A DNA stretch of 64,000 nucleotides from Erysipelotrichales bacterium (GCA_022508535.1 JAFLUZ010000002.1:63379-127378), one strand, 5' to 3'; positions 1 through 64,000 are shown, counted from the first letter of the stretch. Notes: generated from the sequence alone by a model not told the origin. Made by a program: numbers and translations.

Positions 1-648
1 GTCCATTATGAAACATCTCAACTAATTGTTCATCTTGAATACTATTCCAAGGTTTTCCATCGTTTTCAACATGTGATGCATCAGTTTTGTTATTAATATT
101 AGAAATTTCATCAATATGGTCCATGATATATTTTTGAGCGTTCATATTATAAAGCACTATAGGATAATTCTTATCTTTACGCATACGAATTTCAGAAGTG
201 AGCCCATATTCCAATCCTTTTTCTGTAGGAATTTTATATTCTTGTTCATCAGGCATAGTATGAAATGTTAGTAAATTTTCCTTCAATAACCATTCAGTTA
301 CACTACTGACTTTTAACTTACTAATCTCATCTTGATTAATAAGTTCATTGATCTTAGACACGACTTTACTTATTGGTATAGATTCCTTTTCGAAATCGTA
401 TCTATTCAATTGTTCTATTGTAATTGAAAAAGGTTCTTTTTTACCTTTTTTCGAAGTCCCATTTAAATCTTTTAAGTAATCACAAACATTTTGTAAAACA
501 TCTGAAACATAAAACATACAGCGCGCGATCTTTATATTGTTAAGTAAATCATCATCTGGAATAAACGAATCATCAAGCGGATTAATTCCATTAGCCAATT
601 TATCAATAAATTCTTTAGTTTGTTCTATTTTTTCTAATTCAAGCATGA
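1..648 (-). CDS. hypothetical protein, partial (ATG at 646-648; C-terminus runs past the window start)
   Basis: Open reading frame on the minus strand translating MLELEKIEQTKEFIDKLANG.... It is absent from the ORF track because it is truncated. I found no recognisable motif. Confidence 0.4.
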
Positions 649-820
649 TTTTATTTCCTTTCTTCAAAACATTTTTCTATCTTATATTACAATGCAATTA
701 TATTATATTTTTATAGTAAAATCAGCATTTCATATATAAAGACATCCTAAATTTATCTAGAATGCCCACTTAAAAATACTTACTATATCCAATTTATTGT
801 CAAAACACATAAAAATAAAT

Positions 821-1345
821 TTAATTAACTTTTTTTATAATGTAAAATTTATTCATATTGTCATCATATAATCCAATCACTTTTTTATTATTAAAATCTT
901 CGCATTTAAATTTTGACATAGGAAGACTGGAAAAATAAGGGTTAGTATCTACATTTCTAGTAGTCCCGTTATCATTAATCACCACTGTATAATATACTGA
1001 TCCCCTGTACATATAAGAAGTTAAAACTTTATCTAAAACCACTTCATAAGAGCTAAAATTGTGGTAATTTTTTAATAAATACTTTGTTTTACTATAATAG
1101 AATAAGGAAGAAGATAGAAAAACAAGTCCAAAAATCACTATCCAGCCTAACCATACTAATATTCCTAATACGAATAATTCAATATCATTAGCACTTATTA
1201 ATAATGCAATAAAAAAAGTAGCTACTACTATTATCAACCAAATTTTCAAATGTAAAAGCGCTTGATCTTTTCTCCACTTAAATTCTATACTTTCTTTTAT
1301 CTCATCTATGGTAAAATTGTTTTTCATGCCACATCTCCAATGCAA
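821..1345 (-). CDS. hypothetical membrane protein (two predicted TM helices)
   Basis: 174-aa ORF with two long hydrophobic stretches; no conserved motif recognised. Confidence 0.4.
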   Translation of the reverse strand: MHWRCGMKNNFTIDEIKESIEFKWRKDQALLHLKIWLIIVVATFFIALLISANDIELFVLGILVWLGWIVIFGLVFLSSSLFYYSKTKYLLKNYHNFSSYEVVLDKVLTSYMYRGSVYYTVVINDNGTTRNVDTNPYFSSLPMSKFKCEDFNNKKVIGLYDDNMNKFYIIKKVN

Positions 1346-1385
1346 AATTTATTTCATATATGCTCAAATACTTATTTCTAAATAA

Positions 1386-1462
1386 TGGCGCGCCCAGTAA
1401 GATTCGAACTCACGACACTCAGATTCGAAGTCTGATACTCTATCCAGCTGAGCTATGGGCGC
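1386..1462 (-). tRNA. tRNA-Arg, anticodon TCG
   Basis: The reverse complement folds as a cloverleaf: acceptor GCGCCCA/TGGGCGC, anticodon stem TCAGA/TCTGA, loop CTTCGAA, T-loop TTCGAAT, encoded CCA. Confidence 0.75.
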
Positions 1463-1525
1463 ACACTAAAATATTACAACAATGCTATTTCACTTTCAAG
1501 AAATAAAAACAAGCCATTAGGCTTG

Positions 1526-2734
1526 TTAATTATTAGACAAAATCTTTTCTGAATTAAATACTTTTGTAATTACAAATGCACCTAATATTACATATACAAT
1601 ATTCATGCCAATTGTTATTAAGAAGTGTATTGGATTAAACGATAAAGACAGAAGTTCATTTAAGCATTGAATAGAATTATAGGCAGGAATGAAGTATGCT
1701 CCAATACTAGCTGAGGATAAGCCAACCATACTCGTAACACCGAGTAACATAACTACAACCATTACTGCTGAGCAATATCCAGTTGCTTCCTTAACGCTTT
1801 TAGCAATTGACGAGATAAATGATATTATTGCAACAAACAGGAGTTCTGTCACAACTATTACTCCAAATATTGCTAAGTATGTACCTAATCCATAAATAGC
1901 AAGATTAACATCTGCCATTTGCATTAACTTAGGAAGAGAAAGCATTAAACCTACGAAAGACACAGCCGAACTTGCTAAAGCCGCAATTGCAATAGCGATT
2001 ATTTTACCAAGAGCTAGTTCGCTTCTTTTCATTGGAGTGACTAATAATGTTGCAATTGTTCCTCTTTCCTTTTCACCAGCAATAGAGTCAGGAGTTATTG
2101 ACATACTTGCGGTAAACAAGAATGTAATAAGCAAGAACGGTAGCATCGATGTTATAACCATTATTGTTGTTTGCTCTGATGTAGCTAAATCATAATTAAC
2201 ATCGCTAGAAAATCTATTTACATCAAATTTGTTTGTCATACTTGATTCATAACTATCAAACAAAGCAGCGAAATATGAATATGCCTCTTGAGAAGATGTT
2301 TGAACAGAGTTATAAAACATTTCAATATTAGGAGCAAGAGTGTCACTACCACTTACATAAGTACTCATATTTTCATAGAAATTTTCTTCAAATACTATGA
2401 GCAAATCTGCTTCTTGATCTTTTATTTTTTCTTTTGCTTCTTCTATCGTAATACTTTCATTTTCAATATCTATTAATTCCATTTTGAAAAATTCATTTTC
2501 ATATGTCATCATTTGCGATAGAGCTTCACCAGCATCTTTTCTATTTTGCACATAAATTTGATAAGTATAATCATCTGCTGTTGTAAAACTATCGGACATC
2601 ATATCTCCCATAAAAGAATAAAGAAAGAAAATCATTACACCTGGTAAGAAAAGAGATACTAGAATGCGATAATCAGTAAAGAAACGTTTTAATTCTTTTT
2701 TAATAATTGTCCAAATATTACGCATTTTCTTCAC
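1526..2734 (-). CDS. ABC-2 family transporter permease
   Basis: 402 aa with an N-terminal TM helix, a large extracytoplasmic domain and a C-terminal six-TM bundle. Its start overlaps the stop of the ATPase gene at 2718-2734, indicating an operon. Confidence 0.6.
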   Translation of the reverse strand: MKKMRNIWTIIKKELKRFFTDYRILVSLFLPGVMIFFLYSFMGDMMSDSFTTADDYTYQIYVQNRKDAGEALSQMMTYENEFFKMELIDIENESITIEEAKEKIKDQEADLLIVFEENFYENMSTYVSGSDTLAPNIEMFYNSVQTSSQEAYSYFAALFDSYESSMTNKFDVNRFSSDVNYDLATSEQTTIMVITSMLPFLLITFLFTASMSITPDSIAGEKERGTIATLLVTPMKRSELALGKIIAIAIAALASSAVSFVGLMLSLPKLMQMADVNLAIYGLGTYLAIFGVIVVTELLFVAIISFISSIAKSVKEATGYCSAVMVVVMLLGVTSMVGLSSASIGAYFIPAYNSIQCLNELLSLSFNPIHFLITIGMNIVYVILGAFVITKVFNSEKILSNN

Positions 2735-3503
2735 CTACTTTTTCAACATATAAATCAAAGAATACATCTTCTAGATTTTTATCTTTAGTTAATTCATCAA
2801 CTTTTGCAACTTTTGCCATTTCTCCATTTATTATTACTCCAACACGATCACAAATCTTTTCAACAAGTGAGAAAATATGTGTTGAAATAATAATTGTTTT
2901 TCCTTTTTCTTTTAGATGGAGCAAGAAATCAATGACCTTTTTTGCAGTAATTACATCTAAACCATTAGTAGGTTCATCGAAAATAATAATATCTGGATCA
3001 TGAACAATTGAAATCACTAATGATATTTTTTGTTTCATACCAGTAGATAATTCCCCAACCTTTACTTCGGCATATTTATCGATACCAAAATACTCAAATA
3101 GTTCTTTTTTTCTATTAATTCGTGTTTCATTATCTACACCATGTAATTGAGAAAAGAAATCATATAAATAATTTGGAGTAAAATAATTTTCTAATTTTAA
3201 TTCGCTAGTTAAAAAACCAATATCTCTTCGAACTTTCTCTGGCTCATTTGTAATTGAATGGCCATTAATTATAACTTCCCCTTCATCTTTTCTAATTAAA
3301 GTAGACAATATTCTTAATGTTGTAGTTTTACCTGCGCCATTTGGGCCAAGCAAACCAAATACTTCTCCTTTTTCTACTTCAAAAGATAAATTCTTTACTG
3401 CGACTAAAAACTTATCATTTGTCTTATTAATTTTTCTTTGCTTATTAGATAACTTAAAAGTTTTACTAATACTTTTTACTTCAATAGCAGACATAATCAT
3501 CAT
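2718..3503 (-). CDS. ABC transporter ATP-binding protein
   Basis: Walker A GPNGAGKTT, ABC signature LSTGMKQK, Walker B IIIFDEPTNGLD. Confidence 0.85.
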   Translation of the reverse strand: MMIMSAIEVKSISKTFKLSNKQRKINKTNDKFLVAVKNLSFEVEKGEVFGLLGPNGAGKTTTLRILSTLIRKDEGEVIINGHSITNEPEKVRRDIGFLTSELKLENYFTPNYLYDFFSQLHGVDNETRINRKKELFEYFGIDKYAEVKVGELSTGMKQKISLVISIVHDPDIIIFDEPTNGLDVITAKKVIDFLLHLKEKGKTIIISTHIFSLVEKICDRVGVIINGEMAKVAKVDELTKDKNLEDVFFDLYVEKVGEENA

Positions 3504-3571
3504 CTCCTATAAAAGTATATCATAAATGCACCTAATTATAGTATTTTTTTGGATATGATTTTATAAAACAA

Positions 3572-3604
3572 TATAAAAAAACAGAGATACATTTGTATCT
3601 CTGT
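3572..3604 (-). terminator. rho-independent terminator of the lipoprotein gene at 3628-6081
   Basis: Stem acagagata/tatctctgt with a 6-nt loop. On the minus strand it is followed by a T-run (the A-run at 3574-3580 on the plus strand). Confidence 0.6.
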
Positions 3605-3627
3605 AATTCAAATAGATATTTTGTCAA

Positions 3628-6081
3628 TTATTTGATGACTGTTCCAATCCACTCAACAATAATATCGCTATTTACATGTTCTTTATTTTCTTTAAATACT
3701 GGAATTAACAAATCATAATCATATCTAATTTTTTCAAGATATCTAGAGGAAAGTGTTACTGAAGCAGTAATTCCATTTTGTGCTTTAATGTCTTTTGCAA
3801 AATCACTATAATTTGTATATCCGTCATGATCATCTTGAATAAACATCATCGGAATACTGGTCTTATAACAAGTTAATTCTGAATTTTCATATCCATATCG
3901 ATATTGCGTTCTTAGCTCAATATCATATTTTCGACTAGTTCTAACTAACAATTTATTATATGTAGGAGTAAATAAAGATGAGCTGTTATTAATGTATATA
4001 TCATTTGCATTATAGGAGTTATCATTATCTTTTGACTTATCAGTAACTTTAACGCTAGAAATTCCTGAAATAGAATTTAAATTAAACCATAAGGTATGAT
4101 AAGTTCCTGTCATTCCTACAACTGTCTTAGTTTCTTGAACTTTGTAACCAAGCAGTTTTCCTTCGCTAGTTTTATATAATTCATTAATGTATCCATCCAT
4201 TAACTTAATTCCACTAGCTTTATTTCCTATAACTGAAGTATATGTATCATTTATATAGAAATCTGCACAACTCTTAACAACATCACTATCTTTTAAAGAA
4301 ATATATTCATAGATGTGTCCTTGAACAGAATTGTCTACAACATCTCTTGTTAATTGACAATATGCACTTCTTGTTACGTTATTTATTCCATATTCAATAC
4401 CAAATAAATATTCGTTATCTGTTATCAAATAGCGCATAGCATTACTATCTGACAAATTAACTCTAACTGATTTTTCGCTTGTAATAATATTATAAGTCAT
4501 ATCAATTTGAGGAATAACTTCTCCAAATAATGGAATTGTAAATCCAGTTTTTAATTGGATGGTATAAGTCAAAACAAAATTAGAAAAATCAACTTTTGCG
4601 TAGTATCCTGTTTCAGCAATTTCTTTGTTTGTGTCACTAGGATTCTTATCAAACCAGTTATTAAACGCCACTACTGACGCTGAAATCACACTATCGGCAA
4701 GTGTTAAAATTGTATAGAACCTTTCGCTTTCTGCAATGTTATCCATTACCATTTGCCATTGTTCACCAAATCCACCATATTTAATTGAGTTGACATTTGT
4801 AAATGAAGTAAAATCATAATTGACTTCTTCAGCAGTTACGAGATTATCAGCATTTGTAGGCCTCATTGTATTTGGAATGTAAGAATAAGGATCTTGACCG
4901 ATTGCATCAATTAATGCTTTTAAATATTTTTTTATATCTACCTTTTCATTCCATTTGGCATAATATGTTTTATTTTCTGTTAAAGTAATTGGCCATGTGA
5001 CAGCAGTTGTTAATGTGGCATCCGTACACCATGATACAAAGCTATATCCATCTTTTGTAGGCTTTGTAGGTTCATCAATTAATGAGCCATATTCATCCGT
5101 TATTGATGAAACTGCAGTTCCATCATTACTATCAAATGTTATAGTGTATTGTTTCTTTACTTTACTTATAACTGCATAATATGAAGCAGAACTTGTTACC
5201 ATAGGTAAAGTCGGTAATACTTCTCCACCTAAAATTGTTGACCATCCTTCAAAAGTATAATCCCATTCTGCTGTATCGGCTTTGTCATAATTATATGATG
5301 GTACTTCACCATATGTTTTTGTAATATCGCTCAATTTATTTCCTTCTTCATCATAGAATGAAATATTATATTTCTGTTTATTAACAGAGACGATTGCATA
5401 ATAGGAAGCTGGACCAGTAACTACTGGTAAAGATGATAATGCTTCTCCACCTAATGTTTTTGACCATCCTTCAAAATTATAGTCCCATTCTAATGTGTCT
5501 TCTTTGTTATAATTATAAGATGGTATTTCACCATATTCTTTTAATTGATCAGTCAATTTATTTCCTTCTTCATCATAGAAAGAAATATTATATTTTTGCT
5601 TAGTAGAGGAAACAACCGCATAATATGTAGCACTTTTTGTTACTGCAGGAATTGTTATAACTGGTCCATTCAGTGATTCAGACCATCCTTCAAATGTGTA
5701 GTCCCATTCTGCTGTGTCCTCTTTATCATAATTATAATAAGGAATTAAATCCACTTCCCATTCTTTTGCTTCTAACAAATTACCATTTTCATCATTAAAA
5801 GTGATTAAAAAGGTTTCTTTTGATGGTGTCGATGGTGTTGTGGATCCAAGAGAGTTAGAACCAAGAGAACTAGAAGTATCTGGCGCGCTTACTGAACTAG
5901 ATGTCTCCGATTCACTAACCGAATTAGCATGACTTGGTGCATCTACAGAACTCGGCGTATTTATAGAACTAGAGGTTTTCCCCTCACTAACGGAGTTAGA
6001 AAGATCAATACTTTCTTTTGAATCTCCACATCCTACTAACATTAAAGCAACAACGCCAAACAATATACATTTCTTTTTCAT
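3628..6081 (-). CDS. surface lipoprotein with tandem Listeria-Bacteroides (Flg_new-type) repeats
   Basis: Signal peptide plus lipobox (MKKKCILFGVVALMLVGCGD) and an S/T-rich linker. Three to four ~75-aa repeats (YNISFYDEEGNKL...EWDY.FEGWS) and YTITFDSNDGT...GYSFVSWC...YYAKW match the Listeria-Bacteroides repeat pattern. Confidence 0.6.
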   Translation of the reverse strand: MKKKCILFGVVALMLVGCGDSKESIDLSNSVSEGKTSSSINTPSSVDAPSHANSVSESETSSSVSAPDTSSSLGSNSLGSTTPSTPSKETFLITFNDENGNLLEAKEWEVDLIPYYNYDKEDTAEWDYTFEGWSESLNGPVITIPAVTKSATYYAVVSSTKQKYNISFYDEEGNKLTDQLKEYGEIPSYNYNKEDTLEWDYNFEGWSKTLGGEALSSLPVVTGPASYYAIVSVNKQKYNISFYDEEGNKLSDITKTYGEVPSYNYDKADTAEWDYTFEGWSTILGGEVLPTLPMVTSSASYYAVISKVKKQYTITFDSNDGTAVSSITDEYGSLIDEPTKPTKDGYSFVSWCTDATLTTAVTWPITLTENKTYYAKWNEKVDIKKYLKALIDAIGQDPYSYIPNTMRPTNADNLVTAEEVNYDFTSFTNVNSIKYGGFGEQWQMVMDNIAESERFYTILTLADSVISASVVAFNNWFDKNPSDTNKEIAETGYYAKVDFSNFVLTYTIQLKTGFTIPLFGEVIPQIDMTYNIITSEKSVRVNLSDSNAMRYLITDNEYLFGIEYGINNVTRSAYCQLTRDVVDNSVQGHIYEYISLKDSDVVKSCADFYINDTYTSVIGNKASGIKLMDGYINELYKTSEGKLLGYKVQETKTVVGMTGTYHTLWFNLNSISGISSVKVTDKSKDNDNSYNANDIYINNSSSLFTPTYNKLLVRTSRKYDIELRTQYRYGYENSELTCYKTSIPMMFIQDDHDGYTNYSDFAKDIKAQNGITASVTLSSRYLEKIRYDYDLLIPVFKENKEHVNSDIIVEWIGTVIK
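5200..5760. repeat. ~225-237-bp in-frame tandem DNA repeats encoding the Flg_new-like repeats
   Basis: Near-identical segments gaccatccttcaaa..tcccattct..ctgt at ~5238, ~5461 and ~5681. Confidence 0.6.
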
Positions 6082-6096
6082 AATAATACCCTACCC

Positions 6097-7029
6097 TTAA
6101 ATGTAATTTTTCTTATTATATATTAACAAAGGAATAAACGTAAATATTGATAAAGCTGTTGTTATAGTTAACGCTAAGAAAAACACGGCGATACCCACAA
6201 AGAAGCCAATAATCGCAAAAATAAGTTTCATGATAATTAAAAATTTTAATCCATCCCAATCAAGAGTAAAGATAATACCCGGAAATTTAATTGACCATGT
6301 AGCAACATTCGTAAACACTTCACTAATCCATGAATCTGAAAAAATGCAATACAAATCAGCAAGAACACAATATCCAATTATTATAGGAGAACCGATTGTC
6401 CAGCCAAGTCCAATTGTTTCATAATTATTAATGCAAATAACTAATGTAATAACAATTGCAATTATCCCTAAAATGATCGACCAAATAAGTGGCTTTCTAT
6501 CTTTTCTACTTCCAATCCTTTGGAAAATATTTTTTGGTTCTTCTTTTACCTCTTCTTTTGGTTTTAATAACTCTTCTCTTCTTTTCTTTTCGTTTTCTTC
6601 GCGTTTTAAAAAGCAGTCATCACATATTGTTACAATTTCTCTAACTCCAGCATAAGAACGTTTTTCTATGTGGTGTGTTTTATCTCCTTCAAACAACTCT
6701 TTTCCACAATCATTACATGTTCCTATTTTTGTTTTAATTGGTTCACTAATAATGAGTTCTGTTGCAGTCTCGTTCATTGGCTCTTCTTCAACAACTTGAT
6801 TAGTTTCTTCTTTTGATTCTTCGACTACTTCATCTTCTTCACTAAATAAATATTCTATGGAACAATTAAGTATTTTACATAATTCCTTTAAGGTAGAAAA
6901 ATCAGGTTCGTTGATGTCAGTTTCCCATTTACTTACCGTTTGATAAGTTACATTTAGTTTATCAGCTAAATCTTTTTGAGTTAGATTTGCCTCAGTTCTT
7001 AATTTTCTAATTTTCTCTCCAAATGTCAT
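6097..7029 (-). CDS. membrane-anchored XRE-family HTH regulator with a zinc ribbon
   Basis: N-terminal helix-turn-helix (LTQKDLADKLNVTYQTVSKWE), a C-x2-C...C-x2-C zinc ribbon (CNDCGKE...CDDC) and a C-terminal polytopic TM domain. It sits 15 bp upstream of the lipoprotein gene and is probably co-transcribed with it. Confidence 0.55.
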   Translation of the reverse strand: MTFGEKIRKLRTEANLTQKDLADKLNVTYQTVSKWETDINEPDFSTLKELCKILNCSIEYLFSEEDEVVEESKEETNQVVEEEPMNETATELIISEPIKTKIGTCNDCGKELFEGDKTHHIEKRSYAGVREIVTICDDCFLKREENEKKRREELLKPKEEVKEEPKNIFQRIGSRKDRKPLIWSIILGIIAIVITLVICINNYETIGLGWTIGSPIIIGYCVLADLYCIFSDSWISEVFTNVATWSIKFPGIIFTLDWDGLKFLIIMKLIFAIIGFFVGIAVFFLALTITTALSIFTFIPLLIYNKKNYI

Positions 7030-7313
7030 ACGCCTTGCGCTCCTTCCAAATTAGTAATACAACTTTTCGGCGAATTATTCAATAACCGATGTCGCGAGTG
7101 AACTCGCTAAAAAAGCGAATTACTTAAAAATACCGATTATAAGCCATTAAATAGATACTTGCACTCTTGTTTTATAGATGTACTGCACCCAACTGAATCT
7201 TGCTTTATTTTTCAAATATAGCAATAAAATAGCATTAGTTGAGTATCAGTTATCATTCGTATCTAAGCGTTACAAGTATCAAAAAATTTTATTTCTCACA
7301 TTTATAATATTAT

Positions 7314-8468
7314 TTAAATCTCAGTTCCTTCTTCTAGTATTGATATATATTCATCACATTTATATGTAACATATCTTTGCTTAGTTGAAGTTGGGGAAAC
7401 AACACCGACTTCAACTAATTTTTTTATGATACTTGAAGCAGTTGGCTTAGTTATTTTTAATTCATTAATCAAGTCAGAAGAATCAAAATATGGATGCCTA
7501 TAAACATATCTCATAGTGTCAAATAATATTCTTTTATTTTTAAACGTAAGTCCCATTATCTTTTCATTAATACTTTGAATTAACGATGAAATCTTCTCGA
7601 TTGTTTGAATTGAATTATGTGACATTTCAATTATTCCTTTTAAAAAGAATTTAAGCCATTCTTCATACTTCCCCTTAAATCTAACATCCATTAATAATCC
7701 ATAATATTCAGTTCTATTTTGTTTAAAATATAAACTTAAATATAATAATGGATATTGTAAGAAATTATTTTCTTTTAACCACAAAGGAATCATAAGTCTT
7801 CCCAATCTTCCATTTTCATCTAAGAACGGGTGAATAGTTTCAAATTGATAATGGATTAAACCAATTCTAAGTAACGGATCAGTTATTAAATTATCGCTAT
7901 TCATATATAATTCGAGATCGTATAACGCTTCTTCCATCTTATCTACTGATGGTGGAACAAACGTTGCATTTAATAATGTGCATCCATTTGGACCTATCCA
8001 GTTTTGAGAACGTCTAATCTCTCCAGGACTTTTTGTTTCATCTCTAACGCCTTTTAATAATTCCTTATGTATCTGTTTAAAATATCTAACTGAAATTGGC
8101 ATGCTTTCTAAGAGATTAATCCCATAATTTAATGCATGAATATAGCCAACAATTTCTTCGGTTTCATTTCTTTTTTCACTATTTTTCTTATTAAATTGAA
8201 ATACGTCAGATAATGATGCTTGCGTGCCTTCAATTTGGGATGAAACAACAGCTTCTTTTTCAACATATTTCGAAATAAAAATATCTTTATCAGGTAAATT
8301 AACTGCAATGCCATCTAATCTTCCGATTAATTTATTTGCTTCACTTAACAAATTTATCAATTCCTCATCATAATTGATTTTAATTTCAGTTAATGATTTT
8401 GGAACATAACAATCATAATCACTTTGCACATGATATATGGTACCTGCACGATTTGAATACAATCTCAT
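7314..8468 (-). CDS. Fic family protein (putative AMPylase) with a C-terminal winged-HTH
   Basis: Fic motif HPFLDENGRLGR (pattern HxFx(D/E)xNGRxxR, with E replacing the usual second G). Confidence 0.75.
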   Translation of the reverse strand: MRLYSNRAGTIYHVQSDYDCYVPKSLTEIKINYDEELINLLSEANKLIGRLDGIAVNLPDKDIFISKYVEKEAVVSSQIEGTQASLSDVFQFNKKNSEKRNETEEIVGYIHALNYGINLLESMPISVRYFKQIHKELLKGVRDETKSPGEIRRSQNWIGPNGCTLLNATFVPPSVDKMEEALYDLELYMNSDNLITDPLLRIGLIHYQFETIHPFLDENGRLGRLMIPLWLKENNFLQYPLLYLSLYFKQNRTEYYGLLMDVRFKGKYEEWLKFFLKGIIEMSHNSIQTIEKISSLIQSINEKIMGLTFKNKRILFDTMRYVYRHPYFDSSDLINELKITKPTASSIIKKLVEVGVVSPTSTKQRYVTYKCDEYISILEEGTEI

Positions 8469-8755
8469 TTTATCTCATCCTTTACTTGCAAACATTATAC
8501 CATAAAATAAGTAAAATATTCAATTGCAATTTTAACTTAAACGATTTATGCGAATTTTAAATTAAAGTTTGATAAGCTATTTTACATACTTCTAACTCTA
8601 GTTCAAGTTTTTACATTTTTTTCTCATTTCCAACATTCATAAAAAATACATATTCTATGCGCCCAAAAAGAGAAATCCACATGAAATTAACCATTAAAAA
8701 TATAAAAATGCGCAAAAAAATAAAAAACACTGATTGTATCAGTGTTTTGAGTCAA

Positions 8756-8830
8756 TGGCTGGGAAAGCAGGATTCGAACCTGCGATTGCCTGGTTCAGAG
8801 CCAGGTGACTTACCGCTTGTCCATTTCCCA
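8756..8830 (-). tRNA. tRNA-Gln, anticodon CTG
   Basis: The reverse complement is TGGGAAATGGACAAGCGGTAAGTCACCTGGCTCTGAACCAGGCAATCGCAGGTTCGAATCCTGCTTTCCCAGCCA. It has the U1:A72 pair typical of bacterial tRNA-Gln, anticodon stem CCTGG/CCAGG and loop CTCTGAA. Confidence 0.65.
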
Positions 8831-8852
8831 ATTGTTGCTAAATACTCAGCAA

Positions 8853-9506
8853 CTATATTCTAGATTTTTTATAAAATTTTGCAATAACTTTACTATTACC
8901 AATTAAAAATACTGCATCATCTTTTTTGAAACAATATGATGGTCCTGGTATTTCTACTTTATCACCATTTTTAACGCAAATAATATTAATGTTAAATTTG
9001 CTTCTTAAATTTAATTCCGAAAGTGTTTTATTTGTCCATTCCTTAGGAATATGAATTTCTGTAATTTCATATTCATCATTAATTTTAACAAAGTCAATAA
9101 GATTAGATGCATCGCATTTTACTGCCATTTTTTCTGCAATATCTTTTTCAGGATAAACAACTTCTGATGCACCCGCCATGCGCAAGAATTTGCTTTGCAC
9201 ATCACTTGATGCTTTAGAAATAATATATTTTGCACCTAATTCTTTTAATAAAGATGTAATCTCTAAACTAGCTTGGAAGTTTTCTGAAATTGCCACAATA
9301 CAAATATCAAAATTTTTGACACCAAGGTCTAATAAAGTTTGCTCTTGCATACAGTTTCCAATATATGCATTCTCATAAGTATTTGATAATGCATTAATAA
9401 CATCTTTTTTAATGTCGACAATACAAATGTCATTGTTGAGTTCGTGAAGTTTTTTGGCAATATGCTTACCAAATTCTCCCATTCCAATAATTAAAATAGT
9501 TTTCAT
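8853..9506 (-). CDS. ktrA: K+ uptake system, NAD-binding peripheral subunit (KtrA/TrkA-N family)
   Basis: Rossmann fold motif IIGMGEFGKHIAKKL....IVD; 217 aa; directly upstream of the TrkH-family gene. Confidence 0.75.
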   Translation of the reverse strand: MKTILIIGMGEFGKHIAKKLHELNNDICIVDIKKDVINALSNTYENAYIGNCMQEQTLLDLGVKNFDICIVAISENFQASLEITSLLKELGAKYIISKASSDVQSKFLRMAGASEVVYPEKDIAEKMAVKCDASNLIDFVKINDEYEITEIHIPKEWTNKTLSELNLRSKFNINIICVKNGDKVEIPGPSYCFKKDDAVFLIGNSKVIAKFYKKSRI

Positions 9507-9507
9507 A

Positions 9508-10854
9508 TTATCCCACCAATACCTTTCCTTCTGGTTTTCTTAACATTTCACTTGTTTTATCTTTAAACAATAAATCAAATAATGTAAACGCCCCAAGTCG
9601 TCCAAAATACATCAGTATTATCAAAACAATTTTTGTTAAAACCGATGCTTTTGCCGTAACTCCAATTGTTAAACCTACAGTTCCAATCGCAGAGACAACT
9701 TCAAACAATGTTTCCTCTAATGTGAATGGCTGAGCCGCACTAATAATGATTGTAGCAAGAATTGTTATAGATAAATACGCTAATAATAAAGCACTCGATT
9801 GTTTTATAATTTTATTAGGAATTGCTTGTTTCATGACTGTAACATCTTCTTGACCTTTGGCTATTGCAAATACATTAGCAAAGACAATAATTGCTGTTGT
9901 TACTTTAATACCACCAGCCGTTGATCCGGAGTTACCACCAATAAACATTAATAAGATTGTTAATAGTTTACCTGATCCTGTCAACTCATTTAAATCAAGT
10001 GCATTAAATCCTGCCGTTCTTGGACTAATAGATAAGAACAAAGAATTTAATATTTTTTCTGGCAAACTCAAATCATAGAAAGTTCCGCTTCTTCCGATAT
10101 TTGTAAACTCAAATATAAAGAAGAAAATTGTAGGAACGAGAATCAATATACCATTCCACACTAGAACAATTTTTGTATGAAGATTAAATTTTTGAAACTT
10201 AAATTTTTTATCCCACATATCACTCCATACAATGAATCCTAATCCTCCAATTACGATTAAGGTTGATAATGTAAGGAGTATTCCAAAATTGTTATAGAAC
10301 GGAGTGAGTGAGCCTCCACTAGATCCGACAATATCAAATCCCGCATTACAAAAAGCAGAAATAGAATGGAATATTCCCATATAAATAGACCTATCACCAT
10401 ATCCATCTTTATAAAAGAATATCGCAAGTAAAATAGCTCCAATCCCTTCAAATCCAAGTGTTCCAATAATGATTTTCTTCATCAAAGGAATTACCTCAGA
10501 AATTGTAATTGTTCCTGCCGACTGCATTAAAACAGTTTGATTATATAAACGAATATTTCGTTTAAAGGCCATAAATATTAAGGTGATGATGGTCATGAAT
10601 CCTAATCCACCTATTTGAATTAAAATAATGATAATTACTTGTCCAATAGTAGTCCAACTACTAAAAGTATCAACTGTTACAAGTCCTGTAACACATGTTG
10701 CACTAGTGGCGGTAAACAAAGCATCTAAAAAAGAAATAGAAACTCCATCTTTAGAAGAAAACGGCATTAACAAAAGAATAGTTCCTAATAATATAGCAAC
10801 TAAATATCCTAGTGATAAAAGATGTATTGCCGAGAGATTCTTTCTTTTTTTCAT
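9508..10854 (-). CDS. ktrB: K+ transporter membrane subunit (KtrB/TrkH family)
   Basis: 448 aa with repeated selectivity-filter-like GLGF, NAGF, GGLGF and TAGGIK motifs and at least eight TM helices. Confidence 0.75.
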   Translation of the reverse strand: MKKRKNLSAIHLLSLGYLVAILLGTILLLMPFSSKDGVSISFLDALFTATSATCVTGLVTVDTFSSWTTIGQVIIIILIQIGGLGFMTIITLIFMAFKRNIRLYNQTVLMQSAGTITISEVIPLMKKIIIGTLGFEGIGAILLAIFFYKDGYGDRSIYMGIFHSISAFCNAGFDIVGSSGGSLTPFYNNFGILLTLSTLIVIGGLGFIVWSDMWDKKFKFQKFNLHTKIVLVWNGILILVPTIFFFIFEFTNIGRSGTFYDLSLPEKILNSLFLSISPRTAGFNALDLNELTGSGKLLTILLMFIGGNSGSTAGGIKVTTAIIVFANVFAIAKGQEDVTVMKQAIPNKIIKQSSALLLAYLSITILATIIISAAQPFTLEETLFEVVSAIGTVGLTIGVTAKASVLTKIVLIILMYFGRLGAFTLFDLLFKDKTSEMLRKPEGKVLVG

Positions 10855-10872
10855 TTACTTTACCTTAAAAGA

Positions 10873-11613
10873 TTATCTTTTTCCGTAAGTTGTTTCTACA
10901 TATTTCTTTTGAATTGATAACATTCTTTTGCTAATACTAGCAAGTTTAGTTAGATCATGTTCAAAAAGATTTTTTACTGAATTTTCTAGATTTTCAAGTG
11001 TGTTTTTCTTCATGTCAATTGCGTTAATACTATTTATTACCATATTGCATTCATCTAATAATTCAGTATTATCAATGTTATTATCAAGAGACATATTTTC
11101 AATAATATAGCGAATCGAATATAAATGTCCCCTTACTTTAAATAACAACTTATATATTTGTTTTTTCTTTTTATGATCTTTCATATTTTCATTTTTAAAA
11201 ACTTTCTCAAATCTTTCTTTATATAAAAGTAGCTTTGATATTTTTTCTTCTGTAGACTCAATACTTCCTACTAATTTATTTGTTTTAAAACTGATCAAAT
11301 ATACTACTCCTAAAACAATTGCAATAATTGGAACATAAAAATAAGGGAGTAAAAAGAATCCTTTTTGTTTTTCTCCACCTTCATTTGATGAATCATCAGC
11401 TTCAGTAGAAGTTGAAGTATCTCCATCATTTTCTAAATATTTGACAAATTTAATATCATAATCCTTTTCTTTAGAAACTAAACTATGCTCATTTTGAGCA
11501 TTAACGAATTTAATTTCTTCTTCTTTTACATTCTCCTTAAACTCAACTTTATTTAATGAACAGCAAAAGAATAGTGCACCTACAATGGCAAATAATTTAA
11601 ATGACTTTTTCAT
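10873..11613 (-). CDS. hypothetical membrane protein (signal peptide, one TM helix, cytoplasmic coiled-coil tail)
   Basis: N-terminal MKKSFKLFAIVGALFFCCSL, an acidic S/T-rich region and a central TM helix. Confidence 0.4.
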   Translation of the reverse strand: MKKSFKLFAIVGALFFCCSLNKVEFKENVKEEEIKFVNAQNEHSLVSKEKDYDIKFVKYLENDGDTSTSTEADDSSNEGGEKQKGFFLLPYFYVPIIAIVLGVVYLISFKTNKLVGSIESTEEKISKLLLYKERFEKVFKNENMKDHKKKKQIYKLLFKVRGHLYSIRYIIENMSLDNNIDNTELLDECNMVINSINAIDMKKNTLENLENSVKNLFEHDLTKLASISKRMLSIQKKYVETTYGKR

Positions 11614-12446
11614 TATTTATCACCATCCTTATTATCGTTTATCATATGAATATCAAGTTGATTAAATGGAATTGTAATATTGTTTTCTTTAAATGCATCA
11701 AAAACTTTTCTTGGTAAATCATAGTTCACATCCCAATAATCACTAGTGTTAACCCAAACACGAACAGAATATTCCAAGCTTGATTCTCCGTGATTAGCTA
11801 AGAATATTTTTGATTTTGGTTTAGATAAAACTCTCTTATCAGCTTTTACCACTTCATTAAGAACTTTTTCAACTTTATCAAGATCAGATTCATATGCAAC
11901 AGTAAAAGCTAGAGTTAGTCTTCTTGTTGGTAAAGAAGTGAAGTTTGTAATTGTGCAGTTTACCATTTTAGAATTTGGAACAATAATTCTCTTGTTATCA
12001 GCGGAGATTATTTCACTAGTTAATAACTTAATATTAATAATTTTTCCTTCTGCTCCATCAACTTCAATGTGATCCCCTCTTCTAAATGGTTTATTAAAAA
12101 TAATAATAATTCCATTTGCAAGGTTAGCTAATGAATCTTTTAACGCTAAAGCAACTGCAAGAGCGATTGATGAAAATCCCACCAATAATGAAGATGTAGA
12201 AATCGATAAAATACTTGCAATAACAAATATTGTTATAACCCATAAGGTTAACTTAGTAATTGCCAAATAGAATGATACCGCTGTACCATCAACACCACTT
12301 TTTAATAAAATCTTATTCATAATAAGACAAATTACTTTAATCATAACTATAGCAATTACAACAACACTTATTGCTAAAATAAGTGGCCATAAATTGCTTT
12401 CAAAAAACTCATAAAACGAATCCCAAATAGTTGCAAAACTTAACAT
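11613..12446 (-). CDS. small-conductance mechanosensitive channel (MscS family)
   Basis: Three N-terminal TM helices followed by the MscS beta-domain pattern (FRRGDHIEVDGAEGKIINIKLLTSEII). Confidence 0.7.
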   Translation of the reverse strand: MLSFATIWDSFYEFFESNLWPLILAISVVVIAIVMIKVICLIMNKILLKSGVDGTAVSFYLAITKLTLWVITIFVIASILSISTSSLLVGFSSIALAVALALKDSLANLANGIIIIFNKPFRRGDHIEVDGAEGKIINIKLLTSEIISADNKRIIVPNSKMVNCTITNFTSLPTRRLTLAFTVAYESDLDKVEKVLNEVVKADKRVLSKPKSKIFLANHGESSLEYSVRVWVNTSDYWDVNYDLPRKVFDAFKENNITIPFNQLDIHMINDNKDGDK

Positions 12447-12460
12447 TATTTTTCCTCCTT

Positions 12461-14275
12461 TTAAATAACATTTATTGTAATGGTTTTCCCACCATAATCA
12501 ATTGTTTCAAAGGCAATTGTAAATGTACCTTTATAGCCATAACGTAATGATATAGCATATCCTTCAAAATCACCTTCCGAAGTTTCAGTAGCAGATTGAT
12601 AATAAATTCCATTGTAATCTGATTCTTTTAAAGATACTAACACATTAAAATCATTTTCAACATCAATTTCAGTATTACATTTAATTAAGAAAGTTATAAA
12701 TCCATATACCGCGTCATAATTACAAGTATATTCACTACCTTTATAAATTCTCTCTTCATAATTCTCATAATCATATTCATAAACATATACTTCGAAATCT
12801 TCTGTAATTGGAGCTGGTTCTATAATAATCTTTATAAAATCATAAATATAATCATCAATCGTAGTGCCATTTTTTATGACATATACCATAAACTCGCCAA
12901 CACCAGCAAAAGTAATTGAAATTTTGTTACCTTCTTTTTCAGGTGTTAATAGTGTAATATCGCTCTTTTCATAAGCAAATTTAAATTGATTAATACCAGA
13001 TCCAAAATCATAGTCAGTAGCAAGAATGATATCAGGATTTCCGCCACTAGAATCTCGTGATAATTTATTGCTTGGTATTCTAATTACTTTTGTACCATTT
13101 TCTTCTTCAACAACCAAATCCTTGACATAAGAATTTTCATCAATATAAATACCTGTTAAATTTCCAGGTGTATATTTAATAATGGCGAAGTCACTTGCTT
13201 CATATTTTCCATAATTGTCGATTGCTTGAACTTTTATCGTATTAACAATACCGTCTAATATTGCTTCCAAAATAACATCAACATTTGAATATTCACTATT
13301 ACCACATATGATATTAAAATCATTTAACATCAAGCGATATGCACTTGCATGTTCTACACTATTCCAAGTAATTTTCCAATGTAAATCATCGAATTGGAGA
13401 TTGGTTGGTACTGCTAATTTGCCCTCTGTTGGAGTTGTAGGCTTATCTGGCTCTTCTGGTTTATCAGGATTAACTGGTTCAGTTCCTTTAATACTATCAT
13501 CACCACTATTATTTCCTTTTAAGCTAATACCGCCAAAAGCAACATTATAATAATTACCAAGTTCATCATGAGGTGATGATGAATATATTAACTTAACTTG
13601 TGTTATACCCGGCCCCTCTAAAAGTAAGCTATAGTCACCAACTGTTACGCTATCAGTTCTTAATATGCCATCTGCAGCTACTACTGTTCCAGAACTATTT
13701 AACCCATATAAAGAGAATGAAAAATCGTTATCACCAACATTATCTAAATTACCTTTTGTATTTAAAGCGCGAATATTTATTTTTACTTCAATATGGTTCT
13801 TACTTTCAAAAGTATTAGATAATAGACCATCACCAACATATTGAAATTTTAGACCGCCATTACTATAATATTGTTCTTTTGTTTCAGGTTTTGGTCCTTT
13901 AATAAATGACCATCCACTAGGTAAACTACCACGTATTTCTCCACCACCAAGTTCAACTAATTCATTAGGATCAACACTTGGAATACTTGATGTAGAATCA
14001 TCTGGTTTGGTAGAAGGTGGAATTGTACTTGTTTGATTATTAGAAGGTTCTAAAGAACTGGATGGAGCATTACTTGCTTCCGATTTAGAGTTTTTGCTTG
14101 AATCTTCAGGGATTGACGAAGTGCTTTCGCTATCCTTTGAATTTTCTGAAGGTAATGTAGTGCTTACAGGTACATTAACAGAATTTGCATTAGAACCGTC
14201 TGTATTATCACTTTGATTATTAACACTACAAGCACTTAGCAAAAGTACCAGTAATAACAAATAACTTTTCTTCAT
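12461..14275 (-). CDS. surface lipoprotein with an S/T/P-rich linker and an Fn3-like segment
   Basis: Lipobox LLSACSV; long low-complexity Ser/Thr/Pro region; WxxxW and Y pattern resembling fibronectin type III. Confidence 0.5.
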   Translation of the reverse strand: MKKSYLLLLVLLLSACSVNNQSDNTDGSNANSVNVPVSTTLPSENSKDSESTSSIPEDSSKNSKSEASNAPSSSLEPSNNQTSTIPPSTKPDDSTSSIPSVDPNELVELGGGEIRGSLPSGWSFIKGPKPETKEQYYSNGGLKFQYVGDGLLSNTFESKNHIEVKINIRALNTKGNLDNVGDNDFSFSLYGLNSSGTVVAADGILRTDSVTVGDYSLLLEGPGITQVKLIYSSSPHDELGNYYNVAFGGISLKGNNSGDDSIKGTEPVNPDKPEEPDKPTTPTEGKLAVPTNLQFDDLHWKITWNSVEHASAYRLMLNDFNIICGNSEYSNVDVILEAILDGIVNTIKVQAIDNYGKYEASDFAIIKYTPGNLTGIYIDENSYVKDLVVEEENGTKVIRIPSNKLSRDSSGGNPDIILATDYDFGSGINQFKFAYEKSDITLLTPEKEGNKISITFAGVGEFMVYVIKNGTTIDDYIYDFIKIIIEPAPITEDFEVYVYEYDYENYEERIYKGSEYTCNYDAVYGFITFLIKCNTEIDVENDFNVLVSLKESDYNGIYYQSATETSEGDFEGYAISLRYGYKGTFTIAFETIDYGGKTITINVI

Positions 14276-14494
14276 TGAAATCTCCTAACATATTATAGTT
14301 AACTATAATATCGACTAATACTATTGTATCATTACTGAAATTATTATCAATGAAAATTATTTAGATACTTATTAAACTATGATAACATCAATATATTTTA
14401 TTATTTCTTTAGTCAATGTCTATAAATAGTAGAAAATTAGTATACAAATTCATTTTACAATTAGATAAAATAATTAAAAAAGAAGGTAGAGTTT

Positions 14495-15082
14495 ATGGAA
14501 CAAGTATCAAAAACAGGTTGGATTGAAATAATTTGTGGCCCAATGTTTGCAGGCAAATCAGAAGAATTAATAAGAAGAGTAAAAAGGTTAGAATACGCCA
14601 AAAAGAATACGCTCGTATTTAAACCAAAAATGGATAATCGTTATTCTGAAGATGAGATTGTCTCACATTCAAAACTACATACAAAATCTATTAATATTGA
14701 AAAAGCTAGTGATATTTATAAATACATTAAAAGTGGCAATAAAATTGACGCTATCGTTATTGATGAAGTGCAATTTTTAGATAGTGAAATAGTAGAAATA
14801 TGTAGTGATTTAGCCGATAAAGGAATTCGTGTAATTGCTGCGGGTTTAGACATGGATTTTAGAGGAGAACCGTTCAAAAACGTGCCAGAATTATTGGCAA
14901 AAGCTGAATATATTACAAAATTGACGGCAATTTGTGTAAAATGTGGTGCACCAGCAACTATGACACAACGCATTGTGAATGGTGAACCAGCAAAAAAAGA
15001 TGATCCAATAGTTATTGTTGGAGCAAGCGAATGTTACGAACCACGTTGTAGACATTGTCATGAATTAAAAAATAGCAGATGA
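14495..15082 (+). CDS. tdk: thymidine kinase
   Basis: GPMFAGKSEELIRR P-loop, VIDEVQF motif and a C-terminal CxxC...CxxC zinc site. Confidence 0.9.
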   Translation: MEQVSKTGWIEIICGPMFAGKSEELIRRVKRLEYAKKNTLVFKPKMDNRYSEDEIVSHSKLHTKSINIEKASDIYKYIKSGNKIDAIVIDEVQFLDSEIVEICSDLADKGIRVIAAGLDMDFRGEPFKNVPELLAKAEYITKLTAICVKCGAPATMTQRIVNGEPAKKDDPIVIVGASECYEPRCRHCHELKNSR

Positions 15083-15109
15083 TGCGATTAGTCATCTGCT
15101 ATTTTATTT
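15074..15109. terminator. bidirectional rho-independent terminator shared by tdk and the convergent LysM-GH18 gene
   Basis: Perfect 9-bp stem agcagatga/tcatctgct with a 9-nt loop and a T-run at 15101-15109. The hairpin overlaps both stop codons. Confidence 0.65.
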
Positions 15110-16380
15110 ATAATATAAAGAGATGTTACAATCTCAAATATCGGAGCGTAATACTTATTTAAAGTCCAAATACTTATACCTGCTAAATCATATTCTTGGA
15201 TTAACAGTGATTTAGCATATATACTTCTTGCGTCTGAAAAATAGACAATATGATCAACACCATTTTCTTTATATTTAAAATATGGTGCTTGTTGATATTC
15301 ATCGTATTGAATTACTGTATGCATTTTCTTGGCAAGTGCAGGCATATCGCGATTCGCTACTGATTTTGCTTTTGATTTTCCTTTGACATATGGAAGTGTA
15401 AAGTCATAACCATAATTTGGATAACCTAGCATTATCTTATTTTTCGGAATCACAGTTATGGCATATTCTATGACACGCTTTACCTCTTTTATTGGGGAAA
15501 CCGCCATTGGAGGGCCATAAGTATATCCCCATTCATAGGTCATAAGTATGACATAATCTGCGATATTTCCGATTCTTCGATAGTCGTGTGCCTCATATAA
15601 TAAGCCCTTTTGACTTGAAGAATATTTAGGAGCAACTGCAACAAACAATAAGAAATTTCCTGCATTTTTTATTGCTTTTTTTAGCTTTTCTAAAAATTGC
15701 ACATAAAGATCAACGTCAATTGGTAAAATATATTCAAAATCAACAACTAATCCCGTGTATATTTCTTGTTTTAATTTATTAGCAATATCTTGAAAAAGTT
15801 TTTCTTGTTTTTCATTACTTTTCAACAACATGTCTGCATATTCAGAAGAAAATGATCCTTTTTCATTTTGATTTGTAATGACCATAAGTGGGCTTGATTC
15901 ATATTTTTCTGTCAAACGCACTAATCGATTATCTGGTATATCTGTTAAATTTCCATTCTCATCATAACGGTAAGTAAAAATTGATAAGAAAGATAAATCT
16001 GTTAAAGCATTAGCAACTTCTTCTGAGCTACTTGTATAATACGCAAAACCATTTAACAATATATTTTTGCGATTTTCTTCATTTGGTTCGACAGTCAACT
16101 TTTGACCCACTACCAAACGATATGGAGGAGTCAAGGATGGATTTATATCTAATAACTCTTGTAAAGGGATGTTATATTTACGTGCAATTGATGATAAAGT
16201 ATCACCTTTTTGCACTATATAAACAGAATTCAGGTTTTGTAAGATTATTAATGCTTCACCAACTACTAAAGTATTAGGATCCGCAATATCGTTTATTTCT
16301 ATAAGAGTATTGACATCCATGCCAAACTTTCTTGCAATAGAACTGAGAGTGTCACCAGGTTTCACCACATAAATAAACAT
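15088..16380 (-). CDS. LysM-domain glycoside hydrolase family 18 protein (YaaH/SleL-like peptidoglycan hydrolase)
   Basis: Two N-terminal LysM repeats (YVVKPGDTLSSIARKFG..., YIVQKGDTLSSIARKYN...) and a GH18 catalytic motif GLVVDFEYI (DxE). Confidence 0.7.
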   Translation of the reverse strand: MFIYVVKPGDTLSSIARKFGMDVNTLIEINDIADPNTLVVGEALIILQNLNSVYIVQKGDTLSSIARKYNIPLQELLDINPSLTPPYRLVVGQKLTVEPNEENRKNILLNGFAYYTSSSEEVANALTDLSFLSIFTYRYDENGNLTDIPDNRLVRLTEKYESSPLMVITNQNEKGSFSSEYADMLLKSNEKQEKLFQDIANKLKQEIYTGLVVDFEYILPIDVDLYVQFLEKLKKAIKNAGNFLLFVAVAPKYSSSQKGLLYEAHDYRRIGNIADYVILMTYEWGYTYGPPMAVSPIKEVKRVIEYAITVIPKNKIMLGYPNYGYDFTLPYVKGKSKAKSVANRDMPALAKKMHTVIQYDEYQQAPYFKYKENGVDHIVYFSDARSIYAKSLLIQEYDLAGISIWTLNKYYAPIFEIVTSLYIINKIADD

Positions 16381-16488
16381 TTATATCACCCATTTATTTC
16401 TATGCCTTAGCCCAAAAAAGTGTGATACTAAAGTTAATAACATTGAAAGTCAGCCTAGTTTATGATAAAGTATTTACATTATTAGGAG

Positions 16489-17517
16489 TTGATTGCAATG
16501 CCTGACGGGCCTTGGCCGTATATTATTATTGTTCTATTATTAATATTTGGAAGTTTCTTTGCTGCAAGCGAAACTGCGTTTAGTTCATGTAATCGCGTTA
16601 AATTGCGTGTCTTAGCTGACGATGGAAACAAATTAGCAGCTAGAGCAGAAAAAATTGCAGAAAGCTTCGATAAATATTTAGTTGCAATCCTAATAGGCAC
16701 AAACATTGTAAGCGTTCTAACTTCAATGCTTGCCACAAACATATTCATTAAATTAATTTCTAATGATAATACTGCTTCTATTGTAGCAACTATTGTCACT
16801 ACTATTATTGTTTATATTTTTGTAGAATCTGTACCAAAATGTATTGCTCGAGCAAATGCCAATAAATTTGCTTTATTTTCCGCGCGCATTTTATATATTT
16901 TTTATATCATAACTTATCCTATTGGATTGATTTTTGTCGGTTTAAATAAATTATTTGAAATAATTTTTAGAGTCAAGGAAACTCCAGAAATAACTGAAGA
17001 TGACTTTACGAATGTAATTGAAGACATTGAAGACAAAGGAATCATTGAAGAAGAAGAATCAGATATCATTCAATCTGCTTTAGATTTTGGCGAAACAAAA
17101 GTTCGTGAAGTTTTAACTCCGCTTGAAAAAATGTTTGCGATTGATATAGATAAAATAAATCATGAATCACTTAATGAGATTATTATTAATACTTCTTACA
17201 CACGTATACCTGTTTATCGCAAAAATATCAACAATATTATTGGCATTTTGCACGTAAAACAATATTTATCATCTTATTTAAACAATAAAAAGACCTCTAT
17301 TCGAGGATTACTTTCTAAACCATATATTGTTACAGGTCAAATTACTATGGATAAGTTATTTGAAGGTTTTAAAAAGCATAAAACACATATTGCAATTGTG
17401 CGTAATAAAAATCACGAAACAATTGGCATGGTTACGATGGAAGACCTCTTAGAAGAACTCGTTGGTGATGTTGCAGAATCAAACAACGATTCAATCAAAA
17501 AAGGAGGTAAAAAATAA
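16489..17517 (+). CDS. CNNM/DUF21 plus CBS-pair membrane protein (HlyC/CorC family, lacking the C-terminal CorC domain)
   Basis: Four TM helices of DUF21 followed by two CBS domains. Confidence 0.7.
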   Translation: MIAMPDGPWPYIIIVLLLIFGSFFAASETAFSSCNRVKLRVLADDGNKLAARAEKIAESFDKYLVAILIGTNIVSVLTSMLATNIFIKLISNDNTASIVATIVTTIIVYIFVESVPKCIARANANKFALFSARILYIFYIITYPIGLIFVGLNKLFEIIFRVKETPEITEDDFTNVIEDIEDKGIIEEEESDIIQSALDFGETKVREVLTPLEKMFAIDIDKINHESLNEIIINTSYTRIPVYRKNINNIIGILHVKQYLSSYLNNKKTSIRGLLSKPYIVTGQITMDKLFEGFKKHKTHIAIVRNKNHETIGMVTMEDLLEELVGDVAESNNDSIKKGGKK

Positions 17518-18785
17518 TGCTTTTTTATTATATTGCTCTCCCTGTTTTGATAATATTATCAGGTTTTTTCTCTATGAGTGAAATCGCTCTTAACTCAGTT
17601 AATGTTCTAAAATTAAAAAAGGCTAGTGAAAATGGAGATAAAATGGCCAAACGTGCTTTAAATATTATTGATAATATTAATGAATCTGTATATTCAATAT
17701 TGTTTGGTAATGACTTCGTTAATATTTTTTCTACCTCTCTTGCTACAATTGTTGGTAATGCAATATTTGCAAATCTAAGTAACTCCAATTCTAATTTAAT
17801 TGTTTCAGCTGTAATGTTTATGGTTATTTTAACTTTTGGTGAAGTGTTACCAAAAACTATTGGTTTAAAATTCAATTATCAAATTGCAAGATTTGTATCT
17901 CTTCCTCTTAAAATTTTAATTATTATTCTTAAACCAATAATTTATGTCATTAATAAATTTGTGAACTTCATTGCAAAGCCATTTATCAAGAATAATGAAG
18001 CAGAAGAAATTATTACTGATGACGAATTAATAGAAATGGTTGAAACAATTGAGGAAGAAGGCGTAATTAATGAAAAACAAGGTGACCTTCTAAAATCAGC
18101 AATTGAATTTACCGATACTACCGTTTATGAAATTATGACTCCGCGTGTTAATGTTTATGCTTTAGATATTAATGAAGATAATGATAAGGTGTATAAGACT
18201 TCAGAATTTGCCACTTATTCAAGAGTCCCAATTTATGAGGACACTATTGATAACATTATTGGTGTTATAACTGTTAAACAAGTTTTAAAGCTTTGTCTAA
18301 AAGGTGAAAAAATCGATTTAAGAAAATTGATGCGCGAACCAATTTATGTCCATAAATCAAAGCAAATCTCTTCCATGCTAAAAGAATTTAAAGATACTAG
18401 AAACCACATCGCCGTAATTATTGATGAGTTTGGTGGTACAGAAGGTATTGTTACAATGGAGGACATCGTTGAAGAATTAGTAGGTGAAATTTGGGACGAA
18501 ACAGATGAAATAGAAGAGGATTACCAACAAAAAGGTGAAAACACCTATATTGTTGATGGATCAATGAATATTGATGATTTCTTTAATCTTGTTGGAATTG
18601 ATGAAGAAATAGAATCGGATTATACGACTGTTGGTGGATTTTGTATTGAACAATTAGAGCGATTTGCTCAGGTCGGCGATACATTTGATTTCAAGAATTT
18701 AATAATCAAAATTCTTGAAATTGATGAATTCACTGTAGAAAAAGTGAAAGTTATCGTAAATAAAGACGAAGAAGAAAATGATTAA
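17517..18785 (+). CDS. HlyC/CorC family transporter (DUF21 + CBS pair + CorC_HlyC domain)
   Basis: Paralog of the upstream gene, with an extra C-terminal transporter-associated domain. Its start overlaps the preceding stop. Confidence 0.75.
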   Translation: MLFYYIALPVLIILSGFFSMSEIALNSVNVLKLKKASENGDKMAKRALNIIDNINESVYSILFGNDFVNIFSTSLATIVGNAIFANLSNSNSNLIVSAVMFMVILTFGEVLPKTIGLKFNYQIARFVSLPLKILIIILKPIIYVINKFVNFIAKPFIKNNEAEEIITDDELIEMVETIEEEGVINEKQGDLLKSAIEFTDTTVYEIMTPRVNVYALDINEDNDKVYKTSEFATYSRVPIYEDTIDNIIGVITVKQVLKLCLKGEKIDLRKLMREPIYVHKSKQISSMLKEFKDTRNHIAVIIDEFGGTEGIVTMEDIVEELVGEIWDETDEIEEDYQQKGENTYIVDGSMNIDDFFNLVGIDEEIESDYTTVGGFCIEQLERFAQVGDTFDFKNLIIKILEIDEFTVEKVKVIVNKDEEEND

Positions 18786-18860
18786 TTATCATTTTCTTTT
18801 TTTTACTTAATTCTATTAAAAAAGGAAGCAAAAATTGATACAATAAAAAAGGTGATATAA

Positions 18861-19028
18861 ATGCTTCCATTAAGAGAAAACAAAAAATTAGTAGAAAGAC
18901 CGGAAAATGAGCCAAAACTTAATATGAACAATTCTGTTGACCGTAAGATTATCTTCACACTTATTGGTACAGCCGCAGTTATTTTAGTTCTTATTGTTTT
19001 AGCAATATTATTGTTCTTTAATGTGTAA
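18861..19028 (+). CDS. small membrane protein (55 aa)
   Basis: Not in the ORF track because it is under 60 aa. RBS aaaaggtga lies 7 nt upstream; the protein MLPLRENKK...IIFTLIGTAAVILVLIVLAILLFFNV has one TM helix. Confidence 0.35.
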   Translation: MLPLRENKKLVERPENEPKLNMNNSVDRKIIFTLIGTAAVILVLIVLAILLFFNV

Positions 19029-19947
19029 TATGAAAAAAATCGATTGCTATATCAAAGAGAAAATTAATAACTGTCATAATAAAATTGTAGTCATCACTGG
19101 AGCGAATTCTGGAATTGGCTATGAAACAATGAAAGTATTAGCTTCTAAAGGTGCACATATTGTTATGGCATGTCGAAGCATTGAAAGAGCAACTAAAGCT
19201 AAAAACAATGTCTTAAGCGAATTCCCAAATAGCCAAATAGACATTTTAGAATTTGATCAGTCATCTTTTAAATCTATTGATAACTTTATCAAAAATTTAA
19301 AAGAGGCTTATCCTCATATTGACGTTTTAATTTGTAATGCTGGAATTTATCACCCAAAAGAAGGTCAAATTACCGAAGATAATTTCCCACTGACTATTGG
19401 AACAAATTATCTTGGATTATTTTATTTAGTAGAAAAATTAAGAGATGGCTATCTTAATGATACGAAATTGATACTCGTCTCTTCTATAGTTTATAAATAT
19501 GCAAAAATTAAAGATTATAAATTTTTAAAAGAAGAAAATTACAGAGCATTTAAACAATATTCTCTATCAAAATTATGCATTGCAAGATACTTTGAATATT
19601 TAAACAACAACACAGATTTAAATATCTATTTAATGCACCCAGGAATATCTGCTACAAATATTTTTACATCACCAACCTCATCTTATAAAAGGTGGTTTAA
19701 AAACCTAGCAAATAAATTACTTCCTCTTTTGGTGCATTCACCAAAAAAAGCAGCACTTAGTTTATCTTTATTAAGTGCAAATGAGTATAAAAATCATACC
19801 TTTTTAGGTCCGCGTGGTCCTTTCGAAATTTCTGGTTATCCACGTGTACTTAAACTAAGAAAAAACGGTAGAAAAAACGCTGAAATTTTATATCAAAAAA
19901 CTAAAAACGCTATAAAGGATGGTGTTAATTATGTTGAGTGTAAATAA
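19021..19947 (+). CDS. short-chain dehydrogenase/reductase (SDR) family oxidoreductase
   Basis: TGANSGIGYET Rossmann motif and YSLSK (YxxxK) active site. The true start may be the ATG at 19030 (MKKIDCY), 2 nt after the stop of the small upstream ORF. Confidence 0.75.
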   Translation: MCNMKKIDCYIKEKINNCHNKIVVITGANSGIGYETMKVLASKGAHIVMACRSIERATKAKNNVLSEFPNSQIDILEFDQSSFKSIDNFIKNLKEAYPHIDVLICNAGIYHPKEGQITEDNFPLTIGTNYLGLFYLVEKLRDGYLNDTKLILVSSIVYKYAKIKDYKFLKEENYRAFKQYSLSKLCIARYFEYLNNNTDLNIYLMHPGISATNIFTSPTSSYKRWFKNLANKLLPLLVHSPKKAALSLSLLSANEYKNHTFLGPRGPFEISGYPRVLKLRKNGRKNAEILYQKTKNAIKDGVNYVECK

Positions 19948-21508
19948 TGTGTCACTTCAATACGGTGGAAGAGTATTATTTAAAGATGTAAATCTCACTT
20001 TTCAGCCACAAAATTGCTATGGAATTATAGGAGCAAATGGTGCTGGTAAGTCAACGTTTTTAAAAATTCTTTCTGGCGAGATTGAACCAAACACTGGTGA
20101 TGTCACAGTATCCGACAAAGAAAGAATGTCTGTACTAAAACAAAATCAAAATGCTTATGATGACGAATTAGTAGTTGATGCTGTATTACTTGGTCATCCA
20201 AGACTTGTTGAAATCCAAAGGCAAAAAGACGCTCTATATGCTAAGCCTGATTTTACTGAAGAAGATGGTATTTTAGCAGGAGAATTAGAGATTGAATTTG
20301 CAGAATTAGACGGATATGAGGCTGATGCTAATGCTAGACAATTATTAAATTCTCTTGGAATTGGAAGGGAATTTCAAGATAAGTATATGCGCGAATTAGA
20401 TTCTAAGCAAAAGGTCAAAGTTTTGCTTGCGCAAGCATTATTCGGTAACCCAGATATACTTATTTTAGATGAACCCACTAATAACCTTGATGCCATTGCG
20501 ACAAGATGGTTAGAAAATTTCTTATATAATTTTGACAATACAGTCATCATTGTTTCACATGATCGTCACTTTTTAAATAAAGTTTGCACAAGAATTTTAG
20601 ATGTCGATTATGGAAAAATTCAAGTTTATATTGGAAACTACGACTTCTGGTATGAATCATCACAATTAATTTTGAAACAATTGAAAGATCAAAATCAAAA
20701 GGCTGAAGCACGCAAAAAAGAACTAGAAGAATTTATTGCTCGATTCTCTGCAAATGCATCGAAATCTAAACAAGCAACGTCTCGTAAAAAGGAACTAGAA
20801 AAAATATCTATTGAGGATTTAAAACCTTCCTCACGTCGTTATCCATTTATTGATTTCAAATTTGAAAAAGATTTAGGTCAAGATATTTTGTTTGTAGAAC
20901 ATCTTGGAAAACAAGGATTATTTAACGATTTATCGTTCACACTAAAAAGAGGAGATAAAGTAGCTTTCTTATCACCAAATAGTAATATTTTAAATGCTTT
21001 ATTTGCTATTTTGGCAGGAGAAGATAATGAATATGAGGGAAGTTATAAATATGGAATTACTGTAACTCCTACATATTTACCAACCGAAAACTCAAAATAT
21101 TTTGATGGTCATCAAGAGTCACTTGTTGATTGGTTAAGACCATACTCTAGTGATCAGCATGAAAGTTATTTACGTGGTTGGCTTGGTAGAATGCTATTTT
21201 CTGGCGAAGAAGCACTTAAACCAGTATCAGTATTATCAGGTGGTGAAAAAGTTCGTTGCATGATGGCAAAGACGATGTTAACTGCTGGAAATCTTCTTAT
21301 TATGAATGAACCAACTAACCACCTTGATTTAGAGGCAATTACCGCTTTAAACAAGGGAATGATTAATTATAAGGGCGTACTTCTTTTTACAACTCATGAC
21401 CACGAGTTGATGCAAACAGTTGCAAATAGAATCATATATATTGATGAAAATGGATTCTTAGATAAAGAAATGACTTATGATGAATATCTAGATTTAATGG
21501 AAAAATAG
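19919..21508 (+). CDS. ABC-F family ATPase (two ABC domains, no TM domain)
   Basis: Two Walker A (GANGAGKST; second domain present), signature and Walker B motifs with an inter-domain linker; 529 aa. Confidence 0.8.
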   Translation: MVLIMLSVNNVSLQYGGRVLFKDVNLTFQPQNCYGIIGANGAGKSTFLKILSGEIEPNTGDVTVSDKERMSVLKQNQNAYDDELVVDAVLLGHPRLVEIQRQKDALYAKPDFTEEDGILAGELEIEFAELDGYEADANARQLLNSLGIGREFQDKYMRELDSKQKVKVLLAQALFGNPDILILDEPTNNLDAIATRWLENFLYNFDNTVIIVSHDRHFLNKVCTRILDVDYGKIQVYIGNYDFWYESSQLILKQLKDQNQKAEARKKELEEFIARFSANASKSKQATSRKKELEKISIEDLKPSSRRYPFIDFKFEKDLGQDILFVEHLGKQGLFNDLSFTLKRGDKVAFLSPNSNILNALFAILAGEDNEYEGSYKYGITVTPTYLPTENSKYFDGHQESLVDWLRPYSSDQHESYLRGWLGRMLFSGEEALKPVSVLSGGEKVRCMMAKTMLTAGNLLIMNEPTNHLDLEAITALNKGMINYKGVLLFTTHDHELMQTVANRIIYIDENGFLDKEMTYDEYLDLMEK

Positions 21509-21510
21509 TT

Positions 21511-22746
21511 ATGGCTAATGTCTTATTAATTGAAAGTGTTATTAACAAAGAAGATATTACATACAAGCATCTTGAAATGCTTGATCTTTTAAAAACGCTT
21601 GAAATCAGTCCGAACTATTTTGTAAAACAAGAATTAAGTGAACCATATACAAAAACATATCTTGGTTCGGGAAAAGTGCATGAGATTTACGAATTAATTA
21701 TGGCTTATAATATTGATTTGGTCGTGTGTAATTTTGATTTAACACCTGTTCAATATATGGCTTTAAAAGATAGATTCGATGTAGAAATTCTTGATAGAAC
21801 CGGTGTAATTTTACAAATATTCTCGCGTAAAGCAAAAAGTAAAGAGGCGCGATTACAAGCCGAAATTGCAAATTTAAAATATCTCAAATCACGCCTGGTT
21901 GATAAAGAAGCTAATTATTCACAAGTAACAAGCGGCGGAGGATTTAGAAATAAAGGGTCTGGTGAAAAACAAATTGATTTAGACCGAAACAAGTATAAAG
22001 TTCTTCTTAAAAGAAAAGAAGTCGAATTAGAAAAATTAGTTGTGCAAAGAAAAAATAATCGCAAAACGAGGTTTAATTTACCCGTCATGGCAATTGTCGG
22101 ATATACAAATGCCGGTAAATCCACATTATTGAATCAGTTATTAAAAAAATCAAACACCAAGGAAAGCAAAAGCATAATTCAAGAAGATAAATTATTCGCT
22201 ACTCTTGAAACTTCAACACGTCTCATAGATATTTACGAATACCCATACTTTCTTTTAACTGATACTGTTGGTTTTATTTCTAATTTGCCAACCATGCTCG
22301 TGGAAGCTTTCAAATCCACACTAGAGGAAATATCAGATGCTGATTTATTAATACATGTTGTCGATGTTTCTAATCCTAATTATTTAGAGCAAATTAATGT
22401 TACAAAAAGCATTTTAAAAGAATTAAACTGTGAAAATATTCCAACAGTATATTTATACAATAAAATTGATAAGTGCAAATCCATTCCATTTATTCCTAAA
22501 AGAAATGAATTGCTTGTTTCTTTAAAGGATTTCGAGGATTTAAAGCAAATCCTTGATTTGATATTTAATGAAATAAAAGAAAAATGGGAATATCTTGAAT
22601 TGGAAGTCCCATTTAGCAAAAATGTTTATATGATTAAAAAATATGGTTTTGTTGAAAATTTAGAGATGTTAGATGATAATTTTTTAGTTAAAGGATATTT
22701 CCCTAGTTATCATAAAAAATATCTTAAATCGATTTTAGATGATTAG
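21511..22746 (+). CDS. hflX: GTPase HflX
   Basis: HflX N-terminal domain plus G1 GYTNAGKSTLLN, G3 DTVGF and G4 NKID. Confidence 0.8.
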   Translation: MANVLLIESVINKEDITYKHLEMLDLLKTLEISPNYFVKQELSEPYTKTYLGSGKVHEIYELIMAYNIDLVVCNFDLTPVQYMALKDRFDVEILDRTGVILQIFSRKAKSKEARLQAEIANLKYLKSRLVDKEANYSQVTSGGGFRNKGSGEKQIDLDRNKYKVLLKRKEVELEKLVVQRKNNRKTRFNLPVMAIVGYTNAGKSTLLNQLLKKSNTKESKSIIQEDKLFATLETSTRLIDIYEYPYFLLTDTVGFISNLPTMLVEAFKSTLEEISDADLLIHVVDVSNPNYLEQINVTKSILKELNCENIPTVYLYNKIDKCKSIPFIPKRNELLVSLKDFEDLKQILDLIFNEIKEKWEYLELEVPFSKNVYMIKKYGFVENLEMLDDNFLVKGYFPSYHKKYLKSILDD

Positions 22747-23263
22747 TATACAATTCATAAACTTTTTGTGCCATATCTAGCAAAGTCAAATGTTCACTAT
22801 CGATGACATAATCGACTTTGCTTTTTGTTTCCTCAGAGAATTTTACACTATCATTAGCAATTCTAGATTTAGCGTTTTCGATAGAATCCCCTCTTAATAG
22901 CATTCTCCCAAATCGCGTTTTTTCATTTGCTTCAAGGAAAAAAGTCACAATATGTGGGTCATTTAAAGATATGAAAGCATCTAATCCTGCTGGATCTACT
23001 ATTAGTGCTTTATTATCACCTATTTCTTCTTTAGATGATCCATAATAGTTTCCATTATAGAAAGTTGTCTCAACAAAAGCATCCGCTTCCTTTAATTTTA
23101 AAAACTCTTCTTCGGTAACAAAATGATAATCCACATCCATTACCTCAGTTATTCTTATTGGTCTTGTCGTATGTGTTACAACTTTCTTAATATTAAATAA
23201 CACATTAAGAAGCTTTGCCACTTCTGTCTTTCCACTCGCGGAAGCACCAACTAAAAGAATCAT
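22724..23263 (-). CDS. gmk: guanylate kinase (short form)
   Basis: P-loop GASASGKT and the guanylate-kinase signature TTRPIR...DVDYHFVTEEEF...NGNYYGS. Confidence 0.6.
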   Translation of the reverse strand: MILLVGASASGKTEVAKLLNVLFNIKKVVTHTTRPIRITEVMDVDYHFVTEEEFLKLKEADAFVETTFYNGNYYGSSKEEIGDNKALIVDPAGLDAFISLNDPHIVTFFLEANEKTRFGRMLLRGDSIENAKSRIANDSVKFSEETKSKVDYVIDSEHLTLLDMAQKVYELYTNHLKSI

Positions 23264-23386
23264 AAGTCGACCTTCTTTCTACTATCGTTTTAAGTATAAC
23301 AATAATTTACGAAAATAAAAATATTTATATTTTTTTATGCGAAATTTATCATTTGCTTAACTATAAGTAATAATGGAGGGGTTAAA

Positions 23387-23755
23387 ATGCAAAAGAAGAT
23401 AATGACAGAGATTCCTTTTAATGAAATGCATCGCCTAATAAGTGATATATTTGTACAAATAAAAGGAATGAGAATAAGACACTATCAGAACCCAGAAGAA
23501 GTAAATGTGGTATTCAGGGAAGGAGAAGAAAGCTATAATTATTTAAAAGAGCATAAAACAGAACAAAATAAATTGTTATTTAATGTTCATCAAGCATTAT
23601 TTTCCTTAGATGAAGAAGATAGAAAACTTATTATTGGAGAATTTTATGAAACAAAACCTTTATGGTGGATGAATTATTATTCGCGCAGCACATATTATAG
23701 AAAGCAAAGAAAAGCAATGAGATTATTTCTATACTTTTATGGGTGTTCAGTATGA
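23387..23755 (+). CDS. small sigma-70-region-4-like regulator (ArpU/RinA-like), first gene of the Tad-like operon
   Basis: The C-terminal half ALFSLDEEDRKLIIGEFYE...YSRSTYYRKQRKAMRLF fits the region-4 pattern AL..L...R.VI.L.Y...S..TV..R..RA. The match is weak. Confidence 0.3.
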   Translation: MQKKIMTEIPFNEMHRLISDIFVQIKGMRIRHYQNPEEVNVVFREGEESYNYLKEHKTEQNKLLFNVHQALFSLDEEDRKLIIGEFYETKPLWWMNYYSRSTYYRKQRKAMRLFLYFYGCSV

Positions 23756-24714
23756 TTAAAAAATTCTTGCTTGTTTTTTTAGCACTATCGTATATATCAC
23801 CAAACAGTAAATCTAATAGATTTAAAGATATTTATATTACTCCTATAAGTGATGATATTGTTATTAATTTTTCATATGTAGTCGGAACAACAAGCGATGT
23901 GAGATTTTCAATTTTTATTGAATATCCTGATTCTTTGCCAATTTATTTATATACAAATACAGTTTCCATAGTTTTCAACTATTCTGATAGTTTCCCATTA
24001 TTTAAAAGGCATTTAAAAGATGACGCTTCTTTGATTTTTAAAGCTAATAGTATAAATGGGTCTTCTTATCTTAGATTTGATTTGAAAAGCCAAAATGAGA
24101 CTTATGATTTATTAGAACAGCGATATTTTTATCTAGAAGATGCTGTGCAATATCTCAGTGATAGAGAAATAATAAATTACGCAAACGAAACTATAGAATT
24201 CAATGAACTCAATCATAATCTTGATTTATCATTGCCTTACTTATTTTATGATCATATCTATTTTTCCCAGGACTCATATTTTTTCCAAGATGAGCTGCAA
24301 TTCGATGAAATCACAATGGAAATAATGGATAAAAACAATATTTTTCCTCTTTTAACTCATAAAGAAGATACAGTAATTATTAATCTTGAATTAGAAAAGA
24401 AAAATAATATGTACTATCTATCTTTATTAGACAAACTTTATGTATATAATGACACTTTAATCTTATCTAACAGCCCAAAAGATGGTTTTGTACGAACAAA
24501 TTATTTGTATATACCAAAAAATTGTTTAGAAGAACAATTCGATATAACAATTAAATTTAAAAGCTTAGGATTACAAAAAATTAATTGTTATTATAACTAT
24601 ATTTTGTGGCGCAATAAAAAATTTGTCGGTTCTTGCTCTTCGTCATTAAATTGCGTGCGTATAAGTGAGTCTAACGATTATTTTGATACAAACATGTCGG
24701 AGGTGTTCGTATGA
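23743..24714 (+). CDS. hypothetical secreted or membrane-anchored protein of the Tad-like operon
   Basis: N-terminal hydrophobic signal MIKKFLLVFLALSYIS; 323 aa; 4-bp overlap with the next gene. Confidence 0.4.
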   Translation: MFSMIKKFLLVFLALSYISPNSKSNRFKDIYITPISDDIVINFSYVVGTTSDVRFSIFIEYPDSLPIYLYTNTVSIVFNYSDSFPLFKRHLKDDASLIFKANSINGSSYLRFDLKSQNETYDLLEQRYFYLEDAVQYLSDREIINYANETIEFNELNHNLDLSLPYLFYDHIYFSQDSYFFQDELQFDEITMEIMDKNNIFPLLTHKEDTVIINLELEKKNNMYYLSLLDKLYVYNDTLILSNSPKDGFVRTNYLYIPKNCLEEQFDITIKFKSLGLQKINCYYNYILWRNKKFVGSCSSSLNCVRISESNDYFDTNMSEVFV

Positions 24715-25076
24715 TTGTTTTTTTAACAACGGCATTTTTATTTTTATTCTCTCTTGCAAACTTTACAAATACAATAACTTATAATTCAATTGATCAAAGG
24801 TTTTATTCATCGTTAAAAAGTTCGGCAGAAAATTCAATCGTGTATTCTGGTGATATTATCTATTTTGATAAGTATCTTTTAAATGTGACGTTAAATGATT
24901 TATTAACTCGTGAACTAAAAGTAATATCTCCAAAAAAATACTACGTATATATTAATTATTATTATGGAGATGGCACAGCTTGTAGTTATCGATGCAAAAG
25001 TGTCAATATCCGCTTAAAAGTAGGCATTTCGTCAACTGCAACGTATGATAAGGCATACTCACTTACAATAGGATAA
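24711..25076 (+). CDS. hypothetical N-terminal-TM protein (pseudopilin-like?)
   Basis: N-terminal TM helix MIVFLTTAFLFLFSLANF followed by a ~95-aa soluble domain. Confidence 0.35.
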   Translation: MIVFLTTAFLFLFSLANFTNTITYNSIDQRFYSSLKSSAENSIVYSGDIIYFDKYLLNVTLNDLLTRELKVISPKKYYVYINYYYGDGTACSYRCKSVNIRLKVGISSTATYDKAYSLTIG

Positions 25077-25080
25077 AGTT

Positions 25081-26052
25081 ATGAACGATAAATTATATGA
25101 TTTTTTCTTAAATTCTTTTTTGAATCCTTTATTAAGCGATAATGACATTACTGACATTTACTACAATGGGCGAGATATTTTTTATCAATCCAATAGCTTC
25201 GGGCGCCAAAAATCTGATTTAAAAGTTGATCCTAACTATATAAATAATTTTATTCGCCAAATTGCCAATATGTCCGAAAAATTATTTTCAATTTCCAATC
25301 CAATTTTAGATGTTTCAATAAGGAATTTTCGTATTAACGCTGTTCATGGCTCAATTGCAAAACAAAAGTATGAAAAGGTTATCACCTTTGCTATTAGGAA
25401 AGCCAGTAACACTTATAATGTTGATTCGATTTTAAATAATCTACCACAAGAATTAATTGATTATTTTAAGAATGTTCTTTCGGACAAAAAATCTATTATC
25501 ATCTGTGGTAACACTGGAAGTGGCAAAACAGAATGGCAAAAATATCTTATTTCATTGATAGAGGATAACACTAGACTAATTGTTATTGATAATATTGAAG
25601 AGTTATCAATTATGCAAAATGAAAAATTAGATATTACTTTTTGGCAAGTGGATGAAAATAATAGTCATATTGATTTGAATGGTCTAATCTCAAATTCATT
25701 AAGATTTAATCCTGATTGGACAATTATTGCTGAATCAAGAGGAAAAGAGATGAACGCCATTTTAACATCAGTATTAACTGGTCATCCAATAATCTTAACT
25801 ATGCATGCCAAAAGCTTAAAACTCATTCCATCAAGGATTATGCAAATGATCTTGCAAAATGAATCGGCAATACGAGACACTAGGATTCTTGAAAAAAATA
25901 TATATAGTGCTTTCAACGTTGGTGTGCATATTGAAATTAAAAAAATAAATGGTAAAGTAATCCGCTATATTGATGAAATAAGAGAATTTTTACCAAGCAA
26001 AAGAACGAAAATTATTTACAAATATAAAGGAAGTGATCTTGATTTGTTATGA
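25081..26052 (+). CDS. secretion/pilus-assembly ATPase of the CpaF/TadA-VirB11-GspE superfamily
   Basis: Walker A ICGNTGSGKTE, Asp/Walker B box LIVIDNIEE, and His-box-region motifs RFNPDWTIIAESRGKE and GHPIILTMHAKS (compare RPDRIIVGEVRG and GH.GS.TIHA). Confidence 0.75.
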   Translation: MNDKLYDFFLNSFLNPLLSDNDITDIYYNGRDIFYQSNSFGRQKSDLKVDPNYINNFIRQIANMSEKLFSISNPILDVSIRNFRINAVHGSIAKQKYEKVITFAIRKASNTYNVDSILNNLPQELIDYFKNVLSDKKSIIICGNTGSGKTEWQKYLISLIEDNTRLIVIDNIEELSIMQNEKLDITFWQVDENNSHIDLNGLISNSLRFNPDWTIIAESRGKEMNAILTSVLTGHPIILTMHAKSLKLIPSRIMQMILQNESAIRDTRILEKNIYSAFNVGVHIEIKKINGKVIRYIDEIREFLPSKRTKIIYKYKGSDLDLL

Positions 26053-26735
26053 TTATATGTCTCGGTTGCAGTATTTTAATGTTTTCATTATTATTTTTAA
26101 CAACAGGAGTTTTAGAATATAGCCTAATCGGTGGAATTGTTACATTTTTGTATAGCTTTTTATACGCAAGTGGAGCAATAAAAAAATACACAAATGCACA
26201 ACGATCAACTATCGAATGTGCCAACTTTATCAATACTGTAATTATTTCTTTAAGCATTTCAAACTCATTAGAAATGGCTTATAAAGACGCTACAACAAAA
26301 ATGTCTAAGCAACTAGACAAATTTATTAAGAATCAATGTAAATCTTTAGATGTTTCAGAAAATTTGGAAACTTTACGAAATTATTTTAAATCATCAACTT
26401 ATGCAGTTTTTTTAAACATTTTAAAAATGCATGCATATAATGGTGGCAATATACTGGAAATGTCCGTAAATTTACAATTAGAATTACGTAGGAAACAAGA
26501 AATAATTAATTCCATAAAACAAATTAACAATAGGAAAACATATGAATTTTTCTCTCTTTGGGCTTTTTGTTTAGCAATTTTGCTTTTTTGCCGATTAGGT
26601 CTTAATAACATTTACCAAATGATGCAATCATATTTCCTTTTTAATTACGAAATATTGTTTTTCTTTGCATTTATGCTTTTCTCATCCCATCTATTCATTT
26701 CCAATGTTACAAATTCAATTAAGAAGGTGATATAA
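26049..26735 (+). CDS. TadB-like inner-membrane platform protein (single T2SS-F-type domain)
   Basis: Topology of TM helices, a ~120-aa cytoplasmic helical domain and further TM helices, positioned directly after the ATPase. Confidence 0.45.
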   Translation: MIICLGCSILMFSLLFLTTGVLEYSLIGGIVTFLYSFLYASGAIKKYTNAQRSTIECANFINTVIISLSISNSLEMAYKDATTKMSKQLDKFIKNQCKSLDVSENLETLRNYFKSSTYAVFLNILKMHAYNGGNILEMSVNLQLELRRKQEIINSIKQINNRKTYEFFSLWAFCLAILLFCRLGLNNIYQMMQSYFLFNYEILFFFAFMLFSSHLFISNVTNSIKKVI

Positions 26736-27403
26736 TGTTCAACTTAAAAAGCAAAATAACATCATTGGGACTAGATTATAAAAAAGAAATAACAAAAATT
26801 TGCGCACTAAGTATCATTATTCTTTTTGGTTCTTTATATTTATCTTATTATCTCAAATCATATTATATTGGACTTGTCGGTTTTGTAATTATCTTTGTTG
26901 TAATAGAGTTATTTGGTCTATTATATGATAAAAAATTGTCATCGCTAAAACGTGAAAACGAGACTGAATTTGTTGTTGTATTAAATTATATTCAAACATA
27001 TTTGCACAATGGCTTTAATGTATATAAAGCCATCGAAGAAACCATTCAATTCACAACACCCTGGATGCAAAACAAATTAGGAATATTAATTGCGGATATT
27101 GATAATGACAAAACTATCGCGCCATTTATAACCTTTTCTCATTCTTTTGATTCTAAAATCATTGAACAAGTAATGATTTCTCTGTTTCTAATGGTAGAAA
27201 ATGGATCAAATGATGAATTTATTCTCCGTTTCACTCCAATCTTCAATCAACTAGAAAAGGATAGCAAACACAAATTAGTAAAGCAAATAGAAAGCAAATT
27301 TGATAGTTTAAATCTATTACCTGTCATAGGTTCAGCAATTATAACATTACTAATAATCACTGGCGTAGTTGGTTTAATAGGAGGTGTACTTAATGGCTTC
27401 TAA
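26735..27403 (+). CDS. TadC-like inner-membrane platform protein
   Basis: Same topology as the preceding gene; the ATPase-B-C order matches Tad loci. Confidence 0.45.
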   Translation: MFNLKSKITSLGLDYKKEITKICALSIIILFGSLYLSYYLKSYYIGLVGFVIIFVVIELFGLLYDKKLSSLKRENETEFVVVLNYIQTYLHNGFNVYKAIEETIQFTTPWMQNKLGILIADIDNDKTIAPFITFSHSFDSKIIEQVMISLFLMVENGSNDEFILRFTPIFNQLEKDSKHKLVKQIESKFDSLNLLPVIGSAIITLLIITGVVGLIGGVLNGF

Positions 27404-27734
27404 CCTTGCGCATATTTTGGCCTTATTTTTGATTATTCCGTTTATTCTATTTTCCACTGATTTAATTGGCATACAAGAAACATATACAGAACTAGAAAAT
27501 GTAGCTACACAAGTGTCATTTAAAATACAAAAAATTGGCTATATTAGCGATGACTTAATTAATGAGATATACCAAACCTTCCACGCATATTTAGAAAGTG
27601 AGACAAATTCGAAACAAAGTTTTGGCGATTTAATTGAATTTAACATCTATAAATATTATGTAGGCAATTTTATCAATGATGGCAAAACACTAATTCGAAT
27701 TAAAAGAACTGTGTTGATTGGCTATATTGATTAG
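27384..27734 (+). CDS. N-terminal-TM small protein (TadE/pseudopilin-like?)
   Basis: N-terminal TM helix HILALFLIIPFILF followed by a soluble domain. Confidence 0.3.
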   Translation: MYLMASNLAHILALFLIIPFILFSTDLIGIQETYTELENVATQVSFKIQKIGYISDDLINEIYQTFHAYLESETNSKQSFGDLIEFNIYKYYVGNFINDGKTLIRIKRTVLIGYID

Positions 27735-27746
27735 AAAGGAGAAAAC

Positions 27747-27899
27747 ATGGGAGAACTTAAAGGACAAATTTTAGGCATTTTATTAGTGTTAATGGTCTTT
27801 GGTGGATTAATTACTGCTTATACTACAGTATTTAATAATGCTCAAACAACTATTACAACGCGCGCCAACAATTACATCAATTCCGAAACAATGCCGTAA
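27747..27899 (+). CDS. 50-aa hydrophobic pilin-like protein (Flp-like candidate)
   Basis: Not in the ORF track. RBS aaaggag; protein MGELKGQILGILLVLMVFGGLITAYTTVFNNAQTTITTRANNYINSETMP has a short charged leader and one TM helix. Confidence 0.3.
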   Translation: MGELKGQILGILLVLMVFGGLITAYTTVFNNAQTTITTRANNYINSETMP

Positions 27900-27904
27900 A
27901 AATT

Positions 27905-27935
27905 AAAAGGGGATTTTATCCCCTTTTATTTTATT
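27905..27935 (+). terminator. rho-independent terminator ending the Tad-like operon
   Basis: Stem aaggggat/atcccctt with loop ttt and a T-run. Confidence 0.6.
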
Positions 27936-27992
27936 GTTTACATCAATGCCTTTTATGATATAATTATGAAAAAGAAAAAGAGGTATAAATTA

Positions 27993-28214
27993 ATGAACAA
28001 ATTAGATGAAATAAAAGCAATGTTTGCAAAAAAAGTTAAAGTTGAAGAGTTAGATCCAGCAGCAGAATTAAAATCACTTGGTCTTGATTCATTGGATTTA
28101 GTTGAACTTATTATGGATATTGAAGAGAATTATGGCGTTGAATTTGATAACGAAGAACTAGTTGAATTTAAAACAGTTGGTGACGTTTTAAGCGCTATTG
28201 AGAAAAAACTTTAA
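27993..28214 (+). CDS. acpP: acyl carrier protein
   Basis: LGLDSLDLVELIM phosphopantetheine-attachment motif. RBS aagagg precedes the ATG at 27993; the track's start at 27966 is probably an upstream extension. Confidence 0.85.
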   Translation: MNKLDEIKAMFAKKVKVEELDPAAELKSLGLDSLDLVELIMDIEENYGVEFDNEELVEFKTVGDVLSAIEKKL

Positions 28215-28268
28215 TATATTAGAACATTTTTGTTGAAATTTGTTTTTTTCTATGATATTATTCTTTTT

Positions 28269-28291
28269 GCCTGATAATTTCAGGCAAAAAG
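28269..28291 (+). terminator. acpP terminator
   Basis: Stem gcctga/tcaggc followed by AAAAAG; the T-rich left flank suggests it is bidirectional. Confidence 0.5.
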
Positions 28292-28301
28292 ATTATGGTA
28301 T

Positions 28302-28377
28302 GCTTACTTAGCTCAGTCGGTAGAGCTATCGGCTGTTAACCGATCGGTCGTAGGTTCGAGTCCTACAGTAAGCGCCA
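28302..28377 (+). tRNA. tRNA-Asn, anticodon GTT
   Basis: Acceptor GCTTACT/AGTAAGC, anticodon loop CTGTTAA, T-loop TTCGAGT, encoded CCA. Confidence 0.8.
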
Positions 28378-28385
28378 TTTTTATT

Positions 28386-28462
28386 GGCCTATTGGAGAAG
28401 CGGCTTAACTCACATGCCTTTCACGCATGCATTCATGGGTTCGAATCCCGTATAGGTCACCA
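28386..28462 (+). tRNA. tRNA-Glu, anticodon TTC
   Basis: Acceptor GGCCTAT/ATAGGTC, anticodon stem CATGC/GCATG, loop CTTTCAC, T-loop TTCGAAT, encoded CCA. The 3' end is part of the attL repeat. Confidence 0.8.
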
Positions 28463-28465
28463 TTT
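28447..28465. repeat. attL: 19-bp direct repeat cccgtataggtcaccattt (3' end of tRNA-Glu)
   Basis: An identical 19-mer recurs at 43294-43312. Confidence 0.7.
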
Positions 28466-28475
28466 TACAAAATCG

Positions 28476-28497
28476 CCGATTTTATCGGCTTTTTTTG
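28476..28497 (+). terminator. terminator after the tRNA pair
   Basis: Stem gccgat/atcggc with loop ttt and a 7-T run. Confidence 0.55.
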
Positions 28498-28501
28498 TGC
28501 C

Positions 28502-28542
28502 GTGATACTCTTGTGATACTGCTATGATACTGGCGTGATACT
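28502..28542. promoter_or_regulatory. four direct (G/A)TGATACT repeats at 11-bp spacing (putative integrase arm-type sites)
   Basis: gtgatact at 28502, 28513 and 28535; atgatact at 28524. They lie between attL and the 3' end of the integrase gene. Related copies gtgatact/ttgatact occur at 43157 and 43169 near attR. Confidence 0.5.
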
Positions 28543-28548
28543 TATATA

Positions 28549-29607
28549 CTATTGAAAGTATTGCGCCATTTTTGTTTTTCTAGATGGCAATAAATGAGCA
28601 TATACTCTTATAGTTGTAGATGTATCAGCATGGCCTAACCAGGAAGCCACCAGCTCAATCTCTGCACCTTTATTAAATAAATAAGTTGCGCATGAGTGTC
28701 TAAATTCATGCAACTTAATTACTTTCAAATTTGCGCGTTTGCAGTACTCTACTTGGGCACGTTTTATTGTTGTTTCTCCTATAACACATCCTTTCTTTTT
28801 GGTACTTGGGAATAGGAAATCATCATTTTTATGCTTAATTGATTCAGCATATTCTTCATACGCATATCGTATAGGAATGAGTAGTGGATAATCTCTCAAA
28901 CTAGCTGAAGATTTAACAGAAGTAATTACTTGCTTATGTGAGCCAGTTTTATTACTTACTGCGCGTTTTATATAAACTTTATCCATAACTATATCAGAGT
29001 GTTTTAATCCTCTTAGTTCTCCCATGCGCAATCCGTAATCAAATAGAAGTAGAAAGATTAATTTGTACATGGGTGAATCAATTACAGATAATAATTTTTC
29101 AAACTCTTCATAAGTGTAATAATCAAATTTCTTTGGTTCTACATATTGCTTTTTAAATACATACAAATTAGATTCAGTCACTGCAGGATCTAATCCGTAT
29201 TTTCTTAAAAACATTACATATACTTTTGCAAGAAATATGATATTAGTAATCGATTTAAGTTTAATTTTATTAACATTATTATTAAAAGTTTCTAGCACAT
29301 GATTAGTAACTTTTGATACTTTTAATTTACCGAAATATGGCAATAAATGTTGGTTGTAAAGATTGCTATATCGATACGCTGAAGCCTCTTTATATCTACT
29401 ATATAAATAATCAATGAATCTCTTTGTTAGATCTTCGCATATATATTCAGATTTCTTTTTATATGAATTGATTAGTGTAGGAATATAAGATGAAGCACTA
29501 CGTTTACTATCAAAGCCACGTTTAATATACTGCTTGTTATCGATAGTGATTTTTACATAGTATTTTTGCTCACCTTTTTTTGTTTTGTATCCATAAACGT
29601 TTTGCAT
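28549..29607 (-). CDS. tyrosine-type site-specific integrase
   Basis: C-terminal catalytic region HEFRHSCATYLFNKGAEIELVASWLGHADTSTTIRVYAHL (R..H..R..Y box). Confidence 0.85.
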   Translation of the reverse strand: MQNVYGYKTKKGEQKYYVKITIDNKQYIKRGFDSKRSASSYIPTLINSYKKKSEYICEDLTKRFIDYLYSRYKEASAYRYSNLYNQHLLPYFGKLKVSKVTNHVLETFNNNVNKIKLKSITNIIFLAKVYVMFLRKYGLDPAVTESNLYVFKKQYVEPKKFDYYTYEEFEKLLSVIDSPMYKLIFLLLFDYGLRMGELRGLKHSDIVMDKVYIKRAVSNKTGSHKQVITSVKSSASLRDYPLLIPIRYAYEEYAESIKHKNDDFLFPSTKKKGCVIGETTIKRAQVEYCKRANLKVIKLHEFRHSCATYLFNKGAEIELVASWLGHADTSTTIRVYAHLLPSRKTKMAQYFQ

Positions 29608-29781
29608 ATTAAGTTACTCCAAGATCTACCTGAACATAGTAATTTGATCCTGGATAACTTTTTATAATTTTGCGCGCTCCATAAGGAAACTCGCTTATGT
29701 TTTTTGGAATATGTGAAATAAAGAATTGCCTTTTATGGCATCTACAATTTTCATCAATATAGTTAATAATTAATAGCATTA

Positions 29782-30405
29782 TTATTCCACCTCCACATAT
29801 TGATAACTTTGAGGAGGCCGTTTAATACAATATTCCTGATGTAAATCTTTAAATAATTTATCAAAAACATTTTCATGATTTGCATAACATTCCATACCGA
29901 TATAATCCTCTTGAGATGATTCTAAATCTGTAAGCTCTTCTGAAAATCCTATTTTATGAAAATCACTTAATTCCATTGGAAAATTAAATGTTTGCAAATT
30001 GTCTATATACCAAGCGTAACCAGTTTTTCCTTTTCCGATATAATTAGATACTTCATCGTATGATAAACAACTTTTTTCCAAGTCGTTATAATTCCAATTT
30101 TGAATAGATCCATTATCAAATACACATATTTGCTCAACTTTATTTAAAGTAAATTTAGCAACTACATTTCCGTTGCCCATATATCCACCAATCGGAATTG
30201 CTGTTTCTCGATTAATAGCATACATGTATTTGGCTCCATAAGAATTTACAACTAGAGCATCGTGTATGCTGCTTTTCGTGCAATAAACATACACATCAAT
30301 TGGAAAATCGCATTTAGGTATTGTTTTTCTAATTTCAATTGTCTTTTCACCATTCAAGATTTTTTCAACCCACTTAGGTTGTATTGATATCAATATAGCT
30401 TTCAT
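29782..30405 (-). CDS. ASCH-domain protein
   Basis: N-terminus MKAILISIQPKWVEKILNGEKTIEIRKT matches the ASCH/PUA-like beta-barrel opening. Confidence 0.5.
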   Translation of the reverse strand: MKAILISIQPKWVEKILNGEKTIEIRKTIPKCDFPIDVYVYCTKSSIHDALVVNSYGAKYMYAINRETAIPIGGYMGNGNVVAKFTLNKVEQICVFDNGSIQNWNYNDLEKSCLSYDEVSNYIGKGKTGYAWYIDNLQTFNFPMELSDFHKIGFSEELTDLESSQEDYIGMECYANHENVFDKLFKDLHQEYCIKRPPQSYQYVEVE

Positions 30406-30647
30406 ATATTTACCTCCTTAACTTGATTAAAAATAGATATTGTATATAATTAAGATGGAAGTGGGGATCCTCATACCTCTCCAGCTTCTGGCAAGCTTGT
30501 TCTAGCTTGTCTTTTTTTTGTTTATAAATTCATCAATGATTATTGATATATATCCTTTACCAGGACAATTAGTCATATCAATAAGTCCAGTATCAAAAAC
30601 TATAGGTTTCTTATTTAGAAATTCTGGTAATTGTTTTTTATTTTTTT

Positions 30648-31154
30648 TCATAAATGATAATCCACCCATTGTTTTGTTTTAAGATTATAATTCCATATAC
30701 CAAAGCAATAATTCCCATGAATATTGTATTGACTTATAACTATAGAATCAGAAATAACATCGTATTCATGTGTTACTCCATCTATAAATTTTTCAACATC
30801 GTCTTTATTCCATAATTTAGCCTGACTATAAAGTTCGTAGTTATCTTCATCTTCATAAGGATTTCCTAACACTTTAAATTCAACTTGATAATATAATTTA
30901 TCCATAACTATCAAATCTGCTTCTATTAAATCTTTAGCATAAGGTTTTGGATTGATATATATACCAGGTGTAAGTAAATATGATGGCGATGATTTATTAC
31001 CATAAATTACTTCAACGAAATTTGTATGCTTATCTACAACTAAAAAATATGTTTTACTGCGAAATTCTTTTATTTTTTTGTAGTATGCCCAACAGTCTTC
31101 TTCAAATCCAAACTGCTTGAGAATTTTTAAATCAACATTATTTTTAATTTTCAT
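30648..31154 (-). CDS. hypothetical protein (paralog of the gene at 32130-32420)
   Basis: Shared N-terminus KIKNNVDLKILKQFGF versus KIKDNVDLCILENYGF and shared C-terminal KDLI.A.L motif. Confidence 0.4.
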   Translation of the reverse strand: MKIKNNVDLKILKQFGFEEDCWAYYKKIKEFRSKTYFLVVDKHTNFVEVIYGNKSSPSYLLTPGIYINPKPYAKDLIEADLIVMDKLYYQVEFKVLGNPYEDEDNYELYSQAKLWNKDDVEKFIDGVTHEYDVISDSIVISQYNIHGNYCFGIWNYNLKTKQWVDYHL

Positions 31155-31164
31155 ATTTGTTCTC

Positions 31165-31725
31165 CTATATCCAATAAAGTTTTTCTGTAAGTTCTGGAAT
31201 GTTGTAACAGATCCAGCAACATGCAGTATTGAAAGATGATTTTTTATTTAAGAATTTAATTCTCTTTTTAAAAATTATTATTGATAAACCATCTTTATAT
31301 TTTTCATATAAATCTGCGCGTTTAGGTGTTTCTAAAGTAGAAAGAGGAAGAAGCAAGGCAAACGATTTAATCTTTTTGGACTCTATTAAATCAAAGCTTC
31401 TTTTGATGATTTCGTACTGTAGACTAAATGGTGGATTGCTTATCATTAAGTCGCATCCAGGTGGTGGATTTGTTTTAAAGAAATCATTGCCTAAATCATC
31501 AAATTTATGTGTGGCTTTATATTGCAGTTTAAGCTCATCAGCTTTTAACTTAAATTCACTGTCGTAATGATTAAATGGAAACCAACACATTTTAAAAGAT
31601 TGAATATTAATTAAATTATATATTTGTTCCACTACCCAGCGTGGAGTTGCTACATGATCAGAATTATTAATACAATCATGTGTGTAAACACTTATGTTAT
31701 TTATTACAAGCTGCATATTTACCAC
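31165..31725 (-). CDS. putative phage-type DNA N6-adenine methyltransferase
   Basis: NPPF catalytic motif (CDLMISNPPFSLQYE); 186 aa. Confidence 0.45.
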   Translation of the reverse strand: MVNMQLVINNISVYTHDCINNSDHVATPRWVVEQIYNLINIQSFKMCWFPFNHYDSEFKLKADELKLQYKATHKFDDLGNDFFKTNPPPGCDLMISNPPFSLQYEIIKRSFDLIESKKIKSFALLLPLSTLETPKRADLYEKYKDGLSIIIFKKRIKFLNKKSSFNTACCWICYNIPELTEKLYWI

Positions 31726-31964
31726 CTTAGATTTTTAAACCGAATAAGAAAACTATTTTTCCAACATGGTTTTATTTCTGTTATCTCAAATAGATTTGTT
31801 GGTGATATAGGTACAGCAATACCTTTCCCAATAACAAAATGAATTAAATCATTTTCGCTTGGTGCAGAGTTATTTTGATTAGGTAAAATTATCATCTCTT
31901 TTAAATTGCCTTGTTGAATATCTTTCCAATCCTTAGTACGGATACTTATATTATGTAATTCCAT
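31719..31964 (-). CDS. hypothetical protein
   Basis: 81-aa ORF in the operon; no motif recognised. Confidence 0.35.
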   Translation of the reverse strand: MELHNISIRTKDWKDIQQGNLKEMIILPNQNNSAPSENDLIHFVIGKGIAVPISPTNLFEITEIKPCWKNSFLIRFKNLRW

Positions 31965-31970
31965 GCATTA

Positions 31971-32129
31971 TCACCTTCTTATAAAAAGCAATAGATCCTT
32001 TTGCTTTGGAAATAAATGATTTGAAGGTAATTGATTATCAGCAAAAGTAACTGGATTATTATGAGGTTTGCCTCTGAGTGCCAGTGATCTATACATCTTT
32101 CTAAAATGATTCCAATTTGTATTTTCCAT
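31971..32129 (-). CDS. conserved small ORF (52 aa) shared with element B
   Basis: MENTNWNHFRKMYRSLALRGKP...KQKDLLLF versus MKKTNWNNFRKNYRLLAHKGGTP...KKQRDLF at 56585-56749. It is not in the ORF track. Confidence 0.4.
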   Translation of the reverse strand: MENTNWNHFRKMYRSLALRGKPHNNPVTFADNQLPSNHLFPKQKDLLLFIRR

Positions 32130-32420
32130 TTATATCACCTCAACTAATCCAGCATCAATTAAATCTTTAAAATGTTTTTTATTGACATTGACTGGTTTGC
32201 CATCTCGCTTAGTTGGAAATAAATAACCATAAGGCCATATGTTTTTATTATCATATAGACTAACGATTAAATCACTTGTGCGTATGACTAAGTAATATAT
32301 ATTCCATGAACGCGCATTATAATCAGGCAAATTCTTTTTCCAATATTGATAGTGTCCATCATAAGTAAATCCATAGTTTTCTAAAATGCATAAATCTACA
32401 TTGTCTTTTATTTTATACAT
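32130..32420 (-). CDS. hypothetical protein (short paralog of the gene at 30648-31154)
   Basis: See the paralog entry. Confidence 0.4.
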   Translation of the reverse strand: MYKIKDNVDLCILENYGFTYDGHYQYWKKNLPDYNARSWNIYYLVIRTSDLIVSLYDNKNIWPYGYLFPTKRDGKPVNVNKKHFKDLIDAGLVEVI

Positions 32421-32431
32421 GTGCGTTCCCC

Positions 32432-33232
32432 CTAAAAATCTGTAACTTCTTGCTTGCGCAAACGCCTAGATTTACCAGTGATTTTTAATACTACAGAAGA
32501 TAGTTCATTAATTCGATCAATCGTTTTTTGCTCGTAGCCGTTACAGAACAACTCTCTAATACTTTGATTGGATGTAAATATTACTGGTTTACGTATTGAG
32601 TATCGAAGATTAATCATGTCGTATATTTTTGATTTAGCAAATTGTGAATCGGCTTGTTCTGAGCCTATGTCATCAATAAAAAGGAAATCGACTAATTTTA
32701 AAGATTTCATAATATCTTCTTCAGTCTCTTTTGAGCCATTAAAAGTAGAAGTGATACGCTTAATTAATGAAGATATGTTTGTGAATAAAACTTTATAACC
32801 AGATTTCATTAATTGATTTGCCATGCACGCGATTAAATGTGTCTTCCCAACACCTACATCTCCGTATATATAAATACCTAGATTTTTTTGTAAAATCACT
32901 GCAGCATTAGTACAGTATCTTTTGCACCTTGCATAAGCGTTATTAAATTCTGGATTATCTCCAATCTCACATGTGTCGAATGAACAATTTGTATAACGCG
33001 AATCCATAAGTGAAGCATCTTTTAAATTACTTATTATCTCACGTTCATAATCAGCAATAGCAGCATCTACAGCTTGCTGATTTCTTTTAGCTTTAATTTC
33101 ATCCCATATTGTTGATGGAATTTGCTCCCAGATAGTATCAGGAATTAAATCCATTTCCTCATCAGACATAGACATTATTTTTTCAGCTGTAAGTTCTGAT
33201 GCATCATTAATTGTTATCATGTGTTTCACCAC
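32432..33232 (-). CDS. DnaC/IstB-like AAA+ helicase-loader ATPase
   Basis: Walker A IYGDVGVGKTHLIACMANQL and Walker B LFIDDIGSE. Confidence 0.75.
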   Translation of the reverse strand: MVKHMITINDASELTAEKIMSMSDEEMDLIPDTIWEQIPSTIWDEIKAKRNQQAVDAAIADYEREIISNLKDASLMDSRYTNCSFDTCEIGDNPEFNNAYARCKRYCTNAAVILQKNLGIYIYGDVGVGKTHLIACMANQLMKSGYKVLFTNISSLIKRITSTFNGSKETEEDIMKSLKLVDFLFIDDIGSEQADSQFAKSKIYDMINLRYSIRKPVIFTSNQSIRELFCNGYEQKTIDRINELSSVVLKITGKSRRLRKQEVTDF

Positions 33233-33359
33233 CTTTTATAAAATCCTTAATTACCTTATAATTTGGTGATTTTGGTGTAAGTGATAAATAGATATTGCCA
33301 CTATCATGATGCATGTATAATTCATCAAGAAGTGCTTTTAATAATTTCTTTTTGTTCAT
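33225..33359 (-). CDS. 44-aa small ORF translationally coupled to its neighbours (ATGA overlap upstream, 8-nt overlap downstream)
   Basis: MNKKKLLKALLDELYMHHDSGNIYLSLTPKSPNYKVIKDFYKRW; not in the ORF track. Confidence 0.25.
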
Positions 33360-33550
33360 TGTTTTTTCTCCTGGATAAATGATAATTTTTGTATTTTAGA
33401 TTTATTGATTACATGTGTAATATTTCCTACTTTTACATGTAATTGTTTAGGTGATTCTTTAATTAAATCGCCGATAATAGAAATAACTTTTGTGCGCCGT
33501 ATGAGGCAATTGGGTTCTAACATCCAGTACACAACATTTACTTTGCGCAT
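33356..33550 (-). CDS. hypothetical protein
   Basis: 64-aa ORF directly downstream of the large membrane protein. Confidence 0.3.
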   Translation of the reverse strand: MRKVNVVYWMLEPNCLIRRTKVISIIGDLIKESPKQLHVKVGNITHVINKSKIQKLSFIQEKKQ

Positions 33551-35763
33551 TACTCTTCATCTCCATATTTAATATTGAAAAATTGTTTAGCAGCAAAAGA
33601 ATGCATACCTTTCCATTCGCTCGGAGATGGTGTTAAAGTTTTAAAAGTTGGCAAGTCGTCGAAATCTAATTTTGATCCATTCATACGCTCCAAATATCCT
33701 TTATGCAAATTTGCAGTGTTGTATCGGCCATATGCGATTTTATGGAATAAATAAATAATATCTTTTGAATACTCCTCTGATTTAACATCCTCAAGAGAAC
33801 CATTAGAACGATAAACATGATATTCATCAAATGAGTATAAATTTATTCTTTTTAAATAGTAGAAGTATAGGATGCTCACAATATTAGACACTAAATAGTT
33901 TGGTAAACTTTTATTAATCTTGATTTCTTCACGCTTCAGCGTATATTCATCAAAATGTTGTAGGATCCATTTAAGAACAAATTGCTCAAACCACCAATGT
34001 TGAAGACCAAATTTCTTTTTTATATTCCCAGTGTCTAAGGTAATAACAGTTTCAAAAGTGCCACGTGTTTCTTTGTTTACACCAGTATTCTTCTGATCGT
34101 TTCCAAGAAATTTAAAAGCTGGTTTTTTTCTTAGTGAAGCACCATGTCGCCATGTTTTTAAATTATCAGTGGCCTTATCATTATTGCGATTAACTCCAGA
34201 TGCTAAATTTGATTCTTTTTTCAAAGTATCAGAGTTTCCACGTTCCTTACCAAATTCTGTGAACAAAAATAGTCCAAAATCATAGAAATAGTAATCTGGT
34301 TTTTCATAATTAGCAAATTTTAAACCTGGTCGCATAAAGTCATAATTAACTATTACACATGATTTTCTTTTTAGATATTCTTTTGGTGTTTCTTTTAAAA
34401 TGTTTGTTTTATCAATGTTTAAATAGTGAGGTTTAGGATTTGTGTTATCGTTGAACATTACAGTATAATTGGCAACAGCATATGGGTTTTTATGTATGTA
34501 TAAGAAATACGCTAAAATCCAATCTCTTAAAGCATCTGTAAATGATTCGAATGTAAGACCATCCCACATTTTGTATTTTGAACCTGGTTCTAGATATAAA
34601 AGACTATAATCTTTAGTTATCTTGAATTTTTTTTCAAGTTCTGCAACATAGATATAAATATCTAATTGGTTATGGAATACACGAGTTTTCTTGTAGAATT
34701 CGACTTCACTCATCCATTTTGACCAGTTCGCTTGTGGAAATCTTTTTTGAATATCTAACATAGTGTTAAGAAGTTGTTTAGGAAACATTATCTGTTTATA
34801 GATAACTCCTAAACAAGTTCCAAGTGCATCCTTACCAGCTCCTGATATGCCTAAGAAAAGAATTTGTTGCCCAGAAGTATCTAAAAATTCTATATCATGA
34901 TCTAATTTCTTTTCCATAGTTTTATCTGCTTTGTATAATCTCCATAAATCAAAAAGTAGATAATAACTTATAAATCTTAAAGGAAAAGGAATTGTAAGCC
35001 ATTTAGGAAGAAAATCAATAAGTATTGTTAATAGACCTTTCCAGATGATACTCCAATCCACAGTTCTATTAATGACAGTTCCTAAAAAATGAAAGTAATT
35101 TGAAATTAGATCCAATAGAATTACTGGAAGATTTAGATAAATAGCAAATATTATTATCAGCATGACTGTTAACCATTTTTTGAAGAATTTCTTGCGCCAT
35201 GTATTAACCTTATTGAACAATTTAATAGATGGATTCCTAATTCTCTTTTTATATCGTTTAAGCGCTCTTGTATCTTCAGCAACATCATTTTTCTTATATC
35301 TTCTGAATAGTGATAGCAAAAGACCAAATAGCACTAATACAAGTATTAAATTAAAATATATGAGTGCCTTATCCATTTTGAAAGATAACTCTATACCTAT
35401 GAATTTCCAAAATGTACCATTTATAAGAAACGCAACAAAAACTTTAGCTCGTTTTATTAGTATCTGGAAGTCAATTGGAATAAGGTTAAGAATGGAGCCT
35501 CCAGCGTTCTCAATTAAATGATCAAGTGGAACTTGCAATGTTCCAGGACTATCTTTATTAGCTGTTATATAATAAATTGCAGATTGAAAGAAGTATTTAA
35601 TAGTAATCCATAGTCTTTTGACATTATCGAATGAGAAAAGAAAAAATAAAACCAATAACAAAACTAAAAATATTAATTGCTTCCAGTTGTTTTTAATAAA
35701 CTGATTAATCGCAATCAAAAAGTTAAGAAATATTGATTTTATTTTATTGAAAAATATTCTCAT
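33550..35763 (-). CDS. large polytopic-membrane P-loop-like protein (core module of elements A and B)
   Basis: Five or more N-terminal TM helices, P-loop-like GISGAGKD and the shared motif FLFTEFGKERGN. It is homologous to the gene at 54393-56543 (VLITEGGKERGN). Confidence 0.5.
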   Translation of the reverse strand: MRIFFNKIKSIFLNFLIAINQFIKNNWKQLIFLVLLLVLFFLFSFDNVKRLWITIKYFFQSAIYYITANKDSPGTLQVPLDHLIENAGGSILNLIPIDFQILIKRAKVFVAFLINGTFWKFIGIELSFKMDKALIYFNLILVLVLFGLLLSLFRRYKKNDVAEDTRALKRYKKRIRNPSIKLFNKVNTWRKKFFKKWLTVMLIIIFAIYLNLPVILLDLISNYFHFLGTVINRTVDWSIIWKGLLTILIDFLPKWLTIPFPLRFISYYLLFDLWRLYKADKTMEKKLDHDIEFLDTSGQQILFLGISGAGKDALGTCLGVIYKQIMFPKQLLNTMLDIQKRFPQANWSKWMSEVEFYKKTRVFHNQLDIYIYVAELEKKFKITKDYSLLYLEPGSKYKMWDGLTFESFTDALRDWILAYFLYIHKNPYAVANYTVMFNDNTNPKPHYLNIDKTNILKETPKEYLKRKSCVIVNYDFMRPGLKFANYEKPDYYFYDFGLFLFTEFGKERGNSDTLKKESNLASGVNRNNDKATDNLKTWRHGASLRKKPAFKFLGNDQKNTGVNKETRGTFETVITLDTGNIKKKFGLQHWWFEQFVLKWILQHFDEYTLKREEIKINKSLPNYLVSNIVSILYFYYLKRINLYSFDEYHVYRSNGSLEDVKSEEYSKDIIYLFHKIAYGRYNTANLHKGYLERMNGSKLDFDDLPTFKTLTPSPSEWKGMHSFAAKQFFNIKYGDEE

Positions 35764-35782
35764 AATAATTCCTCCTGCAGAA

Positions 35783-36211
35783 TTAATACTCGTAAAAATA
35801 AATATTATTGGTTATATCTAGTAGTCCATCCTTAACGAAATAAAGTTGCGTATCTTCCAATTCAGGATTGAGAAAATCTACATTAATTAAATAGTTCTCT
35901 GAATCAATTTCATAAGTGTAATAATAGATTTCTCGATTAATGATATTTTCTTCATCATCAAACTCATATTGATAATAAGTTCCAAGAAAATCATGCTCGC
36001 TATCGAATTCATAAATCATTCGTATATCATCTGTAAAAAATGTTTTGCCTAAAACACTCATATCAGCATCAATAATTGACATAGAATACTGATAAGCATT
36101 TTTTAAAATAAATAAAATGATAAGTATAAATACTACTAATAGCAGTCTTAAAAAGAATTTAAGCTTTTCGCCTTTATCAAATTTGATATTAGAATCAGGA
36201 GTCATTATCAA
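35783..36211 (-). CDS. small TM protein
   Basis: N-terminal TM helix LLLVVFILIILFIL; acidic Tyr-rich ectodomain. Confidence 0.4.
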   Translation of the reverse strand: MIMTPDSNIKFDKGEKLKFFLRLLLVVFILIILFILKNAYQYSMSIIDADMSVLGKTFFTDDIRMIYEFDSEHDFLGTYYQYEFDDEENIINREIYYYTYEIDSENYLINVDFLNPELEDTQLYFVKDGLLDITNNIYFYEY

Positions 36212-38460
36212 GTCCTCTTATTGGGTTTCTTACCAAATTCATCTAGAATCCATTTTATTAAAAATACAACAGCTACAATGACAACAAGTATAGCAATCCA
36301 CTTAAAAGTATTAGTGAAAAAATATCCCAGTTTATCCCAGAATGTTTCTTTGTGAAATATATTGTCTGGAGGTTCCACTTCGTTACCTATTGGATCTTTT
36401 AAAGTTCCAGTTTCCTCATCGTAGTGCAAAGGTAATTCATTACCCTCATCATCCATAATGACTGTATCACCATTTTTATCAAACGCAGTCAACCCAGAAT
36501 GATTGCCCCATGTCATAGCCGAAGCATTTACAATATCACCAGCTTCATTTATATAAAAACATTCAATAAGACTGTCAAAATCAAGATTGACACCCCTATT
36601 ATAAATAACATAAGTATATGGTGCCAAACGACCGAATTCCCCTATAAATGTATAAGCATTTTGATCAGCCAATGAAACACCTTGAAAAGTAAATTCAACA
36701 CCAGTTGATTCATCTTTTTTTGTAACATGATTATTCTTTTCATCTACATAATCTATAATAGGATGTTGAAAAACATTTCCATCATAAGCAATACCAGCTT
36801 GGATTCCATCACCAGAAAGAATATCAAAACTGTGTCTTACTTTATTTTTCTCACTTGCTAATGTATAGTAAAATTTAATACCATGTAGCTTATCAATTTG
36901 ACAATTAATAACACTATCATAGACATTAAAGAATAAACGTGTATAGGGTGATAATATACTTTCTACTTCTCTAGCTTCAAATTTTGCAGTATGAATTGTT
37001 GTCTTATCGACATACTTAAATTTATAGTATTGCCCACAATCAATGACATAATCAAGTATGTTTTTTGGTTCATCTGCAGCAGCTGTAACTGCATAAGTAG
37101 AAGATGATTGATTTTTTAATCTTGATGGTAATTGAACAAGTGATTCAATCTTATCTTTGCCAAACTTTGCAGTTGGATCTAAAGTCCTTTTCCAATCATC
37201 AGGAGTTACCATTAAAGATTCTGAAACTTCATTAGTAAGTTTACCAAGAGTAATATGATATTTGATTTCAGTGATATAAAAATCAACTTCTTGCTTAGCG
37301 TTCTTTAATTGCTCAAAGAAATCGCAGCTTGCAGTATCATAAGTGAAAGCAACACCATTATATTTCAAGTTATATTGTTGCATTTTTTCATAAAGAGAAT
37401 TATCAAAATCTAGTACATTATGAAATAAATCTAAATTGCGTATTTTACATTCAATCTCAAGATCATCATTTATAACTATAGAATCAACAACATATCTGTT
37501 CGCAGATACGGATGATATTGTTGACATTACACCCGTATTAAAATCAATGTTATTAATTAAAATTGGACCAAAAACTGAATGATTATAGCAATCTTTTTCT
37601 AAATAAAGATTTTGGACTAAAAATTCATAAGTTCCGATTGTGATAAATCCATAATTATTTAGCATTGATCTTTCATGACCTGTATAGATGCGCCAATACT
37701 TAGCAGACACTGTTTCTATATGTCTACGGTATGGGATTTCAACATACACAAATCTATTTTTATTATAAGCATTAGAAGAATCAGTTGTTTTATCTAAATA
37801 TACATGTGCATCATCAGATGTAGTAAGCGTGAAATCATTACCAGTCTTTTCTAAACTTAAGATAGTTTGACCATCAATCTCAAGTAAAGGGAGTTCAAGA
37901 TCATACTGATATGGTAAAAATAATTTTTTATAAAATTCAAAAAAATCAGTGCCTAAATCAAGCTTAAATTCAATTGGTAATGCTTGGCCTTTATCATTTT
38001 CAATGCGTTCAAATTCATAATTAAAAGTGCCTTTTAAATCAAATAATGAGCAATATGTCCCACCAGCAATGAATAAAGCTGTATTAGATAATTGAGTTTT
38101 ATTTAAAGGATTATTCGAAGAATTTGACTTGTACAGAAGACTAAGCGCTTGAATTTTGTTCTCATACACGTAATCGGCATACGAATCCATCAAATCAGTG
38201 TTATATTCAAAGACTTCGTAATCATCATGATATTTTGTTGGATAAGTAGTGTTTATAAATTCAGTATCTTCATCATCAAAATATTCTTTGTTCTTTTGTT
38301 GAAGATATGAACTTGCTTTACCAGAAACAATTGTTTTTTCTTCTGCAACTGCAGTAGTAGTATTATTTTTAATTAATCCTGGTATTAAAGAAGATGCTAA
38401 TAGTAAAAGTGAATTTAATCCTAAAAGTAATTTATTCATGATACACCAACTCACTTTCAT
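36208..38460 (-). CDS. large type-I membrane protein (signal peptide + ~700-aa ectodomain + C-terminal TM anchor + basic tail); putative virion spike or adhesin
   Basis: Signal LLLGLNSLLLLASS..TAVAEE and C-terminus WIAILVVIVAVVFLIKWILDEFGKKPNKRT. The architecture matches the gene at 59790-62033. Confidence 0.45.
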   Translation of the reverse strand: MKVSWCIMNKLLLGLNSLLLLASSLIPGLIKNNTTTAVAEEKTIVSGKASSYLQQKNKEYFDDEDTEFINTTYPTKYHDDYEVFEYNTDLMDSYADYVYENKIQALSLLYKSNSSNNPLNKTQLSNTALFIAGGTYCSLFDLKGTFNYEFERIENDKGQALPIEFKLDLGTDFFEFYKKLFLPYQYDLELPLLEIDGQTILSLEKTGNDFTLTTSDDAHVYLDKTTDSSNAYNKNRFVYVEIPYRRHIETVSAKYWRIYTGHERSMLNNYGFITIGTYEFLVQNLYLEKDCYNHSVFGPILINNIDFNTGVMSTISSVSANRYVVDSIVINDDLEIECKIRNLDLFHNVLDFDNSLYEKMQQYNLKYNGVAFTYDTASCDFFEQLKNAKQEVDFYITEIKYHITLGKLTNEVSESLMVTPDDWKRTLDPTAKFGKDKIESLVQLPSRLKNQSSSTYAVTAAADEPKNILDYVIDCGQYYKFKYVDKTTIHTAKFEAREVESILSPYTRLFFNVYDSVINCQIDKLHGIKFYYTLASEKNKVRHSFDILSGDGIQAGIAYDGNVFQHPIIDYVDEKNNHVTKKDESTGVEFTFQGVSLADQNAYTFIGEFGRLAPYTYVIYNRGVNLDFDSLIECFYINEAGDIVNASAMTWGNHSGLTAFDKNGDTVIMDDEGNELPLHYDEETGTLKDPIGNEVEPPDNIFHKETFWDKLGYFFTNTFKWIAILVVIVAVVFLIKWILDEFGKKPNKRT

Positions 38461-39748
38461 TAATAGTTATGAAATAAAAATTATTATTAAATGATTGTAA
38501 AATAGTTCCTATTTCATTAATGTCAGTAACTTCATCTTCACCAGTCCAGTAGAAGAATGCTCCAGTGCCGGTATTACCCCATTCAAATACATTGTTTGAA
38601 TATGTAGTTTCTGTTTTAGTAGTTTGATCTGCATAATTTATTTGAGTTTCAATTTTTACTCTATATGCACGACCATAATCAATTGTGTAATTATCAACAT
38701 AAAACCATTTCGTATCCTCATACTTATTTAATGCTAGTTCATAATTTATTCCAGTCTCATCTTCTGATGTAGATTGTTGTAAATAATATGTTGTGAATGA
38801 TGAAGCGATTTCTTTTGTTTCAACTTCGTAGCAATGTTCTAGTGCGTATTTTGAATTGCCATAAATACTAACAAAATCAAATTCGATTTTTAAAGGTTTG
38901 CTAGGATCAAAATTTTTCTTTTCGCTTAATTCTAAGTTGTTGCAAAAAATACTATTTTTATCTAAATAAAGATGAGAATAATTTTGAGTGCTGGAAGTAG
39001 TAGAAAGTTCAGTATATTCGATTAGATTAATATTTTTTATTTCAATGTTAATAAAATTAGTGCTTAAATCATCAAAATAAGATAAGTCTAATGACTCACT
39101 TTCCCAAATATATCTTTTACCTGCAATAAATTCTGTTGGATGTTTTCTATCATCTTTTTCTTCATTTGAAGGATCATCAAATGTTGGTTGCTCAAGATTT
39201 AAAAAGTATAATCCGTTGCTAAATTCTTTGATAATCTTATCTTCTTCATTATTAATGAGTTTTAAAACTTCAGCATGAGAATCAGATTTACCAATATAGT
39301 AGAAAAAAGCACCAGTACCACTCCAACCCCATTCGTAATTATTGTTTGAGTAAGTTTTCTCAGTTTCAGATACACCATTAGCGTATAGCTTGATTGTGTC
39401 TATTCTAATTCTGTAGGCGCATCCATAATTTACATCGTAATTATAGAAGCAGTACCAATTTGGATCATATTCATCAATGCCGATTTGATATGGATTTAAT
39501 TGAAGTTCATAATAATCATTTGTTTCATTATTATATTGTTCTAAAATGTAAAAATTCTTTTTTTCAATTACTTCTCCAATAGATGGTAGTGATGGCTTTT
39601 TAGAAGTATTATTATCAGCGTTGGTTTTTACCGTAGCATAGACTACTCCACCTACAGTAATTACAGCTAATAAAATTAAAATAAATTTTAAAAATTTTTT
39701 CATGTTTTTGCTCCTTAAAAAATAAAGCGCATTTACAACTAGAATCAT
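38432..39748 (-). CDS. secreted or membrane-anchored protein with two ~130-aa repeat domains
   Basis: Repeats YELQLNPY...YGCAYRIRID...YSNNNYEWGWSGTGAFFYY and YELALNKY...YGRAYRVKIE...YSNNVFEWGNTGTGAFFYW. Homolog of the gene at 62055-63029. Confidence 0.45.
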   Translation of the reverse strand: MILVVNALYFLRSKNMKKFLKFILILLAVITVGGVVYATVKTNADNNTSKKPSLPSIGEVIEKKNFYILEQYNNETNDYYELQLNPYQIGIDEYDPNWYCFYNYDVNYGCAYRIRIDTIKLYANGVSETEKTYSNNNYEWGWSGTGAFFYYIGKSDSHAEVLKLINNEEDKIIKEFSNGLYFLNLEQPTFDDPSNEEKDDRKHPTEFIAGKRYIWESESLDLSYFDDLSTNFINIEIKNINLIEYTELSTTSSTQNYSHLYLDKNSIFCNNLELSEKKNFDPSKPLKIEFDFVSIYGNSKYALEHCYEVETKEIASSFTTYYLQQSTSEDETGINYELALNKYEDTKWFYVDNYTIDYGRAYRVKIETQINYADQTTKTETTYSNNVFEWGNTGTGAFFYWTGEDEVTDINEIGTILQSFNNNFYFITINESELVYHE

Positions 39749-39773
39749 AAATGCGCAATATGCTTTTAATAAA

Positions 39774-40004
39774 TTATTCTACGTAATTAATAACGTATGT
39801 ACCGTGCGCAGTTGCGACATCAGATGTTGATGTTTTATCACCATTAACTGCATCTTTGATGTTGTCCCATTTTTCTTTGGTTTCATCTAAGGTGTTTTTA
39901 AGTCCTTTGTTCCCCAAAGAAACTCCAGCTGCGATAACTCCAATTGATAGAAGTGCACCGAGAATGCCGAGACCTATTTTCGCCCAGATACTCTTTTTTT
40001 TCAT
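39774..40004 (-). CDS. small membrane protein
   Basis: One TM helix IGLGILGALLSIGVIAAGV. Confidence 0.4.
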   Translation of the reverse strand: MKKKSIWAKIGLGILGALLSIGVIAAGVSLGNKGLKNTLDETKEKWDNIKDAVNGDKTSTSDVATAHGTYVINYVE

Positions 40005-40030
40005 TGGTATTGCTCCTTTCTTAATTTTTT

Positions 40031-40327
40031 TTAGAATGGTAAGTCATCAACAGGATTGTTGTTGACTGGTTTATCTTCAGCAACTACGATTGGTTGCTTT
40101 GATAGTTTTTTTTCAGCTTTTTTATCGTGAAAGTATATAATCACTGCAGTTTTCATGACCTCAATAACAACCTGAGGAACACATCGGTTTTCTTTACATT
40201 TCTCTTTGTCATAGCGAAACTTGCAGGTTGGGCAATTACGAAGCTTTTTCAAAGCATTAAAACAATTTGTCATAGTAATATTATCTTCGGTTATTAACTT
40301 TGTTTTTTTTACTTTGCTTGCTTCCAT
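40031..40327 (-). CDS. small Cys-rich (zinc-finger-like) protein
   Basis: Spacing CxxxxxxxxxCxxC...C. Confidence 0.3.
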   Translation of the reverse strand: MEASKVKKTKLITEDNITMTNCFNALKKLRNCPTCKFRYDKEKCKENRCVPQVVIEVMKTAVIIYFHDKKAEKKLSKQPIVVAEDKPVNNNPVDDLPF

Positions 40328-40350
40328 CCTTTCTCACCCTCTTAAAATGT

Positions 40351-40635
40351 CTATTTAACTAATTCTTTGTATTTATTTGTAATCTTTGAATCGATTTTAT
40401 AAGCATATAACACGGCATCTTGAACGATTTTTTCGTAGATTGGAACATTATTTATTAGTTCATGCGTATTGCTAATTATTACATCCAGTACAATTGTTTT
40501 TTTTAATAAAGTTAGTTTGAATGTAACTGTACTTATAACACCATTTCCACAATCGAATATGTGAAGCTTTGTAAATAGATTTTTATTAATCTTCTTAAAA
40601 TCTATTGATTCTAAAAATTCAATGAATTTATCCAT
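40351..40635 (-). CDS. hypothetical protein
   Basis: 94-aa ORF that overlaps the upstream gene by 8 nt. Confidence 0.3.
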   Translation of the reverse strand: MDKFIEFLESIDFKKINKNLFTKLHIFDCGNGVISTVTFKLTLLKKTIVLDVIISNTHELINNVPIYEKIVQDAVLYAYKIDSKITNKYKELVK

Positions 40636-41080
40636 CTTTTAAGTCATCCTCGTATCCTGGTGGAAGTGAACGTTGCATTCTTGCTTCTGCACGCCTATCA
40701 GATTGTTCTTTTGCTTTTTGAGTAGTAGATGCTACCATATACGGAAAATCTGGAAGTATAATTGTTCCGGATGTGTCGTTTGCAAACTCAATTAATCCAA
40801 CTTCCTCAAATTCCTTTATTGTCTTTTCGACAAATTCAGGATCAAGTTTTAATACTTGAGCAAGAAGTTTAGATGAATATGGAGTTTTATAATTAAATCT
40901 TAAATACCCATCTTCTTTTCCTGATTTAACGACTAGATGAAGCATTCGTTCGTATAAATAAATCTTCATGTGCCATTTATCAAGTTCTTCACGTGTGGAT
41001 CCAACTAGCAATGCATTAAGGCGATCATCATCGTAGAAGTTGTTATATTTCTTTAAGTAGAATAATTTTCGTTCACTCAT
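40628..41080 (-). CDS. phage replisome-organizer N-terminal-domain protein (DnaD-like)
   Basis: N-terminus KLFYLKKYNNFYDDDRLNAL...IYLYERMLHLVVKSG..GYL fits the replisome-organizer pattern F..K.y.dFfdD.ki..L... Confidence 0.45.
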   Translation of the reverse strand: MSERKLFYLKKYNNFYDDDRLNALLVGSTREELDKWHMKIYLYERMLHLVVKSGKEDGYLRFNYKTPYSSKLLAQVLKLDPEFVEKTIKEFEEVGLIEFANDTSGTIILPDFPYMVASTTQKAKEQSDRRAEARMQRSLPPGYEDDLKDG

Positions 41081-41085
41081 TGGAA

Positions 41086-41466
41086 TTATCCTCTTTTAAC
41101 TAACTTGTAATCACTTGGTATGTCACCATATCTTAATAAATCAACAATTGTTATTGATGATAAAGCACTTATTCTAATTTTTCCAAGTCGCATAATTAAC
41201 TTGTCGATTGTATTGTCTAAAGTGATTTTATCTAAGTTGCTGAATCTTCTTAAAAGGTTCCGATGATCATTGTTTGCTGTGTCGCCGTTTTTTAGCAAAT
41301 AGATAATTGCCTCTTTTGCAATTTTTTTGATTCTCATTTTTGAAATCGAATTAATAAATATTTCAATTGAGTTGTTTAATTTGCTTTCATCAATGCCATA
41401 TAATTCTTTGGCTCTTTCAAAAAGAAGTTGATGCGCATAAGCTGTTGAATTCTTTTCTTCGTTCAT
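41086..41466 (-). CDS. hypothetical protein; first gene of the leftward early operon, divergent from the repressor
   Basis: RBS aggaggataaa lies upstream of the start. Confidence 0.35.
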   Translation of the reverse strand: MNEEKNSTAYAHQLLFERAKELYGIDESKLNNSIEIFINSISKMRIKKIAKEAIIYLLKNGDTANNDHRNLLRRFSNLDKITLDNTIDKLIMRLGKIRISALSSITIVDLLRYGDIPSDYKLVKRG

Positions 41467-41796
41467 AAATTTATCCTCCTGTCGATAAATCTTCCTGGTA
41501 TATCTTGTTTCCCTTTCGGGTGGTGCTCCTAGCTCCAGGAAAAGACTAGGAGTGCACCAAGGAGGAGTTATCTAACTTTATACCGTTTTTCAGGTACCCA
41601 ATTTTCCTCTTGGGAAACGAACTAACACTTTGAGGGCATTTTGGGTATGATATAAAGTTAGTTCGCTTCACAAGGGGAAAATACTTATTTCAGTTATTTA
41701 TAATGTTGTAAAACTCAACATTACATTATTAAAATACACAATTATTTCAACATTGTAAAGTATAAATATCGAAAAATCCAACAAAATGATATATTC

Positions 41797-42162
41797 ATGT
41801 TGGAGAAGAGTATGAAGAATTTAAAAATTTTGAGGAAAAGTCTAGGACTAACACAACAACAATTAGCAGATAAATTATTTGTAAATAGAAACACATATCA
41901 AAATTATGAGGCTGGCACAACTGAACCAGACTTTGCTACTGTCAAAAAAATTGCAAGTTTTTTTAATGTAACTATTGATTATTTGGTTGGAGCAAATGAA
42001 TCTGATTTAATTTTAATTTCTAAAGATGATTTCCAAAAATTAAAAATTGCAGCTGAAGTAATCGATAGAATATCTAAATCCACTAGTATTAATTTTGGTG
42101 ATATTAATCAAAGTAACGTTGTTATTGGAAACAACAACACTATAAAGAAACCAAAAAAATAA
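41797..42162 (+). CDS. XRE-family HTH repressor (cI-like)
   Basis: HTH LTQQQLADKLFVNRNTYQNYEAG; it sits at the element end and is transcribed divergently from the early genes. Confidence 0.75.
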   Translation: MLEKSMKNLKILRKSLGLTQQQLADKLFVNRNTYQNYEAGTTEPDFATVKKIASFFNVTIDYLVGANESDLILISKDDFQKLKIAAEVIDRISKSTSINFGDINQSNVVIGNNNTIKKPKK

Positions 42163-42184
42163 AAACATAATAGGAGGGCATAGT

Positions 42185-42379
42185 ATGATTTCATTTTTTG
42201 ATTTTTTAGTAAAAGCAGCAGAAGTAACTCCACCTGATAACATAGAACATTCAGGATATCCTGAAGCTCTATGGGGAAAGATTGGAATAGTGGCACTTAT
42301 TGTCGCTATAATAGTAATAATTGTTTTACTATTAATTATTTGGCGCAAGGTAACAGATATTGGAGATAAGATTAAGTAA
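42185..42379 (+). CDS. small single-TM protein (candidate superinfection-exclusion moron)
   Basis: RBS aggaggg; TM helix IGIVALIVAIIVIIVLLLIIW. Confidence 0.4.
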   Translation: MISFFDFLVKAAEVTPPDNIEHSGYPEALWGKIGIVALIVAIIVIIVLLLIIWRKVTDIGDKIK

Positions 42380-42406
42380 TTAACTAGTAGTAATCAAGTA
42401 AAAAAA

Positions 42407-42438
42407 ACGGCCACATGAACTTGGCCGTTTTCTTTTGG
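42407..42438 (+). terminator. rho-independent terminator
   Basis: Stem acggcca/tggccgt with loop catgaact, followed by tttcttttgg. Confidence 0.6.
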
Positions 42439-42466
42439 TCTATTTTTGGATCTAAAAAGTGCTCGG

Positions 42467-42496
42467 GCAAAAATTAGCGTGCACGCTAATTTTTGC
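42467..42496. promoter_or_regulatory. perfect 30-bp palindrome gcaaaaattagcgtg|cacgctaatttttgc
   Basis: The 15-mer and its exact reverse complement are adjacent; it lies in the non-coding right arm of element A. Confidence 0.4.
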
Positions 42497-42755
42497 ATAT
42501 TATTATATCGACTATGTCAAGTGCTTTTTGGGGAAGCGGTGGCGCCGACATGCGCCACACACTTCTCTTAACCCAAAAAGCAATATTTTTTTATGTTATG
42601 AATATAAACATAGACAAATTTTGTCTTACCATCGCATTAATTAAATTAATACTTGAACCAGTACATACATGTACCACCCTGTTCACATCCTTGCTATTTG
42701 AGATATGTATTTCAAAAATTGGAATGCAAAATATTATAGCAAGGAGATGAATAGG

Positions 42756-42830
42756 ATGTCAAAGAACTTCAGAAGAATTACTATACTAGTGATAATTTTT
42801 ACATTACTACTAATAATTTCAATTTCTTAA
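42756..42830 (+). CDS. 24-aa hydrophobic peptide ORF with a strong RBS
   Basis: aaggagatgaatagg then ATG; MSKNFRRITILVIIFTLLLIISIS. Confidence 0.2.
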   Translation: MSKNFRRITILVIIFTLLLIISIS

Positions 42831-43293
42831 TCCACCACGATTAATAATTTAACTCCGTAATTCTTTGAAAACCATTTGACATTCTACCTAATTACTTAAA
42901 TAAAATCAAGTAATTCACATGACACTTTACAAATTCAATATAACAATGTATTTTTTAAATAATTAATTATTTAAAAATTAAACTATATTAAGGAAAATAT
43001 TGTAAATATAGCTATAAATCTAAATATTACTATTAAAAAGGGGTGCAGGGGGAAAGCACACAAAATCACAAATTTAACACAAAATATATAATATTTGTGT
43101 TATAGAATTTATACGCAGAAAAACCCTGAGATTAAGCAGGGGAATTTTAAAATATTGTGATACTAAAATTGATACTCAATAATGTTAAAATTATAAATTT
43201 TTACATTGCTGGTATTTTTATTCAACGTTGAAATTCAAGATCAAATCTATATAATTACTTAATAGATTTGTTCTTATTTACTTTTACTATTTG

Positions 43294-43312
43294 CCCGTAT
43301 AGGTCACCATTT
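43294..43312. repeat. attR: second copy of the 19-bp tRNA-Glu 3'-end repeat
   Basis: gcccgtataggtcaccattt sits in a non-coding AT-rich stretch with no tRNA around it. Confidence 0.7.
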
Positions 43313-43432
43313 AAAAATAAAACATAATGACTTTGTTCATTATGTTTTTTTTTACATTTCATTATATCGCAAAATTTACAAATCCTGTTACGAAGTGAGT
43401 CCCACACTTCAATAGTAATAGGAGGCCTTGAT

Positions 43433-43771
43433 ATGAAAAAATTATTTTACAGCGTTATGATATATCTATCATTACTTGGTTGTTTATGCTCTTGCAAAGA
43501 AGAAACAATTAAAGTTGATTATGAAAACGCGATAGTTTACGAAAAAGCATTAAATGAAGGTGTGGATACTGTTGGTAAATTAGTCAAATTTACCGTTGAT
43601 GAATTAAATCCAAATTCATCATTTGGATACAACATTTATGCTGGTGAACATCTAAACTTTGTATCATCAACAAACCCACATGTTAAAGTCGGAGATGAGA
43701 TGATTGTAGAAATTCTTGATGTCACGACATTTTTGCGTTCATATATTATAAAATATGATAAACTAAGATAA
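43433..43771 (+). CDS. small lipoprotein
   Basis: Signal plus lipobox LSLLGCLCSC. Confidence 0.5.
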   Translation: MKKLFYSVMIYLSLLGCLCSCKEETIKVDYENAIVYEKALNEGVDTVGKLVKFTVDELNPNSSFGYNIYAGEHLNFVSSTNPHVKVGDEMIVEILDVTTFLRSYIIKYDKLR

Positions 43772-43947
43772 CAATTTAAAAGCAATGGATATGGGACATC
43801 CATTGTCTTTTAGCCAATTAGTCGGAAATAATGCAGCATTAACGTTAAAAGAAGTGTTGTTTGTTTCAATAAATTTGGCTATATTTTAATATTGTTACTA
43901 ATTATTTTTTTTGATAAACTTAAAATAACATGAAAGGAGAAATTTTC

Positions 43948-44442
43948 ATGAAAAAAACAAAAATTTTATTATCAATAATTGCTTTAATGGGACTATCTTC
44001 TTGTGATTTATCCACTTATGATATACCAAAACCAAACGATACAAATCTTGAATTCTGGATCACAGAAAAAGTTACATCTGACAAATTAGAATCTTTATCA
44101 ATTGTTCCTGGTGTAATAGGTAATGATGTTTATCTCGGTAGCGACTACTCACTTAACGATGATGGCATTTTACACTCTATGCCTACGTTTTATGTTGCCT
44201 ATCGATTAACTGATGTTCAAGATGAAGAATTCAAAATAGTTACTTATATTGAAATTACTGATCCTGCTGTTACTTTTTATGGTATTTCCATAAACTCGAC
44301 ATCAGAAGAAATTGAAAACGCTATGACAAAACAAAAATTTAAAGTTTCTTATAATAGTCAAGGTTATATTAATGCAAGCAAAAAAAGCGCTAATTTTGCT
44401 TTTTATAATAATTCTATAAGAATTACAACTACTTCATTATAA
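43948..44442 (+). CDS. lipoprotein
   Basis: RBS aaaggag then ATG at 43948 (MKKTKILLSIIALMGLSSCD). The track's start at 43930 is probably a false extension. Confidence 0.5.
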   Translation: MKKTKILLSIIALMGLSSCDLSTYDIPKPNDTNLEFWITEKVTSDKLESLSIVPGVIGNDVYLGSDYSLNDDGILHSMPTFYVAYRLTDVQDEEFKIVTYIEITDPAVTFYGISINSTSEEIENAMTKQKFKVSYNSQGYINASKKSANFAFYNNSIRITTTSL

Positions 44443-44455
44443 TGATTGACATTTT

Positions 44456-44974
44456 ATGTTAAAACTACATTTCATTGATGACCAATATCCACAAGCAGAA
44501 ATTACACATATAAGAAAAATTGCGCGTGCAATTGTTTTAGATGAAAATAATAACATAATTATTTTACAAATCAAACGCAATGATATATTTGGTAATTACT
44601 CTTATTTAGAAACTCCTGGTGGAGGAGTGGAAGAAAACGAAACCATTAGTCACGCTGTAAAAAGAGAACTCGAAGAAGAAATCGGTACAAAAGTTAAAAT
44701 TATTAAAAAAATTGGTATCGTTGGTGACTATTATAACTTGTTAAATAGGCAAAATGAAAATCACTATTTTCTAGTAAAAGTAGTAAGCAAAACAAAAATT
44801 CATCATGAATCATTTGGAGATTCATTTATATCAAATATACTTAATATTCCACTTGATGAAGTTATCAAAATTTATGAAGAAGAAAATAATATTGATATAA
44901 TTAAATTAGTAAAACAAAGAGAACTACCAATATTATTAGAAGCAAAAAGAATCATAACGAACTTGATTAAATAA
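44456..44974 (+). CDS. NUDIX hydrolase
   Basis: Nudix box GGVEENETISHAVKRELEEEIG. Confidence 0.75.
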   Translation: MLKLHFIDDQYPQAEITHIRKIARAIVLDENNNIIILQIKRNDIFGNYSYLETPGGGVEENETISHAVKRELEEEIGTKVKIIKKIGIVGDYYNLLNRQNENHYFLVKVVSKTKIHHESFGDSFISNILNIPLDEVIKIYEEENNIDIIKLVKQRELPILLEAKRIITNLIK

Positions 44975-45005
44975 AAACTCACTTCAATCAGAAGTGAGTT
45001 TTATT
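44973..45005. terminator. bidirectional terminator between the NUDIX gene and eno
   Basis: 9-bp stem actcacttc/gaagtgagt with loop aatca, an A-run on the left and a T-run on the right. Confidence 0.6.
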
Positions 45006-45019
45006 ATTGTCATAATTGA

Positions 45020-46348
<1,329 letters not shown>

Positions 46349-46425
46349 TTATATATTAATTAAAAGTGATTGTTAAGAAAAATATAACTAAAGATATTTT
46401 TAATTTCATCACTGCATATCAAACA

Positions 46426-46457
46426 TAAAAAGAGTGAGTTTTTCACTCACTCTTTTA
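46426..46457 (-). terminator. terminator of the lipoprotein gene at 46479-47204
   Basis: Stem agagtgagt/actcactct with loop ttttc; the minus-strand transcript ends in a T-run. Confidence 0.55.
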
Positions 46458-46478
46458 AACAAACTTATTTGATGTTAA

Positions 46479-47204
46479 TTAGAAATTTGGACTAACGTAG
46501 ATTTGTAACCATCCACCGTTATCGTATAAACGAAGATAAAGTGTAAAGTTACCTGATTGTTTAAATCTAAGAGATGGTGCATCTGCGTTAAGATATTTAA
46601 TCCAATCCTCGTCTGATTCATTAAGACCAGATTGATCAGGTGCTGCTGCTACTTCAAGATAATCGTGTGCATAAAGACCTGCAGCTACATCTGCACATAA
46701 TGTAAACCCATTATCACCTTTACCAGATTTTAATGTTGGATAATATTCTGATTCATAATCAGTATATAAGCTAACTTTTGAATAAAATTTAAATTCAAAT
46801 CCTGCTTCAAAATTAGCAGTAACACTATATTCATTTACCTTAAACATGTCGGAATAGTTCATAGATAAGACATATCCTTTTGTGCTATCTGCACTACTAG
46901 CAAGATATTGGAAATCGCCAGTAGTTGGTAAATCAGGTATGCCACCCACATCTGGTATAGTGCTTGAATCTGGTGCCACACTTGGTTCTGGTGTTACACT
47001 TGGTTCTGGTGTAACGCTTGGTTCTGGTGTAACGCTTGGTTCTGGTGTTACACTTTGCTCTGGTGCTACACTTGGTTCATTCAAGGAAACACCTGGATTA
47101 GTCGATGGTTGTTTTGTTGATTCTTCTGTTGAATCATTGTTTCCACCACAAGCTACTAATAAGCCAGCTAATGCGATGGTAAGTAAAATATTACTTTTTT
47201 TCAT
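46479..47204 (-). CDS. lipoprotein with an (S/E)VTPEP tandem linker
   Basis: MKKSNILLTIALAGLLVACGG lipobox; five to six copies of PSVTPE; C-terminal beta-rich domain. Confidence 0.55.
   Translation of the reverse strand: MKKSNILLTIALAGLLVACGGNNDSTEESTKQPSTNPGVSLNEPSVAPEQSVTPEPSVTPEPSVTPEPSVTPEPSVAPDSSTIPDVGGIPDLPTTGDFQYLASSADSTKGYVLSMNYSDMFKVNEYSVTANFEAGFEFKFYSKVSLYTDYESEYYPTLKSGKGDNGFTLCADVAAGLYAHDYLEVAAAPDQSGLNESDEDWIKYLNADAPSLRFKQSGNFTLYLRLYDNGGWLQIYVSPNF
46960..47077. repeat. 18-bp in-frame tandem repeat (~6.5 copies; cttggttctggtgttaca)
   Basis: It encodes the PEPSVT repeats. Its antisense frame generates the spurious ORF at 46882-47223. Confidence 0.8.
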
Positions 47205-47442
47205 TTTTTTGTCCTCCTATTGAAGATGTTTACTTCAAAAAAATTAAACTCTTCATATTAATAATATAATTACATTGTCTTTAATAATCAACAAATTTTT
47301 GAAAACCCTTTCAATTTACAATATTTTAAATTTATTAATAAAATTTGATTAAAATCATATCTTGGCTACTTTTTACTATAATGAAAGCAAATTAAAACCG
47401 CAATAATCATAAGATGTTCACGGTTTTAAATGTATTATTTAA

Positions 47443-49392
47443 TTATTTAGCAGCAGTAATACTTATTGTATTAGTACTTGCGTTCCATGTAATAGTGTAA
47501 GTTCCAGCATTTTTAAATTTCATATTGTTATTATCACTAGTATCGATTGTAACATATGTTTGACTTGCTGAATCTAATTTTTCGCCACCATACCAATTAT
47601 TACTATCTGAAACAATTTTAAATGGTACACCTGCACTGAATGAACCAGTATAAGCGAAGATATTATTTCCTTGACTTTTCATACCATAATTATCATTTAC
47701 GCCCCAACCAGTCATTTCGCCAATTACAAACCATTTGAAAACTTCAGATTGTTCAAAATTATCTCCAAAGTTTCCCCATTTTCCAGCACCATTTACAGAT
47801 GTTAAGAAGTAGACAGGGTGTTCATAATCATAAGATAAGTCACCAGTTTGGTGCGCGCCTGCATCAGTACTATTCATACCATTACTGAAGATTACTTTAT
47901 TATAAGCGTCTTTTTCTACTTCATATTTGTAACATCCATGTTCTGAATCAAGAGTCATTAATTCGCCTGGCCATGCTGCTTTTGGTTTGTTTGTATCTGA
48001 ATTCCATGTATAAACATAGTAATTATTCCATGAGACACCATCTATTGGTGAAAGGTAGAATGTAAAGACATCTCCGCCTGGGATTGGATCTGGATCTACT
48101 GGATCAAAGGAATCCCCAAAATTACCCCATTTACCACCTTTAAGTGAAGTTAAGAAGAATACTGGATGTTCATAATCAAATTCTAAATCGTCTGTTTGAT
48201 GTGCTCCTGCAACAGTGCTATCTAATCCGTTACTAAAAATAACTTTATTGTATGTACCTTTTTCAATTTCGTACATATAGCAATCATTTTCTGAATCATA
48301 ATTCATCATTTCACCTGGCCATCCCACTTTTGGTGTGTCGGTTTCTGAATTCCATGTATAAACATAGTAATTATCCCATGAAACTCCTTCTATTGGTGAA
48401 AGATAGAACTTGAACATTTCTCCTCCTGGAATTGGATCTACCACTGGGTCAAAGTGATCGCCAATATTTCCCCATTGTCCAGCTTTAAGTGAAGTTAAGA
48501 AGAATACTGGATGTTCATAATCAAATTCTAAATCTTTTGTTTGGTGCGCTCCTTCAACAGTACTATCTAATCCATTACTGAAAATAACTTTGTCGTAAGC
48601 ATCTTTTTCAATCTCATAAGTATAGTATTGTTTTTCTGAATCGTAGTTCATCATTTCACCTGGCCATCCAACTTTTGGTGTGTCAGTTTCTGAGTTCCAT
48701 GTATAAACATAGTAGTTATCCCATGAAATTCCTTCTACTGGTGAAAGATAGAATGTAAATGTGTCTGGAATTATTGGATCAAAATGATCGCCAATATTTC
48801 CCCATTGTCCACCTGTAAGTGAAGTTAAGAAGAATACTGGGTGTTCATAATCAAATGCCAAATCTTTTGTTTGATGGGCACCTGGATCCGTATCATTCAA
48901 ACCATTATTGAAAATAATTTTATCGTAGGCACCTTTTTCAATTTCGTAAGTGTAGTATTGTTTTTCTGAATCGTAGTTCATCATTTCACCTGGCCACGAT
49001 ACTTTTGGTGTGTCAGTTTCTGAATTCCATGTGTAGACATAGTAATTATCCCATGAAATTCCTTCCACTGGTGAAAGATAGAATGTGAATGTGTCTGGAG
49101 TTGGAGTTGGATCAACAACCGAAGTGCTTGGATCTGTTACACTGTTGTTTGGACCAACTGACTCACTTGGTTTTGTTTCACTATCTGAACCAACTGAAGT
49201 ACTTGGTTTATTATCATCTGATCCTGTGGAATTTCCTGTGACTGATTCTGGACCAGTAGAATCGGGTCCTTTAACTGAAACACTTGGTTCACCCGTTGAT
49301 CCAGGAACATCATTAGATTCGCCATTGTTTCCACCACACGCAACTAGTAAACCTGCTAGAGCGATGGCAAGTAAAAACTTACTTTTTTTCAT
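47443..49392 (-). CDS. lipoprotein with four ~111-aa tandem repeats (CBM25/26-like putative glycan-binding modules) and a C-terminal domain
   Basis: MKKSKFLLAIALAGLLVACGG; four copies of FTFYLSPVEGISWDNYYVYTWNSETDTPKV.WPGEMM...VIFSNGL...AHQT.DL.FDYEHPVFFL. The WPG..M and I.FNNG...QT.D pattern resembles starch-binding modules. Confidence 0.5.
   Translation of the reverse strand: MKKSKFLLAIALAGLLVACGGNNGESNDVPGSTGEPSVSVKGPDSTGPESVTGNSTGSDDNKPSTSVGSDSETKPSESVGPNNSVTDPSTSVVDPTPTPDTFTFYLSPVEGISWDNYYVYTWNSETDTPKVSWPGEMMNYDSEKQYYTYEIEKGAYDKIIFNNGLNDTDPGAHQTKDLAFDYEHPVFFLTSLTGGQWGNIGDHFDPIIPDTFTFYLSPVEGISWDNYYVYTWNSETDTPKVGWPGEMMNYDSEKQYYTYEIEKDAYDKVIFSNGLDSTVEGAHQTKDLEFDYEHPVFFLTSLKAGQWGNIGDHFDPVVDPIPGGEMFKFYLSPIEGVSWDNYYVYTWNSETDTPKVGWPGEMMNYDSENDCYMYEIEKGTYNKVIFSNGLDSTVAGAHQTDDLEFDYEHPVFFLTSLKGGKWGNFGDSFDPVDPDPIPGGDVFTFYLSPIDGVSWNNYYVYTWNSDTNKPKAAWPGELMTLDSEHGCYKYEVEKDAYNKVIFSNGMNSTDAGAHQTGDLSYDYEHPVYFLTSVNGAGKWGNFGDNFEQSEVFKWFVIGEMTGWGVNDNYGMKSQGNNIFAYTGSFSAGVPFKIVSDSNNWYGGEKLDSASQTYVTIDTSDNNNMKFKNAGTYTITWNASTNTISITAAK
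47930..49095. repeat. ~330-bp in-frame tandem DNA repeats (four copies)
   Basis: For example, 48631-48715 and 48961-49045 are near-identical. Confidence 0.75.
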
Positions 49393-49607
49393 TTTTGTCC
49401 TCCTTTTAGAAAAGTTTTATTAAAATAAAACTCCTCTTAATACTAATATAGTGATATTTTCGCTCATATTCAACTAAATTTTGTAAACCCTTTCATTTTT
49501 TTGCATTGATAAGTTATAATAGTCATGAATAGCGCTCTAGTTTCATTGAAAAGAGTTTTTTTTAATGCTATACTTTAATTGATTATTTTTAGAGGAGATA
49601 TTAATAA

Positions 49608-50387
49608 ATGATAGATTATACAGAAGGTTCTGGTAAGCAATATCATATTGGTGTAGGCAAAGATGATGTTGGTGAATATGTAATTTTACCAGGAGATCCA
49701 AAAAGATGTAAAAAAATTGCCGAACATTTTGATAATGCAAAACTAGTAGGTGATTCACGAGAGTTCGTTACTTATACAGGATATATAGATGGAGTTAAAG
49801 TTTCTGTTACATCCACTGGTATTGGTGGTCCATCTGCTTCTATTGCATTAGAAGAATTAGTGGCATGTGGTGCTAAAACATTTATTCGTGTTGGAACTTG
49901 TGGTGGTATGGATCCTAAAATTATTGGTGGAGATGTTGTTATTGCTCAAGCCGCAGTAAGATTTGAAGGCACCTCAAAAGAATACGCGCCTATAGAATAT
50001 CCAGCTGTTGCAGATTTTGAAGTCACGAACGCTCTAAAAAATGCCGGTGACAAATTAGGTGTTACAAATTACGTTGGAGTCGTTCAATGCAAGGATGCAT
50101 TTTATGGTCAGCATAGACCCGAGACTTTGCCAAATCGTGCTGAATTATTAAATAAATGGGATGCTTGGTGTAAGCTAGGTTGCCTTGCAAGCGAAATGGA
50201 ATCAGCAGCATTATTTATTGTTGCAAGTTATTTGCATGTTCGTGTTGGCTCTTGTTTTTTGGTCGTTGCAAACCAAGAAAGAGCAAAGCTCGGTTTAGAG
50301 AACAAACAAGTGCATGACACAGAAATTGCAATAAAAGTCGCCGTAGAAGCGATAAGAGAACTAATTAAAAAAGACAAGTCGAAATAG
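49608..50387 (+). CDS. nucleoside phosphorylase (PNP/UDP family; uridine or purine nucleoside phosphorylase)
   Basis: [13 protein letters not shown]...[18 protein letters not shown]...RVGTCGG. Confidence 0.75.
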
Positions 50388-50395
50388 AATTGCAC

Positions 50396-50427
50396 TGATA
50401 AAATCAGTGTTTTCTTTTTTTTATAAA
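50396..50427 (+). terminator. terminator of the phosphorylase gene
   Basis: Stem cactga/tcagtg with loop taaaa and a 15-nt T-rich run. Confidence 0.55.
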
Positions 50428-50486
50428 ATTTTTGGTTAGAAAAATGGAATTATTTTTGCTAGAATAAAAAAAAGGAGGTATTAAGT

Positions 50487-50969
50487 ATGCTTAGCATTGG
50501 CAAAATAATCGTCCATAAAAAGCATGGCATTTGTAAAATCTCAAATCTATTGCAAATTGCGGATCAAGATTACTACCAAATCGTTCCAAGTTTTGATGAA
50601 AGTATGTCTATTTTTGTTCCTGTAAATAAGGAACACGAATTACTAAGAGAAGTTTTGACAAAAAGTGAGGCAGATGACTTAATATCCTATATGCGCGATA
50701 TTGGTGATGACTTAATTGAAGATACCAAAGAACGTAGAGATGTTTTTCAAAAGAAATTTTTAAGTGGAGATTTAAAAGATTTAGCATATATTTGCCGAAA
50801 ATTATTTTTACTAAAGAAGGCAAAAGAAGAAACAAATACCAAATTTTGTTTAACCGATAGCACGATGTTTGAAAAGGCCAACAATATGTTACTTGATGAA
50901 CTATCTATCGCATATAACATTGACCGATCACTAATTTTTGATTATGTTTCAAAATTAATTCGTGAATAA
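50487..50969 (+). CDS. CarD/CdnL-family RNA-polymerase-binding regulator
   Basis: N-terminal CarD_CdnL_TRCF pattern SIGKIIVHKKHGICKI (compare F.VGD.VVH..HGVG.I). Confidence 0.6.
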   Translation: MLSIGKIIVHKKHGICKISNLLQIADQDYYQIVPSFDESMSIFVPVNKEHELLREVLTKSEADDLISYMRDIGDDLIEDTKERRDVFQKKFLSGDLKDLAYICRKLFLLKKAKEETNTKFCLTDSTMFEKANNMLLDELSIAYNIDRSLIFDYVSKLIRE

Positions 50970-50997
50970 GATTAGCGAATCACGCTGATCTTTTTTT
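50970..50997 (+). terminator. terminator of the CarD-family gene
   Basis: Stem gattagcg/cgctgatc with loop aatca and an 8-T run. Confidence 0.6.
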
Positions 50998-51084
50998 GTT
51001 ACATTTCGTTATTCTTAATTTGTCAAGGACGTTTCTAAAAAATTTTTTATTTTTTTAAATTTCAATATTTTATGAGATTAAAAC

Positions 51085-51112
51085 ACAAAAAAAGTGAATC
51101 CATAGGATTCAC
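51085..51112 (-). terminator. minus-strand terminator downstream of the transposase
   Basis: Perfect 8-bp stem gtgaatcc/ggattcac with loop ata. The minus-strand transcript continues into TTTTTTTGTGTTTT. Confidence 0.5.
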
Positions 51113-51207
51113 GCGACATTTTTCCTAAAAAAAGACATTATTAAAAGGATCTAACTTAATTAGATTAAAAATTATATTTTATTTTTTAATTAAACTTAAA
51201 TATTAAA

Positions 51208-52180
51208 TTATTCTACTACACCAAAGTCAATTAACATTCTTTCTTTACGCTTTTCAATAGGTGTTTTCCAACCTAATGTGAAACTAGGAATGTTATTTGA
51301 CCTTTTTAAATATGCTTTCATCTGATGTAATAAATCATCATAAGAATAAAACTTCAGATATTTATAAAATCTTTCGTTATCGTTTCTATGTGAACGCTCA
51401 ACTTTTCCATTGTGTCTAGGCGTTCGAGGTTTTATAAGTTTATGTTCGATTCCTAATTCTTCGCATAATAAATCGAACTTGTGAACTTTACCAATTTCTT
51501 TTAAAAAAGTAAATTCTTGCCCATTATCAGTTTGAATGATTTTTGGTGTATATCCAAAATAATTGATCGCACGTCTTACAAAATCACAAGTTGAATCTGC
51601 ACATTGTTCTTTGTAAGGATATATAAAACGTTCTCTTGTTGCCTCATCAATAATAGTGTATTGATAAAACTTCATATCGAACGGAACATCTTTTGTTCTA
51701 CAATCATAAGGAACAACTTTTACATCCAACTGCATTTTTTCACCAATAGAAATAGGTGTAAAATACTTTTGAGGTTTATAGTTCTTTCGATCTTTCTTTA
51801 AATCTTTAAAATAATTATTTTTTCTTAAATAACGATATAATGTAACCGGATTTCTTGAATAACCATAATTCACACGTAACTTTCCATATAATTCACTCAA
51901 TCCAATATTAGGATTGCGACGAACTAAATCTTGTATATGCTTTTTTTCTTCTGAAGTTTGCTCACGTGGATTTGGTGTTAAAGGAACATGAGATCCATTT
52001 TCTAAACTTTCTAATGTTCCATCATATTGTTTACGCCACCTATATAATGTTCGTATCGTACAATGATAACGATGTGCTACAAATTCGAACGAATTTCTTT
52101 TTAACATATTTAATGCTTTTAACTTTTCTTTTGGATCATAAGGATTATTAAACTTTCTTTTTTCTAAACTAACTAACATA
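51208..52180 (-). CDS. IS-type DDE transposase (HTH + rve integrase core; IS30/IS481-like)
   Basis: rve motifs TIIDEATR, IIQTDNGQEF and GKVERSH, with an N-terminal HTH. RBS aggaagtga lies before the ATG at 52180; the track start at 52224 is probably an N-terminal extension. Confidence 0.75.
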
Positions 52181-52251
52181 ACATCACTTCCTAACTTTAA
52201 AAATTTCAAATAAAATGTTAACATATATACACAAATTGAGAGGGCAATAAT

Positions 52252-52998
52252 ATGGGTAAAAAATGTTTAGCATGTAATAATATAATAGACAAAGCAAATC
52301 ACTATGTTTGTAATGACTGCTATAAAGAAATAAGATCAATCAAAGATGAGTATCTACCTTTAAGAGAATCAACTTTAAAAAAAGAATATTCAAGATGGCT
52401 ACGAAATTTGAACTTAACAAGAAATCCAATATATAAAAAGGAATATCAACTAAAAGTAATTGCAATCGCAGAGGTCATGAATGATAAATATAGAAACAAT
52501 CGATATATAACAAATATAATCGATTATTCAAATAATCAAACTGCAAGTAATAATATTACAATCAAAAAAGATGAAGAAATCGAAGAACAAGAATTTAACG
52601 AACAAAACAAAGATCCAGATGTCGATTTAAAAAATTACTCTACATATAAAAAATGTAACGACGGACATAGAGTTATATCTAAATCAGAAAAAATAATTGA
52701 TGACTTATTAACGGAAAAAGGAATAAGACATTATTACGACATGGAAATAGACGATAACACAAATTATCGTTATGACTTTTATTTACCGGATTACAAAATC
52801 TATATTGAACATTGGGGATTCAAAGATAGAGAAAATTACGAAATCAGAAAAAGAAATAAATTAGAATACTATAAGTCAAATGATTATATTCTTGTAGAAA
52901 GCGACGAAGAAACAATTAACGATAGACATAATTTAATCAAAGCATTACGAAAAGTGGCACCAAATATATTTTCTAAAAAGTCTGATAAAATCGACTAA
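52252..52998 (+). CDS. zinc-ribbon + DUF559/Vsr-like (PD-(D/E)xK fold) endonuclease-domain protein
   Basis: N-terminal CLACN...CNDC. The C-terminus SKSEKIIDDLLTEKGI...RYDFYLPDYKIYIEHWG matches the DF.LP....IE.DG pattern of DUF559/Vsr-like nucleases. Confidence 0.45.
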   Translation: MGKKCLACNNIIDKANHYVCNDCYKEIRSIKDEYLPLRESTLKKEYSRWLRNLNLTRNPIYKKEYQLKVIAIAEVMNDKYRNNRYITNIIDYSNNQTASNNITIKKDEEIEEQEFNEQNKDPDVDLKNYSTYKKCNDGHRVISKSEKIIDDLLTEKGIRHYYDMEIDDNTNYRYDFYLPDYKIYIEHWGFKDRENYEIRKRNKLEYYKSNDYILVESDEETINDRHNLIKALRKVAPNIFSKKSDKID

Positions 52999-53017
52999 AA
53001 TATTAAAATGAGCATTA

Positions 53018-53077
53018 GACACACCTATATATATATAAACAAGTGCCTTCGCTACGCTCGGCATATATAGGTGTGTC
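53018..53077. repeat. 15-bp perfect inverted repeat (gacacacctatatat / atatataggtgtgtc) around a 30-nt GC-rich loop
   Basis: The loop gtgccttcgctacgctcggc is far more GC-rich than the surrounding sequence. Candidate Rep double-strand origin or att core. Confidence 0.6.
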
Positions 53078-53116
53078 ATTTATTTAATGTAATTCATGAA
53101 TTTCTTGTTATTATTT

Positions 53117-53190
53117 AATGTATTGAAAGGTTGAAGTTCACGCCTAATTCGGCTATGTGAACTTTCAACCATTTTTTTAATACATTTTAA
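53117..53190. repeat. second large imperfect hairpin (ggttgaagttcac ... gtgaactttcaacc) with flanking tgtattgaaa / aatacatt arms
   Basis: 13/14-bp stem nested inside a longer imperfect inverted repeat, downstream of the Rep gene. Confidence 0.5.
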
Positions 53191-53273
53191 ATAAATTTTA
53201 CAACGACTAAAAGGGTATAACAGTTATACCCATTTTTTCATATATAAATTAGTTATTTTTTTTTAAATATGCA

Positions 53274-54197
53274 CTAACACGACATCTTTACTAACATATC
53301 ACTATCAATAATATCTACATCATCAAATAAAACATACTTTTTAACAAATTCACCAAACTCACAAAGAATATATTTACTATCTTCTTCATCAAATTTTATA
53401 TACAAAAACGTTGGGATACCCCTAGAATAGAATATTTTTTCATTACTTTTAGAAATATACTTTAACAAATAATTAATAGTTCCATCATGTTTTAAATTTT
53501 TACAATCAATCTCAACAAAATCATTACGTCCAAATCGCTTTTCAAAAAATGTGTTTATATGTGTAATACGCATTTTTTTATCGCTTGTAGAATAATCAAT
53601 CTTATTAATTATCTCACCACGCATTTCACCATTTGGAACATACATTAATCCATGAAAATGTAATCTTCCTTTTAATGACCTTTCAAACACACCCATACAT
53701 CTATAACCATAACGACTATGAAGATTAGAAAAACACTTCTTTAATTTATCAACAAATGATATTTCATCATGTTTATTATCATCATAAGTAAAAGTAACAA
53801 AATAATTCCAAATATTATTTAATGCTTTCTTTCTAAAACGATCAAGACGCGATTTTAATAACTTCGCTTTTGTTTTTAAAAAATTAATAACAACTTTTTC
53901 AGATATATCAGAATCATAATTTTTCAATTCACTTAACATAAAACGTAATCGATCTTTATCACTTACATCTTTTTCAATAGACAACAAATAAATTTCATCT
54001 AAAATATTATCTTCTTCATTTACAATTTTCGCACCACCTCTTTTAACATTACATTTACCATAAGTACGAACAAATTCACTTTCATAATTACGTATAGATT
54101 CTTTTTCTTTTACAACTTCTAAATCCTTTTTATAATAACGGATTGCCACATTGTGAGATCCGTCATTAAAACATCTATATAATGTTTGTGCAGCCAT
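53274..54197 (-). CDS. rolling-circle replication initiator (HUH endonuclease, phiX174-A / superfamily I type)
   Basis: HUH motif GRLHFHGLMYV and a double-tyrosine motif YLLKYISK (Y-x-x-K-Y-x-x-K). Confidence 0.65.
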   Translation of the reverse strand: MAAQTLYRCFNDGSHNVAIRYYKKDLEVVKEKESIRNYESEFVRTYGKCNVKRGGAKIVNEEDNILDEIYLLSIEKDVSDKDRLRFMLSELKNYDSDISEKVVINFLKTKAKLLKSRLDRFRKKALNNIWNYFVTFTYDDNKHDEISFVDKLKKCFSNLHSRYGYRCMGVFERSLKGRLHFHGLMYVPNGEMRGEIINKIDYSTSDKKMRITHINTFFEKRFGRNDFVEIDCKNLKHDGTINYLLKYISKSNEKIFYSRGIPTFLYIKFDEEDSKYILCEFGEFVKKYVLFDDVDIIDSDMLVKMSC

Positions 54198-54392
54198 TTT
54201 ATATTGTCCTTTCTCATCTATTGCTTACTTCTCATAGCGTATTTGTATTGTTGCATATCATATTTATTTATTGTCAAGTGTTGCCCTACGGCGTCTCACG
54301 TCTTACAACGTTTGCCACTTGACAATATAAATAGATATGAGATTTTGGATATAACGCCAATGAGAGGAAACAAATATTATTTTTTTTAATTT

Positions 54393-56543
54393 TTACGACC
54401 TTAGATTTTTACGTAACTTAGAAAGTTGAATAATAACATAGGAATTACTACTTAACAACTCATCCCACGACGCACTTTCGGATTCGAATTCCGGTATATC
54501 ATTAAGACCTATTTCTGAATTACTTGATTTTTCCATAAAATAGTCTTTAAAGGCGTCAGTTGCGAATCGTCTTGAATATATCTTTTTCCATGAAATATAA
54601 TATTTGAACTTTCCAAGTGTTTCATCTAAAGTTCCTTTTTTACTAGATAAGACTAATTGATGATAACTAAACTGATATTTTAAACGTTCATAATAATGCG
54701 AATATTTACCCCATATATTCTTTAACAAATACATAAACAAAGTATTATCACTACGATAAAAACGATAATTATAATATAAACCACTAAATTTACTATTTAA
54801 AAATTCATAAATCATAGATTCTAATCTAAACAACATTAAAGGAGTTTGTACATCCTTTTTTTCTTCAATAAATATAATTTTTTCACATACTTCACGAACA
54901 TCTGCACCTATCGATTCCGGACGTTGTTCATCAAAAATAAGCTTAATGAATGGAAAATTATCGACCGTTGCACTATGCCTCATCATCTTAACCCAAATAT
55001 TGAATAAATCATTTAGCTGATTTGCCTCTTCTGAATCCTTTTTCAAGCCTCTATTATCGATCATATTACCACGTTCTTTGCCACCCTCAGTAATAAGAAC
55101 AATACCAAACTCAAAAGCGTCGCGATATTTACTATCTTCTACAATCGTTTTCCCAAGACGCAACATATCGAAATCCAAGATATGTGAGTGTCTGCTATAA
55201 GCGTTCATATAATCACTATTGGAACTAAAGAAATCACTATGCCACATAGGAAAGTGACCTAAATCTTGTAAAATAGAATCTTCTCTAATAGCATAATTTG
55301 AAACCAATAAACTACTCTGCATTACATAAATAAAATATAATTGAACATAGTTTTCTAACATTTCAAAAATTGTAATTTCATTAGCACCATTCCAATAAGT
55401 TAATCCATATTTTTCAAAATCATAATCAAATAAATTAGATGGAACAGGATCATTTAAAAATTTATCTTGCCATTTCGACAACCATTTTCTACATGTTGCG
55501 AGGTTATAAATCGTATGATCAGATATTGCCTCTTTTATATAATTTTCAAAGACTGCAAATGTAAAATTAGGAAACTTTAAATCATTACTTAATATCAATT
55601 CAAATGCTTTATCTCTAAACATAACATTCAAAGAAAGACCGGCATCAGTTAATAAAGTTGTTTTACCTTTACCCATTGGACTACAAATCATAGATGACAA
55701 ACCCATAGAATTAATAAAACCACGATTCATCATTTCATGATGTCTTAAAATACTTAATGCAATATTTTTTCTAATTTTATTAAATACAAGAACACCAATT
55801 ATTATCCATACATACAAAGGAACAAAACGAATAATAGGAATCAAATCTATTAATAGTTTATAAAATTGGATAAACAAACCACTAAAATTAAAAGATATAA
55901 CAAAGTAAAAATAAAACGCTAAAAACTCAATAATGATGGTGAATACATTAAAATATAACAACCAAATTACACACCATATTATTATAAAATATCTATGACA
56001 ACGGACATAATCTATAAAAGACCTAATCCAATTAATAACCGGACTTACAATTCTAAACTTAAAAAATTTATAACACTTTAACGGAACACTATCAGAATTA
56101 GTTTCTTTATTATTTTCACTAAAATAATTTCTATACAACAACCATATAAGTAAGAAAAATGGCATAACCAATAATAAGACTTTTAAAATAATATAAATGA
56201 CATTAAATACACTAGACAAATAACGTAAAATATTTTCACCATTAATAATAGAATGAAAAAACAATTTAAAATAAATCAAAAGGCTTTCAAGAGATAAAAA
56301 TGCGAAAGGATCATTTACAATATCATAATTGCCAATATTATTTATAGTAGGATCTGCAGAACGTTTAAATGTAAATAATTCACTAAAATAATAATAGATT
56401 GATAGACCAAAATCTTTTATACTTTCCCAAATACGGACATAAGAACGCACAAACATAAAAGAAAATAAAATAAATACTATTGTAATTAAAATACAAAGAT
56501 ATTGTCTATAATCAAGTTTCTTTAAAAACTTAAATAATTTCAT
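54393..56543 (-). CDS. large polytopic-membrane P-loop protein (homolog of the gene at 33550-35763)
   Basis: Multiple N-terminal TM helices, P-loop SPMGKGKTTLL and the shared VLITEGGKERGN block. Confidence 0.5.
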   Translation of the reverse strand: MKLFKFLKKLDYRQYLCILITIVFILFSFMFVRSYVRIWESIKDFGLSIYYYFSELFTFKRSADPTINNIGNYDIVNDPFAFLSLESLLIYFKLFFHSIINGENILRYLSSVFNVIYIILKVLLLVMPFFLLIWLLYRNYFSENNKETNSDSVPLKCYKFFKFRIVSPVINWIRSFIDYVRCHRYFIIIWCVIWLLYFNVFTIIIEFLAFYFYFVISFNFSGLFIQFYKLLIDLIPIIRFVPLYVWIIIGVLVFNKIRKNIALSILRHHEMMNRGFINSMGLSSMICSPMGKGKTTLLTDAGLSLNVMFRDKAFELILSNDLKFPNFTFAVFENYIKEAISDHTIYNLATCRKWLSKWQDKFLNDPVPSNLFDYDFEKYGLTYWNGANEITIFEMLENYVQLYFIYVMQSSLLVSNYAIREDSILQDLGHFPMWHSDFFSSNSDYMNAYSRHSHILDFDMLRLGKTIVEDSKYRDAFEFGIVLITEGGKERGNMIDNRGLKKDSEEANQLNDLFNIWVKMMRHSATVDNFPFIKLIFDEQRPESIGADVREVCEKIIFIEEKKDVQTPLMLFRLESMIYEFLNSKFSGLYYNYRFYRSDNTLFMYLLKNIWGKYSHYYERLKYQFSYHQLVLSSKKGTLDETLGKFKYYISWKKIYSRRFATDAFKDYFMEKSSNSEIGLNDIPEFESESASWDELLSSNSYVIIQLSKLRKNLRS

Positions 56544-56584
56544 GTCCTCATTTACTGCAGATACAATGTATTAATTGTTTAAAT

Positions 56585-56749
56585 CTAAACACTATTATCC
56601 AAATCCATCTTTACAATATCGAATAAATCCCTTTGCTTTTTAAAAAACTTATTTTCATCAAAAATTACATCTTGAATAAAAGGCGTACCACCTTTGTGTG
56701 CCAATAATCTATAATTCTTTCTAAAATTATTCCAATTTGTTTTTTTCAT
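56585..56749 (-). CDS. conserved small ORF (54 aa), homolog of the ORF at 31971-32129
   Basis: MKKTNWNNFRKNYRLLAHKGGTPFIQDVIFDENKFFKKQRDLFDIVKMDLDNSV; not in the ORF track. Confidence 0.4.
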   Translation of the reverse strand: MKKTNWNNFRKNYRLLAHKGGTPFIQDVIFDENKFFKKQRDLFDIVKMDLDNSV

Positions 56750-56764
56750 ATTAATCACCTCTAT

Positions 56765-56992
56765 CTAAAATAGTTTTAATTGAACAACAACATTTTGTGC
56801 TAATAAAACTGCACTTCTATTGGTATATATCATTGAATAATCTTTAGTGTTTTGTAAAAGTAAATTACAAGATTCCCATTCTTTATTATCTACATCTACA
56901 ACTTGGAAAATATCTTTTTCAACACCACAAAGAATACCGTTTTTAAATTTTTTAAATTGAACTAAATCACCTATTTCAACTTTCTTACTCAT
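56765..56992 (-). CDS. hypothetical protein
   Basis: 75-aa ORF in a same-strand operon. Confidence 0.3.
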   Translation of the reverse strand: MSKKVEIGDLVQFKKFKNGILCGVEKDIFQVVDVDNKEWESCNLLLQNTKDYSMIYTNRSAVLLAQNVVVQLKLF

Positions 56993-57002
56993 CTGCTATC
57001 CC

Positions 57003-57410
57003 CTAATTATTCTCATGAAATTTCACGACACCAAATTTATAAAAATCTTCAATAAATTGTAATAAAGAAATATATTTATGAGCTAATTCATCTAAACTTT
57101 CACTAGTCAACATAGATTGTACACTAATATCTATCATATCCATTATGTAAATAGGATTTAAAAAGAACTTTTTTTCATCTAAAAATGTTTCTTTTTCGCA
57201 TGAAGAACCATATTGATTAATTAATCTTTTCCATATTGTAGGACTATCTTCTTTATCATTTAACAAACACATTAATTGATCATAAACACACATTTCACCC
57301 TCATAAAAAATTGAGTACTCAACTTTGTTTATATCTCTAAACCAACAATACATCTTAAATGAATTTATAGCTCTTTTTTCTAATTTTTTTAATAAATCTT
57401 TACTTTTCAT
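57003..57410 (-). CDS. hypothetical protein
   Basis: 135-aa ORF. Confidence 0.3.
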   Translation of the reverse strand: MKSKDLLKKLEKRAINSFKMYCWFRDINKVEYSIFYEGEMCVYDQLMCLLNDKEDSPTIWKRLINQYGSSCEKETFLDEKKFFLNPIYIMDMIDISVQSMLTSESLDELAHKYISLLQFIEDFYKFGVVKFHENN

Positions 57411-57427
57411 TTAATATCACCTCATTC

Positions 57428-57781
57428 CTAAAACGGCAAATTATCATCACCATTATATTTTTTTACTAAAAAACTTCTTATAGCACCATAAAACTTTTTA
57501 TAATCATCAATAGTTTTTAATCTTGGAGCAGTAGACCATTTATATAAACGCATATGATAAGTACGATCTCTATCTTCGATATTCAAAACATTATTTTCAT
57601 ATAGCTTAAATATTGATTCTAAATATCTACATACTGAATACCTTTTCTCTAAAATCAAAATATCCCACATTTCATATAGAAACGAATCAGATTTAATTAT
57701 TTCGACTTTTTGTTTTCCATATTCATTGATTATTTTTAATTCTAAATAGAAATCAGATAAATAAGACTTTTCTTTAATCAT
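57428..57781 (-). CDS. hypothetical protein
   Basis: 117-aa ORF. Confidence 0.3.
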   Translation of the reverse strand: MIKEKSYLSDFYLELKIINEYGKQKVEIIKSDSFLYEMWDILILEKRYSVCRYLESIFKLYENNVLNIEDRDRTYHMRLYKWSTAPRLKTIDDYKKFYGAIRSFLVKKYNGDDNLPF

Positions 57782-57794
57782 TATCTATCACCTA

Positions 57795-58013
57795 TTATAA
57801 AAGCAAAGATGAAACAATATCTTTAAATGTGCGATAACAATCACCAAATAATTCATCATCATTCGCTATATATTTAAAATCATCATCACTAGGATCATCC
57901 GGAACTGCAAATTCAATCCAATATCCATACAATTCCTCATCATCAATTTGAGTAATAAAATTGTGCATTAAAATTAACAAATCAATTCTTGCCCTGATTA
58001 TTCTTTTATTCAT
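57795..58013 (-). CDS. hypothetical acidic protein
   Basis: 72-aa ORF overlapping the upstream gene by 8 nt. Confidence 0.3.
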   Translation of the reverse strand: MNKRIIRARIDLLILMHNFITQIDDEELYGYWIEFAVPDDPSDDDFKYIANDDELFGDCYRTFKDIVSSLLL

Positions 58014-58839
58014 TATTATTTACCTCAAAAATAACATTATCAAAATGAAAAATTCTATAATTTTCTTCTATTGCTAAAGATAAATCACCATAAGTACCAT
58101 CATTAAAATAAATAGTATTTGTACCATAAATATTAAATTTACTATTTTCAATATAACTTTCACAAGTTGACCATTTTTTTCCTAAATCGTTAAATGCTTT
58201 TAATAATATCTCTGCTTGATGACTAGTAGAACAATGAATACATAATAATTCATCACTTTCAAAAAAATCATTTAATCTTATAGAATCTTGTTTTATAACT
58301 AAAAGATGTGAATTAGTCATATAATCACATTTAAAAGCACGTGAAATGGATAAAATACAATAATCATTATCTAAACCATATTCCGGTACATTATTTAAAA
58401 CATAATCAATTTTATACACAACAACATGTTCATCACGAATAAGAATATAATTAGTGTAATTAACAATTCTTTTAAAAATGATTAAATCACCGACTTTATA
58501 ATTACGATCATTTTTTCTTAATTCAAATCTCTTTAAATTACATTGTATATATTGATAATAATACTCATCTATTTTTAAATAATGAATAGTACGATTTCTA
58601 TATTTTTCACTAAATAACTCATCTGACTTGTGTAATGTTAAAAGTTCACCACATTCCGGACAATAAATTGAATGATTATCAATATAAGAAGATTCACAAA
58701 AATTACAATGTTTTTTTTCATGTTGTCTAAGTATTCTTCTTTTACGTGAACAATAAATAATTAAATTTACTAAAAATACTAATAAAACACCTACAAAAAT
58801 GCCAATTATGGCAGTAATAAATAAATATAATGTTTTCAT
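58006..58839 (-). CDS. N-terminal-TM protein with a zinc ribbon
   Basis: TM helix LFITAIIGIFVGVLLVFLVNLII, then CNFC...CPEC. The KVGDLIIFKR segment faintly resembles the S24/S26 peptidase GD box. Confidence 0.35.
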   Translation of the reverse strand: MKTLYLFITAIIGIFVGVLLVFLVNLIIYCSRKRRILRQHEKKHCNFCESSYIDNHSIYCPECGELLTLHKSDELFSEKYRNRTIHYLKIDEYYYQYIQCNLKRFELRKNDRNYKVGDLIIFKRIVNYTNYILIRDEHVVVYKIDYVLNNVPEYGLDNDYCILSISRAFKCDYMTNSHLLVIKQDSIRLNDFFESDELLCIHCSTSHQAEILLKAFNDLGKKWSTCESYIENSKFNIYGTNTIYFNDGTYGDLSLAIEENYRIFHFDNVIFEVNNNE

Positions 58840-58852
58840 CTTTATACACCCC

Positions 58853-59212
58853 CTAAAATAAATCGATATTATAGTAATATCGGTTAAAACTTGATGAATA
58901 CAAAGTATTTTTATCTACAATTCCAAAATAATAACTTTCTTGACTTACACTATCTAACAATTCAAACATACCTTTTTCATACTTAACTTTACTTATTCTA
59001 TATATGACATCATCCACACGGATTATTGAATTTTCAAAATTACCAAAGGATATAGCAGAATCATTATTCTTTGTTCTATATACTGATTCTAAATAATAGT
59101 CTTGATCTATCCCTTTGTCTTTAAATTGAGTAAATGAAAAAGCAAGATACCCAATAACTAACACTATTAGGCATATTGCTAATATATAAAGTATATTTTT
59201 TAAGATTTTCAT
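58853..59212 (-). CDS. small N-terminal-TM protein
   Basis: TM helix ILYILAICLIVLVIGYLAF. Confidence 0.35.
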   Translation of the reverse strand: MKILKNILYILAICLIVLVIGYLAFSFTQFKDKGIDQDYYLESVYRTKNNDSAISFGNFENSIIRVDDVIYRISKVKYEKGMFELLDSVSQESYYFGIVDKNTLYSSSFNRYYYNIDLF

Positions 59213-59312
59213 AAAAACACCTCACTTTTATGTTTACTTTTTAAAATTATTGTGTATACTAATAATATCTAGAGAGCCAACGGCTTCTATCGAGGGTACA
59301 ACCCTCATTTTT

Positions 59313-59705
59313 TTATTTTCGTTTTATCAAATTAATATATCGTTTAGGAAAACGTGTCATATCGTTAGGCTCTTTATAGTGCAATTTATTTAAAGAAATT
59401 GTAATACCTTTATGATTAATACCACTCAAAAGCCTTGAATTTAATTGATTTCTAGGAATCAATAAAATATTTCCATTTTTTACATCATCTAATTTTCTAT
59501 TTTTAAAAGAATATTGATTTCTATGTCGACTTTCTAAAGATGTAATAGTTTTAACACGTGCAATATTTCGCTTTTTATCAATAGAAGTAATTATTACATC
59601 ATGTTGTGAATTAGGATTATTACCATTAATTCTTAGATCAATATCAGAAACTTGATAAACACCATTAACTTTTGGATTTCTAACAACATCAGTTGTAATT
59701 TCCAT
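59313..59705 (-). CDS. hypothetical basic protein
   Basis: 130-aa ORF. Confidence 0.3.
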   Translation of the reverse strand: MEITTDVVRNPKVNGVYQVSDIDLRINGNNPNSQHDVIITSIDKKRNIARVKTITSLESRHRNQYSFKNRKLDDVKNGNILLIPRNQLNSRLLSGINHKGITISLNKLHYKEPNDMTRFPKRYINLIKRK

Positions 59706-59789
59706 TTTTTCACCTACTTTTTACAAAAATTAATAACTTTAAAGAGATGGAACGATCCACTATTTAATGAATCGCCCATCTTTTTTTAA

Positions 59790-64000: not shown

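Follow-up and report, generated by a model that had tools for sequence, protein, structure and literature searches.

An eight-gene operon located between gmk and acpP in the chromosome of an uncultured gut bacterium, labelled at its source as an Erysipelotrichales MAG, encodes what is on balance probably a membrane machine similar to type IV filament systems of the Tad or archaeal-pilus kind, minimal in its parts and far diverged in sequence, inherited vertically on the chromosome and devoted to surface contact. As far as sequence profiles can tell, the core of this operon (g3 to g8) is best explained as a chromosomal sister of the block of genes 36-41 carried by pLS20-, pXO2- and pLM5578-type plasmids, which has stood as a 'putative VirB11 plus unknowns', an unexplained six-gene block in conjugation operons.

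The operon was read as eight co-directional ORFs (23387-27899, all on the + strand) within a 334-kb contig; positions refer to the window, i.e., the whole 64-kb stretch of DNA that was analysed. A first-pass annotation of the same DNA had proposed nine tightly coupled genes with ATGA overlaps and a clean terminator, of which the count has to be corrected to eight and the rest holds: ATGA overlaps join g1/g2, g2/g3 and g4/g5, a single base within TAATG is common to g5 and g6, the overlap of g6 and g7 reaches 11 nt, and an intrinsic terminator (27904-27928, + strand), made of an 11-bp stem with 4 G-C pairs and a T run, closes the operon. Downstream of this hairpin, acpP shows its own sigma-70-like promoter (11/12). 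At the other end, the intergenic region between gmk and g1 (23264-23386, + strand), the sequence of which was read directly, is presumably the promoter/operator of the operon, and a promoter scan gave there weak sigma-70-like matches only.

The first gene, g1 (23387-23755, 122 aa), would encode a transcription activator of the MG284/MPN403 family with an ArpU-like C-terminal domain. This domain matches the NCBIfam model NF045770 at 5.1e-17 (61.6 bits versus a cut-off of 37.3), as do 45/45 members of the g1 family, and 14 of those 45 also match the ArpU model TIGR01637 below threshold. Together with a match of g1 to phrog_248 ('transcriptional activator', 8e-5), the latter hits back the ArpU-like part of an initial description as a sigma-region-4-like or ArpU-like regulator. 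Late operons are known to be activated by ArpU-family proteins (PMC3753634). The likeness of g1 to the ArpU/RinA-type phage late-gene activators and to the mycoplasma MG284/MPN403 family lies in this C-terminal domain, whereas the phage proteins serve a packaging/lysis module and g1 stands instead at the head of a chromosomal membrane-machine operon.

The conservation of the locus was followed in 89 related loci, 80 of them from a metagenome scan. The order g1-g2-g3-g4-g5-g6-g7-g8-acp occurs in all 38 complete loci, the partial ones being all compatible with it, and 43 loci have gmk upstream. The conserved flanks comprise gmk, CNNM, HflX, ABC-F and acp, and synteny of the operon is kept in relatives with g4 ATPase identities down to 44-47%. 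Because the same eight genes appear in the same order, followed by acpP, in 38/38 complete loci, the operon is a chromosomal and vertically kept unit and not a mobile element. An integrated element adjoins it, which is missing from a relative (L004) that retains the operon, and the large proteins of this element gave no Walker A motif and no PDB or PHROG match. Within the region, the ATPase and acp rank first in conservation, followed by g8 and g7, and g2 is the most variable gene, with a mean pairwise identity of 22.5%.

The best defined component is g4 (25081-26052, 323 aa), already proposed to be an ATPase with Walker A, Walker B and His-box-like motifs. All of them are indeed present: Walker A (GNTGSGKT), Asp box (RLIVIDNIEEL), Walker B (PDWTIIAESRG) and His box (TGHPIILTMHA) are invariant in 41 homologues, and the match to Pfam T2SSE (1.6e-18, above cut-off) makes g4 a T2SSE-family enzyme. 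The NCBIfam models for VirB11 (TIGR02788, 125 bits versus 250, the best-scoring one), TadA (TIGR03819, 101.7 bits versus 373) and FlaI (97 bits) do not reach their cut-offs; the ComGA model attains 53 bits versus 300, and the models PRK13900 and PRK13851 stay far below cut-off. Against the PDB, the g4 family profile scores 105 bits with archaeal GspE, 90 with HP0525, 88 with FlaI, 79.5 with CpaF and about 40 with PilB/PilT. Thus, g4 is an ATPase of the FlaI/VirB11/TadA branch, distant from PilB/PilT/ComGA, and it shows the features of the PilB/TadA/FlaI secretion-ATPase family to which the extension ATPases of the type IV filament superfamily belong. Orthology to TadA/CpaF was rejected on the TIGR03819 score and on the rank of CpaF below archaeal GspE, VirB11 and FlaI, and orthology to VirB11 on the failure of TIGR02788, PRK13900 and PRK13851 to reach their cut-offs.

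Directly after the ATPase gene come g5 (26049-26735, 228 aa, a polytopic membrane protein) and g6 (26735-27403, 222 aa), adjacent genes for proteins with one cytoplasmic helical domain each. The six-helix cytoplasmic domain of g6 appears to have the GspF/PilC-type platform fold, which makes this protein a candidate platform, and g5 and g6 are paralogues (hhalign 94.5%, E 8e-8); therefore, the succession of an ATPase and two single-domain platform-like proteins is real, as expected for TadB and TadC. The proposal of two T2SS-F-like proteins in the TadB-TadC order stands in this respect, not as regards membership in Pfam T2SSF (IPR018076), which scores both far below cut-off; PDB sequence-profile searches miss them as well. 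Queried exhaustively by HMMER with the g6 family, a set of 1.84 billion proteins yielded no more than 263 cluster representatives, from which we read the family as small and unconnected by HMMER to larger ones.

Two small proteins follow as candidate filament subunits. The first, g7 (27393-27734, 113 aa, or 116 aa from a start at 27384), is bitopic and begins with M-S-Y-K-[IV]-[GSA] and a hydrophobic helix; eight members of its family align with Pfam TadF at sub-threshold scores, all in one register, which suggests a TadE/F-like minor subunit. The second, g8 (27747-27899, 50 aa), is a candidate major subunit, and its early recognition as an Flp-pilin-sized ORF lacking the canonical G/XXXXEY motif proved right on both counts. 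Its gene is preceded by a strong Shine-Dalgarno sequence (AAGGAG) and has conserved counterparts in 54 related loci; each of the 47 distinct sequences shows a leader M-[SG]-E-[ILV]-K-G ahead of a hydrophobic helix, with M1, E3, K5 and G6 invariant in a six-sequence alignment and Q/T-L-L-G-I after K-G. None of the 47 contains Glu5, Y6 or the Flp motif. For comparison, pilins with a class III signal peptide have a short charged leader, G at -1, a hydrophobic helix and, in most cases, Glu5. As for a prepilin peptidase (TadV/CpaA, an A24 aspartic protease), the GxGD-K motif was not found in six-frame translations of the window, nor was such an enzyme found among the recurrent neighbour families flanking the related loci or in an extra 10 kb on one side. 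The K-G leader is also missing from the 47-aa plasmid counterparts of g8, which have no glycine before the helix, and leader cleavage of g8 may thus not occur at all.

The remaining genes are less easily classified. The product of g2 (23752-24714, 320 aa, or 323 aa from an alternative GTG start at 23743) is exported, with a signal-peptide-like N-terminus and, in some homologues, Ser-rich linkers or a lipobox, and it found no family match. The alignment of the g3 family (24711-25076, 121 aa) reveals an N-terminal TM helix and two conserved Cys. Searches connect it with the gene that precedes the plasmid ATPase gene (hmmsearch, E 4.5e-5) and faintly with pLS20 p36 (hhalign, E 0.004), so that g3 may be regarded as a positional, weak homologue of pLS20 gene 36.

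In this regard, nothing annotated comes closer to the operon than the 'VirB11-like' modules that conjugative plasmids of Firmicutes carry (genes 36-41 in pLS20). The closest g4-like ATPases, with 28-36% identity over about 90% of g4, come from 265 plasmids of Firmicutes, of which 217 were typed as conjugative. Profile homology is significant in four of the six pairs, g4/p37 (hhalign E 1.7e-57), g7/p40 (94.3%, E 1e-7), g6/p39 (E 2.8e-6) and g5/p38 (E 6.6e-5), and it is not significant for g8/p41 or, by hhalign, for g3/p36. Moreover, the two blocks are collinear in sizes and TM layout, with 121, 323, 228, 222, 113 and 50 aa for g3-g8 and 126, 402, 268, 243, 120 and 47 aa for pLS20 genes 36-41. 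The plasmid order (an N-TM protein of about 125 aa, the ATPase, proteins of about 270 and 245 aa, an N-TM protein of about 120 aa and one of about 47 aa) recurs on pXO2, pBT9727, Listeria pLM5578 and plasmids of Enterococcus, Lactococcus and Clostridium, and the published pLS20 gene table agrees with the order and sizes on these relatives (PMC8557374). The differences are equally clear. The plasmid block lies within a conjugation operon, whereas the chromosomal form stands alone between gmk and acpP, has its own ArpU/MG284-type regulator and variable exported protein, and lacks VirD4, VirB4, VirB6, relaxase and thioester adhesin; the plasmid ATPases also carry an N-terminal extension of roughly 65 aa that is missing from g4.

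Such a kinship raises the possibility, which we hold to be rather unlikely, that the operon derives from a Gram-positive conjugative T4SS, as a domesticated fragment or a remnant, with g4 as a true VirB11 at a DNA-translocation channel and the genes for the other parts (VirB4, VirD4, VirB6 and relaxase) elsewhere in the genome or in a resident element. VirB11 is after all the best NCBIfam model for g4, the nearest annotated relatives of g4 adjoin VirD4-like, pLS20_p028 and TrbC/VirB2-family genes in conjugation operons, and published work regards the product of pLS20 gene 37 as VirB11 (PMC8557374). However, no VirB4, VirD4 coupling protein, VirB6/VirB8 or relaxase was detected among the Pfam-annotated neighbours of six loci or the recurrent flank clusters, and related loci hold zero transfer genes within about 7-10 kb. 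The first-pass annotation had named a grouping of the ATPase with conjugative VirB11 plus T4SS genes nearby as evidence against a pilus, and only the former half was encountered. A transfer remnant also fits poorly with a gmk-acpP position fixed down to 44% ATPase identity, with chromosomal ATPases that form a clade of their own, separate from the plasmid ones (NJ tree, midpoint-rooted), and with the presence of an apparent GspF-type platform, which a classical VirB11 does not need. Neither does the neighbouring integrated element help, with no Walker-A proteins and absent from L004, where the operon persists.

Returning to a filament-like machine, its working can be sketched as follows. The ArpU/MG284-type activator g1 would switch the operon on, and g4, presumably as a hexamer, would dock on a platform composed of the paralogous single-GspF-domain proteins g5 and g6. 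This platform would extract g8 as the major subunit and g7 as a TadE/F-like minor one, perhaps with g3, from the membrane and assemble them as a short filament or pseudopilus, with the variable exported g2 as the likely surface or tip partner. Since the chromosomal copy lacks the coupling protein, VirB4, VirB6 and relaxase, we infer a role in cell-surface contact or adhesion, or possibly in DNA uptake, rather than in conjugation. To our knowledge, no member of this family has been observed to form a filament.

A pseudopilus dedicated to DNA uptake, with ComG or the Flp-dependent transformation of Micrococcus luteus as its functional counterpart, appears quite improbable as the specific role of the operon. 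It would suit the core-genome position, the minimal gene set and the unusual conservation of g8 among close relatives (98% and 92% identity where the ATPases share 80% and 73%), and Tad-type pili are able to drive transformation (PMC4322843). On the other hand, neither the window nor the recurrent flank families of the related loci include ComEA, ComEC or DprA, the gene that varies most codes for an exported protein, as would suit adhesion better, and the plasmid homologues work in DNA export, not uptake. The ComG competence pilus, a type IV filament of monoderms reduced to ATPase, platform and major and minor subunits (PMC10191384), resembles the operon as a minimal machine in a monoderm, but ComGB is a single two-domain platform protein and the ComG pilins bear Glu5 and a globular head.

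The reading as a fast-evolving but otherwise canonical Tad (type IVc) pilus, which we deem very improbable, relies on a gene order (ATPase, two single-domain platform genes, TadE/F-like gene, pilin of roughly 50 aa) that resembles Gram-positive tad loci, and a platform split into two single-domain genes, as in g5/g6, is the hallmark of Tad and Epd (PMC6668835). The likeness to Tad and archaeal Epd-like pili extends to the broad ATPase branch, the very short major subunit and the TadE/F-like protein. Nevertheless, g4 misses the N-terminal domains of CpaF, scores 102 bits against the 373 of TIGR03819 and has CpaF below archaeal GspE, VirB11 and FlaI in its profile; the g5/g6 platform is unrecognisable to Pfam T2SSF, with the few relatives of g6 retrieved by HMMER; and the operon lacks the Flp motif and Glu5, a peptidase gene in the locus and a TadZ/FlaH-type second ATPase, g4 being the only P-loop protein among the eight and TadZ and TadV being absent in and near the locus. 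With the T2SSF, TadA and VirB11 models all far below their cut-offs, a canonical Tad system was rejected, and the early Tad-like interpretation survives in its architecture (ATPase branch, g5/g6 pair, TadF-type matches of g7, pilin-sized g8) and not in family membership. A SpoIIIA-like channel, or some other membrane complex that combines a secretion ATPase with a GspF-like protein and forms no filament, is hardly credible, with no SpoIIIAA or other SpoIIIA model among the NCBIfam matches, no proteins with the ring-building motif, and SpoIIIAB outscored by PilC and EpsF in the comparison with g6.

The platform-like and pilin-like genes of the chromosomal operon are present in the plasmid relatives as well. 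We tentatively suggest, as a conjecture with the odds somewhat against it, that this operon and pLS20 genes 36-41 together represent a branch of the type IV filament superfamily that has escaped recognition in Firmicutes, with subunits devoid of Glu5 that may need no prepilin peptidase. Conjugation of the pLS20/pXO2 type would then use a Tad/archaeal-like filament machine, contrary to the current view that Gram-positive conjugation systems have no pili (PMC11730352), and a copy not involved in DNA transfer would have become fixed in the core genome of some Erysipelotrichales to serve a host function.

As for the surroundings of the operon, none of the 64 ORFs of the window encodes an LPXTG motif, a lipobox occurs in 6 of them, and a LysM/GH18 protein is encoded near the operon.

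The locus comprises eight co-directional ORFs on the forward strand, one fewer than the nine proposed in the first-pass annotation: an ArpU-like regulator (g1, 23387-23755), a variable exported protein (g2, 23752-24714, with an alternative GTG start at 23743), a protein with an N-terminal transmembrane helix (g3, 24711-25076), an ATPase (g4, 25081-26052), two platform-like membrane proteins (g5, 26049-26735, and g6, 26735-27403), a TadE/F-like candidate (g7, 27393-27734) and a 50-aa pilin-sized protein (g8, 27747-27899). The ATGA overlaps described earlier occur at g1/g2, g2/g3 and g4/g5; moreover, g5 and g6 have one base in common, g6 and g7 overlap by 11 nt, and the remaining gaps measure 4 and 12 nt. 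The 50-aa ORF, spotted initially though missing from the ORF track, is real, since an AAGGAG ribosome-binding site precedes it and the public contig includes it among the called genes. In public records, every operon gene but the ATPase is annotated as 'hypothetical', and this holds for the homologues too. A clean terminator with an 11-bp stem does close the operon (27904-27928), and acpP lies 3′ of it under a strong promoter of its own.

Exact look-ups combined with a genome scan gave six loci with the arrangement gmk (minus strand), the eight genes and acpP. A genome-contig scan with a single protein returned two close relatives only, and a metagenome scan with the ATPase alignment as query added 80 loci. 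All eight families were recovered by iterated HMM searches, and the order g1-g2-g3-g4-g5-g6-g7-g8-acp is kept in 38/38 complete loci, every partial locus being compatible with it. Mean pairwise identities over 35 loci were 50% for the ATPase, 47% for acp, 43% for g8, 41% for g7, 38% for g6, 36% for g5, 30% for both g1 and g3, and 22.5% for g2. The recurring neighbours are gmk, CNNM/CorC, HflX, ABC-F and an SDR, with no peptidase or transfer gene among those of the related loci, and the homologues come from MAGs labelled Erysipelotrichales, Erysipelotrichia, Bacilli or Bacillota. We are thus dealing with a core-genome operon kept by vertical inheritance, for which we found no description in the literature searched.

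The ATPase carries the motifs singled out at first reading (Walker A/B and His-box-like), and they do not vary across 41 homologues. The protein matches Pfam T2SSE (1.6e-18), and its top NCBIfam models are VirB11 (125 bits), TadA (102), FlaI (97) and TrbB (85), each far under its cut-off, with much lower scores for ComGA, PilT and GspE. A 41-sequence profile searched against the PDB ranked archaeal GspE first (105 bits), followed by HP0525 VirB11 (90), FlaI (88), Brucella VirB11 (84) and CpaF (79.5), with BfpD, DotB, PilT and PilB down at 40-54 bits. Both rankings therefore place g4 in the FlaI/VirB11/TadA branch, outside any curated family.

The membrane proteins g5 and g6 had been described as two single-domain T2SS-F-like proteins, a reading that holds for the fold of g6 and for the relationship between both proteins, but not for a sequence signature. 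Scans of the window proteins against Pfam, NCBIfam and PHROG gave no match for g2, g3, g5, g6, g7 or g8, with no Pfam T2SSF match for g5 or g6, nor was any GspF/PilC chain found in PDB sequence-profile searches with the g5 and g6 families (6, 51 and 93 sequences). An exhaustive HMMER search with the g6 profile covered 1.84 billion proteins and recovered no more than 263 cluster representatives, by which we take the family to be small and, for HMMER, unconnected to larger ones. The AlphaFold2 model of g6 (pLDDT 79) retrieved with Foldseek the cytoplasmic domains of EpsF, OutF or PilC as the best nine PDB matches (target TM-score 0.65-0.74), and a few family members gave weak matches to UpsF and FlaJ. 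The whole g5 model (pLDDT 89.5) did not recover GspF domains in the structure search. Alignment of g5 with g6 by hhalign reached 94.5% (E 8e-8, 135 columns) with deep profiles and 59.8% with shallower ones, and g5 is a paralogue of g6. An ATPase gene followed by a platform split into two single-domain proteins is the layout that marks out Tad and archaeal Epd-like systems (PMC6668835; PMC10191384). We dropped a SpoIIIA reading, as none of the SpoIIIA models gave a match.

In all 47 distinct g8 sequences, the start M-[SG]-E-[ILV]-K-G-[QTS] leads into a hydrophobic stretch of about 22 residues, after which comes a short tail of variable sequence. This N-terminus looks like a class III leader in which K occupies -2 and G occupies -1, and a Q at +1 is reminiscent of archaeal EppA substrates. 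As anticipated, the canonical Flp motif is missing from the 47 sequences, and so is Glu5. The g7 proteins start with M-S-Y-K-[IV]-[GSA] and a hydrophobic helix, and eight members matched Pfam TadF below threshold, always over the N-terminal 60 residues and in the same register. Among the remaining products, g3 carries two conserved cysteines besides its N-terminal helix, and g2 is highly variable and has a signal peptide. No A24 prepilin peptidase was found by motif in the window, by flank clustering in the related loci or by contig extension.

The operon has its closest kin within Gram-positive conjugation operons, in a block hitherto regarded as a lone VirB11. A tblastn search of PLSDB with g4 returned 265 records at E <= 1e-25, Firmicutes throughout, of which 217 are typed as conjugative; they come from Bacillus (176, including pLS20-like natto plasmids, pXO2 and pBT9727), Listeria (45), Enterococcus (28) and also Lactococcus, Clostridium and Paraclostridium. 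The plasmid ATPases show 28-36% identity over about 90% of g4, and g5 and g6 gave no tblastn match on the plasmids. In six plasmids, a 'CpaF/VirB11 family' gene of 402-471 aa directly follows a 119-140-aa protein with an N-terminal transmembrane helix, and precedes proteins of 267-277, 240-265 and 118-120 aa and, in 5/6, one of 47-48 aa. This arrangement is exactly that of pLS20 genes 36-41 (p36-p41); the gene table of that family has 'putative VirB11' for gene 37 and 'Unknown' for gene 36 and genes 38-41 (PMC8557374). Profile-profile comparison of the chromosomal and six-plasmid families paired g4 with p37 (E 1.7e-57), g7 with p40 (94.3%, E 1e-7), g6 with p39 (88.5%, E 2.8e-6) and g5 with p38 (64%, E 6.6e-5); the g3/p36 match was weak and g8/p41 not significant. 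The plasmid counterparts of g8 lack the glycine before the helix and hence the K-G of chromosomal g8. In a midpoint-rooted NJ tree of the ATPases, with six plasmid sequences and no outgroup, chromosomal and plasmid proteins form separate clades (mean identity 48% among chromosomal, 53% among plasmid and 29% between both).

Thioester or isopeptide adhesins are encoded upstream of the plasmid block in 4/6 cases, and VirD4-like and pLS20_p028 genes downstream in 1/6. A 'TrbC/VirB2 family protein' is annotated by NCBI a few genes downstream in 3/6 (L094 8005-8283, L095 7935-8210 and L096 7903-8178; the pXO2, E. faecium pA10290_P3 and C. perfringens plasmids); according to the pLS20-family paper, these operons encode no VirB2 homologue. 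The E. faecium homologue of g7/p40 (L095 7161-7523) is annotated as 'DUF4320 family protein', a model that gave no match at E <= 0.05 among the 48 chromosomal g7 members scanned.

Given a GspF-type split platform and proteins with pilin topology in the block, we read both the chromosomal and plasmid versions as type-IV-filament-like machines. The architecture of the Tad-like proposal is right as far as fold and layout go, but the system is not a canonical Tad system; a different tad locus of 13 genes, horizontally acquired, has been described in Erysipelotrichales in a paper on Bulleidia (PMC12786226), and Mollicutes are listed as lacking type IV pilus genes by Imam et al. We infer that a filament forms, that the leader is cleaved and what the machine does; the main weaknesses of this reading are the missing peptidase, the missing Glu5 and the fact that no filament has been observed, and the plasmid g8 counterparts without a pre-helix glycine add to them. 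The chromosomal version has gained the ArpU-type regulator and the variable exported protein. From both acquisitions, together with the fixed housekeeping position and the lack of DNA-transfer genes within reach, we infer a role in surface contact or adhesion, DNA uptake being the main alternative. Mating-pair formation in Gram-positive conjugation systems is described as largely unexplained (PMC11730352), and the literature searched held no paper that connects type IV filaments with pLS20 genes 36-41 or that gives genes 38-41 platform or pilin roles. A split platform and pilin-like subunits beside the so-called VirB11 would offer a concrete, testable role for this conserved block, which, as the chromosomal copy suggests, can work without any DNA-transfer genes. 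With its six to eight genes, the chromosomal copy would also be a natural minimal system in which to study how a type-IV-filament-like machine works when Glu5, TadZ and a linked peptidase are all missing, and it represents a candidate surface or contact organelle for poorly known gut and rumen Erysipelotrichales.

The ArpU-like regulator g1 matches NF045770 (MG284/MPN403 C-terminal domain) above cut-off, as do 45/45 family members, 14 of which also match ArpU below threshold; g1 matches a PHROG of transcriptional activators as well. The acpP gene (27966-28214) always comes next after g8, also in 51 related loci (median gap 86 nt), and in Mycoplasma genitalium and M. pneumoniae the acyl carrier protein gene presumably likewise has the MG284/MPN403 genes upstream of it, at a distance of a few genes. 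If this gene order holds, it would point to a linkage of g1 and acp that is old in the Mollicutes/Erysipelotrichales lineage. Literature searches on MG284/MPN403 found nothing relevant; ArpU-type proteins activate phage late operons (PMC3753634). In 14/45 distinct upstream regions (L017, L020, L022, L038, L041, L042, L047, L053, L054, L065, L067, L068, L072 and L084), against a background of 3%, g1 is preceded at a distance of about 50-100 nt by a palindrome, TTAAT(T)C-N3-4-G(A)ATTAA, which may be an operator; the window's own clade lacks it and has A/T-rich palindromes instead. Many loci also have CCTAT...ATAGGAGG upstream of g1, a possible pairing partner for the ribosome-binding site of this gene.

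The window is part of a 334-kb contig from a MAG labelled Erysipelotrichales bacterium. A lipobox occurs in 6/64 window ORFs and LPXTG in 0/64. The predicted lipoproteins (3628-6081, 12461-14275, 43433-43771, 43930-44442, 46479-47204 and 47443-49392) include one of 817 aa that contains a Listeria-Bacteroides repeat and one of 649 aa that has four CBM26 starch-binding modules. The window also encodes a LysM+GH18 protein (15088-16380, minus strand), 7 kb upstream of the operon, and an rve-family transposase at 51208-52224 (minus strand).

Directly downstream of acpP lies an integrated element of ~14.85 kb (28447-43312), bordered by copies of a 19-bp direct repeat, CCCGTATAGGTCACCATTT, which lie at 28447 and 43294, with attL inside the 3′ end of a tRNA-Glu (28386-28462). 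It encodes a tyrosine integrase (28549-29607, minus strand), a DnaC-like loader and a DNA methyltransferase. We discarded it as part of the operon system: its 19-bp repeats lie in tRNA-Glu, and the relative L004, with an empty site, keeps the operon without the element. A same-species Logan contig breaks just after acpP, ~400 nt before the junction with the element. A second block (~52000-64000) of low GC (24-28%), with all genes on one strand, runs ~4 kb past the window end (L090 5941-20321) and encodes a REP_ORF2-G2P replication protein (53274-54197). No PHROG match was obtained for the four proteins scanned from this block, no Walker A motif was found in the large proteins, and the PDB had no match for the homologous proteins of 737 and 750 aa from the first element. 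The 716-aa five-transmembrane and 324-aa proteins of the second block have homologues in the first element, of 737 and 438 aa respectively (E 2e-27 and 2e-46), and the two elements may belong to one family of small integrating elements.

Follow-up and report, generated by a model that had tools for sequence, protein, structure and literature searches.

In filamentous phages, an ATPase of the FtsK family occurs together with replication modules that vary and include IS3/IS30 transposases (PMC13595969); inoviruses are recognised by a pI-like ATPase that has one or two transmembrane (TM) domains and for which Zot is the nearest Pfam domain (PMC6813254). The Plectroviridae (Tubulavirales), represented here by SpV1-R8A2B, are small and circular, live in hosts of the Bacillota/Mollicute lineage, often in several copies per genome, and are exported without lysis (PMC13595969). 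In SpV1 the N-terminal TM helices of p01 lead straight into a Walker A/B ATPase, ORF1 (715 aa) combines a signal peptide with a C-terminal TM helix, ORF3 is an IS30-family DDE transposase, and there are at least seven small hydrophobic ORFs. The archaeal Pleolipoviridae, whose genomes measure 7-16 kb, combine a conserved membrane/morphogenesis module with non-homologous replication modules (HUH Rep among others); they have a C-terminally anchored spike and a putative NTPase (PMC13595969). Acholeplasma phage L2 (Plasmaviridae), whose hosts are wall-less, has a ~12-kb genome coded on one strand, no capsid genes, and large signal-peptide envelope proteins, including a 738-aa precursor encoded beside a smaller envelope protein. 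DNA can also be transferred with no virion, as in the actinomycete AICEs (int/rep/tra/spd), where a conserved transfer gene sits amid variable replication modules.

We set against these systems two integrated elements, A and B, found in a 64,000-nucleotide stretch of Erysipelotrichales DNA (GCA_022508535.1, JAFLUZ010000002.1:63379-127378; the window). Element A, ~14.85 kb long, is bounded by the 19-nt repeat CCCGTATAGGTCACCATTT, of which the attL copy (28447-28465) lies at the 3' end of a tRNA-Glu gene (28386-28462) and the second copy is attR (43294-43312). It encodes on the minus strand a tyrosine integrase (28549-29607; PF00589 and PF14659), an IstB/DnaC-like AAA+ helicase loader (32432-33232; PF01695) and the N-terminal domain of a phage replisome organiser (40628-41080; PF09681), the last two being its replication genes, and it has no rolling-circle Rep. 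Element B comprises 16,810 bp between perfect 26-nt direct repeats, at 50988-51013 and, past the window end, at window-equivalent 67798-67823 (L011 5772-5797). Within these limits lie a DDE (rve) transposase/integrase of gene family c17 (51208-52224, minus strand), a divergently transcribed double-zinc-ribbon protein (52252-52998, plus strand) with counterparts in the circular contig L034 and in locus L001, and an HUH rolling-circle Rep (53274-54197, minus strand; PF23343, REP_ORF2-G2P). The initial annotation had proposed a membrane module shared by two otherwise different elements, and its limits for element A (28.4-43.3 kb), its integrase, DnaC-like, replisome-organiser and HUH Rep assignments, now backed by Pfam domains, and the contrast of backbones itself (HUH Rep in B, integrase and organiser in A) all held. 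Its start for element B, 53.0 kb, lay too far inside, and it overlooked the DDE gene, which means that element B does have an integration gene. A host gene for a CBM26 protein is located between the two elements.

At the centre of the module is a membrane ATPase, of 737 aa in element A (33550-35763) and 716 aa in element B (54393-56543), both on the minus strand, that aligns end to end between the two (23% identity, 719 aa, E 5e-28), confirming the proposed homology. Hydropathy places three to four TM helices at the N-terminus, ahead of an ASCE P-loop domain, and both proteins carry a Walker A motif and an invariant TE.GKERGN block. The element B protein has four N-terminal TM helices, a GKGKTT Walker A and the motifs ITEGGKERGN and IFDEQRPES; that of element A belongs to a divergent subfamily in which Walker A reads GKD and DQKN replaces EQRP, and with GKD instead of GK[ST] its activity may be impaired. 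By sequence, the ATPase matched nothing in Pfam, NCBIfam, PHROG, PADLOC or PDB, in line with the earlier failure to place it with Zot, FtsK, VirD4 or terminases. Prediction gives it the fold of a RecA/FtsK/TcpA/Zot-like ASCE ATPase, placed after four TM helices, and profile comparisons with FtsK, TcpA, pI and SpV1 p01 (using hhalign for FtsK, TcpA and SpV1 p01) aligned only around Walker A. This ASCE fold is generic, and phage extrusion and conjugation are equally compatible with it; the question of a virion module versus an apparatus for conjugation or DNA export is narrowed to a membrane-anchored ASCE motor resembling DNA translocases.

The exported proteins of the module carry ordinary N-terminal hydrophobic segments of the Sec type. 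The largest, of 750 aa in element A (36208-38460, minus strand) and 747 aa in element B (59790-62033, minus strand), have by hydropathy an N-terminal signal-like segment, a single C-terminal TM helix and a basic tail (very basic in element B), and neither has a Pfam or PHROG match or gave a usable alignment. They show no detectable sequence similarity to each other (best BLASTP E 2.3), and their correspondence is limited to position and topology. The sole relative detected for the element A protein is a 704-aa protein of the related locus L003 (21% identity), and the element B protein found no homologue except itself, even where the ATPase was 66% identical; this large surface protein is hypervariable. 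The next proteins, N-anchored or secreted, of 438 aa in element A (38432-39748, minus strand) and 324 aa in element B (62055-63029, minus strand), have in common a ~120-aa domain, present twice in A (aa 58-187 and 305-431) and once in B (aa 54-175), the two A copies being 66% and 39% identical to that of B (E 2e-47 and 2e-22). It is a beta-sandwich like that of carbohydrate-binding modules (CBM), resembling the starch-adherence proteins of gut bacteria. The 66% identity of this domain between A and B, against 23% for the ATPases, points to a recent exchange of a host-specific part.

Smaller genes, all on the minus strand, complete the set. Element A has a single gene between the 750-aa and ATPase genes, for a 142-aa N-terminally anchored protein (35783-36211) homologous to a 133-aa gene in the equivalent position of L003, whereas element B has at least nine small genes in the corresponding interval. 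These include genes for a 119-aa N-terminally anchored protein (58853-59212) kept in L001 and L012-L014, and a 130-aa basic protein (59313-59705) of the small basic family c14, which adjoins the module in 16 loci. A 54-aa ORF of element B (56585-56749) has its counterpart in a 52-aa ORF of element A (31971-32129; 42% identity, E 8e-9). Element B further encodes a 184-aa protein, N-anchored or secreted (63040-63594), whose paralogue-like 211-aa neighbour upstream runs off the window end. The sole small hydrophobic candidate in element A is a 76-aa single-TM protein (39774-40004) preceded by a Shine-Dalgarno site, and element B has no single-TM ORF below 100 aa.

The six large minus-strand ORFs, their coordinates, their topologies and the repeat motif of the secreted proteins were thus as first described, and the syntenic three-protein set survives for the ATPase and the secreted domain; it fails for the ~750-aa pair, in which no sequence similarity is detectable, and the gene order is looser than supposed. 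Nor are the three proteins equally conserved: the ATPase alone is universal, and the repeat-domain protein is restricted to A, B and one relative. Absence of the module from other mobile elements had been named in advance as evidence against it; it is found in hundreds of genomes as well as in two independent circular metagenomic contigs. A homologue search returned at least 1,975 ATPase matches. Clustered at 50% identity, the family numbers at least 1,268 clusters, almost every listed member being 700 to 780 aa long. The family is present in 392 species genomes and at least 536 metagenome loci, its carriers being mostly gut Christensenellales and Clostridia, with Erysipelotrichales and Anaeroplasmataceae also represented and Pumilibacter intestinalis CLA-AA-M10 as a cultured carrier. 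Several copies per genome are frequent.

We surveyed the neighbourhoods (+/-10 kb) of 84 ATPase loci. A protein family with a signal peptide and a C-terminal TM helix was found in 61 of them, N-anchored proteins recur around the ATPase, and basic proteins with a net charge of +15 to +27 adjoin it. In 49 loci the gene immediately downstream of the ATPase encodes a PF23343 Rep homologue, and 51 loci have a DDE transposase, the gene after Rep being a c17 DDE in 12 related loci and an IS30-like DDE in 39 more. Replication can be served by a G2P-type Rep, an HUH-S3H Rep, or replisome organiser plus DnaC, and integration by an IS30/IS3-like DDE transposase or a tyrosine integrase; these modules are interchangeable around the conserved membrane module. 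Genes of the elements are tightly packed on one strand. The two circles, of 13,013 and 14,521 bp, both contain the module, a Rep and a DDE gene and no recognisable host gene, and in one of them an intact IS30-like transposase is regained across the junction. As the initial annotation had noted for A and B, neither element has a capsid, portal, terminase or tail gene, and no capsid, terminase, tail or type IV secretion (T4SS) gene was detected in the elements or among the conserved neighbours of the 84 loci. In 87 of 166 related loci, neither A nor B among them, a conserved ORF of 30 aa with a single TM helix lies right beside the ATPase gene.

In our proposal, A and B represent two divergent branches of a large and undescribed family of 11-17 kb mobile elements carried by gut Bacillota. 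These elements integrate into chromosomes and have circular forms, and their core would be a DNA-export and particle-forming module supporting a chronic, non-lytic, capsid-less phage-like lifestyle; we regard this proposal as evenly poised. In it, four N-terminal TM helices of the ~720-750-aa protein would tie its RecA/FtsK-like ASCE ATPase part to the membrane, alongside one or two large Sec-exported proteins, kept in place by the C-terminal helix and short basic tail and evolving very fast, like host-recognition proteins. N-anchored or secreted beta-sandwich proteins (with a CBM-like domain in A and B) and small, strongly basic proteins would make up the rest. After excision and replication, the basic proteins could neutralise the DNA of the element, the ATPase would then bring it to or through the cytoplasmic membrane, and the DNA would exit from the still-living cell within a particle that lacks a capsid and bears the anchored proteins, which could bind surface glycans of the next host and mediate entry. 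Such a lifestyle would be akin to that of plectroviruses and inoviruses or of plasmaviruses and pleolipoviruses. Tentatively, and short of an even chance in our judgement, they may form a new lineage, at family level or higher, of chronically released capsid-less phages of walled gut Clostridia/Christensenellales and of Mollicute relatives, common in human and animal guts and invisible to current virus-detection tools, in which a four-TM FtsK-like ATPase, anchored hypervariable spikes and putative DNA-condensing basic proteins have no detectable sequence homology to classified viruses.

Likeness to SpV1 extends to host lineage, small circular genome, frequent multiple copies, the order of TM helices and ATPase, the large anchored protein and the transposase (SpV1 ORF3 is 29% identical to those of the family), and non-lytic export would be expected here too. 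The family ATPase is, however, twice as long as p01, has four TM helices and ends in an additional C-terminal domain, and its match to p01 is confined to the Walker A region (hhalign probability 33%); small hydrophobic ORFs number one or none in the window's elements, which differ from SpV1 also in their strongly basic proteins and in having several large exported ones. Replication by rolling-circle Rep or IS3/IS30 transposase, typical of Tubulavirales, is seen in element B (PF23343 Rep and rve) and not in element A, whose replisome organiser and DnaC-like protein form a dsDNA-type module. The ATPase lacks the Pfam Zot match that defines inovirus pI (PMC6813254), and its TM helices are N-terminal, four rather than one or two; pIV is absent, and the window shows no recognisable pVIII-like coat protein. 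Pleolipoviruses offer a likeness of organisation with no demonstrated homology, their hosts being archaeal and their NTPase not a four-TM membrane protein. None of the module proteins shows detectable homology to any virion protein. As to particle form, we lean slightly towards a rod or filament over a membrane vesicle for the Rep/DDE-type elements; against a filament stand the lack of a clear 30-90-aa hydrophobic coat protein in A and B and of a rolling-circle Rep in A, and against an enveloped particle the mostly walled clostridial hosts, with no cell-wall hydrolase found. The near absence of the family from virus collections, with two IMG/VR loci and, in 50,697 phage genomes, a single unverified record, counts against the phage reading as a whole.

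That same near absence would be expected if the elements were minimal conjugative or DNA-transfer elements, in which a TraB/FtsK/TcpA-like membrane pump sends double-stranded or Rep-nicked single-stranded DNA into an attached neighbour, the surface proteins being mating adhesins or surface-exclusion factors. The layout of the ATPase (four TM helices, motor and C-terminal domain in ~720-770 aa) would suit such a pump, pCW3 TcpA and Streptomyces TraB likewise having N-terminal TM segments before a RecA-like motor, and its strand followed by QRP(E/S), which we also count in favour of our own proposal, is similar to LATQRPS of FtsK and GVQRPD of TcpA. As in AICEs, int/rep genes accompany a single big membrane ATPase and replication modules vary around it; walled hosts would be no obstacle, and a glycan-binding domain would fit cell-cell adhesion. 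We nevertheless find this explanation doubtful, if the most serious rival. There is no Pfam FtsK_SpoIIIE match even at E<=1, no T4SS partner, and no relaxase, VirB4, VirB6-like protein or cell-wall hydrolase among the conserved neighbour clusters (+/-10 kb, 84 loci), and the ATPase gene occurs on none of 72,556 plasmids, an absence that also speaks for the phage-like proposal. To our knowledge, conjugation of double-stranded DNA by a single protein is restricted to mycelial actinomycetes. It would also remain unexplained why the large surface protein varies so extremely and why very basic proteins are conserved.

It is improbable, in our view, that the module transfers nothing and that the elements are DDE- or integrase-borne replicons whose cargo is surface proteins of benefit to the host (adhesins or glycan binders), the ATPase having another membrane task such as EssC/EccC-like protein export, defence or exclusion. 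The similarity of the CBM-like domain to gut-bacterial starch-adherence proteins and the host CBM26 gene between the elements would agree with this, whereas the Sec-type segments of the exported proteins and the lack of a PADLOC match do not. Moreover, the invariant gene is the ATPase and not the cargo; it takes up about one sixth of the 13-kb autonomous circle and the surface proteins another third, and cargo is not what one would expect to find most conserved and best positioned when backbones differ. A true plasmavirus, the relation to L2 first suggested, is very improbable and largely refuted at the sequence level: for all the comparable size (12-17 kb), one-strand coding, large signal-peptide proteins, Mollicute relatives among the hosts and, in element A only (B having DDE and 26-nt repeats), tyrosine integrase at a tRNA gene as in L2-like prophages, the integrase is the only L2 protein that BLASTP matched to the elements' ORFs, tblastn of both ATPases against phages gave no L2 match, HMMs of the ATPase, the large anchored family and 11 neighbour clusters found nothing significant among L2 ORFs, L2 has no such ATPase (its ORF1 is not one; hhalign with query A1, probability 0.1%), and most hosts here are walled.

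If the elements are phages, a sizeable and unrecognised share of gut mobile DNA, with 392 species representatives, would belong to a non-tailed, non-lytic type of virus that virome pipelines miss, as the scarcity in IMG/VR and among phage genomes indicates. The capsid-less, membrane-assembled type would then extend from Mollicutes to walled Firmicutes, which raises the question of how the thick wall is crossed. A one-protein conjugative DNA pump, if that is what they encode instead, would be the first of its kind beyond the actinomycetes. On either reading, a testable function is gained for a large protein family that has no model in Pfam, NCBIfam or PHROG, and the cultured carrier Pumilibacter intestinalis makes the question accessible to direct testing.

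For elements A and B, the two integrated elements of the window, which comes from a MAG of an Erysipelotrichales bacterium and has a GC content of ~29%, all six ORFs proposed in the initial annotation were found in place. They had been described as a three-protein set shared by both elements, and this description held for two of the three. The multi-TM P-loop protein, hereafter the ATPase (minus strand, 33550-35763 in A and 54393-56543 in B, the latter sharing 100% identity with NCBI protein J1F32_01755 of a 334-kb contig), aligned end to end between the elements (23% identity over 719 residues, E 5e-28), and hydropathy placed 3-4 TM helices at the N-terminus of both copies, as had been claimed. 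The secreted repeat-domain proteins were likewise related through a common domain of ~120 aa, present in two copies in A (38432-39748) and one in B (62055-63029), with 66% and 39% identity, and the repeat motif quoted earlier is visible in the domain alignment. On the other hand, the ~750-aa proteins, previously taken as the same gene, showed no detectable similarity (best E 2.3) and are equivalent by position and topology only, each having by hydropathy the predicted N-terminal signal-like segment, single C-terminal TM helix and basic tail. An all-against-all comparison of A with B returned a single further common gene, a ~52-aa non-hydrophobic ORF (31971-32129 in A, 56585-56749 in B; 42% identity, E 8e-9), which is found a short way upstream of the ATPase gene in B and 1.4 kb downstream of it in A. 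A protein with an ASCH/DUF3850 (PUA-like) domain is encoded in both elements (29782-30405 in A; 58006-58839 in B, as a fusion with an N-terminal TM helix and a zinc ribbon), and DUF3850 is present also in the element of a related locus, L001.

The limits of element A were borne out by a 19-nt repeat at 28447-28465, the 3' end of tRNA-Glu, and at 43294-43312. At this site tRNA-Asn and tRNA-Glu lie in tandem (28302-28462), and element A is inserted at the 3' end of tRNA-Glu, regenerating it. Pfam agreed with the earlier assignment of its integrase, IstB/DnaC-like ATPase and replisome organiser, and confirmed an HTH repressor. Element B extends past the window end, and its far boundary was obtained from the parent contig. 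Confining the search to the Rep side gave no att repeats; widening it to take in the DDE gene gave a perfect 26-nt direct repeat, at 50988-51013 and at 5772-5797 of L011, the parent-contig continuation (~67.8 kb equivalent), for which the chance expectation is none, so that element B measures 16,810 bp. The repeats enclose a DDE (rve) transposase gene (51208-52224) and a divergent double-zinc-ribbon gene (52252-52998), both of which had been placed outside the element. The HUH Rep of element B was matched by PF23343 (REP_ORF2-G2P) in Pfam. Between 52000 and 64000 the GC content of element B is 24-28%, below that of element A, and GC skew is -0.23 to -0.37 in B, -0.03 to -0.13 in A and -0.11 to -0.24 in same-strand host genes. 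The skew of element B might reflect a single-stranded replication stage of a Rep-type element, its figures including any coding-strand purine bias.

The core proteins of the family are without any family model among the libraries searched: scans of all module proteins against Pfam, PHROGs, NCBIfam and PADLOC gave no match, for both ATPases even at lax thresholds, and an ATPase family profile (A1, a 43-sequence alignment) found nothing real among PDB sequences, only two weak spurious matches. ATPase relatives were present in 392 of 185,579 species genomes and in at least 536 metagenome loci. A separate count gave 1,268 clusters at 50% identity (E<=1e-3), nearly all of 700-780 aa; the B-type had 1,975+ matches in 90% clusters and the A-type a single close relative, from pig gut. 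Carriers are mostly gut Christensenellales and Clostridia MAGs, with Bacilli, Anaeroplasmataceae and Erysipelotrichales also represented, and include one cultured strain, Pumilibacter intestinalis CLA-AA-M10. By tblastn no plasmid matched, and the one match among phages was an unverified, unannotated 57-kb faecal record. Several MAGs hold two family copies on separate contigs (L020/L022, L021/L075, L030/L036, L056/L082, L026/L028), and the window likewise has two, recalling the multi-copy SpV1 of Spiroplasma. Conserved residues are, in B numbering, K294, T295, E486, G488, K489, E490, R491, N493, Q540, R541 and P542. In the A subfamily (33550-35763 and P0001), GK(D/N) replaces GKT/GK[ST] and QKN/QRN replaces QRP, while the TE.GKERGN block is retained; to judge from these substitutions, nucleotide hydrolysis may be altered or lost in the A-type ATPase.

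An AF2 model of the ATPase from the alignment (pLDDT 74, pTM 0.69) comprises an all-helical membrane domain of ~280 residues, followed by an alpha/beta P-loop domain and a helical/beta C-terminal part. The figures listed for this model were 10.7 for the pCW3 coupling protein TcpA, 10.0 for VirB4, 9.8 for FtsK, 9.5 for the Zot N-domain (17% identity), 9.3 for phi8 P4, 9.2 for STIV2 B204 and ~9 each for HerA, EccC and TrwB. Foldseek of the model against BFVD gave nothing significant (best E 1.6e-3, an unnamed protein), with FtsK-like, A32-like and Zot entries at E ~0.1. The ATPase motif strand-DEQRPES is like LATQRPS of FtsK and GVQRPD of TcpA, and the strand-QRP motif is not present in M13 pI, SpV1 p01 or the VirB4-like TcpF. 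When the family profile was compared by hhalign with single FtsK, TcpA, TcpB, TcpF, M13 pI, SpV1 p01 and L2 ORF1 sequences, and likewise with an FtsK+TcpA pair, only Walker A was aligned, and since the profile alignments end there, the link to FtsK/TcpA is drawn at the level of motifs. We take the protein to be a true ASCE ATPase, anchored in the membrane and belonging to the RecA/FtsK-HerA/Zot neighbourhood, and its succession of four TM helices, motor and C-terminal domain is the architecture of membrane DNA translocases. It fits no named family, in line with the failure of the initial annotation to assign it.

Clustering of same-strand ORFs within +/-10 kb of the ATPase gene at 84 loci yielded a consensus element. 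Its operon opens with c5 (120-180 aa), also the first gene of element B, a family suspected to be SSB-like for which there was no PDB or PHROG match; then come small acidic and basic proteins, one to three N-anchored or secreted proteins (c8, c6, c2), one or two large proteins with a signal peptide, ectodomain, C-terminal TM helix and basic tail (the c4/c7 family of large anchored proteins occurs at 61 loci), a very basic small protein (net charge +15 to +27), the ATPase, a PF23343 Rep (49 loci) and, last, a DDE transposase, IS30-like at 39 loci and of the other rve type, as in B, at 12. An alternative backbone at 18 loci has an HUH plus superfamily-3-helicase Rep upstream, and element A and its pig-gut relative L003 have a replisome organiser, with or without DnaC, plus a tyrosine integrase. 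The conserved clusters of the 84 loci included no relaxase, VirB4, VirB6 or cell-wall hydrolase, and the capsid, portal, terminase and tail genes reported as missing from A and B were missing here too. In L016 (2699-3325) and 12 other loci, a gene for a SprT-like metalloprotease (PF10263) is found ~7 kb upstream of that for the ATPase. A single-TM micro-ORF of 30 aa (MKTLKRLLWVLLGIVIAAVIGYFIYTG..V), with its own Shine-Dalgarno site, is conserved in 87 of 166 related loci, where it ends at or overlaps the ATPase gene start (outside the window, for example L016 9888-9980, L019 9888-9980 and L015 9906-9998); it was not found in A, B or their closest relatives, and is a candidate for a coat-like protein or for a partner of the ATPase in the membrane. 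Two loci closed into circles: L034, from yak caecum, through a 141-nt terminal overlap (13,013 bp, closure making a 363-aa IS30-like transposase whole across the junction), and L155, from a separate study, through a 55-nt overlap (14,521 bp). Both have the Rep, secreted and anchored proteins, basic proteins, ATPase and DDE enzyme, L034 having in addition an opposite-strand zinc-ribbon gene resembling that of element B. No host gene was recognisable in either circle, and thus an autonomous small replicon has the module as its main content.

A homologue search with the 747-aa protein of element B against 5.8 billion proteins returned only itself, and no relative was found even in L012, where the ATPase is 66% identical. 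The sole match to the 750-aa protein of element A was the 704-aa product of the gene in the corresponding place of L003 (21% identity, E 1e-24), and an iterated HMM of the c4/c7 family detected neither protein. Turnover of this kind, with the position kept, is what host-recognition proteins typically show. The repeat domain is confined to A, B and L012, and its 66% identity between A and B, where the ATPases share 23%, points to recent exchange between elements in a common host. We read it as a glycan-binding adhesin domain; CBM20/21/26 modules appear in lower places of its structure list. A 649-aa host protein encoded between A and B (47443-49392) has two CBM26 starch-binding modules, and the fold of the repeat domain is starch-binding-module-like.

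The closest set of parallels is offered by plectrovirus SpV1-R8A2B, which has a 337-aa protein whose N-terminal TM helices lead straight into Walker A/B, a 715-aa protein that begins with a signal peptide and has a TM helix at its C-terminus, and an IS30 transposase 29% identical to that of the element family. However, SpV1 has many small hydrophobic ORFs, a set lacking in A and B, and its ATPase matches that of the family around Walker A only (hhalign probability 33%). Filamentous phages are defined by an FtsK-family ATPase and a small hydrophobic helical coat protein and have swappable replication modules, including IS3/IS30 transposases in Plectroviridae, a modular pattern also seen in pleolipoviruses (Krupovic et al. 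2026, PMC13595969). For a protein to count as pI-like, Roux et al. 2019 (PMC6813254) ask for Zot as its nearest Pfam domain and for one or two TMDs; the ATPase family shows neither feature.

The invariant gene of the family is a membrane-anchored translocase-like ATPase on small autonomous integrative replicons, and the other conserved content consists of exported, anchored, fast-evolving surface proteins and putative DNA-neutralising basic proteins. Lysis, capsid and T4SS genes are absent from the elements. The most economical mechanism, to which we give about an even chance, is non-lytic export: the DNA of the element would leave at the membrane and enter a particle that has no capsid, and the anchored proteins on that particle would bind glycans of a new host. 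Several features speak for a thin rod or filament (walled hosts, a G2P-type Rep, DDE transposases, the parallels with SpV1, the 30-aa micro-protein), others for a membrane vesicle (basic proteins, spike-like topology and, in element A, a backbone of dsDNA type). A one-protein conjugation system of the TraB/TcpA kind is a less probable alternative. Readings in which the module has no part in transfer are improbable. A true relative of Acholeplasma phage L2, as the initial annotation had suggested, is very improbable: L2 resembles the elements in its size, in coding on one strand, in tRNA integration and in having large envelope proteins with signal peptides, but the integrase is the sole homologous protein and L2 has no ATPase of this kind. 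In the literature searched we found no description of an element family defined by this ATPase. Small chronic capsid-less elements that encode a membrane ATPase are known already as a kind of system; the present variant is not.
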